A stretch of 64,000 nucleotides of DNA from Halocafeteria seosinensis (Eukaryota): contig LVLI01000294.1 in the NCBI GenBank assembly GCA_001687465.1, forward strand, positions 124,001 to 188,000, given 5' to 3'. The position numbers and the translations under genes are program-made. Shown here in pieces: positions 1 to 64,000 of this stretch. Numbering within the stretch: position 1 is the stretch's first letter; each line of letters starts with the position of its first letter. Under the pieces are notes generated by a model. The model searched no databases, was not told the origin of the DNA, and worked only from the letters and a program-made list of their open reading frames with translations.

Positions 1-433
1 CTCTTAGCCGCCCACGCTTGATAGTACTGCAGCAATCAATGTTGCATGTATACTTAGCAAAGATGTACAATCAGAACGGCACTGTGATGTCTCTCACCTC
101 TACTCCATATCTCAGAGCAATTGCACCCGCTGCAACAGCGATACCCCCCACAATCACTGGATTCTCGGTCGGCGGTGATGTATGAATTCCTCTCTGTTGT
201 TGACGGGCTAAGCTTGTCTCAGTCTGACTTCCCCGAAGAATTGCCGCCTGTTGATCGATTCCAAGACTAGTTCTACCCTTAAGACCACTATTTCCTTGGT
301 CAAATTCATTAAAACATGTCGAGTTCCCAATGAAGTTCGAGTAGAAGTGCAAGGTCGTTGGTCGATGGTAGGTAAATACTCGAGCAGTAGTGGGCGTTCC
401 TACGCGGCGCTGAGTAGCGAGCACACGAGACAT
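1..433 (-). CDS. Pam18/Tim14-like mitochondrial import motor J-protein, 5' part; gene runs off the left edge
   Basis: NPVIVGGIAVAAGAIALRYGVE, then a GT-AG intron (~28-96), then YYQAWAAK, resembles the Pam18/DNAJC19 N-terminal anchor. The Arg/Ser/Thr-rich N-terminus is presequence-like. The J domain is not in the window. Confidence 0.6.
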
Positions 434-1042
434 TCTAATCTACGAAGAAAATTGATCGAGTATGTATCGATACGCTACACCTATGCACTGCCAATCCTGG
501 TGTTAATTCACACCACGACACTACAATACAGGGTCACGATGCATGACTTGGTGTCACTGGAGCTTGAAGTTTTTACAACGATGGAGAACTTCAACTTTGT
601 GGACCACTGACTGATATAAGCTGGAACAGGTAACTAGTTCAGTAGACCGTGGAGTTAGAAGTCGGTAACTGTGTCTATTAAAAGGCAACGGTGGTAGTAG
701 TACCGCCAAAGAGAGTCGTTTGTGACGAAATGACCCGCATATGACCCTATACCGTGAATAGCCCTGTCATGGAATGTACGTAAGCTGATGCCGACCCAGT
801 CACCATGCAGTGGATCATATAGACAAGAAATTTAACAACGATTTCGCATGAGAACGCCTTGATACTTTCGTACGGAACACTGCACAGTATTTTCTATGGA
901 CCACCGACAGTCTTGTGAAGATCTCATATGCCAAACATTGTCAGGCCGTGTAGTTCATTTGCCAGTTATAGTATTGTCAACATACACGAATAATACAATA
1001 GCTTACTTTTGTTCGATCTGCTACGTATATTCTGTTGTCGTC

Positions 1043-4000
1043 ATGGCGAGCGCTGGAAGTGGAGGCGGTGGTGTCTCCGTGTTGATGGTGGCTGAGAAGC
1101 CCAGCATTGCAGAGAGCATTGCCAAGGTCTTAAGCAATGGAAAGCACCACACAGAGAGGAAAGGGATGAATGTTCATGAATTTGACGGCATGTTCCAAGG
1201 CAAAAAAGCGCACTTTAAATGCACAAGTGTTACAGGACACGTCTACAGTCGAGACTTTCCCAGTGACTTCCAAAATTGGGGTAAGAGAACGCTTACTATT
1301 ATGATTTTCCATTACCAATGCTGTTTGCTGAAGAAATCTGGAACGTCTGAAAAATTATTGTTGAAAGTATACACTAGGGAATGTTCTCGTGCTTTATTGG
1401 TTTGCTCAACTGCAGATGCGGTCGATCCTGCTGAACTCTTTACTGCCCCAACGGTGAAGAAGGTATGTGGATTGCACCGGACGTAATTACGCTTTAACTT
1501 GATGTAGAGATGCGTTCGATACTGTTGCTTCAGGAAACAAAGTCGAGTACTGTGAACCATCTTGCTTCGCAAGCGAAAGGCGCGACGTATCTAGTACTAT
1601 GGCTCGACTGCGATAAGGAAGGGGAAAATATTTGCTTTGAAGTGCTCGACGTGGTGTGGCCTAAGATGAAACGCTTAGATGGGAACCAAAAGTCGCAGTA
1701 CGGATATGGTCCGGATGCCAAACATCAGCAGGTATTCCGAGCCAAGTTCAGCGCAGTTGCAAAACCTGATATTGAAAAGGCAATGCGTTCATTGGCTGTG
1801 CCAAACGAGAATGAGAGTATAAGCGTTGATTCGAGACAGGAATTAGATTTGAAAATTGTATGTGTGCCTGCTGATGTGGACTGTATGCTGTTGTACCATC
1901 TGCGGCTAACTGAAACACGTGGGGTTCTGAACTTCAGGGAGTTGCCTTCTCTAGATACCAAACCAAGTTTTTTCAGGGGAAGTATGGCGACCTAGACTCG
2001 AACTTGATTAGTTACGGGCCTTGTCAGACACCGACTCTGGGATTTTGTGTCGATCGGCATGATCAAATTCAATCGTTTCAGCCTGAAACATTCTACACTG
2101 TGCAAGTTGAGGTACATCCAGAGAGTCAACTGTGTAGGCGTACTTTGGTACTTCCTCATATTGTGTTTTGCAGACGAAGAGGCAAAATCAGCTTGTTTCG
2201 TTTACATGGAAGCGTGGAAGAGTTTTCGACCAAGACGTAGCCAAGTATTTTGAACAGAAAGTTTCTGCCGTGGGCCCGTTGACCGTGTTGAGCGTAAAAG
2301 AGAGTCAAGGACGAAAGAAGCCTCCTACCCCATTGAATACGGTCGAGTTATTGAAATTGGCATCCAAGGGATTAGGTATGGGTCCTGCGACTGCAATGAG
2401 TACAGCTGAACGGTTGTATCTATCTGGGTAAGTCCCTGCTCCCGATGAGTTTCAGCTAAATTCTCGAATGTAACGTTCTCGTGTGTTCAGACTTGTGTCT
2501 TATCCGCGAACCGAATCAACGAAGTATCCAGACAGTTTTGACATCCATGCGACTGTCAAGGCGCTCAATAGAGGATATTACGCCAATTCCGTTTCGTACG
2601 TATTCCCAAACCACTGCCACTGTACACAGAAGGTCCACGACGGCTAGCTGTTGTGCTGCAGTGGCCTTCTCCAAGACAAGATCCACAGACCTTCGGGTGG
2701 AGTGGACATGGGAGATCATCCTCCCATAACCCCTGTCCAATTTGCTGATCCTATGTCTTTGGGCGGAGACATGGGGAGACTCTACGACATGATAGTATGC
2801 CATTTCTTGGGCAGTGTGGCCTCAGACTGCATCTATCAAACTACTACCGTAAGTTGCCTCAGTTGGCTTCCTGTTACTTCTCTACTGGTTTATTCACGAT
2901 CGTTGGCGCAGATTACTATGGAAGCGGGTGATGAAACGTTTTCTGCATCGGGCAAGCGCGTAACCTCTCCAGGCTTCACCCAAATCATTACGAATCAAGC
3001 TATACCGGACGACCAGCTTCCCAGCTTCACGGAGGGGGAGAAGGTACTCATTTGTTATGTGTTGTTATATAGAACGTTTCGACTATGTCACCAGGAAGGT
3101 ACGTTCACAGGTTGAAATAGACTCCGTCAAAATTAAGACAGGGAAAACGGACCCACCGGGTTACCTAACGGAGAGTGAACTCATTGGTCTCATGGAAAAG
3201 AATGGTGCGTGGTTTCCGCGCTGTAATGAGCGCTTTGTGTGTTATCATGCTACGATATGATTTCGCACACAGGCATCGGTACCGACGCCTCCATAGCCAC
3301 GCATATCAATAACATTGCCCAACGAAACTATGTTAGTATTGGCTCAGGCCGAACCTTAGTTCCGACGCGTTTAGGGATTGTCCTAGTTCACGGGTATTAT
3401 AAAATTGATCCTGACTTGGTTAGACCGAGAGTGCGGGCGGAGATAGAGAGACAATGTGATCTGATTGCCGTGGGAAAGGCCAAGAAGCCAGAAGTTTTGG
3501 CCCACGCTCTTCGCATTTTCTTTATGAAATTTAGATACTTCGTTGCAGCTATTGATATGATGAATGAATTGTTTGAGGCTTCGTTTGCGCCTTTGGGGGA
3601 GAGCGGCAAGCCGATGTCGCGGTGCGGGAAGTGTCGCCGCTTTATGAAATACGTCTCCAAAAGACCAGTGCGGCTTTACTGCCCTACCTGCCAGGAGACC
3701 TATAACTTACCTCAAAACGGTACTATCAAAGAATTTAGTGGTAATTCTTGTCCTCTCGATGGTTTTGGGCTAGTGCAGTTTTCGCTTGGGAACTCTGCCA
3801 AAGCGATGGGAAAAAGGTATGGCAGAAAGAGCATGTATCACAGGTATTCAGTTTATCAAGGTCTTTCCCGAACACAGTTATCCTGTATGCCCCTACTGCT
3901 ACAACAACCCGCCTTTCGAAGGATTTACGGTGATGGCTTGCAACCAGTGTCTTCATCCCTCTTGCACCCATAGTTTGACTTCCAACGCCGTCTGTGCCTG

Positions 4001-4575
4001 TCCTGAAGATGAATGTGATGGCGTGCTTGTCTTGGGTAAGTAAAGACTTTGCTGTACAGGTAGAATGCTATGTTTGTCTATTGCCTAATTTTTGCAGATG
4101 CCTTTTCCAAACCCAACTTTAAAATGGGATGCAATGTCTGTAATGTATGTTGCTATCCTCCCATGTTGCTAAATGTGGATGCAGACCTCTGGTGCTCCGT
4201 TGCTTGCAGGTGATTGTAAAATTTACTGGTACATTTCACTCCGTCAAGAGAACCAATGTAAGTTTGCACCTGTTTGCTAAATCAGTGACCCATCGATGAC
4301 TATATGGTACACTTTAGCAGAGCAAATGTGATTGTGGGGCCTACAACGTGAATGTTGAATTTCATAAGGACCACAACCCGCTGGAAAATGGAAAGTCTAC
4401 CCACGAGGGGTGCGTTGTGTGTGATGACTTCTTGCACGACTACTTAGACCAACAAAAAGGAAGAATGAAACATCGAGATCTTACCCGTGGGAAGGGGAAG
4501 AGACGAGGTGGCCGCAGGGGAGGTAGAGGAGGAAAACTATCGAAACATGAAATGCTGATGTCTGATAATTTCTAA
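1043..4575 (+). CDS. TOP3B: DNA topoisomerase III beta (multi-exon)
   Basis: TOPRIM motifs [11 protein letters not shown] and [51 protein letters not shown]-terminal Cys4 zinc ribbons and RGG tail. Exons joined by GT-AG introns. Confidence 0.95.
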
Positions 4576-7304
4576 GATATATCCAAGGTTCCTCTTGAAC
4601 GCTCATACTCAGACCAGGACCCATAGAAAAACTCAACCTGTTGCAACCTCGACGTAAATTCAATGCTTATATAGTCGTGCCTATAAATTCAGCGCCTGGT
4701 ACTTACTTCGCCGACGTCCTTAAATGCAAGCGTATGAGTGCTTACTCGGTCGAGAAAGTATCGATCGTGGCTTACAATCATTGCGCATCCACTGAAGCCC
4801 AATATAGCGTTCTCAAGAGAGCGAAGAGTGTCCACATCTGCGCATTCAAGAGCAGCGTGGTAAAAATACCAAATTAACTAACTCTGGAGGGACATCGACA
4901 CACTTACCCAGGTCGTTAGTAGGCTCGTCGAGGATAAGAAAGTTCGAAGACTGCGAGAGCACTCTCGCCAAGTGCACCCTATTTCTTTCACCTCCTGAGA
5001 GCGATTTGACATATTTCTGCATGCAGGACAACCACTGAGTGGCAGTGCTGAATACGGAGGCCGTATTCCATATACACCATACCAAGGCAGTATCGCCCTT
5101 TAAGTTGAAGCCCGCAAGGTAAGCCCGTGCGTCCAATTCTTTATCTCCCATCTGAATTACCCCTGATCCGTCGCTTACAGCGTCCATAACCCTCGCATTC
5201 TCTTCTAGATCATCTCTAGCTTGGGAAACTAATCCTAATTTCACTGTCGACCTGTATTGTTAATACAAATTGCACAATGGACGATTCGATTCTCTGGTTT
5301 TTCGGCTTGAATATATAAACTTACCCTATTTCCACTTTGCCACTATCCGATTCTATGTCTCCGGCAATCATCCGCATTAAAGTTGTCTTTCCTACCCCAT
5401 TTCCGCCGACTACACCAACAACCGCCCCACGGGGAACTTCGAAAGACAACTTCTCAAAGAGCTTCCTCTTATACTCGCCTTGCTTAGATGGCTCTGTGAC
5501 ATGGTACGAGAGGTCATGCACCTTTAGGACGTCCTGGCCCAGTCGTGGCCCCGGAGGAATGTTAATAGCACCTGACAAGAGAAACACCATTGCGTCTTAG
5601 TCTCATAAACGGGTCAATGACAGATTACGCTGCACGAACCTGATAGGAATTTACGATTCTGAGACTCTAATTCAGCTTCCTCGTTCATCTTCTCGAAGGC
5701 AGTGATTCGGGACTTGGACTGCATCAACAATAAATTGACCTCCTTGAATGAGTAGGGCATTTGACTACATCGTATGCTTCGGCACCAACCTTAGTCTGCT
5801 GGCCCTTACTCCCCTGTTTAAGCCATTGCAGTTCCTCCTGAATGGCGGCTTGCTTCTTCCTGCAAAATAATAGTGCAAATTACATGACAACAGTCGACTT
5901 CTTCACCTGTCACGCAAACTTACTTATCTGCTTTTTCTTCTTGCTCAAGCCGCTCTGCTTTCTTGTATAACCATGTAGAATAATTTCCTGAGTATGGATA
6001 CAGTCTTCCCCGGTCAATTTCGAGAATCCATCCGGCAACATTGTCGAGAAAATAACTGAAAGACAAAAAATGGTTTTAAGTAAGGCCAACATAGAACCCA
6101 GGCATATTGCCAAATCACGTACCGATCATGTGTTACAGCAATTACCGTCCCCTTGTAATCTTTGAGGAAAGACTCCAGCCAGTTAACCGACTCTGTGTCC
6201 AGATGATTGGTCGGTTCGTCCAACAGCAAGAAGTCCGGGTGTTCCAAGAGCAATCTACACAAGGCGACCCTCCTCTTTTCTCCACCTGATAGCACGTTAA
6301 CATCCTTCGTATCCGGGGGAACGCGGAGAGCTTTCTTGGCTGACTCCACATGGTGGCTAAGGTTCCAACAGTCCAGAGCTTCTATCTTGTGCTGGATCTC
6401 CGCTTGGTCTTGGAGCAGCTGCGAAGGAATTGGGGAAGATACCAGTATTGGGACCTACGATGGCAAACTGTAGTCACTAGGAGTAGCGATTTGAACCTAC
6501 TTCATTAATATCGGCGTCAGGATCGCCCATCTGCATCGAAATCTCGTCGAATCGGTTCAGTAGGTCCGTTTTTTCCTTCAATCCATCCATTATGTTTTCA
6601 TGGACACTCTTAGAAGAATCTAATTCCGGTTGTTGGTCTAAGTATCCCACTTTAATGGTATCTTCCATCCATACTTTGCCTTCATAATCTCTGCATTGAG
6701 GAGAACAAGGTGCCGAAACTCGTAACGCTGATTCGCTTGTGTCCAGCTCTTACTTGTCTTTCCCGGCGAGAATTCGAAACAGAGAGCTTTTTCCGGATCC
6801 ATTAAGGCCTACTACCCCTATCTTCGCTCCTCGGAGAAATGACAGATTCGTTTCTTCAAAGAGTTTCCGTGGACCTGGCAGTACTTTAGTGAGTCCTTCC
6901 ACTCTTGCCACCACGTCTCCTTCGATGCCTCCGCCTTGTGTCTTCCTGTTCATTGTATCTCGCGCGGCTTGCTTAAGGCGTGCTTCCTCCTTTTTCGACG
7001 GCTTACTTTTACCAGCATTGTTATTGGCACATCTCAGTCCTGAGGCATGGAATTTCCTGCAGCTCCCGGCAGCAATTGCTCTGCGGACGGTGTCGGACCA
7101 CGCTGCAATGTTTTCCCACCGCCGATTTACGGGAGTCCCATAAACTCGAGTACAACCAGATACGCCTCTTTTCCGAAGCGTCGACGGCATGAAACCACTC
7201 CTAGCTTCATTGTAGGCCAGAGTCCGAACGCTGTGACTGTGTGACCAAGAGACAGCGTTTCGTCTGATGGTGTTCACTCCTCGCACACAAATTTGCCGGT
7301 TCAT
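4572..7304 (-). CDS. ettA: EttA-type ABC-F translation factor with long N-terminal presequence (multi-exon)
   Basis: Two ABC domains ([79 protein letters not shown]). Linker [20 protein letters not shown] is like bacterial EttA. No TM segments. Last exon [12 protein letters not shown] ends at TAG 4574-4572. Confidence 0.88.
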
Positions 7305-7617
7305 TGTCGAACACACTGACAGCCAACTAACCTAATCTACTAAGGTCATTACAACGCGCAAGCTAGAACCGCTGTACTCGGCGCTGGAACTTCCAGACTG
7401 GAAGTCCTCCACTCTGTGAAGTGGTGGGAGCACGATTCTCACAGGTACCGTCGTGCATACAAAGTCACACGTATATAGTCGTGGTTAATATTGACTATGA
7501 GAAGCTCATAAAATAAAACACTACAAAATCTGGAGGAAAAGACATTATTCTGGCTGTACCGGGGCCTCAAAACAGACCGATTTCGAGAGAGGCCAGAGAA
7601 GGACAGAAGTCCATATA

Positions 7618-9242
7618 ATGGGTGCTCATAACAGCAAGGGGCCCCAATACCCACGGTGGGGTTTCCAAGAAGCCTTCGGGTTCTCTTCTTATTGCTCTGC
7701 GGCGGCGGCACAAACGAGCGAAAGTGACAGCAGCGATGTCTCGGAGGTATGTCTTGCGCCACTTCCAATGGAATGGAGCGCCTTATCCTTGTCTTCTCCT
7801 GAGACATACAACTGTGTGATATCATTAATTATGTTTTACTTACTATATTTGGTTGATTACCTTGGTGCTGAATGAATGCAGACTACAAGAAAGTCTTTTG
7901 AAGGTATCACTTCAGGATTGGAGGAACAAGGCTTATCTGACACAGACGTGCAGAGCTATGCTGAGTTGGAACAGCAGAAGTCTTTGCAGCTTCATGCTAT
8001 TGAAGGACTCCAAGCTCAGGTGACCGTACCTTTTACCAAGTTGGAAGATGATGACTCGACGGGCATGCCCATGTCCAGTCTGTTCGCGATGCAGCACTTG
8101 TGAGTTTAGACCAAACGCATACGACAACACAGTCAAAGAAAGTTCAAGCTCTTCACGTGCCTTGCCAGAATGATGCTAGGTGGAAGTGGCGCTGCGTCAA
8201 TGATTCAATCTAGTGCTACATATCAAGAAAGTGAACAAAAGGTTTGTGATGTTGTTTGGAGTGTTTGTTGTGTTCCTGAGTTAGCCACTAGAGTTGGAAC
8301 TCCAGAACTTCGCAATGACCGTGGTGAGCCACGGACCTGGACCATGCATGGTGATCCCGAGTTTGACTTACCCCGTTGGAGATGGAAAATTCAATTTGCA
8401 AGCAATAGTGAGTTGCCTAGACACGTACAGCTTAAGTTGGGGTATTCTATTCGCTTGCGTTTCCTGCAGATGTCCAACGGTCAAGGAAGTCCACAGATGG
8501 AATCTCTAACAAGTCAGCTTACAACGAAAGGACCGGATTTCGCAGTGGATGTGGGTTTAACCAGAGGAGAAAGGACGGGTGATGCCTGGAGTCTAAGTTA
8601 CATGCAGAGTATGATTGGCTCGCTATGCTTGGGAGGTAGGTGAACCTGTATGGCTAAGAGTTTCGTAGCGGTGTTAACATAGGGCGTTTTCTTTCTGATT
8701 GCGCGGCAGGTTTTGGAAAGCTATATACAAAGCCTTCTACACTGTTTGAACCGAATTCTTTCACTTGGGGACTCAATGGCTCATGGCAAAGCGAAGACCA
8801 GAACACCACAGTCCTTGGTCAATATGACCATGAGAAGCAAGAAGCTAGTGTCCTGTAAGGTGCAAGAGTGATAAAAAAGACTCCCTCCTAGCACTTATTT
8901 TTTTTTTTAAATTTGCCAACCATGTAATTCAGGTATCATCATCTTGTGGAGGACAAGTTGAAACTTGGTTGTAAAGCCAATTTTCCCTTCGGCGATAGTC
9001 CGTCAACCGTTGCGTCCGCGGAAATCCCTATTAGGATAGAAAAGCAAATGGGATCCATTCCGTACACGACATTGAGCGCCGAAGTTGAATGCAAAGGCTC
9101 CATAGTGGATCCCGACGTTACGATGCGCGCAAACATAGACCATTTGCTCCTCCAAGGCCAAGGTGGTGTAACGGTGTCTGCCAGCTTTGACCATAAGAAC
9201 AAGGACTACAAAATGGGCGTTGGTTACAGAGTGCAAGCATAG
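7618..9242 (+). CDS. TOM40: Tom40-like mitochondrial outer-membrane beta-barrel import channel (multi-exon)
   Basis: Amphipathic beta-strand pattern across spliced exons (GLQAQVTVPF, WSLSYMQSMIGSLCLGG, VTVSASFDHKNKDYKMGVGYRVQA with a terminal beta-signal). Confidence 0.7.
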
Positions 9243-9341
9243 CCTGTAGATGTTAACCTAGTGTCAATCCGCTTGATTGACAGTACTTGGACAATATGAA
9301 GATTGTTCGGTACAAACGTATTGCGGAGTGACAAGTCATCG

Positions 9342-10076
9342 TTAGCGGACAAACAGGGCCGAGCCGAACACTGTAACTGTGCAGTTCAATGCACTTTGGT
9401 CTTTTTGCTTGTCGGAGGGCCTGAAGCAATCGGTCAAATTGATGCTACCAGTGTATTGTTAACTCTGGGGCGAAAGTCATCCGCAAACCTTCAACTTACC
9501 ATTTCACGACTTGAACACCATCGTTCACTCCTGCGTGTGTACACGAGAGTTGGATGATCAGTAAGTTGCCGAATCAGCCATAGTACTTAGCAGCCAACGT
9601 ACCGTCACAATAGCTACTGTGGGCAGAACAAAGACCTCCACCAGTATTTTGAGCTATTAAACACTGACAACCAAATTTAAAAGTAGAAAAGGTGTACTCT
9701 CGCCACACCTAAAGTCTTCTGCTTACAGTGACGTTATATTTGAATGGCTTCTTCAATGACGCTAGTGCTTGAATAGTGTCCTCGCAAATCCTACTCGTCC
9801 ATTCCGAAATCTTGTTTTCATCGTAGTGCTGGTGTAATAAATGGGTCTCGATAACCTGCAGTCGCTTCAGGATGCCAAACAGTAAATATGCGTGGTTCAT
9901 GAGCAACAACGTTATCCACGTACAGAGCGCACTATTTCATCCACCTCCTCTGAAAGGAACGATGACTGCATACACCAACAAACGCGTGATGCAAAGATAA
10001 CTCAATCCTGAGGGAAAGCAAGCGTCGACCCTTGAATGAAGCATAAACTTACATCATCTGATCTCAGTTCCGTCAT
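9342..10076 (-). CDS. DYNLT1: Dynein light chain Tctex-1 family (multi-exon)
   Basis: Spliced product MTELRSDD/SSFLSEEVDEIVRS/VIETHL..KISEWTSRICEDTIQALASLKKPFKYNVT/CLIAQNTGGGLCSAHSSYCD/GVNDGVQVVKW/..CTVTVFG matches the Tctex-1 consensus. Confidence 0.85.
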
Positions 10077-10426
10077 TGTCTGGTGCGTGTTTTCACTATG
10101 TGTATATAAATCCTTCTGTCCCGTAGTTATAACACTATTACTGCGCCTTTAGCTGGAAAGACAGTAGGGTGTTGTCAAGCCAACAGAGATGGTAAATTTT
10201 TGACAACCTCGTTCTGTAGGAGGAGGATGTTGGACGGGGATAGGCCTAAGCCGACTAGCTTCAAGAAGTTCACAGACTTCTTGGTAGCATGGCGGGGAAG
10301 ATTTCCACACCTGTAGGATTTGTTTGTCCAGTTGTCGATTTAAGGAAACAATAAGCTCTCAAACATATTGGCATCAAAGCAATACGGTAGAGGGAGAGCT
10401 GAACAAATCAGCTAAACTACTTAACA

Positions 10427-12936
10427 ATGTCCACAAGTCAAAGGTTAACGGCTGGTTCCAAGCAGGAAGCAAAACAAGACTTCAGACAAAAGCTGCAGCA
10501 AGTAGAGAAGGCGAAACGCAACAGAAAGGGAAATCAAGCTAACAAAAATGCTTCACTGGGAAGAAGTGTACTTGGAGCAGTCACTAATGTTGTAGCGGAA
10601 GATACTGCCAGCGTCCCGCAAAAGGAAGCTGGACGACCTCCCCGGCCCTCAAGACAACAACAAACTGCCGTCAAACCGCAAGCGAATACTAGCAGTAGCA
10701 GAAAGAAAGGAAATACTGCAGCCAACAGCAAAAACGTAAGTGCTTGTTCTGTTTCTTCTCAGTGGTGTTGATACACCGAGGTGGAAATTGCGCGCGCGCG
10801 CGTCCCTGGGACGAAGCGCCGCGCGTTGATGCTGGCATCCCCTCACTTTTCTTTTAACCCCTCGACAAAAAAGCTAATTGATTCATTTTTGATATATGGG
10901 TTGCAGAAACGGAGAACTTCCAGAACCGGATCGCAAACAAGTAGCAACAGTGGAGGTACTAAGCGCAGGAAGCGTGCCGAAGCTGTTGGAAGTGCAGATG
11001 AAGAGGATTGTAATGGGGAAGATTCGGATCAGCCCTCGTCTCCTGAACCTGAAATCCAGTTTGGAACAAGCACTGAGAGTTCGACGCGTAAACAGTCTCT
11101 GAGAAATCTAAGCACTGGTTCGCTTGAGTTTGGCCAGATGCCGGAGACGCCAACCTGTCTACTAGAGAACGCTGACGAGTCACAACTCCCTAGCGATGTT
11201 AAAGAACTAATGCGGTATGCTGTCTTTTTAAAAAGGAAGGTGAAAAAATATGAAGAAGCAGGTTCGTCCAGTTATAGTAGAGTGGAGGAAGAACGCCGAA
11301 AGAGTGTGGAACAAACAATAAACCTGGCCAACAGTGTCCGTTCTACTAGCGATATGCAAATGGAAATATGTAGGCTTCAAAAGCAACTAAAAGAGTACAA
11401 AGCAAGTAACTCAAACTCCAATGAAGCTAGTTCGAGAGCAGGACAAAAGCATAAAAAGCAACTGGATGAGTCGAATCACAAAGTAGAGGAGCTATCAACT
11501 GAAAACCAGAAACTGAGAGACCAGAAAGAAGAATTGGAGACCACTATTGAAAGAAAAAATGAGTCTATTCGAGAACTAGAGGGTAAGTTGGAACAAAAGC
11601 AACAGGAAACGGAGGAGCTGCGCAAGAGGGAAGGGGAACTAACCGACCGCTACGAAAATGCTATACACGAGAAGCAGCAAGCAGATGAGGAGGCCAAACG
11701 TTGCATCGCAGAGGCCGAAAAATTCCGAAAACAGTACGAAGAGGTGGAACAAGAGCGACTGAAGCTGAGGGAGGAGTTACTAGATCTACGAGGTGAAATC
11801 AGAGTCTTTTGTCGTGTACGTCCATTGTTACCGGGTGAAGCCGCGAAAGGGAACGGGAAAGGGAACATATTCACATTCCCGCAAGCAAAAGCGGACGGAA
11901 CTACGCGGATACAGATGCTTGATCATTCGCGGAGCAAAAACGTAGCTGGCGACACAGTAGATGCGAAAGCATGGCCTTTTGACTTCAACCGGGTATTCAC
12001 TCCTCAAAATGACCAGCAGGATGTGTTCCATGAAGTCTGTCCCGTTGTGGAGTCGTGTCTTAGCGGCTATCGGGCTTGTCTCTTTGCTTACGGGCAAACG
12101 GGAGCAGGTAAGACGTACACGATGCTAGGGAATCCTGCAGATATCCAGCACAAAACCGGAGCGGGAAGTGAGGAGTCATTTGGTATCATACCTCGGTCTG
12201 TCCAACACCTATTCCATCAAATTGAAATAATGCATTCACACGGATGGGAATCACAGCTGTCGACTCAAATGCTCGAAATATACAATGAGCAGATATATGA
12301 TCTTTTAGGGAAGCAGAAGAAGACTAATCTGGACGTTAAGATCGATAAAGACGGGGAACCCTCCATTCCGGGCCTTACGCAGCACAATGTTACGAATCTG
12401 TCGGAAATCTGGGAATTAATACAATTAGCTGCTAAGAGTAGAGCCACATCGTCCACATCCTGTAATGAAGAATCTTCGAGGAGCCATGCAGTCTTCACAC
12501 TCAAAGTAAACGGTAAGTGATTCGCTCGATTGGATTGTGAATAAGGTCCCTTTGAGCGGTACCTCATTCTGGTGCAGTCACCCATCGCGAGTCAGGCGAA
12601 CACAGAGAAGGACAGCTACACTTAATCGACTTGGCTGGAAGCGAGAGAATAAGTAAAACAGGGACCAGCGGGACAACCATGAAAGAGGCCCAAAGCATCA
12701 ATAAGAGTCTATCGACTTTAGGAAAGGTCGTAGCAGCTCTCGCTAGCAAGGCTAAGCATGTACCATTCCGCGACTCAAAGCTTACGCGACTTCTTCAGCC
12801 CTCACTAAGCAACTCGCAGAATTGTAAGGCTCTAATGATATGCAATTTGAGTCCGGTGGAGGAGCATGCTCAAGAATCATTGTGCACCTTGCGATTCGCC
12901 CAGTCGGTCGCGCAATGCACGCTGAAGCAAAAATAA
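10427..12936 (+). CDS. Kinesin-14 (C-terminal motor, Ncd/Kar3/KIFC type)
   Basis: Basic tail, coiled coil, neck LRGEIRVFCRVRP, P-loop FAYGQTGAGKTYTM, NEESSRSH, LIDLAGSER, HVPFRDSKLTRLL. Introns at ~10736-10906 and ~12513-12577. Confidence 0.93.
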
Positions 12937-12967
12937 ACATCCCCCAATGCGGTGACCATTCTATCGT

Positions 12968-15744
12968 CTAACCCTCTTCGCTGTCAATGCTCATATTAGA
13001 TTCATCATCACTGCCATTTGGCGGTGGAATCGGTGATACGTCCATACGGGCGTTTACGTTCGGGCGAGTCTCGGACGTCCTGCCTCCAGTAAGGGCAAAA
13101 CTAGCGTTTGAGCTATCAAAACAAACAGTTGCTGCTGCTCTTTCACTTGAACGCTGGGAAGATGAGAACGAGGAATCAGGAGGATGAAGACCCATTCCCA
13201 TACCGAGTCCGATCGCCTCAGACGCTACTTTCTCTGACATGCCGGCCTCCGAGGCGTTAGCCCTCTTGCGGTCACGGATATCCTTAAGCAGTGTTCTTGC
13301 TTGATGAGCCTCTTGCTGTAAACCCAGGGTAAATTTGGACCATGCAGAGATTATCATTAAACACATGAAAGGCTTACCGGAAAAGGCCAGCCTAGCAGAC
13401 GTGTGGCCAAAGTTTCTGCTTCCTCGATATTATTGCGGCGTAAATTATAATTGACAAGAAATAGTAAAGCCTCCGCTGTATCCTTTGATGGTTCCTTGTA
13501 TTGCTGTGAGTCAGCATATTCCTTGTAGAAGGTAGCAGTTTCTTCTTCATTTTTTCCATCGTTCATGAGTCGGGCTAGTTGGAGGGTTGAAACATCACTC
13601 CTGCAAATAGGGACATAGGTGGTGTGTGCGCTGCACACCAAAGAAACGAAAGAAATACGTACCCTTTAGAATGGCGTCGGGCTCGTTTGTAGCACGCGAT
13701 TGCATCCTTTATACGCTTTATCTTTTGGTAACAGCCTCCAAGAGCACACCAAATCCTACTATCATAAGGGCGAAGCACGGCAGCTTTTCGGTAATAGTGC
13801 AAAGAATACAGAGGCGCTTGTTGCAGTTCGTACGTTTGTCCTAAGCCATACCAAGCCCTGCAGAAAGATCAGCTATATATAAAGTTGGATCCGTTTGCAC
13901 GAATCTGAGCCTCTACTGCGCACCTGTAATCCTTCGGGTCAAGTTCGACAGCACGTCTGTAGCATTCAATGGCTGTTCCCGGTTGTTGCATTTCGATATA
14001 CTCATGTCCCAGCTGTACGCATGCATCGTAGTTGTAAGAACCGTATGGCGGAAGCGCACAAGGATGCAGCCATACCAGTGTCCACGCTGACAAGAAACGG
14101 CGGTCTATTTGAAGCGCCCGCTTGAAGGCATCTATGGCGTCCGTATGGTCTCCTTTCAAACTGCTCAATGTAATAGTGGGATAAACGTGTCGCTAGTTTC
14201 AGTGTTGGAGAGACGTCTAGCGAGCACATACCTGTAATAATTCCCTACGATACAGTTTGCTTCGGGGCTGAATTTGTCTGTTCGAAATACAGCATGCGCG
14301 AGGTACGATAAAGCAGCACTATCACCCTGTAACTTATCGACTTCTTTTTGCATTCGCACGTTTGATATCCTTAACAGCATTAGCTTACTTTAATGAAAAG
14401 GATATTACTGTAGTTTTCCAACCCAGCTATCGAGTAGGGATGGAGCCCCCTGATACTCTCATAAGCCTGTTGCGCTTTTTCAAATGCTGTGTTCATGCAA
14501 CGCTTGGTCGCATCTCTCCGTTACCGAATGAGCAGAATGGTGCGCGCTACGTACCTCGGAGGTTGTACAGGCATCCTGCTATCCTTGACATCAAGAAAAA
14601 ACTATTCGGAAATTGGGTATGGTACTTGCGATATATCGTCAGCGCTCGGTCACTTTTCTGCAGAGTCAATCATATTATACACGTATTTCCGAGTTCACAA
14701 CTCTTCCCCCTCATCAATCTTAGTTCTATACCTGGTTTGTCTCCATTAAGTAAGCTGTAAACAATTCCTTTGTCCAGGTCTCAGGAAGTCCGAGGCTGGA
14801 TACCTGCGGGAATATAGAGGCCATATCAAGAACAAGGCTACAAATGAGTACGTTCTTCCGGACCTTACTTCTGAATTGTGAGGCAGAAGATGAGCCAGGT
14901 CAACCCAGGCTGGCCACAGCAATGGGAATGTAGTTACTGCCTTAATGAGTAATTGTGTTGCTTTCTTGATCTGGTCAAGTTCCTTCATAAATGTAGCCCA
15001 GCTGCAGTGACCAATATCAAGAAATAAGCAAAGGACGAATATACAGGAAAAGATGGCTTACATGAACAGAGACAGCCCATCTAGTCCCACTGTTTGATCT
15101 AATCTTTGAAACTCTTCAGAAATCCTCGCAGCGTGTGGGTGATCATGTCTTCGCTGCTGTTCTATCGGATCTGGTGCATCGAATGCAAATCAGGTGTGCG
15201 TGTTAAGACAATCGTCACAATGAATCGCACAACAGCTTCGCACCTTCTGATTCTGCCATGGATATTTCTCTGCTCTTATCACCAGCCTGTAGAGGGAGCA
15301 TATTTTTGGGCTCGCCGCGTATATCCGACATTCACGTATGGTAGATCTTACCAGATAGGATGCATATGCCCACATGAAGAGAGGTATCCGCGGATACGTT
15401 GTACGATCCGGCCCATATCGTAATGTCAGAATATGGGCAGCATTATCATACTCTTGATTCAGCATCAGATTCCTGGCTAACCCGACGACATCCTTGTCCT
15501 CCTCATTGAGTTCCTGGAAAGGGTCCTCTTGAGGATGTGGAGTGGCTCGAGGTGGTTGCTTATCTGGTCCAACAGCTCCTACCAACAGCTCTCTTGTCCT
15601 GCGCACACAACACAATTTGACACCTCCACGTGTATTTAGCTGTATGCGTAAAACGTACCACTGGGAGCCGTTCTTTAGACCGACTGCTTCCATAAGAGCA
15701 GAGGCCTCTCGCAGCTCTTGACGATTCACGTCCATTTTACTCAT
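12968..15744 (-). CDS. CDC23: Anaphase-promoting complex subunit 8 (TPR; multi-exon)
   Basis: [74 protein letters not shown] are CDC23/APC8 signature segments. Confidence 0.92.
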
Positions 15745-17119
15745 GCGCAAACAAACAGTGCCAATCTCAAGAAGACACAAATAATCAATAATCCATACGG
15801 GATACTTCGAATATAAACCTACAGCCGGCACAGGGCTGATTGCTGACGAATAGACAACGCTTACTAGCTGGAAGATGTGGTTAACGAACGACCTGTGGAT
15901 GAACTTCACACAAGGACTTTTTGAATTTTCCAAGTTGGAAATTCCAACCCTACTACTCGAACGGAACTGCAGACACTGGACGAGAACAGAGAAACTCTGG
16001 GGATGAAGTGAACAGGGTGGGACGTTGCCATACTTGTGGGGCACGGTCATGGACATCCGCTTGCATGCTGAACCAGGAAGTACATAGTGTCAGGTAGTAC
16101 AGTAGTGTAGTGTTTGATCCGCTGCTTAAGTCAAGTAGCCCGTTTTATAATGGCATTTTCATGACAATTCTTCCGGCGGATAGCGCCAACGAGGATAATG
16201 GAAGTACCGGACGCTGGCCGAAGTATCGTACCTATGGCAACCAGTACCGACCCAAAGATTCAGCTTGTTATCTTGGAAATAGATGAGAAGAGAGGAATGT
16301 GAGACAAGGATAAGAAGGACTGGAGGAAACGGCAATAATAAAAATCATTCATTAAACTGATCCGTTCGTGGTTTACCCCTTACGCGGCTTCGTCGACCCC
16401 AAGTAGATTTCGAATGACCTTCCCACTTGACGTGGACTCGGAGTCTCGCTCAATGCCCCACTTCCCTGCAACGTACGACATTGATAGCAGCTTGTTCTCT
16501 TCTTGAGACTGTATGCGCCGTGGTTACTTTCGCATTGTGCGACTTTTCTTTGGACCTTTCAATTTGCTCAACCTTTAAAAAACCGAGAGGCGGATTCTTG
16601 GTGCGAGTTCTAGTATGAGATTTTGGATTTACATGATCCTTGATGCGTCGTATGGCCGTTTCTTTCTTCTTTGTTTTACCTGGAACAGATCGTGAACAGT
16701 TGGCACGTACTCGCTAAGGTTCATGAACGCAGATCGTGCTGGAACTACCTCTCGTTGCCGTAGAGGACGCGCGTGCTGCTCGAAGTTAAGTTCAACGCCG
16801 TCCTGGCTTTCTGAGAGTGACATTGAGATACGCGCAGGATTCCCTTCTCTGCGCGCCGTGCATAAATGTTGCTCTTGCTTTCACTAAAGGTTGTTGTGCA
16901 CTCAGTAAAGCAAGCTGTCTTGGATTGTGTTGGCTTTATTTGTACAGACTGCATGGGAAATACAAGGAGCTATTGGTATTATGCAGAGCCAAAGTCCAAC
17001 AATGAGCACGTATAGTAGACTAAATGAACAAACTTATGAATATAATGCGATGTATGATACATTATAAGCACGTAACTCTGAATAAGCCCCTGAAGTCGAA
17101 GTTGAAGTACATTGTTGAA

Positions 17120-20100
17120 TTAAAAGGCCTCTTCTTCTTCCTCCCCGCCACATCCAGAGTCCGTGGGACAACCGTGCGTGCAAGGATCGATTGCACCAGG
17201 ACATCCAGATGCACATATGTCGCTAAGGCAGGGATCGACAGTCGAAGACGGGGTGAAAGAAGTGGAAGAAGACGAGGACGGCGACAAGGATGGCCACGAC
17301 GACGGCGACGAGGACAGGCTAGGCGTCAACTGCGATGGAGATGAACTGGCGGAGGGAAACGGCGACCAAGACGGGGTTGCAGAAAGACGGGAAATCCCTT
17401 CATCTTCTCCCTTGTCTTCTGGAAAGTCCACTACGTCTTCTCCGGGCCAGCATGAGAAAGAAGAGGCAAAGTCCATCCCAAGCATTGGCAAGGAAGCGAC
17501 AAGACCTTTCGCATTTTGCCCAACAAGGTCTTCAGCTGGGCCCATTTGATCCCAATATAGTGACTCGGTTCCTCTCCATAGCATAGGATTGGCCGGGTCC
17601 GACGTACCCGGGCCCCATGCTGAAATGGGTGCACGGCCGAGAATACGCCTCCGAATATCGTAGACGTTGTCGCGAGTGTACACTGGGGGGCTGCCACGAC
17701 GGAGTTCCCTCCTATCAACGAGCAAGGTAGCAAGTCCTTGCACAATAGCATATGTCGTTCCTGGATCTAGTATAATTGACGCGTTCAGAATGTCGGGAAC
17801 GAAGAAACCATCGTCTGCCTCGACAGTGAAACGTGATTCTCCCAAAACACTCTCCAACGAACAGGCCGATGCAGAAACATTTTTGGGGTCACAATTATTG
17901 TTGTCACTCACAGAAAATATAGCTGCCATGTGGTTCGAATCCGTGGACCCTCCCAGCAAACCGGTTACTTCCAGTCTCTCCCTCACCTGGAAAACATACC
18001 CTTGCCATTCACCACTCAATGGTTCGGCAACGTCTGAGTTCGTTATCTCGGGTGTGTCTATCACTTGAACGAATTGGGCAACGGCAGGCAAATCTGCGAG
18101 AGCTAAAAATTCAAAACCTACACGAGGTAACTTGCCGGTGGTGCTGGAGGATGTGCCCACACCATACACGAGAGTCTCAGATCCTTGCTCTCCTCCCCAG
18201 AACCCGAATATTGGCATCGATTCAGGATTGATAGTCATCTCATCAGCCAGAAGATGGACTCCGGTCGTTCCCCCTTCTTCACGACCTTGTGCGATGTAGT
18301 ACGTTGTCCCAGGTTGCAACACCACAGTATGTGCTAGTGAAGCTGGAACGTATTCATCAGCCGACTGGACAAAGGGGGCACTAGCCAATGTATTCGCTAT
18401 ATGACAATCACCGGATTGGCTAAACGGCCCGCAAGGAGAATTCGCATCCATCGAAAACAGACCTACCCTGAACTCCTGACTTGTAGCTCCCCCGAGCAGC
18501 TTAGTCACGACAATTGACTGCGTTAAATTGAAGATGAATCCGGCGTCTCGATAGTAACTCGGATCCGGTGGAGCCCTATTGCTAGCATTCCCCACTTGGA
18601 CCTGTTCTGGTACCCAAGTCCGTCCTTGGACTGTTTCCGGAGCATTCAACAGCACGCGCAGTCCCAAGAGTGGGTTCACTCCGGTCACATCAGCAGATTT
18701 ACCCACTAACTCTGATCCAAAGCCGGTCACTCCGTAATTTAATGCCTTTGAATTCCCCGAAGGTCCCCATGAAAAGTGATTACTAAAACCTTGCTGAAAC
18801 AAATTGGCTCTGTCATACGCATCCACGTAAAAATGTGCACCACTGCTTCCATTGATGCTGCCTTGGGCCAAGAGATACACTGTGCCAGGAACCAATCGGA
18901 TAGACGCGGACAAACCGGGTGGAAAATACGTCTGGGAATTGCTCTCAAATTCACTAAAATCGACCAACGCCAACACACTCCTGACAGTGCAGCTTCCTGG
19001 GTCAGACGCCGAAGGATCGCAGGTCCCACCGTCGACGGTAAAGAGTGCTGCTTGGAAGTCGGGACTGTTAGCCTGTCCTTCTAATGCTGATACAGCTATC
19101 GGTTCATCGACTTCAAATACGTATCCTGTCCATTCTGATTCACCCTGTTTCACGTTGTCACCTACGATGCGCACCACTGACGTTTCGTCCAGTCTCCAGC
19201 GTAGACCTACAACCGGCATAATTTCACTCAACTCTCCCGTGCTCCCTGAAAGCTCTTGCGGGAGCCCCGTTCGGTTCAGGGTAAACGAAGCAGTACCAAT
19301 CTGATCCATAGTCGGTTCCCACGAACCGAAGATATCAGATGAAATGGCATCATCAACTGTAAACATGTCTGTGACATAATGATTACCACTGACCTCAGCG
19401 TCGCTGTGTCTTCCCTGCCCTAGGAAGTACCTCTTCGAAGGGGATAGTGTCACCGGTTCTGACAGACCCTCAGGAATATGCATACAACCCGGCTCTGCCT
19501 CGGCCGTGAAATTCACCATGACGAGAGGTTCACCGAGTTCCCAGACCTGAAGCTCCCCGCGACATGACTGCACCTCCACCAGTGGGAAAATGGCAGCACT
19601 AAAGTTGCCACTTGTTGCACCCCCTAGGACAGACGTGATTTCTACCCAGGCTTTTGGTTGGAAGATGTACCCTTGCCAATTGTATCCATCGATATCGGTC
19701 GGGACCAGTTCAAATTCCCCTTTCGCTGAAGGGAGAATGTGGTTCATGACTGTATCGTCTTCAAAGTTTTCCACTTCTTGGCGATGTAGGCAAAACGGCA
19801 CCTGCTTCTTGCAGTCAACAATGGTAGAAGCTTCATGCGTTAATTCTCCTTCAAGCTGCATGGACGGACAAGTGCCTTCTCCAGGGTTGTCATTAAGGCC
19901 ACTGAGAACAATGCAAGGATACATTCCAAATGAGTTGAAAGTGACATGTGGTCCTTTCACTTGGATAATACTCACAGGAACATGATCTTGTCTCCATCAT
20001 CCGCAAATGCCAACTCATTCAAAATTTCAATTTCATTATGTTCATAATATCTGTGTCCAATACAATTGAGAACTCTAAACAGTGAGCATCAGCTGCCAGT

Positions 20101-23100
20101 AACAAATACTCACATTGCCTCAAGATTGTCCACTCCGAATAATTGTGGACGAGTCACCCCTCGCAAACTATTCCTTCTCATACTTCTGGACAAGCAAGTA
20201 ACAGCAACACAAGTATATAGACATAGGAAAACTATAATACCAACAGTGAATATTGCACGCGTACAGCTTTTCCAGGTTCCTCAGCCCACTCAACGACCAT
20301 GGGTCCAAATCCGATAACTCATTGGATCGCAAGTATCTGCAAACACGCCGTTCGCTTTATATTTTATCAACTTGAAAATAGAGACCATTTGTCTCAATGC
20401 ACGTGGTGCTTACATTCCAAGAACGGAGTCTAAACCACAAAATGCACCGGCCTCAATCCTTGACAGTTGGTTATTTGCGAGAGATCTAAGCAAGCGGAAG
20501 GAAAACGTCTCAGTTTGTTGAAGCAATAAAAGACAAATCGTGGTGCTCGCTTGTGTTAAGTACTCACAGTGTTCGCAATTGGCATAGTCCCGCGAACGTG
20601 TTCTCTTCCAACTCCGTCAGATTATTTCGTTGTAAATACCTGGAATACCCATCAGTTATCATCTACAAGTTGTACCCATCACCGTAGGAACGAACGGCAG
20701 CACTTACAACTTAAGCAAGTCCCCATTGTCCTCGTGAACCCAAGTATTTGGAGCTATAGAGTCAATGTTTTTGAGCGAAAGATTTCTGTCAAATACATAT
20801 AATAGTGGCGCAACGACAGTGACGCAGACAGCAGGACGAACACTTACAGTACAGTCCCCTTGCAACGACAGTTAGATACCACTCTATGAGGGTCAAAAAA
20901 TGCATCATAGGTGGTGTGAAAGTCACAACACAATCCGGGCCCATAGCAAAACTCTAATTGTCGGCAGGACTGCAGGGCTGGCCTCTCCGAGAAGTACGTC
21001 CGTTGTAAGACATGGAGCGGAGAAATCTTCGGGCAACCAAACAACCCGGGATTGTCATCCGTTGTCTGTGGGCAGTCACTCTGACCGAAAAATCTGGAAA
21101 ACATCGCAACAGAGTATCGCATGTACTACTTGTACTGATGTGGGAGTGCAAATTCACCTGTGGTGTACGTACAGGTATGCTAGGTGGCTGTGATCGGCAA
21201 GCACGTTTTCCGGGAGTGCTTGAATGTGGTTCCGATCCAACTTTCTGCACACCATTATTGGGGTACGTTGATGGAATAACGCATTATAGATTGACGTTTT
21301 CGGTGGACAGCTTACATCCCGTTTAGCTTGGACAAAGGAGAAAAGAGATCTTCGTACATGCTCTCCAGATTATTATCATTTAACAGTCTGAGTGTTGGGA
21401 ATGAATGGCAGTGGAGGAATGATTTAAGACGACATGACACTCACGGTACTTACAACACCCTCAGCTGGGGGACACTTGAGAATGCTCGACGATTAATATC
21501 TTCAAGTATATTGTGGCTTAAGACTCTGCAAGTGTGACACAATAAGTGGAATAAAACAATTAGTACACCAGTAAGAGCAGTTACCAGGTAACTTACAATG
21601 TCACCAAATTCGAAAGCCCAGAAAAGCTTTCTTCTTCTATGTATATCAGTTCATTTCGAGCCAAAGATCTGTGGAAGAAATGACAAACCCCATCGGTGGC
21701 AATATGTATCCTCTCAGTGCACCACAATGACAACCTACAGGGTACGTAGGGAAGGGAGACCCTGAAAAACGAAACTCTGGAGGCGCTCTATTTCGTTTGA
21801 CCCCAAATTTCTGGTACACACAGAACAAAAATGTTTACTTCCGGGATAGAATTCTCGTTTTCAATACTACTTACAGATTCCTCACTTCGCTGTTGTCGTA
21901 GGGAGCCGCAAAAGCACCATTGTGGATCTCCCGAATCCCCAACGAGCTAAGATCACTGCAAAAACATCAGCACGTTTTGGGCGTCCCCTTTTCTATACCA
22001 GCATTTAACGTACAGGCACTCCACGCTCGGACAGTCACAATACAGCAACACGTCATCGTAGAATACGCAGCAGCCTATTTCGGCTCTTGGACTGGCGCTT
22101 GCGGAGACGGTAGGTGTGGTGGTAGGCGTAGCAGAGGAACTTGGTGATGGTGACGGAGTCGGGCCTCGAAAATCCGCATAACAAAAAGGGATATCTAGAT
22201 CGCTAATTTGGTCATTCAGAATGGTTCGGGTCTCATGCTTCACGTTATCAAATCCTCCCGGAGGATTACTGGCAAACGCCGGATCACATTGATCAACTCC
22301 TGGATTTCCTCCAAGATTTCTGCGTGTAAGAGCAAAGAGTCCAGCTTGGTTTACTATCACGCGCGAGGAATAATAGAAGAAAACTCTCACTCACATTTCA
22401 GCGACGTTTTCTATCTTATTAAAACTGCCTCTCCACAAAACCTCAATCTCGTTACTATGAAACTCTCTGCACAGCGTTTACGTACGTCGTCTCCGTTTCC
22501 GATATGTTTTGACATCTTACAGGAATGTGAAGTCATGCAAGCGAGGACTTACAGGGTCAACAACTTGTCATTCTCCCCAATTTCAAAGAAGTGGGGGTCT
22601 AGCTCTCCAATTTTGTTGTTATCGAAACGACTGCGGTACATATTACAAAAGCATAGATTCTCCGAGACTCCTGTGTTGGACTCTAAAACATGCATAGAAC
22701 TTACAGATGAGTCAATGCATTCACAACGTTCCTTTTGAGGAATTCCGCAGGTAGTGAGGTTAGCTCATTAAACTCCATTTCAAATCTTTGTAGCTTCGGT
22801 GTCGCGTCTAACACGTCGACATCAATACTCAAAATTTGGTTCCGATTGACAAAGCTGCGGAATCACCCACATGATGGGCCACATCTCAGTTGATTAAAGC
22901 CAATCAAGCCAAGCAGGTGTGACTTACAGACGAACAAGGTTGCCTAGTCCCTTAAGCATCTCCTTTTCTAACTCTGTCAAAGCGTTATCGTTCATTTGCC
23001 TGTAGTTACGACATCATTCCAACATGGCCAAGAATGCATATTGTCCTCAGGACTCACAGCTGTGTCAGGTTCAAGTTGCTGGGATCGGAGAACGCCCCGT

Positions 23101-23340
23101 TACTGATTGAAGTGATGCCCAAATTATTGAGTTTCCTGCAATGCACCTTTGCTTGGTACACCGATAGCATGAACAACAATCATACATATGTTCTTACAAT
23201 ACACCAGGTTCGCAATTTTCGCAGCTAACAAGTGTATCGCCTATAATTTGACAGCAGTCGGAGGCTTCCGCGCAAGTTGTGTCCAGGAGCAGCAGCGTCA
23301 CGTTGACTATCCCACATAAGAATAACGAGGAAGCCTTCAT
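17120..23340 (-). CDS. Secreted ~1,602-aa protein: signal peptide, 3 capped LRR modules (about one LRR per exon), 4 beta-rich repeats, Ser/Pro stalk, Cys-rich/acidic tail (21 exons)
   Basis: Hand-spliced exons: 23340-23198, 23135-23058, 22999-22928, 22854-22705, 22630-22553, 22466-22395, 22319-22014, 21955-21875, 21810-21739, 21668-21597, 21525-21454, 21387-21316, 21244-21173, 21093-20848, 20785-20708, 20639-20568, 20485-20414, 20336-20265, 20185-20114, 20050-19976, 19901-17120. All introns are GT-AG phase 2 and the frame is open throughout. Example LRR exons: NLGSNEIERLQSFVFQGLPSLRTL, YLQRNNLTELEENTFAGLCQLRTL. Confidence 0.85.
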
Positions 23341-24071
23341 GGTTATGACTCTCTGCGGTTAACCACGAAGTAATCGCATTGGCAGATGAAGGAATGGGAC
23401 ACTCCAAGGGGTAACAGAGCAGAGATTATTTCAGTGTAAATTTCCACCATCCTCAAGACGTCCATCAATGCAAAGTTTTCCAACAGTGTAGTACTGAGTG
23501 TACCACCACTACTGGTACTGGGCGGGTTGAGAGCGGTTTTTCGCTAGGCTGCTGAACCTATCTGAAACTGACTTAACCCAGTATTCTCGCAGTGGTTCAG
23601 GTTCTGGTTGTGCCTTTCCCAGCCTCATTGAGTAAGCTGACTATGCATGCAGAAGCAGAAATTTAAGATTACTTTGGTGAAAATTACTGTATTGTCTAAA
23701 GAACGAATCTCCCCGGAACTGGTAGAAAAGCTGGAAATCTCCCAAACCCCGATGTGTGTATTCAATATATTGGCATTTCCGCAGAGGGTTCAACAAGAAA
23801 CGGCCCAAGACTAAGCGCTCATCAGGATTGTTGCACAGTTGTAACAGTTGATACCCTGGGAATATCGGTATGCGAGTAAGATAGAGAAGCTTCGACGAGT
23901 ACAGTCTTGTTATCAGCTCCAAAAACAGCAATGGCAACCCAACCAACTGCAAACCCACGAATATTGAGGTTGACAGTGGATGGCGAGAGTCGTTTTGGCA
24001 GTGTGCAAGTGTGACAGTGAACGTATCCGTCATATACATCCCAGAGGTGACGTACGTTTTGTTTTGCAGCG

Positions 24072-25268
24072 ATGCAGCTGCGGAAGACATTGGAAGTTAT
24101 CGCCGTTGCTTGCTTGTTCACATTCTGTGGATACACATTGCTCGCCGTGGCCCCACCTGCACAAGCTGTTGAATATACTCGGAAGCCTTCAAGAGCACTG
24201 TATTATCGGCTCCAGGACTGTCAACATGACATGCCTGATGCCTTTCTACACTCCTTCGCTAACCGCGGTCTTCGACTCACCGAGGAAGCAACACAGTGGG
24301 AATACTACATTCCATGCGGCTACAACCACATGCGTCGCGAACAAGAGTCAATCGCACTGAGAGGAGGCGACCAGAAGGTTTTTTTTATCTACGCCGCGGA
24401 TAACCTCATCAGGAAAGATACGTTGTGGCATCTGTTGAGCAGTGCCATGGGGCGCATACAAGCCTCTGAGTATATGCCGAGAACCTACATCTTGTCACGA
24501 AAGCAGGATATGGTGCAATTACACAAAGACCATCGTCCCCAAACGACGTATATCTTGAAGAAGAATATCCAAAGACAGCAAGGCCTTTTCATTACGCCAA
24601 ATCTCTCGGAAATACAGTCCAATGTTCCGAAGTCCCTAGGGTGGAGCGAGGGATACGTCATTGCTCAAGAAGTCTTGCGCCATCCATTGACGATCGATAA
24701 ACACAAAATCAACTTCAGATTTTATTTAGCAGTCATATGTCACCATCAAGGAAAAGATGCCTACCTATTCAACGACGGCTTTGTGTACTACACTCCGAAG
24801 CGATACGAAGACGGTACCCAGGAGCGTCAGCGGTTGATCACGACGGTATACATGGATCGTCAAATTTATGAGAAACATCCTCTTACAATATCGCAATTTA
24901 TCCAAACGACTGTTGGAACGAAGAATAGGAGTAGACAAGGAAAAATTATTTCCTCTGCCTCCAGTTTGCTGCATGATGTTTTGGGGGCTATCGAAACGTC
25001 TGTTTGCCGACCATCTCAACTCGATTCTGTGACCACTTTTCAACTGTTTGGATGCGACGTAGAATTTAACGAGCAGCTACGACCTAAATTAATAGAGCTA
25101 AATAAAGGGCCAGATTTGAACTTTAAAGATGATATAGATCGACAGCTGAAAGTGGATTTGGTAGACCGTTTGCTTGACGTGGTAGACGGAAAGCAGCAGC
25201 CATCTTCAGGGAGATATTTCTTTTCTATTTGGTCTAACAAAGTTAAAAAAAGTCAATCCTTGAAATAG
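24072..25268 (+). CDS. Tubulin-tyrosine-ligase/TTLL-family ATP-grasp enzyme with N-terminal signal/anchor; intronless
   Basis: YMPRTYIL, YILKKNIQRQQGLFI, IAQEVLRHPLTIDKHKINFRFYLAV, FQLFGCDVEF..PKLIELNKGP (ExN motif) are TTL-family ATP-grasp motifs. Hydrophobic N-terminus VIAVACLFTFCGYTLLAVAPPAQA. Confidence 0.85.
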   Translation: MQLRKTLEVIAVACLFTFCGYTLLAVAPPAQAVEYTRKPSRALYYRLQDCQHDMPDAFLHSFANRGLRLTEEATQWEYYIPCGYNHMRREQESIALRGGDQKVFFIYAADNLIRKDTLWHLLSSAMGRIQASEYMPRTYILSRKQDMVQLHKDHRPQTTYILKKNIQRQQGLFITPNLSEIQSNVPKSLGWSEGYVIAQEVLRHPLTIDKHKINFRFYLAVICHHQGKDAYLFNDGFVYYTPKRYEDGTQERQRLITTVYMDRQIYEKHPLTISQFIQTTVGTKNRSRQGKIISSASSLLHDVLGAIETSVCRPSQLDSVTTFQLFGCDVEFNEQLRPKLIELNKGPDLNFKDDIDRQLKVDLVDRLLDVVDGKQQPSSGRYFFSIWSNKVKKSQSLK

Positions 25269-25511
25269 GCTGCACTGTCTTCCGACCGTGTATCGATCAG
25301 ACGTACCAGTTCTTCCTTTGACGCAAGCTCACGTCGCCCAGTATAATGTATTATGAGCCAGCGATGTCATACTTACGAATGGCACAAAGCGCTGGCAAGA
25401 CACTTAGGAGGCTGAAAAACTCAACGTTAAGAAATGGAGTCCTTTTATGACACAGTTTCAGACAGATATAAATCAATGCGAGGTCCCGATTTGAAAGATG
25501 TTCTCGTAACG

Positions 25512-25819
25512 TCTGTCACATGTGTGTGTGTGTATGTATGTGTGTGTCTACAGCCATGTTCGAAAACGAACGACATGTGTTGCCTAGTTTCGCCTTTTCA
25601 TGGTTTTTTTAACGACAAGTCAGTTGGCACAGCAGGTTCTCCTCTTTAGTTTCACCTGTTTGTATTGGTATTGCTCCTACCTTGTATGGATATCGCTCTT
25701 GAGTAGATTACAGTTGCTAATGAGAATAACCGTTTTTCCGTTGGTCTAACCATGTGCTCATGAGAGGAACTATTGATAAGGAACTGTCTATTGTAGATCA
25801 CACACACATATGTGACAGA
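25512..25819. repeat. ~300-bp segment bounded by imperfect inverted repeats containing (TG)n/(CA)n
   Basis: Left end tctgtcacatgtgtgtgtg...tctaca; reverse complement of the right end is tctgtcacatatgtgtgtgtgatctaca. Confidence 0.55.
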
Positions 25820-26617
25820 TAGGGTGAGTTTACCGCATCCTCTTAACGAGTGAAGCAGCGATTGTAGGTTATTCTGAATTTCTGAAGGCCCTCAGCTATG
25901 CACATACAAGTACAACACACGAAGTCGTTGCATGACTGAGTAATCTCGTTAGGACAGCGTTCACAGTGTTATGAGGAATAGCAGACCTGACGTAAAGCTT
26001 GAAAGTAGACTCGAGACTCAAGACTTTCGCCTTTCCTGTTTTCCGTTCCGCTTTCAATTGAAGTTTAATTGTTCGCTAGTTAACTTGCAGAAGTTCAATT
26101 AAGTACTAGGACCCAGAAGTGGACTTATCTTGCTATTTTATAACAGGAAGAAGTGTTTATTCCAGCGAAAACGGGAGTATAATTGGAGCAGCCTCATCCT
26201 CTAGCGAAGTACGGCGTATGTACTTTCTTCAGGAGGTATTTGTACCCAGCATGAAACCATATTGGTACTTAACTTGACTAAAGGGGCATAGTAGCTTCTT
26301 TGCAAGAAGATGGTGCTTCATGCAAAAATTGACCAAGACTGTGATGTAACGATTTTCCATCGAAAAATGTGCTTCCATTAATTAACATAGACAAAATGAG
26401 CGACACTAGAACACCCGATACGATTTCAATTATATCTTTAACACTCATGAAATAGTAATTTGCGTCGTCGCTCCAATGGCAATAGGATACGTTTCCAATG
26501 GAAAGTCAGCTTAGTCTTCAGAAGTTTGCAAGCCACTGAGGGTTCTCTTTTCATACACCGTCATAAGTGGATCCAAACAAGGTAAAATGATACAAAAGCC
26601 TTTGTCTAGTAGCAATT

Positions 26618-27429
26618 TCACGAGTAGATAGTCTCCAAAGCTCGCTTCCGACCCTGAGTCCCTGAGAATAAGGGCGAGGTCAGCGAGCAGGTTGAAATTA
26701 TGCACCTCTGCGGAACAAGCGAGCTGTTTTCAAGGTATCTAAGACGTCTTAGCTGGTTCTCTCTGTAAAAGCGAAAATAGAAAATATCTAAGCAACTTAA
26801 TTGTAAGTCGTTAAACGATACAAGCTCATGGAACGTGCACGTACACCGATGGTTCTTCCCGTTTCCGGCGTACGGCGTTCACAAACCCCTCTGCCAAATT
26901 GTACCCTGGGGATGATCTCAAATAATTTGACTCCAATTCAAGTATCTGTCGTTCCAGTTTTTTTAAGTCCCTCTCTAATCTGCAAGGGCAACGCGTGCTC
27001 AGGTATTCCATAACAAAGAGGACCCAACGAACAATGTACGGGAGCGACTTACGAGCCTCGCTGTTCTCTGCACTGAAGCAACTCGTGCTTTGACGAGGCA
27101 GCGGCATTGCCATCACTGGCCGCAACTCGTGTTGGCATGCTCACTGAAGCTGCCGTAGGTGCTCGTACGGTCGAAGAAGCAGCACTTGCACTACTCATCG
27201 TACTTGCTTTGCTAACTGTCGTCGAAGAACTTGACAGCCGTGAGTTCGGCTGCGTGGCAGTTGGAGTGTTGTCTCTCGCAGAAGTGGAGGACCCTGTGCT
27301 CGAGGAGGAGTTCGACGCCGCTGTCACATTTGCGGATCGTGTAGTGGTAGCTCTCTTTTTCTCCTTCCTTGGGTTTGTCGATTGAGGAGGATGTTCTCGA
27401 GATCTCTTTGAGGTTTGCTTCTTCATCAT
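26618..27429 (-). CDS. EAF6: NuA4/MOZ acetyltransferase subunit Eaf6-like, with Ser/Thr-rich N-terminus (multi-exon)
   Basis: LERDLKKLERQILELESNYLRSSPGYNLAEGF and a downstream RCIISTCSLTSP match the Eaf6/MEAF6 pattern. The 3' exon structure is tentative. Confidence 0.75.
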
Positions 27430-27801
27430 CACCCCGCTGCTTCTTAATTATTTTTGTTGAATCGCTCGGTTCTTCAGTCTGAACTTATTCATTCCTTACT
27501 GGAGATCCATGGCTCGGCTAAGACCATATCGAAAGAACGTCTGTGTACGAGCGAATCCCATTGATGAACGTGTCGCACAACCCTGAACAGCCTCATGGAA
27601 CAAATAAAACGTAGTGATCTGGGGGCTTCACAAACCATTGCTTTCGCCGTTGGAGTGACTTCAATCATCATTGCCCATGGCAAGACCGAATCAATTCAAT
27701 TGCATCGTGGGTGAAATTGGTTATTTTGTCCGCCTCTCTCTACAGCTAGTGGAGTGGAACGGTCTGGTAGTGGTGTGTATTGGAGGAAGGGACATAATAA
27801 A

Positions 27802-28365
27802 ATGGTATGTACCTTGGTTGTTGGCTTTCCCATGTTCTATTGATTACATATTCTCTTTGTTGGCCTCGCTTACGCAGTTACCCTTATCATTATTAAAGAC
27901 GGCCAAAGACCGTCCTATGGTATGTATCGCGCTCTTTTGAACAGCATTTTTAGGTGCTGTTTCATGAAATTTGGAAGCGTATCTGCAGCTGGTGGAGCTG
28001 AAGAATGGGGATACGTATAATGGACATCTAGTGAACTGTGATACATACATGAACATTAATTTGAAAGAAGTTATTTGCACATCAAAAGTACGTCTCACCA
28101 ATGCTTGGTCCCTTGGGGTAGAGTGTGTTGTTGTCATCTTTGGGTTTACTTTAACCAGGATGGAGATAAATTTTGGAGCATACCTGAATGCTATATTCGT
28201 GGTGATTCCATTAAGTATCTCAGGATACCAGATGAGGTTTTAGAGGAAGTACCGGAAGAAGAAGAGGCAACTAAGGGAGCTGGAAGAGGTCGTGGTAGAG
28301 GACGTGGCGGACGAGGCCGTGGAAGAGGAGGTCGAGGCCGCGGAGGTGGTTCACGTGGACGATAA
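27802..28365 (+). CDS. LSM4: U6 snRNA-associated Sm-like protein LSm4
   Basis: [75 protein letters not shown] plus RGG tail. The first coding exon is ATG only. Confidence 0.95.
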
Positions 28366-28589
28366 GTTACTCCAACAGCGACGTTCGGAGGATTAAAGTC
28401 ATAGCTGTGGAATTGGGCCTAACATATTCCAGTCCAGCCTCGGTAATGCGATACTTAGGGAAGGCTATATGTAGAAAAATTGCACCTCGTAGTGAAGTAC
28501 TGACTAGGAGTGGATGGAGTTTTTGCAGATGCAACTCCTGTGACTTTGAAATAAACTCTGAAGATTGCGGAAAGTTCTCTACTTATTTT

Positions 28590-30100
28590 CTATGCTCCTG
28601 TTCGTTGACTTTTTTCTTTAGCGGACTGCCGTATTGCGGAATTGTCGATTCCTCTTCGCTTCCTACCCTTCTGTTGAAACTCTTGCCAGTTGCCAACGCG
28701 TTGCTCCCTACCTTTGTCCCATGCTTCTTTAAATTCTTTTTCGAACTCTTGCTTTTCCTTTTCTTCTTCTTCTTTTTCGACTTCCGCTGTCTGCAATGTT
28801 GCGTTAGAAGAGTTCTACAACCCAAATGGAAGGAGGTTTAGAGTAAAAGCAAGAACGTACTGAATGCTCTTTCAGTTGCCTCTCGAACTTCCTTTTGCGA
28901 AGTTCGTGTACAGCAAACGCCTTTCTTGTTGCTACCAGTAATTCCTCTTCATAGCTGCCTAATTCGCTTTCTGAGACACCATCCTTCAAACGTTTCTTTC
29001 GGGCCTTTTTCACTTCTTTCTCGGCGCTATCAATGATACTCTGTGAGATCTCTTTTTGTTGGGGATCCAAAATTTGTTGATGAGCCTTCTTCACGACTGT
29101 GTCATTAAAAGGAGGTGTATTACTACAGTGAACCACCTCCAGGAAACTATATGCAAGACAACTTACTCTGAAATGCATCCTTTGCTCGTTCTTTATCCTC
29201 ATTCTTGTCTGGATGAACGAGACTGGATAACTTCAAATAGTGACGCCGAATTAATTCATCATCATCGTCTTTATCTACTCGTAGCACTTCAAAGGGGTTG
29301 AGGTTGATCCATTCATGATTCGGCTGTAACAAACGGTCTGCACATTTCCAGTTTGTGTGTGAAACTAGGCTACTGTGTTTCTCGGGGGAGGATCTCACTT
29401 ACCAATTTCCTGCTGAGCCACCTTTGCCTTATCAGTAGAAGGATCTTCCCACTCAGGAACTTTAAGTTTGCTTTTTTCTTTAGTTGATGCTTTTATATTG
29501 TCGAGCTCTTTGAAAAATTCGTCTAACACATCCCCAGGCCCAGAATTATGTGTGCTTGTTTGTTCGGACGAAGTGGCTGTGGTCGACACGGCAGAGGATG
29601 AACTAGGCGCAGAACTGCTCGAAGAGTTGCCTCGATGACCAAACAGTTGCTGGAATGATAAAGAGGATTGTGTATCTGCCACATTTTTCTGCAATACTTG
29701 GTTTGAAGGGTCCAGAGAAAGACCTGCAACGAGAGGACCGGATATGCAAGTGATTCCAAACCCAATTCAGAGGGATGATCCAAAAAATAGCCATACCTTC
29801 TCTGTAAGCATCCAACGCTTCTTGATATTTCTCCTGGTTCCTCAAGGCGTCTCCTAATCTAATATACGCTTTCGTCCACTGGGGCGCTAACGTCAGACAT
29901 TGCTGGGCATCTTCCTCTGCTTTATCAGGAAATCCTGCTGCTAATTGCGCAGCTGATCGATTAGAGAAATACACTCCAGAAGGCAAAATTTCGATTGCTT
30001 TGGTATAGTACTCAATGGCCTTCTGGTACTCTTTGGCTTGGAAAGCGGCATTGCCCTTGCCCTTGAGTGCATCGGCGTCATCGTTTTGTTTGCAGGACAT
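28590..30100 (-). CDS. DNAJC8: TPR-domain plus DNAJC8/Spf31-like J-protein (multi-exon)
   Basis: N-terminal TPR clamp (KGKGNAAFQAKEYQKAIEYYTKAI..YFSNRSAA). RLLQPNHEWINLNPFEVL..LSSLVHPDKN J domain. C-terminal WDKGREQRVGNWQEF is typical of DNAJC8. Confidence 0.8.
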
Positions 30101-30401
30101 TGTCTTATTTCTAATCTAATACATACAGATAAAACGGCTAAGTACTATTCAATTCCCTCCATCATATATGTTTGTTTCCAATCGAGTATACGCACAATCC
30201 CACGTCAATAACATTCGCTACCTCAACAAGATTTCAAATTCTGGGAGCTGCGGCAACACAAAAGAAAGAAGCTCGTGCGCCGCGCGGGTGGATGGTACTA
30301 CAACTGGACCCAGGCATCATGAGCAACCGCTACATAAGCATTGTAATATATATTGCTGGATTCCTACTATCAACGAGACTCGGAAGCTAGAGGAACTGGA
30401 T

Positions 30402-33276
30402 TCATTGTGCTGTGGATGAGCCTTGTGGTGCAAGAGACGGAGAAGGGGCATCCACTCGACGATACAAGTAGAGATATCCAAGGTCCAGAGGAGGATTAAC
30501 GGATTCGGCCACTGTACGGTCATTCATGATAACCCATTTGTCTCCATGCTTGATGTGACATACATAGTGGCCAGTACCAGTGTTCTTGCCTATATGGGAT
30601 ATGAACCCGGCTAGTTGGTACTCAGGTTTTCCATCTTCTAGTTCTGGCATGGTACCACTTTCTCCGCCAGCAGAACCTGCAGGTTCCTGGTTGAGCTTCT
30701 CCGCATGGGACAGTAGCCAATCGCCGGCTCTTTCAGGGTCTCCATTCGTCTCGCGTAGAGCCCTACGTGCGTGTTCAGCCTGAAAACCCATGCTGGTTAG
30801 CATACTGACCGTTTCTTCATCCACTCCAGTCTCTTGCTGTGGTGCAGCGGTCGTCTCTTCTAGAGGAGTGTCAAAGTCCGGGTCTTCCATATGCTGCATT
30901 ATCCATTCGGCAGCTTGTTCAGCAGAGGCATTATTCGTAGCCACTGCTGCCCTTTTGCAACCATTATCAGGGAATCCCATGGATACTAGCTGTTGAACAA
31001 TCTGAGGATCCGGTTGAGGCTGATTACCAGCGTTTTCAGGTTGGTCTTCGAGCTCCTCCTCGCCTGGCTGTTTTCCAGCTCCTTTCAGGTTTGTGAGATC
31101 GAGCTGCTCAGGAGCTTTGATTCGAACGTTTATCTTCGTCGGTTGCCAGTTTTCTCCGATAACGTAGCGCCCTATTCCTATCCACAAGTAACGAGGAAAA
31201 GTCTTGATTCCAGTCTTACGGCCTGCCCTTCCGCGCTGATTAGTGGCCGGAGAAAGGAAATCATCGACAAGCTCCTCCTCTTTCCAGTTATCCAACAGCC
31301 GCTGGAAAGGGACTTGTTTAATGTTTTCAACTTCGGTCCCTTCGCTGGGTTCGGTCTTTTGGCGTTTGGTGCTGTCGGTACTCTCTTGCTCGGTTGGGTG
31401 TTCTTCTTTGGGTATTTGCAGCATCAGTAGATTGTCTGTCCGCTGATCGTACTTCACTTTGTTGGTCTGTTGGCATTGCGTTCTGGTTTCCATTTCGAAC
31501 GAGAACATGCGGGAGAGCCACGCAGGGAAACCACTCTCCCCGCCTGACGGGTTATCAAGTTGGCCAGCACGCTCAATTCTGCCCACACAATAACGAGTAT
31601 CAACAATGTCCGCCTGTAAAGACATAGATTAAGCTTACCTTTCCATCCTCTCTAGTGTGTACTGCAAAAATTCAGTAGCATCTTGTTGTCTGTTTGTGGC
31701 AAATTCTGGGTGATTTCTTCCGACGACCGCCTTTAACATTCGAGCTGTGACATATATCGAGTCGGCCAGTTTTGAAGCCTGTTGACGTAAACGCTCAGCT
31801 TCCTTCATATCTGTGTCACTATCTTTTATCTCTTCTCCAGATAAAAGTCGTTGACGGACATCGGGCTTTTCGTCCAAGAAATTCTGCAGTTTATCAAGAG
31901 CTTCGGTGGCTTCTTTCGTCACTGAAACAGTCAAAGACGAGAGTGAACAGATGAATGCTTCCACATCCTTATCAATCAACCACAACTACTTACCATATCG
32001 ATCTGTCTGGAGACCAACCGCAAGTTTCCTTAGCTGGCAAGCGAAGTCCGTCGCTGGATCAGAGGAAACTCCAGAAAATACCCGCGTAACGTCATCCCCA
32101 ACCGTGAATGCTCCTAACAAACGCAGCCGTACTTCGGGTAATGAAAATAGCACCTGGTAAACACTATTCATGTAGCAACTATTTCCAAGGTTTTTCATAC
32201 CAATCAATCCTTTGTCGGCCAATGGAACCAAGCGCGAGCCCTCTTCCTGAATACTGTTAAATTCAGCTCTCTGATTCAAGTCTAGAGTTAGTTCAGCCAT
32301 AGTCTTTTCAGTTTTCTCCATCTGTTTCACTTCTATACCAAAGTGTTGCAGATGTTCTGGTAGTTTCGGATCCTCTACGAGGCTGTCTTCATCAGTGGCG
32401 TAGCTGAAGCAGTCCCCTTTTCCATCAGGGGTAATCGTTCCCAGTTTGACACAAAGGGGGTACTTCTTTCCTGTCTCTTCAAAGTGCTGCAACGCATGGC
32501 TGTTGCCGCCGCTCCCATCAACTGCGAGTCACTAAGTAACCATCATGCAAACGATGCCTCGTATTTTATGGGGGAAAACCCGAAATGGGTAATGACTTAC
32601 ACTGTCGTCTCCCACACCCGATGAACCCCGTAGAGAGGTTAAGCCACAAGTTCTCCCTCATATCGCAATATTGACATTTCCACGTAGAAGGATCAGGAGA
32701 TATCCTTGGAGCGTCGGCAAGTTGTTCAATGGTTGATGCATACTTAGTTACAGGAATTTCTTCCTCCCACGCCGCCTGTTGTACCTCGAGGTTCTTGCTT
32801 GCATCATCATGGCTGAGGATTGCGCGGGCAGCTTGCGCAATGGACGGAGGGAGGTCTTTATCATCTAGAGCGAAAGAATACGGCTGCAAGTTGTATAACA
32901 CAACAACTGAATTTTTCTTGTCATACTCAGGTTCGTCATCCAGAGGCGCTCCTCCTTCCACACCAATGCCTACTTTGGTCAACTTCTGGGATTCAGCTTG
33001 GCGCTCTTTCTGCTGCTGCTCTTCCGTCTTGGTCCATTTCTGATGAACGTACACAGCGCACCCAGTTTTTTGATGGTCGAACAGAAGGAGGTCATGGGCA
33101 ACAGAATAGTACTTCATGATGTTCGTGTAGATGCCTTTTTCTGACAAAGGTGTATCAAACGTGAAGGCGCATTCCTCTCGAAAGACTTTGTCGGAGACTG
33201 TAGGAGATACGATTCCTCCCTCCACATTGTAGCACACAGCGAGCGCGTCGCTTCTTAGATCGTCGAACTGAGCCAT
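30402..33276 (-). CDS. USP5: Ubiquitin C-terminal hydrolase USP5/USP13 (Ubp14; isopeptidase T) (multi-exon)
   Basis: ZnF-UBP (ENLWLNLSTGFIGCGRRQ; YPLCVKLGTITP), Cys box GMKNLGNSCYMNSV, QQDATEF, two UBA domains (LVSMGF, LTSMGF), His box HIGKNTGTGHYVCHI. Confidence 0.95.
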
Positions 33277-33629
33277 TGGAGCAGTGTGGAATGAAAATAT
33301 TAACAATAGGTGTTATGTAAACCTCCCTTCGGTAAGAAAACGAAGAAAAAAGATACAAAGCGCTGACTTTGAAACGAAGGAGAAAAGTATCCCGATAAAG
33401 AGAAAACAAGATAGAATACCGTCTGACGGTAATCAAGCGGAGAAAAACACTTTCTCTGTACGCAGAGCACTGTGAGAACGATCCAGCCTGTAGTCTATCA
33501 TCTAGTAATGACACCTACATAAGTAACTTCTTGAACTTTGAGGGATAGATGGCTTCGAGCTGCTTGTTTATTACGTAACACCTCTTATAAATAAGAAAAG
33601 GCTGGACACTCTATATGACAGAGGAATCC

Positions 33630-35920
33630 TTAGGAGGCATATCGGCCCTCCCGGATTCGCTTTAACGCATTTGCTAAGCGGGTAGCGGCTTCATACATTT
33701 GTTGCTCGTTGCCTGACCGTGCTGCGTGCATGGCTTCCTCGACGAGTCGGACGTTATCATCGTACGTTAACTCTTCTGTCTTTAGTCTTGTACCAGCTCT
33801 CGCTCCTCCATTCCCCTCTTCCTCAGCAGAATAAATTTTAACCACCGACTCTTCTTCGCTTGAAGCATCATGTTCCGCGTCGTTGAATACAGTTTCCCAA
33901 GCACCAGCAACAGAGGTGCTACCGCGACGACCTCTTCCGTAACGAAGTTGTTGCCGTTGGTAGTAACTAAGTCCCTCCCGCGAGTCTTCACTATTCAGCT
34001 GATTCCACGTCTGGCGGACCCCATTTCCAGTGGGAGAGTCATGTAGTATTGAATATCCGCCGTGGGCCTTCTTTAATTGATGCATGCGCAGCAACCGCCG
34101 CCTCCAGATTCTCATAGCTTCGTCTGTAGCGTGCATATCCTCTGATTCTGGCTGAAACCCTAGCTCTTGTCTGCAAAAAGTAGCAGCAACATCCACATCC
34201 GTAAAAACACCAGTGTAAACTTGGAAACTTATATACAAACGTACCGGACGTCTGGATCAGTAAGGTGCGATAATATGACACTTGCTTCATCTTCGCCCAC
34301 GGCCTTCTTCAGAGCCTCCTTTCTTTCTCTCATTGCTTCTTCAAGAAGCTCCGTCACCTCTGATTTCACACGGGGACTGGACCTATCGTCGTCTTGGTTG
34401 CGCTCAACCACACTCTCGTAACGTATAAGAACTTCTAAGTAGTCGCAAGCCAATTCTCGAATCATATGTTGTTCCCGAAGGTTATGTGACGCAATTAGAG
34501 CTTGCAGCCCTCGAGACCTATTTCTCAGGGCATGTGCGGAAGGGGTAGTCCGCACAGGCGGCAGGACAGACGTAGACTCTGGTAGACGGAACGATTCCGT
34601 TGCGTCGGTGGCCCGAGTCAATCTTGAGCCCTGATGACTCACAGTATCGTCTGCTCGCGACGCATTGATACGTCTATTGCTTGACTGATGAAAACTCACT
34701 TCTGTCTGTCGTCCACTGGGTTTTTTCTCACCCTCGCTACCATTGGGGGAAACAGCCACCGAAGTTGAGTTAGGAGCAGACGTGTTACCGGCTTGATCAT
34801 TACTTCTTGTGGCGGGATTTACCGCGCTACTGGAGGCATGGGCCGCATTCTGAGGCGAAGAACGGCTCTTATCAGTATTAGCATTTACATCGTTCTGTCT
34901 TCTACCAGTAGGCGAGGATGAGGCTGTTCCTTCATTATGATAGGAACTTACAAGTTGTTGGGCTTCAGAGATCAAGTCATTCAAATCCTCACCTTCCTTT
35001 CCGTCGGTCTGGGCAGATTCAGCTGGGGTTAAGATTCGGTGTCCTGGTGAAGACAATTGCTGAGCTTTTTTAGTAGCGGCCTCAGCTGCGGCTTTGGATG
35101 GCTTTTCGTCATTTTTATTCGCTACGTGCTTATCCGCTACGTGCTTATCCGCTCCGTTTCCCGCTGGACCAGTGCCATGTGAGACTCCAGCGCTGTCTTG
35201 GATAGCACCCGGTTGTTGTTGTGCTGAAGAGTCTTTGAAGACCTCTTCCCAAGCTCCAGCAATGCTGGTAGAGCCTCTTCTGGCTCTACCATATTTAAGT
35301 TGTTGTCTCTCGTAGTAGCTGGCCCCGGCATCAGGATCTGCGCTATTGAGACTATCCCATGCTTGTTTATAGCCGCGGGAAGTAGGGTGGTCGTGGTTAG
35401 TGTTCCTGTAGCCTGAAATTGGTTTGGCACTGTTATTATGTACTAAACGACGCCGAAACAATCGGCCGTTATCCATCTCTTCTTCGAATTGTACCTCTGG
35501 AGACAGTGCCTCTCGCAGTTCGGGGTCCTCGAGCAGAGCCAGCAGCGTGCCGAAAGCAGCCCCTGCGATTTTTCGTAATCGATATGTGTTGTCCTGGTGC
35601 TGTTCCTCTAAATCAAACAAGGCCGCCGGTTTCCGGTCACTTTGTTCCATCTGTGACAACCGCTGTTTAAACAGTTCAATTCGCTGTTCAATGTCCAGTC
35701 GTTCAAGGCAAAGCTGGCGGACAGCGAGTTGTTTCGGTTTCGAAAACGTAGCAACTATGCCATCGAATCCCCTTGCTTGACGTTGCCTTGGAATCGCTGA
35801 AGGTGTATGGCGTCCAAGCTGTAAGACAGCGGAACTATCTCTTTCGAACAGGGCCGTGGTGTCTCCATCCCCTCCTCCACGGCGCCTATCGCCCACTGTA
35901 GATGGCGAGCGATGGGACAT
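33630..35920 (-). CDS. Hypothetical protein with two copies of a ~100-aa conserved repeat (2 exons; intron ~34172-34243)
   Basis: Long ORFs joined in phase 2 (DPDVR/QELGF). Internal duplication of the motif W..LNS.D...G.SYY.RQQL.YGR.RRGSTS.AGAWE.VF. Confidence 0.75.
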
Positions 35921-36734
35921 TGCGTTCTGCGTTGGAAGTCAAAATATAAATTCTATTGGATTCTCGCAAAAGCCATATTATTTTGCTAAACCAAAGCGTG
36001 TAGATAACCTAGAAATCGTCTGCCTCGACCAAAGTCGCGTCAACTAGACCGTTTGAGAGGGCGAACCCCCACATATCCTCCATACAAAGACTCCACGCAA
36101 CGAATTATTCGAAGCCCCTCAATGAAAACACCATAGAGACTTACTTTTGCTCAACTTAAAGTCGGCGGTCAATCAGCTTGCCGGCTGTGGAGTGCGAACA
36201 AAACTCGTTTTCAGTTAAATGTGGCGCGGAGGATCCCCATTAATTGCTTTTACGCCCTTTCTCGACTCTGTGTACAGACGATTTTCTGGGCAGCTACGTT
36301 CCATAAACGAAGGGGCAATTATCTAGCGACGTTTGTCTGTGCAGTGTACTCCTGTCGGTTGCGTGGTGCCCTGCGCAGATGAGAAAGCCAGTGACTGGCA
36401 CGCCGCAACAGAGGAGAAAAGCGGTTTGACAGGGTAAGATTACACGGCTTGTAGAATCTGAATTGGATCCGATACACCTAAGGAAGCTCGGTCCAAGGAC
36501 TAGATGCACAATCACAGTATGAGATAAGAATGTGCTTGTCATTTCCCCCTTGTATGGTCGTTTTTGGGGACGCTCGTTACCGGGTGCAATAAGTGCGGAA
36601 AACGACGCCAAGTTGGCACCTTGCTGTGAAGCCGGGTGATGTCCTGACCTTGTGGAACTCGAAACAATATGGCACAGATAAGACGTTTCAACTGATAAGT
36701 CCGTGGGAACGTGCACTGTAATGGGAAGGTGAAA

Positions 36735-38060
36735 ATGAGGGCGTCCGAAGTGAATAACACTCGCAAGTTTTCCACGTTCTACACTGTGGGATCCGAAATC
36801 GGAGTGGGTTCCTTTGCAGCGGTACATGAATGCTGGAGAAAAGATAGAGAGCATGCTCCAGAGTCGGAATCGTCAACAAAGAGGCAGCGCATGGAAGATG
36901 ATGCGGAAAGCTCTAATTCGAGCGCGATTGAGCCTTCGACGCAGTGGAGCAATCGTCCACTCGCTGTGAAGGCGATGCCCATGGATGCATTCACTCTTCG
37001 CGAAATCAAAATCTTGCGTGAACTGAAGTCTCCACATCTTATATGTTTGGAGGATGCTTTCGTTGATTCAGTTCGTGACCAGCTTTTGTTAGTGTATGAG
37101 CATGGTAAGCCCTACTGTGCCGCGTTCATGACTACAACAGACAGAATTCCTCCACATCTTCTTGGCAAGACCGCAGCGAAGGACGACTTACAGTCGTGGA
37201 TCCATAACCGAGGGCCACTTGAAGAAGCTACAGCTTTAAGGGTTCTTCGATCACTACTGAAAGCGCTTAACTGTTTACATTCCAATGGCATCATGCACAG
37301 GGATGTGAAACCGGCCAACATACTGCTGATTCAGAAAGGTGAAAAGCACAATTCCAGCAATATCCAGGACTTCTCTTGTAAACTGGCTGATTTTGGTTTA
37401 GCTAGAAGTTTTCGCACCCCCCCAGTTCCTCTGACCGAAGTAGACGCAGAGGTGGTTACTCTCTCTTATAGAGCACCTGAATTGCTGCTCGGAGCCCAAC
37501 ACTACAACACGGCTGTTGACATTTGGAGCCTAGGTTGTGTCTTCGCTGAACTCCTAACTGGAAAGCAGCTCTTTCGCGCCACGGACACGAGCTACGAAAC
37601 TGAGTCGCAAAAACGCTTCTATAAGGGTCAACTTCTATCCATTTTATCCGTAAGGACTTCGGTGATGCTTGCAAGGAGTGACAATGCTCTTCATACAACT
37701 GTAGTCTTTGTTCATATTGTTCGTGCGCAGGTACTTGGGGATCCAGCGGCAGAGGAATGGCCGCTGCTAAAGTATTATCCATTTGCTTATAAATTGAAAC
37801 GCTTAAGAACGGGCTCCCCCGCCCAATCGCAACTAGAGACTTTCTTAAGAAGAAGAAGCTCCGCAGCGCCAAAGCAGATAACTTCCAAAACAATGGACCT
37901 ACTTCAAGAATTGCTACGCTATGGTATGTCTAATGTTAGGACGACTTAAAGCACCCTCGAAGAGGCTGGAAGTTGATGCTCGATGTGTTATGCAGATCCG
38001 GCAAAACGACTCACCGCGTGGGGAGCGCTACATCATTCCGCGTTTGCCGGTCTAGAATAG
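36735..38060 (+). CDS. Cyclin-dependent kinase, CDK8/CDKE-like (multi-exon)
   Basis: IGVGSFAAV, AVK, HRDVKPANILL, KLADFGLARSFRTPPVPL..VVTLSYRAPELLLGAQHYNTAVDIWSLGCVFAELLT resembles the CDK8 activation segment. Last exon DPAKRLTAWGALHH. Confidence 0.8.
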
Positions 38061-38155
38061 GGGTATAGATAAAATATACATCGTCAAAAACGCAACAGCG
38101 TGTGTATATTTTTTGATGCTAACGAGTCGGAAAGGGGATTTACGGAGCCCAAAAA

Positions 38156-38679
38156 TTACTTAAGTTCCTTGCGGACTTTCTCAGAGATCTGTACATCGAA
38201 CGTCGTTCGTGGCGGAAGCCCAGGATAACATGGTTGTATTCAGTCGCTTACCTTCTTCTGGTCTACCATAGCTTTGAATCGATCGAAATCGGTCATTTGG
38301 CGCTTGTTTCTGCGTCGTTCAAGGCGCTTGGCCCAACTGGTGTTGTTCCATTTTCCGAGAATATCGGCTTTATTCCACTCTTTGCAGAGTTTCTTCTGCC
38401 TGCTGTTACGGCCAATATCCACCTTGAAATCAGTCAAGGAGATGCGCTTGAAGTTAATCTGCTGACGATGCACTCCGGTGAGAGCAGTGGGTCCATCGAT
38501 GAGAGCCTGTTGGGAAAGGAGCTAGTCAATAAGCTCAGCCGAGAAAGAGTAAAAGGTGGTTGTTGTCAACTTACTCTGTTGTGGTCTACGACGTCCACGA
38601 TAGTGCACAGCTTCCCCTCGTCAGGTCCATAGTTGATGAGAGCCACACGGCCTATTTCCACGAAACGTGTAAACGACAT
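38156..38679 (-). CDS. RPL14: 60S ribosomal protein eL14 (3 coding exons)
   Basis: [51 protein letters not shown]. Confidence 0.96.
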
Positions 38680-39383
38680 TTTATCTATATGGTCACCTGT
38701 GTGGTGTACAGAGGGCTCTGCAAATCAAGAAGGCGAGCGTAAGCAAAAGCCATCAATAAGTCAACCAACGAATGCCCAATCTGCACCATCCGATGGCACA
38801 CTCAAGACACGACGACGTCCATTCCCGTAGTCCTTCCAACTGTATTCCTAAGCTGTGCTAATATTGGTGTATTAGCGTCCAACAACTCGTGGCGGCACGG
38901 TCCGCGAACTACGCCCAACCTATAGCGACAGAAAGACGGCCCATTGTAGAGCACTTACCCACTGATTATTCCGATAAGTTAGCTTAGGCACCAATGTTCA
39001 TGTGCACAACTCCCCATGCATCAAAATGAGTGATATCTGGTGGAGATTGTAGTTCTGACACCTTGAGGAGACTTGGGTGCAACTCTCATTCCCGGCAACC
39101 GAACCGCTAGGGGAGTGCACAGGGAAGTCTATACCCCTGACATTTTTTGTCGCGCTCTTTCCCACTTTCCTCGACTCGAACATTTGTTTGCACGGTAGTT
39201 CTGGTCTGGACTCGTTGAAGTGGCTCGCAGGGTATCTAGTTCCTCAGATCCCCTTCTATTGGTAGCTTTCTAGTTTAGAAGGAGTATTTTGAGACCTTAG
39301 CACCCTTTGTCCGCCTAAAGGGTTCTTTTCCAATTCTTCCACGTTTTTGTGCATTCGTGTGATCAAGAACAGAATTTGCAACA

Positions 39384-42300
39384 ATGGTAAGTGACGCAGC
39401 CCGAAACAGGAGGGCAAATTGACAGGGGAAGCGCAAGGGGAACCAAAAAGCCTAGGGATAGGGCGGGATATAGCGTCGAGTTCCCCTGTGGCCCCTCTGA
39501 AAAAGCCTTTTTGTCGTTTTACGACACTACTTCTGATTCCATTTCCTCCTTTATCATGCTACTAACTCGCCTTCTTTCTTTTTATTGATCCAGGTGAATT
39601 TCACAGTTGACCAGATGCGGTAAGTTGATTGACATGCTCTGTTTTCGCGGACGCTATGAAGGGCAGAAGTGTGTCGTGCCAGCCCAAAGGGGAAACCGCG
39701 GTGCTGCTCTCTTCTATCTTGAATGGGCATGAGTGGGAAACGGCAAAAGAATGTAGCCTGTTATGTGGGCAGATTCGTGATTAGGGAAGACATGCTCGTG
39801 CCCAACGTTCCTGCATCGTCTTCCAAGACCAGTGAATTTGACGTGGTGTTGAAGACAGAGTGTCACAGTGGTGGATGTTATTTTTTGTTTCTGCAGAGGC
39901 ATCATGGACTTCACGGATAACATCCGTAACATGTCCGTGATTGCACACGTTGACCACGGAAAGTCTACGCTGACTGACTCCCTGGTGTCCAAGGCTGGTA
40001 TTATAGCTTCCTCCAAGGCTGGAGAGGCCCGGTTCACTGACACCCGTGCTGATGAACAAGAACGTGCTATCACCATCAAGTCTACTGGTGTCTCTATGTA
40101 TTTCGAATACGACTTGGCCTATGAACGCAAACTTGACGCAGAAGATGCCGCTGAACGTGGAGAGGCTCCCCCAGTCACTGATATCCGTGAGCAACCTGAG
40201 GATGGCGAAAATATCATCATCAGCAGTGACAAGTCGTTTCTCATCAACTTGATTGACTCCCCGGGTCACGTTGACTTCTCCTCTGAAGTGACTGCCGCTC
40301 TGCGTGTGACCGATGGTGCCCTAGTCGTGGTGGAATGTATTTCGGGTGTCTGTGTGCAGACTGAAACCGTGCTGCGTCAATCTCTTGCCGAGCGTATTCG
40401 CCCTGTGGTGATGTTGAACAAGCTCGATCTTGCCATCCTCTCGATGAAGTTGGAAGCCGAAGAAGCTTACACTCGCTTCCAAAAGACCATTGAAGACGTG
40501 AACGTCATTATCTCTACTTACGGTGGTGAAGAGCTCTCTAAGATTATGAAGTGCGACCTGATGGTGGCTCCTGAGAAGGCGAACGTTGCCTTCGGGTCCG
40601 GTCTCCATGCATGGGGTTTCACGCTCAAGAACTTCGCCAAGGTGTATGCTAACAAGTTGAAAACCACTCGTGGGAAAATGCTCCGCCGTCTCTGGGGCAA
40701 CAACTTCTACAAGAAAGAAGGTGGCAAATGGACGAACAAGAGCGACAACGGGGCCAACAAGCGTGGTTTTGTCAAGTTCATCTACGAACCCATCATGCAA
40801 TTGATGGATGCTTGCATCAACAACCGTGACGAGAAGATCGAGAAGATGCTTAAAGGCATTGATGTCACCCTAAACAGTGACGAGAAGAACTTGAGAGATA
40901 AGCCGTTGATGAAACGTGTAATGCAGAAGTGGTTGCCTGCCGGTGATGCTATTTTGGAGATGATTGTCATGCACCTCCCCTCTCCCAAGGAAGCCCAGAA
41001 GTACAGAGCTTCTCATCTGTATGAGGGACCTGATGATGACGAATGTGGCGTCGCAATGACCAACTGTGATCCTAACGGACCTCTTATGATGTACGTTTCT
41101 AAGATGGTACCAACCAACGATGCCGGTCGCTTCTACGCTTTCGGTCGTGTATTCTCTGGTAAAATCGCCACTGGGCAAAAGGTCCGAATTATGGGCCCTA
41201 ACTACGTACCCGGGAAGAAGACTGAGTTGTGGGTCAAGAACATCCAGCGCACTGTCATCATGATGGGATCCAAGGCGGAACAAGTCAGTGACATCCCTGC
41301 CGGAAACACTTGCGGGTTGGTCGGTGTGGACAATTACTTGTTGAAGAGTGGTACCATCTCCACCTCTGAAGTTGCTCACAACATGAAGATGATGAAATTC
41401 TCTGTGTCCCCAGTTGTCCGTGTGGCTGTAGAATGCAAAAACAACGCTGACTTGCCCAAGCTTATCGAGGGTTTGAAGCGTTTGGCCAAGTCTGACCCAA
41501 TGGTACAAATCACTCAGGAAGAGTCGGGCGAAAACATCATTGCCGGAGCTGGTGAACTCCACTTAGAGATTTGTCTGAAAGATCTCCAGGAAGAGTATAT
41601 GAAGGGCTCTCCCATCAAGATTTCCGAACCTGTAGTATCGTACCGTGAGACCGTTACCGAGGAATCATCTCAGCAGTGTCTGTCGAAGTCTCCGAACAAG
41701 CATAACCGTTTGTTCTGCACAGCTAAACCTATGGCTCAATCTCTGCAAGAAGAAATTGATGAGGGCAAGGTTGTACCCGCTCCTAAGGACCCGAAGGAAC
41801 AGTCCAGATACTTACAGGAGAAACATGACTTTGCGATTGACCCCAAGCGACTTTGGGCTTTCGCACCGGACACAAACGGGCCGAACTTCTTGATCGACCA
41901 GACCCAAGGTGTACAATACTTGAACGAAGTAAAGGAATCAATTAACGCCGGGTTCCAATGGGGTACCAAGAACGGACCGCTGTGTGAAGAACCGTGCCGT
42001 GGTGTAATCCTCCAGGTACTCGATGTTACTTTGCACTCTGATACTATCCATCGTGGAATGGGGCAAATAATGCCTACCGCTCGACGTGTGCTGTTTGCCT
42101 CTATGTACACAGCTAAGCCTACTCTTCTCGAGCCTTACTTCTTGGCTGAAATCGCTGTTCCTCAGGATGAAACTGGTGGTGTTTACTCTACTCTCGCTGT
42201 CCGCCGTGGAGCCGTGCAGGAAGAAAACCCTGTCGAAGGGACACCTATGACCAACATTCGTGCGTTCCTGCCTGTCAACGAGTCCTTCGGGTTCGACAAG

Positions 42301-42483
42301 TTGCTTCGCCAAAACACAGGAGGAAAGGCTTTCCCACAATGCACATTCCACCACTGGGATGTCATGGGTGGAGATCCGTTTGAAGAGGGGAACAAAGTGG
42401 CAGAAATTGTTTCGGCTTCCCGTGAGAGGAAGGGACTTAAGGCCGAAATCCCCTCTTTGGACAACTACATGGACAAGCTTTAA
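39384..42483 (+). CDS. EEF2: Translation elongation factor eEF2 (exons 39384-39386, 39594-39619, 39897-42483)
   Basis: [64 protein letters not shown], diphthamide loop [13 protein letters not shown]-terminus YMDKL. Confidence 0.98.
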
Positions 42484-42571
42484 GAGTAGTTCCTTGTTTG
42501 GAATTCGTTTGTGTATTCCATAGTTGATAAATATGTAACGAAATTGGCTTCATCATTTGCAATTTTATATC

Positions 42572-44558
42572 TTATTCAACCATCTCGGGGTGTGTAGGGA
42601 TAAAGCGTTGTATCGTCCACCTTACAGGTGCACTAACTGTATCACCTTCGACTTCAGTGGATGACAGAAGAACGGCAAGCGATGCCGCAAACAAAAGCCC
42701 CTCCCCATACGGCACAGATTCAAGTAGCCTGTGGTGAAAATATCATGTGTTCCCGTTTCGAGACACATACCACAGCTCAGTCATACCTTCTCTTCTTCAA
42801 GATTTTCCATAATGCGTCGATAGCCCGTGGCAAGACGTAGAGCGCCAACTCCGCCCGTTTGCTCTTCCTCTCTATCAGCAGAGAGGTCCCAGCGATGAAT
42901 CCCCCGACTGCGTAGACAGCACGGTTTTCTCTGGTAGCATAAAGGCGCTGCAAAGCAACAACTGGTCGATTAGAAGCGAAACTGGCTCCGTTCATAGTGC
43001 CCTCTTACGTGAATATCGAAAACCGCCATGTACATTGCCACAAAGACTCCCAGAAACGTAGTGCTCCGCACAGTGCCCAAAAATGCATCTTTGAGCCATT
43101 TTCCAGGTCTGAACCTCCACTAAGGTGAATATCTTAACATCAGATACAGCAAAAAGCAAGGGTTACATACCTTTGGGAAACGTATCTCAAACGGAGGACC
43201 AAAGGAGGCACAAAGTTTAGTGCTGAGTAAATGGCCAACACCCGTCGCGCAGCATCAACAAAAGTGTGAATCCACTGAAAGATAAGTATCGACTGTCGCG
43301 GGTGAGCGACAGAAGACGGAATAAGATTCATCTTTGACCACCCGCCTTCAGAGGGCCAGGGTATTTGGCTCTCGTCAACCTTTGACGGGGCGTTAATAGC
43401 CGTTAGCGTAATCGGAAATCCAAACGCACGTAGTAATACCCAGAATCCCCGGCGGATCTCGTACCACCAGTCAAAGCTACCGTTTCTACCAAACACCTGT
43501 AACCAATCTGGACGATTCTTGAGACAATACTCTAAAATTTCCTGCGTTTTCACAGAGCCATGTTGCATTAAGTTCCTCACTGCATTGAGTACAGGAGTGC
43601 GAATAGGTCCCGTTTTCAAGATGAATTTCTCATACGAAGGCGGAAGGGCACCGCCGTGTACTATGAACGCATACATGACCTGAGCAGACCCTAGTGAAAA
43701 CAAAAGCAAATCTCCATGTCCTCCCAACCAATCCCCATGCTGAACATTGTATTCGGGCTCAAGGTGAGCAGCATCCCGCAATGGTCTCCAATGCCACACA
43801 AACCCTCTATTCTTGGACACGTTGTACAATGTTTGTAACGCGCGCGCCATAGCATAAAGACTGATCGTTCGTCGAGATTCCTTATCTAACCAGAAGAGGC
43901 TTCCACTAGAGCATAGAGCAGCCGCGCTACTAGCTACTCGAACCCTTTGTATTGCATTTTCTTCGCTTTCACTACCGAGAATAGAGCAGAACTTCCGTCC
44001 TAATCCATTCTCTGTCCAATATTGTCCCAGCCTTTGCAGTGCATGCAATAGAATCTCCCTCACCGCGAAATAAGAACTAGAAAAAGATGCGATAAACAGT
44101 GCCCACCGAAAGGCACTCACTCGAACGTGTACATGCGCTTCGCTTACAAGCCCCTCCAACGTTAACGAGATTCCACCGGTAGAGAACCACTTCCGGAGGA
44201 CTGTGAACAATCGGCCGGCTATGGCTATACCTGCTCTGACGTTGTACGCGAGAACAAAATTGCGCCCAAATATCCTCAGCATTTTTTGGAGAATAGGTCT
44301 GATAACATGTTTCCACTCCTGTCTACCCTCTCCATTCGGGTGTCCCAATGCGGAGCCCGTCGAGGAAACATTGTTGTTCGTATCGTTGTTGTCGGCACCA
44401 TCGTTGGCATCCTGGTCGTTCTCTTCATCAGCACCACTGCTGACAAACGAGGGCGATGACCACGTGGTTTCTGAAAAAGCAGAGCGCTCGTACGGCTGGG
44501 GAGCTTCTGAAGTATCCTCCTCCCCGGCGCGGTTGGAGGTATCAACATGACCGTTCAT
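42572..44558 (-). CDS. TMEM135: TMEM135-family membrane protein (multi-exon)
   Basis: RRTISLYAMARA, HGDLLLFSLGSAQVMYAF, LGTVRSTTFLG, SLLIERKSKRAELALYVLPRA are TMEM135-type motifs. Confidence 0.85.
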
Positions 44559-44807
44559 TCTTCCACTCTGCCCTACCTACCATGCTACCTAAATTTCAAA
44601 CAACATGTGCAATAGCACACTTGGTACAACAAACCTAGCAATACTACCTATACAAAGACTGTATCCCCGTGAAGGCCCTGAACTTCCTGAAAGGCCCTTA
44701 GTTCACATCATAACAAGCCACCGTTGAATTATAAGTATTGATTTTTTGTACCCAAGGTGTCCTGGAGTATTTATTGTGGAAGATACTCTCTACGAAGCAA
44801 GTTCGTG

Positions 44808-46053
44808 ATGCCAAAGAAAGGAAAACATAAAGGAGGAGGAAGAGGAAGTGGCTCCTCTCAGACTAAACACAGTGGACGAGGAGGTGGCGGCGGATGTGGA
44901 CATGGAGGGTCAAGGAGAGCAAGATTTGCTGCACCTGACGCCGGCACTTATGAAGGGTCCTTTGTTGAACGCAACGAGAGTAGCGACGATGAAGAGGAAA
45001 AAGAGACTGAAGAAATTCCGGACTCGGAACGCATGGACATCCCTCTGCGAATGTGGGACTTTGAACAATGTGATGCCAAACGATGCACGGGCAGGAAATT
45101 ACAAAGATTAGGTAGGTTCCCTTTTCGTGTAAGAGACCTGGAAGCCCGTTGTGCTTACATTCAGAAGTGGCTACAGGATACTTGGAAGCGATGAAACCGA
45201 ATACCCCGTTTCACGGCATTGTACTCTCTTCAGCTGGAAAGAAACCAGTGTCCAAAGAGGATGCTGTAAGTGGTTTCGAGTTAATAGCCCATGTTGCATT
45301 TTTCCCTAGCTTATGGCTCCTTTTGACATGGTACAGGATGTAATAAGGAAGTGTGGAATCAGCGTTATTGACTGCTCTTGGGCCAAAATAGACACGATAC
45401 CATTCCAGAAGCTGAAAGGACAACCTCGTTTACTGCCTCATGTGGTGGCGGCGAACTCTGTAAATTATGGGAAACCGTTCAAATTGAGCTGCGCAGAAGC
45501 CATTGCGGCAGCGCTGTATATTGCTGGATTTACAGATCAAGCAGTCTCGGTGTTAGAGCCGTTCGGATGGGGAGAAGAGTTCTTTCATCTCAACAAAGCA
45601 GCTCTGGATGCGTACGAAAATGCATCTAACGCAGAGGAGGTAGAAAGAGCTCAAGAACAATATCTCAGGGAAATCCAGAAGGAGCAAGAAGCAAGGGCGG
45701 AAGCCAAAGCAGCCGCCAGTGCTGCCTCAGGTGACTACCTGGCAGGCATTGATCTGCCTCCCACCGATTCTGATTCAGAGGAAAGCGGTTCTCCAACCGA
45801 AGAGCATGGAGAAGAAAACCACCATCAAGAGAAAGGAGAAAACTATGCAGAAGAAAGCGTCACCATGCGCAGTGGAGATGCTACTTTGACTATAACGCCA
45901 GCGGTATTAGCTGCCTGGAATTCCTCTGAGTCGACGGCCCATGCAGAAGACACGTCGGGCCTTGAAACTGCTATGGATAAAGTCCACATCGACGAACAAC
46001 ACTTTGCCATCAAGGGGGATAGGCCGCTTCACTCCAATGAAAGTACAAGCTAG
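44808..46053 (+). CDS. TSR3: 18S rRNA aminocarboxypropyltransferase (multi-exon)
   Basis: LRMWDFEQCDAKRCTGRKL, VIDCSWA, RLLPHVVAANSVNYGKPFKLSCAEAIAA, FGWGEEF. Confidence 0.95.
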
Positions 46054-46072
46054 GGGCTTCCAATTCCGTATG

Positions 46073-47701
46073 TTAGTCGCTATCCTCTTGCTCCGAGGTT
46101 TCGGCAGAGCCATTCTGCTGTGCTGCCTGTGTAGGCGTTGTACGAGTGTCTTCGATGGAGACCCCTAAGTGGATAATGCGGATGCCGTTCTTCACTTTTG
46201 GAATGCGCCACCATCTGCCCAAACGATGCTCTTGACCAATTCCAGCAACAAGAAACTTCCCCGACGGTGCAAAGACAAGGCCGTTAACGAAGCCTTGCAC
46301 TGGTATACTTCCGATGTGTGTTATCCCTCGATCCTCAGGCTTACAGCTAACCCTCCAAAACCGTATATAACCATCGCCACTACCCGACACCGCCAAGTCA
46401 GAGTTACGAAGAACCGCAAGGGAGGCGATCCAATTTCCTTCGCCGTGCGCATGTTCCACGGTGTCTACCGGCTTCTTTCGTCCTGCGTTCCACAAACTGA
46501 TACTACCATCTTGTGCACCGGTAAGGAACCATGAATCGTTGACACATTTAATACAGTCGAGGCTCATGCTCTGTGCATGTCCCCGATATACTAGTTGACT
46601 AGATTCGGGGATCTTCCACAAACGCGCTGTCCTATCCAGCCCAACTGATAGAGCACGCTCTTTTCCAGAAGGAACTGAATCCACTGCATGAACTCCTGTC
46701 TGATGCCCAAACAATGTGTCTACATAAGCTCCTTCTGCAACGCTCCATATTTTGAGAGTCCTGTCAAGCGAGCTGGTAAATAACGTCGTGGAATTCCGCT
46801 GGAACTCCATCCCTGTAATATCATGTCGGTGCCCGACAAACGAATCTACTTCCTGATGGTGTCGTGGATCCCAGATCCGAACAACTCGGTCCCTTCCACC
46901 ACTTGCAATATATTTATTATCGGCTGAAACCGCAATAGCAAGAATTTCTTCATGGTGCCCCTCTATCCCATAATTTTCAATCGCTCCACTCGCTCGTCCA
47001 CCTCCTGTCCCAGCTGCCGCCGTCAAACCCCGGCGCGTCTGTTTTTTAGTCTCAGCAAGCCGCTTATCCCGTTTCGTCTTTCTCCTTCCGGGGAACTTCC
47101 AACGCTTTCCGGTACTGATATCCCATTTCATGATCATACAATCTTTAGCACCGGTATATACAGTAGTCTCGTCCTTGCTCAAGGTAACGCTAGTGACTGA
47201 AAGCTGGTGACCTTTCATTGTTGTCATCTCCAAACTTTGTAGTCTCTGTTCAATCAAGGAAGCGAAATTCGATCCCAAATATCCCTTTGTCGCTAAAGCA
47301 TCCTCTTTTAGCCGAGAGCTTATGCGTTCTTGCACTTTATGGTATTGAGAGGCGCCTACCTCTTCTTCTCCACTATCGTCATCCCCTTGATCCTCCTTTC
47401 CCTCTTCCATGGCCTCCAATCGAGCCAAATACTGTTTCGCGAGTCGTATACGCTTTTCTTCGGCTGATTCGCTTCTGTTATTTTCTTCATCGTCCTGTTC
47501 ATTCCCTGACCTCCTCTTCTTGGTTGTCTGTTGTTGTAACTCTTCTTCCTCGGCGCCACTACTAGCTTCCTCGTCACTGCTGATTTCATCATCCTCTTGC
47601 GCCGGACCTAATCGCTCTAAACCACCTCCATTAAGATGATGTCCACCTCCTACGCTCCCCGAATGAGCTTTGCGTTTATTCGGTCTCTTGCGAGCCGACA
47701 T
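46073..47701 (-). CDS. RRP9: U3 snoRNP WD40 protein U3-55K
   Basis: ESAEEKRIRLAKQYL, WD40 repeats, YVDTLFGHQ, VAGIGQEHRLGRWW. Confidence 0.95.
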   Translation of the reverse strand: MSARKRPNKRKAHSGSVGGGHHLNGGGLERLGPAQEDDEISSDEEASSGAEEEELQQQTTKKRRSGNEQDDEENNRSESAEEKRIRLAKQYLARLEAMEEGKEDQGDDDSGEEEVGASQYHKVQERISSRLKEDALATKGYLGSNFASLIEQRLQSLEMTTMKGHQLSVTSVTLSKDETTVYTGAKDCMIMKWDISTGKRWKFPGRRKTKRDKRLAETKKQTRRGLTAAAGTGGGRASGAIENYGIEGHHEEILAIAVSADNKYIASGGRDRVVRIWDPRHHQEVDSFVGHRHDITGMEFQRNSTTLFTSSLDRTLKIWSVAEGAYVDTLFGHQTGVHAVDSVPSGKERALSVGLDRTARLWKIPESSQLVYRGHAQSMSLDCIKCVNDSWFLTGAQDGSISLWNAGRKKPVDTVEHAHGEGNWIASLAVLRNSDLAVSGSGDGYIRFWRVSCKPEDRGITHIGSIPVQGFVNGLVFAPSGKFLVAGIGQEHRLGRWWRIPKVKNGIRIIHLGVSIEDTRTTPTQAAQQNGSAETSEQEDSD

Positions 47702-48140
47702 ATCTCTCCTACTTATATCAACTGTATCAATTTGACTCTTCACTCCCTGTTTCTATGTATACACACCCAAAATGCCTCTTGATGTGAGGTTGAGGGGACT
47801 TCCCAAACAATTAGTGGTTTATTGTTCCATTACCTCACCACATAGCAAGTTTTTCCACACACACACATTTACCGAGGTCTTCCATTACATCCATCCATTG
47901 CAGGTGTGCCTATGTAACCACCTCCATCGTTCGTGTATAGGCCATAGACTAGTATGGTGTCACCTCAAGAAAACATCCGTCGACTCGCTCCGTCTCACCA
48001 GAGGACCTCTACTTGTACTGCGTATTACAGAATAAGTTTTGAGTATATGTACTCAATTCCAATTGCATAGCATCGATGTTTGATTTTAGTATCTGCTAAT
48101 TTAGCTTCTGCTTGTATACCGTACACAGAGAGCTCATATA

Positions 48141-49998
48141 ATGCCGCCAAAGAAAGGCAGCGCCGGCTTCAAGAAGGGAGCCTCGTCTGATAATGTAGAT
48201 CGTGTGGCCAAGAAGAATGACACCAGTAAGCGAGACAAGTCCACCATCCAGCGCCTCCAGATGTATCGGAAAGGAGGCCCGAAACGAAACAGAGATGGGA
48301 AAATCTTGGACGGTAATTTCGTCGGCAAGGAGAGAGCAGGCGAAAAACCCATCTCAGGTGCTACAGGGCGTGTTCAACCGGATAGGCGATGGTTTGGTAA
48401 TACACGAGTTGTGGGACAGAAAGAACTTGATGTTTTCCGGGATGAGATGAACAAAAAGATGTCGGATCCCTACTCGGTAGTCCTCAAGACCAAGAAACTA
48501 CCCATGGGGTTATTGACGGACTCCCAAAAGAAAGCGAAAATGAACAACTTATCTGCGGAGAGCTTCCGAGAAACATTTGGACCGAAGAAACAGAGAAAGC
48601 GGCCCAAGTTGCAGGTATCCAACTTGAGCTCTTTTGCGGCAGGTGCGCAGGAAGCCGTGGAGTCGTATGATCAGACCAAGGATGGTCATGATCAAGACAC
48701 CGAAACGGCATCGGGGATGGCGGAGAAGCAAGAAGCACGAGCAGCAATTTTCGAGAAAGGGCAGAGTCGCCGGATCTGGAATGAATTATACAAAGTATTA
48801 GATTGTAGTGATGTAGTCATTCAGGTTTTGGATGCTCGTGATCCTGTTGGCACCAGAAGCAAACACGTGGAGCAACATATACAAAAGAATGCCAGGCATA
48901 AACAGTTGATATTTGTTCTTAACAAATGTGATCTGATCCCCACAGCCGTAACAAAGAGATGGGTCGCGCGTCTCTCAGAAGAATACCCTACGTTAGCATT
49001 TCATGCGAGTTTGAAGAACCCTTTCGGAAAGGGGAGTCTGATCCAGCTGCTCCGACAATTTGGCAAACTTCACAAAGACAAGAAACAGATTAGCGTAGGC
49101 CTCATTGGATACCCGAATGTTGGGAAGAGCAGCGTCATCAATGCTCTCCGTTCGAAGAAAGTGTGCAAGGTAGCACCCATCCCCGGAGAAACAAAAGTAT
49201 GGCAATACATCACTTTAATGAAACGCATCTTCCTTATTGATTGCCCGGGAGTTGTATATGACACCGGAGACGATGAGGCAACCATTGTATTAAAGGGCGT
49301 TGTCCGCGCTGAAAAACTGGAACACCCAGAAGTAAGTGAGAGCCATCCTTGGCAAGTGTTATTGCTCCGTAATCCCCTTATCAACAATTCTCCTGCAGGA
49401 CTATATTGACGCCCTCCTACAGAGGACAAATAAAGAGTATTTAGTCAGGACGTACCAGGTCTCTGGCTGGAACAATGGTACAGAGTTCCTCGAGAAGCTA
49501 GCCCGCCGAACGGGCAAATTGCTGAAAGGTGGGGAACCAGACTACAGCACAGTGGCCAAGATGGTTATCAATGACTGGCAAAGAGGCAAACTACCATGGT
49601 TTGTTCCTCCCTCTGAGGAGGAGCGCAAAACCAACCGCGAGAACAACACACAAAATAAAGACGGACAGTTATCTGTTGAACCTCAAGATTACGAAAAGCT
49701 TAGATCGGTCAGTTGGAAAGCGACCAGCGAGGCTGTCCCTTCAACGGATGAAACCGGCAGTGAGAACGTAACAGCTGAAGAAGGAAGCAAACAGACAGAG
49801 GAAATGCATGAAATAGAAGAAGATGGTGATGGAAGAAGTCGCGATGACGCGGAGGAGGACTCAACAGAAGGAGGTATGGTTCAAGCGCAGCAGCAGGAAG
49901 ACGAGAGTGACGAAGACAGTGACGAGGATGATGTATCAGAGGACCAAGATGACGATAACGCTGACAATCTCTTTGATAGTTTAGATGTTGAGGACTGA
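48141..49998 (+). CDS. NOG2: Nucleolar circularly permuted GTPase Nog2/GNL2 (intron ~49332-49399)
   Basis: [61 protein letters not shown] segment, [24 protein letters not shown]. Confidence 0.96.
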
Positions 49999-50614
49999 GA
50001 TATTGTGCAACCGTGAATGACTCAGGAGACCACGTCCGATGAAATTATATTGGCCAGTACAGGTTGCGCCACACCGTTGCATTGCTTGACTCGTTGACGA
50101 GAAGCAATAAAAACACCATTCCTTGATATTCTTTACTGAATTTTCACTACCATAATTGATAAACTTATTTCATCCAAGCGTAGGATTTGAATTCCTGGAG
50201 TTCCATCCTGAGTCCTCGTGCGAGCACTCGCAACAGAGATGGCAAGAAGTTGAAGTTAGAGTCACCCCCACGATAACTCCTCCAGTATGCACAGGCAGAT
50301 CAGAAGGGAGTTTTGTCTTTTCAGGACTTCCCCCGAGCGCGAGAAGTACATATCTTGTTGAATAGGAACGCGAATGGTTAAGACACAGTAATACAGTAAA
50401 TACTCTGGGGTCGAACTGCTCGTCGCGCGCGATTTTTGCACCTAACGGACAGGGATTGCCACGTACCTAAGCTATACACTGTTTTCCAGTCGCCCCCTGG
50501 GTGTAAAAGTGTGCCGATTCCACTCCCTACCTAGGGAAAACTGGCTTCAGTTAGTTGCGGCAGGGCAGTGAGTGTCTACAGGGAATTGAACATTCGCGAC
50601 CGAAGGGATCCACG

Positions 50615-52987
50615 ATGCCGTCGCAAAAAGTCGACGATTTGCCTTCATTGCCTCGGTACGTCTTCCTCTATCGTTCTTGTTGGCGCATGACTATGCTTTT
50701 TATCCTAGATTGTATCGATTGTGTCATGGAGACAGAATGGCACCTGTGGAGCACCGACGGAATTTCCATGAGGAAGCAGCGTCGGTGCTTCCCAGCGACA
50801 GACAAATACGTCGAAAAGATGTAAGTTCCAAATTTTTGTTATTCACGATGCGGTTTAAATGATCGGCTCTGATTTGCCCCACAATTCAGGATTTGATGAG
50901 TACCGTCCGTTCGCTAAATGATGAAAAAGCTAAGAGGGCGGCCACCTCCACCAAGGGCGTTTCAACGGGTACGCTCGCTAGTTTAGCTCGCGCAAATGCT
51001 GGGAAAGACAGTCAATCAAATAGAAACCTCGTGAAGAGGCGTGGGGTTGACGTACAAAATGCTCGGCCCCTCGACGGCGTCGAACAAGTAGGTCAAGGCT
51101 ACGGACCTGGCTTGCTCCCTTATGAACGTAAGCCCTTAGACAACACCTCAAAGACTATAATTGACCTGGAAAACGAAGTTAATTCCACGTCGAAAAAATA
51201 TAATAACATGAAAGAGCAAACTCGGTCAAAAATGAAGAAAGTCGAGGAGCTTTCGGCGCAACTGGAAAGTCTCAGGAGTGCTAACGCCCAACTGAAACCA
51301 GAGGCTACACCGGAAATGAAACGGACGAACGATTTAGAAGAAAAAATTACTCAAAGGAAGCAAGAGCTTGCAGAGGCAGAATTTCGTTATTCTCAGTTAG
51401 AGCACATGGCAGCAAGACTAAAGCGTAACCATATAACATTTGATGGTCATCTTCGAATGATGGATGAAGCTATAGGTGTCGCCGAGAAAGAATTGAACGA
51501 CGTTCAGTCGAATTTGCTTTCGGTAAGTTCATATCCCCTTTAGTGTTGTCAATGGATAAATGTGCATGAACCGCCTGTAATGAATTTTGCAGTTGAACAA
51601 TGCCAAAGATGAATCCGCCACGACGCTAGCAGAGCTCGAGAAGGATATAGAGCGAAGAAAGGAAGAAAGAAAAACTGAGCTGGGCAAGCGGAGAGAAGAA
51701 CTCAAGATCGCCAAAAAAGCTGAGGGCTGGAGAAGATATAGGCAGCAAGTACGAGAAGAACTAGAGGCGAAGTTACTTGGCGGACTGAGCAAGGCAGAAG
51801 AGCAAGAGCTGGTGGAGAACTCGAAGGAGAAGGAAGTTAAGTATGAGGAGTTACTCTCGATGAAGCGTGAGAGGGAACAGAAGGCAAATGAGCTGTATAA
51901 CCTATTCACGAAGATCAGGCATCAAATGGGGATACAGAACCTCGACGAAATGTCGCAGAAGTTCCGATCGCAAAAAGATAGCAAGGAGAGTCTCGAAATT
52001 GAAAGAAACGAAGCTGAAAACCGCCTAAACGAAGCGAAAGAAGCCTATAAACGGGCGCAAACGGATTTACAGGCCATAGAAGCTAGTGGTGGCCCCCAGG
52101 ATGTTGACGGGAACGTGCCTAAGAGTTCATCTCATGAAGATCTAAGCCAGTACGTTACAGTGAGCGGTGCCAGAGAAGCTATCTCACGGGAAATCAGAGA
52201 GATGCGAGAACAGGTGAATGCTAAGTACGCGGCAATACAGAGACTTTCATCTACACTTGTGGTTATTAGACAGGGAAGTTCTGGATTATTGCAAACACTT
52301 CGTGCCTTCAGGGACGTGGTACCCGCCTCGGTATTTTCCCGGAATGCTCACGAAATCCCAGTCGAAATGGATTTTGAAGACATCTACAGTATGGGAAACA
52401 TTAGTATCAAGAGACAAACTGAAGAGGCTATACAAATCCTAGGCGACATCCACTCTTGTGTAAGGCACATGAAACGAGCAGTACAAGAAGCGGGTGCGCC
52501 AGAAGGACCAGCTGGTTCTGAAGACGAACAAGGGGAAGAAAAGGATGAGAACGACTATGTGGATGAGAGACCTTTGGCCGCCACCGACTTGTCGTTCAGT
52601 ATGACTAATGTGCGGGTCAAGCCGCGTGCCGAGTACCCGGAACAGGAACCTGACGATGATATGGAGAGCGACGAAGGATCTGAGGCCAGCGAAAGCAGCG
52701 ACCCTTACACAGGGAGACGGCGGAGTCATCACGCACATCATCACGAACGAGGGCGAGATAGTGCTGAAGCCGATCAACTTCAAAGACAATCGCTTAAACA
52801 AGATAGTTCTTTCATACTCCAGCAATCTTCCGACGAGCACGAGCAGAGTCCGCAGAAGACCACAGCCCGCCATCATGGCGAAGCAAAGACCCCCGAAAAA
52901 GAAAACAGCTTTTCTTCAAGTATGTTCGGAAAATCTGGCCCACAGTCGCCTTTGTCATATTTGACATCGCGACCTCCTCTTATATGA
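50615..52987 (+). CDS. Long coiled-coil protein, CCDC151/ODAD3 (outer dynein arm docking)-like (multi-exon)
   Basis: Extended heptad-rich coiled coil. FTKIRHQMGIQNLDEMSQKFRSQKDS and NVRV resemble the ODA-docking/CCDC151 family. Assignment is by eye. Confidence 0.55.
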
Positions 52988-52996
52988 TCCCTTCGT

Positions 52997-54741
52997 CTAT
53001 TCTCTCTGGATAACGCGAACTGACGCACCATGCAATTTTGCATCTTCGATAGTGAAATGGGCGTATTTCGACAACGTCTCTGCAGGAAACGCTGTCTCTA
53101 AATCCCACTGGTCGTCGCTCTGCAAAACGAGTTCGCCAGATAAGGACTCTTCGCATCGATTACCGATTGAATGTTGAACGCCGATCGTAGCTGCTACAAG
53201 TGCGTAGAGTCTAGCTACGTTCCTTGTCTTTTGCAGTTTGACAATTTTTCTATTCCCGTCCGGGAATAGTACTTTAATTTTTGAAGCATCTGCTCCCTCA
53301 TCTTCCGTAACATTCACCGGGCGGCCAGTAGGCTTAGCGCTCTCAGTATCTCCATTAGTCGCCCTACTCTCCGCACTAGTAGTGGAAGTAGCGTAATTGT
53401 CCTTCTTTGTTGGCTGTTCACCTGAAACAATAATGACCTCATCATCGCTAGAGTAGCTGTTACCCTCATCCTCTTCTTCCTCCTCCGAAAGTACTTCTAC
53501 GTCGTCATCGTTCCGTTGGGCCAGTGATTCAGCAATGGCTTGCTCCATAGCCCTAGCTTCTTCCCTATCCGAAGCACGCTTCCTCTTCCCGGATGATTCT
53601 GACGGACTCCTCGTACCATCCTGGATATCAATGGTTGGTGGACCCTTTTTGTTGAATGGATTGACTGAAATAAATTCACACAGCTGGTTTAGTAAATCCG
53701 TTGGTTCGATAAACCCCACGCGTTGCCATACCAGCTCCCCCGTACGAGGGTCAATGATCAGCATAGCAGGAAGCTTACTGGTATCAAGTTTATGGAGATC
53801 AATAACCTTTTTTGCATCCCCTACGGTACTCCATTGCTGCCAGAAACAAAAGTAGTGTCGAATGTAGTCTTTCACAGACAAGGAAGACCACGTATCCCTA
53901 TTCAATCTATGGGAGTCGAACTCCTTTTCATCCTGAAGATTCACGAGGAGCCATCTCTTTTCATTCGCGGCATACGCTTGAGCCTGCAAGGGTAACATAT
54001 TAAGACAAGCCTTCCATCGTTCTGGCAATCACACGTCGTGTCCTTACTTCATGGAAAACCATAGGTAGGATGAGATCCTGAGGTGGGCTAAAAAGAGTAG
54101 ACAGATCCCGCTTCTTTTGCCTTCCTTTGCCAGAGGAAAAGTCTCTAAAAGCATCAACCACTTGGGGCATACGAAAATCCTCTTGGGGCACTGAATACAC
54201 ACATAGAGAACGGAGTAGACTAATACCTGGAACCCAATTCTGGGTAAAGCGGTATAACCCTTACTTGCATACCCTGGTCCAGCGAGTAGTCGCTCTTGTC
54301 GGCTAGGGATAGCTTCACGTACCCTGAACACGGTTCATGTGCGAATGAGACAAGTTCATCTTTCGCGCTGGAAACACAGTGGACTTACCCTTCCTCATCG
54401 TAGGCACTTGAAGAAGCAGCCGATGACTGACCGTGTACCTGAGTCTCATGGGTAACAAGATTGTTCTGAGACGAGCTGCTGGAGGACAGCTGAGGGAAAG
54501 ATGTAGAGTCATTCGTCTCCATGTAAATATTCACCGCCTGTTCAATGTTCCAGTTTGCTGACTGCAGACGTCATTAGGTCTCAAACGAGGTGTAGCAGCG
54601 CAAGTACTCGGGTTATACAGCACTTACTTCTAATGTATGCTTTGCTATCTGCTCATTAGCCCCAGTAATGGCGACGAACTGTGCTACAGCACCATCCTGG
54701 TCGTGCTGAGAAGATGAAGAGGCACTATGTTGCTCGGCCAT
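52997..54741 (-). CDS. UBXN7: UBX-domain p97 adaptor UBXN7/Ubx5-like (UBA-like, UAS, UIM, UBX; multi-exon)
   Basis: VAQFVAITGANEQIA (UBA-like), VREAIPSRQERL, LSTLFSPP, WLLVNLQDEKEFDSHRLNRDTW (UAS), MEQAIAESL (UIM), C-terminal UBX with TAFP. Confidence 0.85.
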
Positions 54742-55138
54742 CGTAATTCAAAGTGGTTGTGTGGCAAGATGTTGCTAACGATACTGCAATAATTTCGCGG
54801 GGAGAAGTCTTTCTCACAGGAAGGAATATCTTGGCAACACTTTACGAAGTTCAATCAGTAAGAAGTTCACTTCTTATATGGGAGTATGTGACGATTCTTC
54901 CTTCAAGGGCCGATTTTGACGAAGTCGTGGCTTTTCCGCACAGACAACGCCTGCCGGATTGACGGAGCTTGTACTCCATATTATCCATAAATCACGTATT
55001 CGGCCGGAATGATGACAACCACCACCTCATAGATTGGAATTGCGGGTTTCATTAAACTAGGTGTGCGTTTTGATATCTGTGTAGACAGGGTGGTTTGAGT
55101 GCATTGACGTAGATACGAAGGCTGGGAAGGAACGAACG

Positions 55139-55872
55139 ATGTCGGGGATTGGGAGCAAGATTAGCAACTATTTAGGCCGTTTCCATTATTGGAAATGGGT
55201 TTATCTAATCCGATATCGTCAACATTATGGAGACAGGTATGTCCATGTTCCATTTAATGCAGCCAACGAACCCTCTGCATTTCGAGCGGTCCCCTATATT
55301 TTTTGTTGCCCTGTGGACCCCCTTTGACTTTGCTTTTGTTCTTTTTGGCTACTGAGCACGGGCGCGTTCTACGTGGAGCGTAATTCCCCAAGGTTTATCT
55401 GAATTTTACTCGAGAAATGGGTCTTGGTCGGTTCTTCATTATTTATGTACTTGTTTACGATGCAGTGCCATGCCAATTATACATCTCTACGCGGGTGTGA
55501 TGTTCGCCTACATGGTGGTGGAATCACACGAACACAGTAAGTAAATCCAGGGTGCTGATGAGAGTTTGCATGTTTGAACATTTGTAATTTTGTCGAGCAG
55601 CTCGCAAACAACGCGTACACGACTACCACGAGCGCAAGAAACACATCCAGCAAGTGGAGGATGAGATATGGAAGGAAGAAAGAGATCACTTTGAAATCAA
55701 TATCCCAGAATTGGAGCAATCCGTATACCGAGCGAGAAGGCGCGATATCCTTGACGATTTGAAACTACCCAATGGTATTGTACCGAACAAACCTCCTATC
55801 GTATACAGACCTATAAGGCTTACCAAGGCATCCAAGAAACAACAACAAGACGTGGATTCAAACAGCCGATAA
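55139..55872 (+). CDS. Small membrane protein, possibly mitochondrial ATP synthase subunit f with C-terminal extension (3 exons)
   Basis: Splicing 55237-55465 gives LIRYRQHYGDSAMPIIHLYAGVMFAYMVVESHEH, resembling the subunit-f pattern (RY..Y...S..PI.H...TM..H). The third exon is charged. Confidence 0.4.
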
Positions 55873-55985
55873 CACCGTGCAGAGGAATGTTGTAGGTCAA
55901 TTCGTTGCGAACAGTGACGCTATTATTGATAGCGAGTCGAGTTTATTGACTTTCAAATTATAGTGCAATTATTGTCCATCTTTCT

Positions 55986-56992
55986 CTATGACAAGTTGAA
56001 TGGCAATTGATCGCCAGGCGTGTAACTTCGTTCAATTCCTGTCCGGTCAATACACACTGTTCGAATAACTCCACCGGATGCACCATCTCTTGCCATAGCA
56101 TGTGCCAAGGCTTTGCGTACAAAGGTAAGACACTCTTCCTTATTCATTCCTTCACGGTAGTTATCATCAACCCACCCGTAAAGAAATGTAGAACCACTAC
56201 CTCCCATGGCGAAGCCCTGTTTCACGCAAGATCCTCCGAGAGGAATAGAGTACACACTTCCACCGTTCACTGGATCCCACCCAGCAATAATCAAGCCTGC
56301 CAGGAGCTGACTCTTATGTTTGTAGCATATTTGACGGGCGACTTGAGCTGCGCTTTTTACGCTTGGCAAACTACCTTTGTCAATTCTGCCTCGTTGGAAG
56401 AGGAAACAGTGAGAATGGTGTAGCACCTTCCAGTTCAATGCTCGAGCCACTTACCCTAAAGCATATAAATTCGCCCTCACGATATCTGCCACGGCTTGTG
56501 TATCTGCTGCCGATCCCGAACGGCACACACATATGTGATCGTGAAGCTCGGTGATTTTATCAGAAACTCTGTTGGCAACATAAGGACCTGTACCCGAGAA
56601 GAGGTAGCACCAACACCATTCCACATGCTAACACTATCCTCTCTTTATTCCATTTCCTCTTACCCATGGAAGTCCTGGAATCAGCTCCAAGTACTACACC
56701 TCCCTCGAATTCGACAGCTATGATGGTCGTCTGCAGCAAACAAAACGAGGAATCAGTTGTTGAAATAACTCGACAACGGGAACTTCGACCCTTAAAGCCA
56801 GCCGTGGAATATTCGCTTGTTTCTGTCTCTTGTGCGTATCCTAATACGCTGCATTCTCTTTGGCTTCTCAAGAAATTACAAAAACAATAGCAAGGGGACT
56901 CCCAGGGGGTACACAAACAGCCGACGTACCCCTGAGCTAATCTCCTGTTTGGACGGCACAGAAGTCCCTAAAACAGCTTCCGTCGCGTTCAT
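55986..56992 (-). CDS. PSMB6: 20S proteasome beta1 subunit (multi-exon)
   Basis: Propeptide ending [58 protein letters not shown]. Confidence 0.95.
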
Positions 56993-57385
56993 TTTCAAGT
57001 TGCTTCGCTGAGATGTTGTACCTATGCGGCTATTACGTGGCCTGAATAGCTCTTTTCAATGGTATACTATCATGTCTGAATGAAGCAGGAGATCTTCGCT
57101 TCAATCTCCTACCCAACCCAACAATCATTCCTGAGCTCTATTCATCCATTTCGACTGGTTCCAGACACCTGGACGTGTATGGACTGTAGTTGGAAAATTT
57201 GTCAAAATTACCACCATTGTAGTGTTTTAGGTTCTCTTGCGCTGTTCAAACCAGTACTAGTGGATTGAACGAGTACGGCAACGAGACATTTCACGGTCTC
57301 AACGAAGGGCCAAATCTCACCCGCAAATTTTCGTTGTTAGCCCTCTCTGAAGGCAGATTTATGGCCCTACAGGAGCGATAACACT

Positions 57386-60300
57386 ATGAGTGCGTCTGGA
57401 GGAGAGGAAACTTCGCTTCATTCCGCTGATGCCCTGAATAAACAGGACAGCGCAGAGCAATTGGATAAGTCCCACGGCGATATCACCCTGCCTCGCTCGA
57501 AACGGAGGGTATTATTACAGTACGCAGAAGATGGTGCTGGACCGAAGAACAACTCGTTAGAAGCACTAGGAACTGAACTGCTCAGCAACTATGCCGAATC
57601 CGAACTACAGCAGCCAGGACTCTCTCCCGCTTGTTTGTCGCTCTTGCAGTCTTTCGAAGAAGCTCAAAGGCACTATCCTGAAGATGTTATCTTTAAATCA
57701 TGGGCCCCTCCGCGAACACCGCCTCTCAAACCTCTCAGGACGGATGAGATGGAGGTATCAGCCTCTACAACAGAAGAGAGTTCCACCGTTGAGGGCATTT
57801 TGTCGTCGCAATCCTCCAAGTTCTGGCAGTCTCAATCAGGGAATCAACGCTCCCACGTTCAAGTTACGTTTGATGAGTGCGTAATAGCTGGGTTTCGATG
57901 TGCCTTCCCTGATAAGGGAAAGAGTTCGAATTCTGTGGAAGTTTCCGTAGCCTTAAAGGAATTCCCCTCGGGTAAGGACGAAAGCCAGAAAACGACTCGT
58001 AGCTGGGTCTCTCTGGGCAGCTTAGATGGGTCTGAAGTGCCTGTTGGCAGAACAGCTGATGAGTACACGCTCCTACCTTCCATGAAATGCTGTGGAATAA
58101 GAATAAGTTTTATTGGTTTTCATACGGATAACAAGTCAAAACAGCACGCCGCCTACAACTTTTCAGTATTGCGGCTAGATGGGAACAAACTGTCTCCAAG
58201 CGGAAGCACGGTACTGACCATCGTTGAAGAGTTGTGCAAAAATGCAGCCACAGTTGGTGACCAACATGATCAACTTCTACAACTTGCGTTTTCACATGCA
58301 AGGAAAACAGGCTCCTTGTCTGCCCAGCTTTCTTGTGTCGAAGTAAGTGCACAGCACTAAGTAGCTAAACTTGAATGTTCAGTTAGCGTGGTTGTCGTTT
58401 CGAGCACAGATGTTATTAAACTGCACTAGACGCCTAACTGACGAAGCGTCCCTCTCCCTCCATACCTATACCAACTTGCTCCAGGCAGAGTGTCGTCGAA
58501 GATGTATGGCATTGCATGATAAGTCGTCCTTTGGAAAGTGCCAGGTAGCTCCGGAAGGTGTGTTGGAAGCGCATGGTAATATCACCATTACCAACGACGG
58601 CCGAACAGCCAGAAATCAAGATCCTGGTACTGTTGCATCTCTTAACATTGGAATCACCGAAGGCAAACTTTCATGGGAGTTCCGTCTCGATCATGACGAC
58701 GAAGAGTCGCAATGTACATGTTTTGGCCTGGCAATAAAACCGATTCAATCAACAGCATATGATTCATCACCGCAGCTATGGATGTGGCGTGCGTTCAAGT
58801 AAGCAACTGGAAGAAGAAGTCGCCGTTCATGATACTTAATTACTTACCTTGCCTATGCAGTGGTTGGTTGTATGTCAAAGGGACTACAATCTCGCGGCGG
58901 GCGAAACCCATTAAGGTTGGCGATACTGTTCGATTCGAACTGGACATGGACGAAGGAACTTGCCGCGGTTGGGTAAATGACGACGATCAAGGAATTGTTT
59001 TCGAAGATCTAGACAAGGAAGGTCAAGTTTTCCCGGCAGCCCAATTTTACGCTAGCGACCGGCAGATAAGCTTGGTCTCAGTACATCAACCCACTGCTGG
59101 GAATTCCATCTGCAGCAGTGCACCAGCAAGGAGTTCCCATTCAACTGATTCTTTTCCCATTAGGCGGAAGCTCGATACGCTTCCAGGGATACCAGTTGGT
59201 ACCACCCCGGTATACAATAGCGAAGAATACTACTTGTACTTGCCGTTGAAACAAGGCCAGAACAAACTAGAGGCAACATGGGATTTACCAGAAAATCATT
59301 CCTTCCGTTGCCTTTTACTTACAGCTGGATTGCAGTTCGAAGATTCCCAAGACGTTCGAGGAGCCCAAAAAGATGGTTCTGTCAATCAGCAGGGAAAACT
59401 CAGTGATGTAGTCAATCAACTGTCTCAGCTCTATTCGTCGAAGCCCAGAGAGCACCCGGCGTACGCTTCTTCTGTCACATTTAAGGTGCTTTTCGATTCG
59501 AATGTTGCTTGGACAAGCCATGGTTTTCCAGTTCCGCGCGACCCCGATGATATTAAGCGTTTCGTATCTCCTTGGAATCAGTTTTACGACAGTTTACCGG
59601 AGGAATGTTTCGTCCAGGTGCCTTTGGAAACAAAATCAATTACAATCGAAGTTTCTGCGTCGACTGCTTTGCCGTATACAGTGCACCCAGTGTTAATGTC
59701 ACCAAGCTTTGGGAATAGTGAGAGGCCGCTTTCAGTCTTCCGTGGGAGTGAAACTTTCGATTCTCCCTTACTAAATACTTCTGGGAATACATGGATAGGA
59801 AAAGCTGAGGAAAGCAATCGCACTCTGAAACTTCTTGAATTATCGAAAGCTACAGAACAAGCATTAAAAGACGGGAACACTAATGTATCCCGTGTGGATC
59901 AAGCGTTGTCGAACATGCTTAAGTCCCCACAGTTTTATGCACTAAAAATAGTGAAAATATTCGATTTATGTGCTTGTGAACTCCTCGAGGCTCGTCGAGA
60001 CAAGCACTCCAGTAGCTTACTCCAACAGAACGGTTTAGATCTCGAGCTACCATATATACTCCAGGCCACAGGTAGAGGATTTTATTCTCTTCTCTCCCTA
60101 CTAAGAGAGTTAACGGGAAGAGTCGGAAAGCAGCTTTCAACATCAACGGAAGCTGAAGCAATTCAATCGGTCTTACAGTTAATGAATGCTAATCTCCGAC
60201 ATTTGATATCGACAGGTGTAAACCCTCGAACAGCGGAAATAGAGCCAATCAATGATAACTCTCCTCTCGTGACAAAAAGAGATCTGGATTCCAATGAAAA

Positions 60301-61195
60301 TGACTTTGAGAGGAAATACTGTTGGAGCGACGTTAATGAGGTCATTGTCACCCTGGAGGACTTCGCTGCCTCTTTGAAAGCAAGAGGCAACGACGATTTG
60401 AAAGCTGCTGCAGCGTCGTGCTATGAACTTGTTGACCATTGGCATGATATCTCTGGAGAAACGTCGCAGCAGCGATTGAATTGGCAGTTCTCTAAATTAG
60501 TGAGACGAAACCTCACATTGGAGCTTGTCATGAGGTGGCCTTACATGAGCTCACAAAGAACGATGGATGACCAACGTATTGATAGGATTGTGCTCCTCCT
60601 TCAAAGTCTAGCGAACCGTTTGGGCTATAGGCACACTTTGCATGTTGCCTGGCCGGAGAGTATCCATTTGATTGTTGAGCTTCCATGCGATTCTCCAAGT
60701 GATGGTGTGTCGTCTATCGACGATGATTCGTTCAGAAGTGCGCATCGATTCTTGTCAGCAGGACTCTCGTGGGTATTCACAGAGTCAGGCTGCTCTCCAT
60801 GGGTGTTTCCTTTCGGATGCGAGGACCCCGAGATGTCCATCAAACGAAAGCGAATGATGTCATCTCGCTCCGACAAGTCCGTGTTGACTAGGCTCAGTGG
60901 TGTGGGCAACATTTTCGTTTACTCTGGAGATATTGCCACTTTTGAGGAAATCGATGATGCGTGTAAGTCACAACTTTCTGCAACGATGACCGACCGTGCG
61001 TATTATCGGGTATACCAGAAATCCTTCGTTGAGGTTCTTGATGGAGTTGTTAAAGAGGCTGGGAATATCTCTGAGGACGATTCACACTCCAAGTTAAACA
61101 CGAAGGGTCTTCCGCTTACGCCGAACGAGATTAGCCGAGATATTCCTGAGGAAGATGTAGGTTTCTTTTCGGATTCCACAGACGACGAATCATGA
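57386..61195 (+). CDS. Large protein with DOC/APC10-like, SPRY and NPCBM-like domains (3 exons)
   Basis: SKFWQSQSG..HVQVTF (DOC-like). GITEGKLSWEFRL..CFGLA..WMWRAF/SGWLY..GDTVRFELDMDEGTC..NDDDQGIVF..VFPAAQFY (SPRY). ATWDL..SVTFKVLFDSNVAWTS..ITIEV (NPCBM-like). Introns ~58342-58409 and ~58799-58860. Confidence 0.7.
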
Positions 61196-61551
61196 AGTAT
61201 AGATATGACTGCGTAGCATGTAGACCCTCCCAGTCATTCGATTACGCCCACAAGTTGTGGGCCGGGGCCCACGCTGCTGGTTGGTCTTCATGTCGTTGGC
61301 TAGTATGTTTATTCCATTTTACGAATTTACATTCATTTTTGGCTCAAACATCTTGTTTGATTCGGATGAATCGCTACTAGCCTTTGACTCGCGCTTGACG
61401 GTCCTCGCGTACAAGTCTCTTCACATCAATGGTACAACAGTAGTATAACATTTACATCAGTTTTTGTCCACTCATTGTTTGAGTAGTACTTTGCCGTTGA
61501 CGTTAGTATTGTGTCCAACAATTGGAGCCCTGGGAATATACGGCTGCCAGA

Positions 61552-62817
61552 ATGAGTTCTCCCCCCGTGGTGGCGCTTTGTGGAGATCCACTCGATACGA
61601 GGCTCACTCAAGAGAATGACTGTTTCTCCATAGTCGAGACCCTCGTGCAACGAGTGCTAGAGGGTTCTCCGTCGCGACAGTGGATCTTGCTCCTACCGTG
61701 GTATATGGTGTGTAAAGGAAAGCAACATGAAACTTCGACTTCTACTGGAGCTGGGATGCAGAGTTTGGCTGATGTGGTGCAACACATGGAGACAGCCACG
61801 AGGGATGCTGGAGGGGAAATGACCATCCGGATTATCGCTGATGAGGAAGCGATGCAATTGTTCGAAACTCATGGTAGAAGCCAAGCTGTACTGGCCGAAG
61901 CGAATGAACTGATGGATTCCTGCTCAGCAGTGGAATTCCAGACGGTGCCCGGACAACATTACGCTGCCGCTTATGGGAGCACTGAAAACTCCTCTGCAGC
62001 AGGTCACAACAGTTTCAACATGGCCAAAAGACGCCTTGGCATCGAAGCGGGTCTGGACGTGCAAGCGCTACTGGTCCTCGGGGGCTGTGACCCCAATTCT
62101 TACGCTGAGGCGGATATGGCATGTGCACTCCACTGTGGACTTGCTACACGGTTTGTTCCCCTAAGTTATACTGATCCTGCGAAGTCAAATAGAAAAGAGC
62201 AAGCCAAAGGTGCTTACGGATTGGCTCAAGAACTGGGGATGTATCAGCAGCATAGAACTGAATCAACAGGCGCAGATCCGAACATACCGTGGCATTCCGA
62301 CAATGGATCCTGTTTAACCATGCACCAGCCCTGGGCTTCACTGGTTGTATCTGGTATCAAACGTGTGGAGGGGCGCCCTTGGCCGTCTAACTTTGCTGGT
62401 GTTCTATGGATTCATGCGGCAGCAAGAGAACCTCTAGACAGTGAAATTGAACACGTGGAGCAGGAATACCAGTCAATTTACGGGGAGCAAAAGTTCGAAT
62501 TCCCCAGCTCCTACCCAACTTCGTGTTTGCTAGGGTGTGTATATGTCCCCGCTGTGATGGATCAGTCGTCTTTCCGTGAATTCACGTCGCAAGCGAACCT
62601 GCACTCTGTCCAGGCGGAGAGTACAAGTGAACATGTTTTCCTCTGCGAAAGACCGCATAGACTGATAGCTCCATTTTCTTTAGCAGGATCGAACAAAATA
62701 TGGAACCTCTCAAAGACCAAGTCGGAATTGGCATCGCTACAACGGGGATTACGAGCAGTTCGAGGACAAGAACCAATCGAATTCTCCGAACTTCTTCGGG
62801 ACTTCAAGAACTCGTGA
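61552..62817 (+). CDS. ASCH-domain protein (TRIP4/ASC-1-type ASCH) with an uncharacterised N-terminal region
   Basis: CLTMHQPWASLVVSGIKRVEGRPW..GVLWIHAA, YPTSCLLGCV, GSNKIWNL (ASCH GxKxxExR motif). Confidence 0.85.
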   Translation: MSSPPVVALCGDPLDTRLTQENDCFSIVETLVQRVLEGSPSRQWILLLPWYMVCKGKQHETSTSTGAGMQSLADVVQHMETATRDAGGEMTIRIIADEEAMQLFETHGRSQAVLAEANELMDSCSAVEFQTVPGQHYAAAYGSTENSSAAGHNSFNMAKRRLGIEAGLDVQALLVLGGCDPNSYAEADMACALHCGLATRFVPLSYTDPAKSNRKEQAKGAYGLAQELGMYQQHRTESTGADPNIPWHSDNGSCLTMHQPWASLVVSGIKRVEGRPWPSNFAGVLWIHAAAREPLDSEIEHVEQEYQSIYGEQKFEFPSSYPTSCLLGCVYVPAVMDQSSFREFTSQANLHSVQAESTSEHVFLCERPHRLIAPFSLAGSNKIWNLSKTKSELASLQRGLRAVRGQEPIEFSELLRDFKNS

Positions 62818-63155
62818 TTTCCGAGTTCTCATTATTGGGAACTCCACAATGCTACCACACTGTCATCTGGCTGATAAAGGGAATGAGAAATGCATCATTA
62901 TCCTACGAAGTCTTCGAATTTTATCATGGTTTGGCTAGTGGCGAACTACTTTGCATGGACCAGGCATCTGCACCTGAGTGTTGTTCATGTATCATGTATA
63001 GGTTCTTGCCGTCATGAAATTGGGAAAGGAAAGTGGGGGAAGAGCCTGCGCTAGAAACATATTCAACGCATAGTGCCTTGAGAAGAACGAAGTCCAAGAA
63101 TGGATGATATATGACCTGGTGGTAGAATTACTACAGGAGGAAGACGCACATGTCT

Positions 63156-64000
63156 TTATTCATCACAGATCTCCTGTTCAAATCTGGATTGGATTGTGTG
63201 CATGCTGATGTCACGGATATCCCGGTGACTGCGGAAAAACTCAAGAATGGCATCTCCCGTTACATACCGGGGACGTTTCGGGCTATTTCCTGTGAGTCCG
63301 TCTACAATGGAAATTTTACGATACACCTTTTTGGAAAATGCAACAGGGTATCGCGAATATAGGTGCATATGCTTTCCGCCAAGATGCTCGTTGATGATCT
63401 CTTTGACTGTTTGCACCGCTAAGTCTAGCGGAAACAGGCCGCTGTCAAGAGTTCCTAATTCAGAGAGTGTGCCTCCATTAGCGCTCCATGGTAAATCTGA
63501 AGCCGCACTCGTTCCTGCTACGCTACTGTCTGATTGCACGCCATTCTTTTCATTTTCTTCACTTTGCTGATCACGTATTCGCATACGCTTATGTTTCAGC
63601 AAACGGGTTTCTTCCTGGGTGAATCCCATGAAGCACAAAACAGAAGATGTGTCCTCAAAGCGACATTGATCCGTCATGAGTCCTCTGAGAAGGATCAAAG
63701 CGGTGACAACTCCTTCAAACTCATAAGGGGTCGTTGGGTCTGGTGGTAGCAGCTTTTCCGTCTCGTTCTGGAATGCGTGTAGGGCATCCAGGTTTTCATG
63801 GTTTTTCGCCATCAATGCGTCGCTAAGGGCAAACGTCAAAGTTCGACATATCTCTTCTACTCGTGTCGCAAGACTATCCGGAGTGACCAAGTTCCCGATT
63901 AAAGACTCAAACGCCTCCGTCTCCGTACCATCCACCTCGTTTCCAAGAATTGCAGCGCAACTCGATAGCAGGCTACCGGTACATGACCACCGGGCCGTAA
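63156..64000 (-). CDS. 3' part of a hypothetical protein; frame open to the right edge
   Basis: Frame is stop-free from 63998 down to 63156. No recognisable motif. Confidence 0.55.
   Translation of the reverse strand, partial: TARWSCTGSLLSSCAAILGNEVDGTETEAFESLIGNLVTPDSLATRVEEICRTLTFALSDALMAKNHENLDALHAFQNETEKLLPPDPTTPYEFEGVVTALILLRGLMTDQCRFEDTSSVLCFMGFTQEETRLLKHKRMRIRDQQSEENEKNGVQSDSSVAGTSAASDLPWSANGGTLSELGTLDSGLFPLDLAVQTVKEIINEHLGGKHMHLYSRYPVAFSKKVYRKISIVDGLTGNSPKRPRYVTGDAILEFFRSHRDIRDISMHTIQSRFEQEICDE

What the first reader, a model, noticed from the sequence alone, without database searches (positions are those of the whole stretch)
19901..23340. Hidden one-LRR-per-exon cassette array: 17 LRR exons, all symmetric phase 2
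Seen in sequence: a stretch the ORF track shows as noise splices cleanly into a signal-peptide exon (MKASSLFLCGIVNVTLLLLDTTCAEA) and 17 LRR-only exons: eleven of 72 nt, three of 78 nt, one each of 75 and 81 nt, and one double repeat of 150 nt. Two linker exons (306 and 246 nt) are interspersed. All 20 introns are GT-AG phase 2, so any internal exon can be skipped, duplicated or swapped without a frameshift. Established: 24-aa extracellular LRRs are recognition surfaces, and one-repeat-per-exon LRR arrays with exon shuffling have been proposed as a diversifying recognition system in brown-algal ROCO genes. Inference: this may be a modular, possibly diversifying, recognition protein in a protist.
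Basis: partly seen in the sequence, partly recalled or inferred. Interest (0 to 1): 0.9.

Follow-up and report, generated by a model that had tools for sequence, protein, structure and literature searches.

The report
Old one-repeat-per-exon secreted LRR protein gene
A protist gene for a predicted secreted binding protein builds its leucine-rich-repeat arms from equal-phase mini-exons, a layout already known from brown algae, ciliates and animals, and here the repeats look old and fixed rather than shuffled.

Summary
In detail: on the minus strand, 20 GT-AG introns (58-86 nt) are all phase 2, and the 17 LRR exons have the stated sizes. The 1602-aa product is a predicted signal peptide, three cysteine-capped six-repeat LRR modules, four jelly-roll domains (PHR/lectin-like fold), a Ser/Pro stalk and a Cys tail, with no membrane anchor. 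The host is a stramenopile.

Diversification is not supported. The exon register is Ectocarpus type II, which the ROCO paper found unshuffled, not ROCO type I. The repeats are at most 48% identical, and the 64 kb hold no spare LRR exons. Spliced contigs of a close second copy join exons 14-19 in the same order with no skipping. Contigs nearly identical to this copy run unspliced through intron 20, so the LRR-to-jelly-roll junction rests on homology only.

This scan found similar arrays before in other protist genomes. Verdict: real, a new member of a known kind, with a domain combination I found nowhere else.

The parts
23198..23340 (-). Exon 1 (143 nt): predicted signal peptide and Cys N-cap of module 1
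   Evidence: most hydrophobic 19-residue window of the protein at residues 6-24; no SignalP run
22395..23135 (-). LRR module 1: exons 2-6 (23135-23058, 22999-22928, 22854-22705 double repeat, 22630-22553, 22466-22395); six repeats
   Evidence: intron 3 bridged in a second-copy contig of X4
22014..22319 (-). Exon 7 (306 nt): C-cap of module 1, Pro/Ser/Thr spacer, N-cap of module 2
21173..21955 (-). LRR module 2: exons 8-13 (21955-21875, 21810-21739, 21668-21597, 21525-21454, 21387-21316, 21244-21173); six repeats
   Evidence: intron 13 bridged, intron 12 suggested by a loose end, in second-copy contigs
20848..21093 (-). Exon 14 (246 nt): C-cap of module 2 and N-cap of module 3
19976..20785 (-). 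LRR module 3: exons 15-20 (20785-20708, 20639-20568, 20485-20414, 20336-20265, 20185-20114, 20050-19976); six repeats
   Evidence: introns 14-18 bridged by one X4 contig of a second copy
19902..19975 (-). Intron 20 (74 nt): unspliced in contigs of X2, X3 and X4; holds the ATG (19924) of the 934-aa database protein P0001
17120..19901 (-).
17450..19705 (-). Four tandem ~175-aa beta-sandwich domains (about 19705-19172, 19174-18629, 18595-18086, 18031-17450)
   Evidence: profile built from 17 outside homologues finds 4 copies, i-E 1e-32, 9e-35, 4e-23, 3e-17; model of copy 2 pLDDT 87; fold matches
17123..17389 (-). Ser/Pro-rich stalk (17389-17240) and Cys-rich acidic tail (17239-17123); no hydrophobic anchor

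Best explanation
This is a 21-exon gene for a predicted secreted, likely multivalent binding protein whose one-repeat-per-exon layout is likely a relic of old exon and module duplication, not a working diversity generator. Shown: the exon layout, three capped modules of six repeats each, four jelly-roll domains, no membrane segment. Inferred history: a single-repeat phase-2 exon was duplicated into a capped six-repeat module, the module was triplicated long ago, one intron was lost (exon 4), and the array was joined in phase 2 to an intron-free exon of four beta-sandwich domains of a kind also found in surface proteins with prokaryote-type domains. The whole gene was later duplicated. Inferred function: in a phagotrophic flagellate the protein would sit in the cell coat or food-vacuole lumen and bind prey or particles, the LRR arcs binding protein and the jelly rolls binding surface glycans. 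It has no cytoplasmic part, so it would tether or opsonise rather than signal.
For: Three modules of exactly six repeats with homologous caps. Repeats are deeply diverged: best of 153 pairs 48% aa, mean nt identity 47%, longest shared word 10 nt, introns unrelated. No extra LRR cassette among 549 minus-strand and 584 plus-strand AG..GT candidates in 64 kb; best outside score 5.9 against 11.3 or more for 16 single-repeat exons, which trained the profile. Introns of 58-86 nt leave little or no room for a spare 72-nt exon. A second copy keeps exons 14-19 in order, and 12-13-14 in another contig. Listed differences to other copies lean synonymous in LRR exons (6 of 10 codons) and exon 7 (15 of 28) (tables were cut to 40 rows). 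Type II exons are reported unshuffled in Ectocarpus. Jelly-roll fold: Z 12.4 cyanophage capsid chain 9jwb_Z, 10.9 PHR domain, 9.9 Cwp84 protease/lectin-like entry, rmsd 3.0-3.5 over 139-153 residues.
Against: No joint from a contig identical to this copy was listed; all 7 joints lie in contigs 81-96% alike. Intron 20, which links LRRs to the jelly rolls, is unspliced in X4, X2 and X3 contigs and in P0001. Order of the inner repeats across the three modules carries no signal (p = 0.51 without the first repeat, 0.025 with it), so ancient shuffling is not excluded. Identity to the other copy is uneven (exon 13 81%, exons 15 and 18 96%), which could be fast evolution or gene conversion. Exon 21 differences are 11 nonsynonymous of 18 listed codons. 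The binding function rests on fold and family knowledge only; a shared fold shows no function.
Confidence: 0.68

Rival explanations
1. The locus gives two products. An internal start near 20200, or kept intron 20, yields an LRR-less 934-aa jelly-roll protein without signal peptide and perhaps a separate LRR-only secreted protein that stops in intron 20. The full-length form would be rare or conditional.
For: Contigs with 0-1 differences run unspliced through introns 19 and 20 in X2 and X3 (19788-20208, 19788-20204) and through intron 20 in X4 (to 20050). The first 8 residues of EukProt protein P0001 are encoded in intron 20. X4's contig ends exactly at the exon 20 acceptor, a weak hint of mixed sense splicing.
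Against: Ten upstream ATGs precede the ATG at 19924 in an unspliced RNA from 20208. Contigs carry no strand, so this RNA may be antisense: a plus-strand gene ends about 55 nt from this gene's stop (read by eye). Exon 21 opens with the C-cap that module 3 needs. The runs are of unrecorded kind and from one study, and P0001 may come from the same material.
Confidence: 0.17
2. The array is an active diversification cassette: exon skipping, or exchange of exons between paralogues, varies the binding face, as proposed for brown-algal ROCO genes and shown at DNA level for Tetrahymena LRR genes.
For: All 19 internal exons are frame-symmetric. At least one close second copy exists. Identity to it is uneven between exons. 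One unexplained 92-nt joint (22826-22919) lies in a contig of the DNA-like run X1. Only one window could be searched, as no genome is held.
Against: Type II register. No near-identical exons. No spare exons. 0 of 7 listed joints skip an exon. The 92-nt joint is not an exon-plus-intron unit and may be a diverged stretch.
Confidence: 0.1
3. This copy is a fading duplicate: its LRR half is no longer spliced into mRNA, and the other copy carries the function.
For: Spliced joints were listed only for the other copy, and contigs of this copy keep introns 19-20.
Against: The 1602-codon frame is intact and all 40 splice sites are canonical. Listed differences between copies lean synonymous in the LRR half.
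Confidence: 0.05

Closest known systems
Ectocarpus 'type II LRR exons' of LRR-kinases and 8 other loci (PMC3341825; abstract and passages)
   Same: One 24-aa LRR per 72-nt exon, running xLxxNxL...LxxL; a stramenopile host; no inactivated or antisense spare exons.
   Different: No kinase here; three separately capped modules; four jelly-roll domains; unicellular host.
Brown-algal LRR-ROCO genes, type I exons (PMC3341825 passages; PMC11378527 passages)
   Same: 72-nt, phase 2, one repeat per exon.
   Different: Different exon boundary, no ROC-COR, predicted secreted, tiny introns, no spare exons, no recent duplicates.
Tetrahymena 90-bp LRR exon arrays (PMC6564038 passages)
   Same: Consecutive one-repeat exons with phase 2 introns.
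   Different: 72 nt not 90; no clonal exon expansion seen; introns too short for retroelements; family size here unknown.
Vertebrate gonadotropin-receptor LRR ectodomains (as cited in PMC11378527, passage)
   Same: One repeat per exon, all introns phase 2; a fixed gene (recalled).
   Different: No seven-helix receptor part here.
PHR, DUF4082 and Lectin_like (Cwp84) beta-sandwich domains
   Same: Fold of the exon-21 domains; atlas feature score 0.91 for DUF4082, 0.89 for PHR and Lectin_like.
   Different: No Pfam match; identity to solved chains 6-21%; closest relatives are 24 unnamed proteins at about 28-42% (one 59-aa fragment 68%).

Membership tests
Brown-algal LRR-ROCO shuffled arrays (type I) | ROC-COR GTPase after the LRRs | tested here: not met
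   No Pfam family in the 958-aa last frame; residues 742-1493 are four jelly rolls
Brown-algal LRR-ROCO shuffled arrays (type I) | Type I boundary (exon runs GxxP...LxLxxNxLx) | tested here: not met
   Exons run xLxxNxL...LxxL with the split codon on the Leu before xLxxN against the definitions
Brown-algal LRR-ROCO shuffled arrays (type I) | 72-nt phase 2 exons, one repeat each | tested here: met
   11 of 17 LRR exons are 72 nt; 20 of 20 introns phase 2
Brown-algal LRR-ROCO shuffled arrays (type I) | Inactivated or antisense LRR exons in introns | tested here: not met
   None in 64 kb, both strands
Brown-algal LRR-ROCO shuffled arrays (type I) | Different exon number or order between recent paralogues | tested here: inconclusive
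   Exons 12-19 in order in contigs of another copy; the rest seen only in patches; no genome held
Brown-algal LRR-ROCO shuffled arrays (type I) | Positive selection on concave-face residues | tested here: inconclusive
   Only 10 differing LRR codons were visible, 6 synonymous
Ectocarpus type II LRR exons | Exon follows xLxxNxL...LxxL, 24 aa | tested here: met
Ectocarpus type II LRR-kinases | Kinase domain | tested here: not met
Tetrahymena 90-bp LRR arrays | Exons of exactly 90 nt | tested here: not met
Tetrahymena 90-bp LRR arrays | Hundreds of genes with clonally expanded exons | not testable with these tools
Typical extracellular LRR proteins (LRR_8 type, Cys-capped) | 24-aa LxxLxLxxNxLxxLxxxxF repeat | tested here: met
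   7 of 17 exons hit LRR_8 singly at E 0.002-0.009, under the 27-bit cut-off because each holds one or two repeats
Typical extracellular LRR proteins (LRR_8 type, Cys-capped) | LRRNT / LRRCT caps | tested here: inconclusive
   Cys-rich ends recur at all three modules but hit no Pfam cap model
DUF4082 / PHR / Lectin_like | Pfam profile match | tested here: not met
   0 families for the domain; none of these among 18 aligned members
DUF4082 / PHR / Lectin_like | Jelly-roll beta-sandwich fold | tested here: met
   Predicted model, Z 9.6-10.9 to PHR and Cwp84 chains
Carbohydrate-binding module | Glycan binding | not testable with these tools
   Needs a binding assay

The most novel reading that the evidence does not exclude
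A free-living bacterivorous stramenopile keeps a small family of secreted LRR-plus-lectin-like prey- or virus-binding proteins, varies their binding face by skipping or exchanging single-repeat exons, and uses retention of intron 20 or an internal start as a switch that uncouples the three LRR arms from the four jelly-roll domains.
Probability: 0.1. Interest if true: 0.65.

Novelty: new member of a known kind. Interest (0 to 1): 0.25.

Why it matters
The exon layout is known from brown algae, ciliates and vertebrates, and this scan has met it in other protists, so it adds one more lineage (a likely bicosoecid) to a widespread pattern. It also shows that frame symmetry alone is no sign of shuffling. 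The less ordinary part is the protein: three capped LRR modules joined to four copies of an unnamed PHR/lectin-like domain. It is a candidate for prey capture in a phagotroph, where such proteins are poorly known (my own knowledge, not searched). If skipping or a splice switch were shown, it would be a simple test case for receptor diversification in a unicellular predator.

Tried and rejected
No RNA holder is on record among the 4 runs listed; I read X4 as RNA from its spliced joints and X2/X3 only by likeness to it. In X2 and X3 no contig was laid on most of 20210-23420, and X4 has gaps there; this lack of cover is no evidence on expression, and contig depths were not used to rank isoforms.

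Two metagenome scans gave no relative: 40 pattern hits for P0001 and 61 for the neighbouring TTL protein, none confirmed. The genome-collection scan with the homologue alignment did not run. A search with the cap exons for spliced LRR-bearing proteins of 178-2000 aa returned only P0001 among 1939 candidates; the search with exon 21 returned only P0001 among 7994 scored. Both are weak negatives. The spliced protein could not be folded or searched as one piece.

A tree of 30 domain rows left the four window copies on long, unresolved branches, outside the one supported clade that holds the Cys-repeat proteins; I claim no donor and no gene transfer. The 59-aa P0124 and the partial second domain of P0123 were left out as too short. 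The bacterial promoter scan does not apply to a eukaryote. The greedy intron walk in the APC8-like neighbour is reliable for two introns at most.

Papers: PMC5296948 passages gave no usable intron-phase statement. Searches for 'Halocafeteria' with 'leucine-rich' gave 0 papers, for DUF4082 2 papers (listing only); PMC5447177 has 0 occurrences of 'LRR'. Supplements of these papers were not opened and might list this gene. Earlier-finding look-ups by place, sequence and relatives were empty.

Full report
Observation. The region is a minus-strand gene. Joining the GT-AG sites seen gives 21 exons and one frame of 1602 aa from 23340 to 17120. All 20 introns are phase 2 and 58-86 nt long. The split codon is Leu or Ile at 20 of 20 junctions, and every intron would break the frame or add a stop if kept. 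A transcript-verified intron in the neighbouring NOG2 gene is 67 nt with the same signals but phase 0 (one intron only), so phase 2 is not forced on all genes here.

Anatomy. Exon 1 holds a predicted signal peptide and a cysteine cap. The 18 repeats fall into three modules of six. Exons 7 and 14 and the start of exon 21 share an NPG..C..FC motif that closes each module, and exons 1, 7 and 14 end in a CC..C.C motif that opens the next. A model of copy 2 (pLDDT 87) is a beta-sandwich. Its best matches are a cyanophage capsid chain (Z 12.4, rmsd 3.5, 153 aligned), PHR domains (Z 10.9, 10.4) and the Cwp84 entry (Z 9.9), with similar weak matches to phage virion proteins. The atlas places it near unnamed clusters and DUF4082. 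Its 24 relatives at E up to 0.001 are unnamed; some carry prokaryote-type surface domains such as InlB B-repeats, fn3, a peptidoglycan-binding domain or an archaeal pilin start, others Cys-rich repeats. A Ser/Pro stalk and a Cys-rich acidic tail follow; there is no membrane segment. The mature protein has a computed pI of 4.4.

Host. The named best hits of the window's NOG2 protein are oomycetes and other stramenopiles at about 61-66%. Both NOG2 and exon 21 match EukProt entries of transcriptome GECG01. I recall that prefix as the bicosoecid Halocafeteria seosinensis; no call confirmed it. The window's 47.1% GC fits the 46.8% given for that species (bioRxiv 10.64898/2026.06.25.734631, parts 1-2 of 3 read). 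The name is a guess; 'stramenopile' is the supported level.

Transcript evidence. Four runs of unrecorded kind from one study hold the stretch. X1 covers introns and looks like DNA; it may be the window's own source. It shows contigs nearly identical to the window plus others 90-95% alike, with loose ends at both ends of the gene (17127 and 23300). This points to at least one paralogue at another locus, though a strongly diverged haplotype is not excluded. X4 has joints at introns 3, 13, 14, 15, 16, 17 and 18 (7 of 20), four of them exact and three within a few differing letters, and a loose end that matches exon 12 at 26 of 30 bases (the last compared by eye). All lie in low-depth contigs 81-96% alike, so they validate the model through the paralogue. 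One contig joins exons 14-19 in the window's order; no joint skips an exon. Against a simple picture: two other second-copy contigs in X4 are unspliced (introns 5-6, and intron 8), and contigs with 0-1 differences from this copy run unspliced through intron 20 in X2, X3 and X4 and through intron 19 in X2 and X3. The database protein P0001 (934 aa) starts at an ATG inside intron 20. Such an RNA would carry ten upstream ATGs, and a plus-strand gene ends about 55 nt from this gene's stop, so it may be antisense; contigs cannot tell. The junction at intron 20 therefore rests on the cap homology and splice signals alone.

Is it shuffled? The Ectocarpus paper defines two 72-nt exon types; type I (ROCO) shows spare intronic and antisense exons and scrambled order, while type II (xLxxNxL...LxxL) showed no sign of shuffling (PMC3341825, passages). 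The exons here are type II. None of the type I hallmarks appeared: the best of 153 repeat pairs is 48% identical, mean nt identity is 47%, and introns are unrelated; no spare cassette lies on either strand of the window. The first repeats of modules 1 and 2 resemble each other (44%), but inner repeats carry no order signal (p = 0.51), so old shuffling can be neither shown nor excluded. The visible differences between copies are 6 of 10 synonymous in LRR exons, 15 of 28 in exon 7 and 7 of 18 in exon 21 (cut tables, some may be allelic), more synonymous than the roughly one in four expected without selection (established knowledge).

Mechanism. Most likely (0.68) this is a fixed, secreted, multivalent binding protein built by old exon and module duplication. 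Binding to prey or coat material is inferred from fold and family, not shown. PMC4987115 (passages) warns that predicted secreted proteins of phagotrophs often stay in vacuoles, so the food vacuole is as likely a place as the cell surface. Rivals: a two-product locus with an LRR-less form (0.17), an active cassette (0.10), a fading duplicate (0.05).

Known and new. One-repeat, phase 2 LRR exons are in print for brown algae and gonadotropin receptors (PMC11378527, passages) and Tetrahymena (PMC6564038, passages). This scan holds 29 findings with these words in at least 2 other genomes. I found no protein with this domain order (limited searches) and no paper on LRR genes in the guessed species. 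Novelty: new member of a known kind. Interest 0.25.

Noticed in passing
window 17100-20208: Contigs nearly identical to the window in X2-X4 span this stretch unspliced through intron 20; internal start, intron retention or antisense RNA cannot be told apart. X4's contig ends exactly at the exon 20 acceptor (20050).
   Followed up: partly
window about 16234-17065, + strand: Small spliced gene for a hydrophobic protein whose stop lies about 55 nt from the LRR gene's stop (tail to tail); a loose end at 16804 in X1 and X2 suggests it also has a second copy.
   Followed up: no
window 22826-22919: A contig of the DNA-like run X1 skips or replaces 92 nt around intron 3 and the start of exon 4; may be a diverged stretch of the paralogue.
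   Followed up: no
window 22705-22854: Exon 4 is a fused double repeat, likely one lost intron.
   Followed up: partly
proteins P0122, P0123, P0130, P0136, P0138, P0140, P0141: The same unnamed jelly-roll domain occurs in 1-3 copies in proteins that form one supported clade (96/96), several with Cys-rich repeats and one 2360-aa multi-pass protein; an undescribed domain family shared with prokaryote-type surface proteins.
   Followed up: partly
window 24051-25268 +, 10772-12520 +, 39853-42483 +, 48105-49995 +, 30402-33312 -: Neighbours are ordinary housekeeping genes (TTL, kinesin, EF-G/EF-2 family, NOG2, ubiquitin hydrolase), so the gene is not in an LRR cluster.
   Followed up: partly
protein P0003: NOG2 of a close unnamed relative (86% identity, 162-kb contig); its assembly could hold the orthologue, but no open tool reached it.
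   Followed up: no
window 34229-35938 -, 43140-44576 -, 51584-52987 +, 57341-58360 +, 58763-61195 +: Long open frames with no Pfam match.
   Followed up: no
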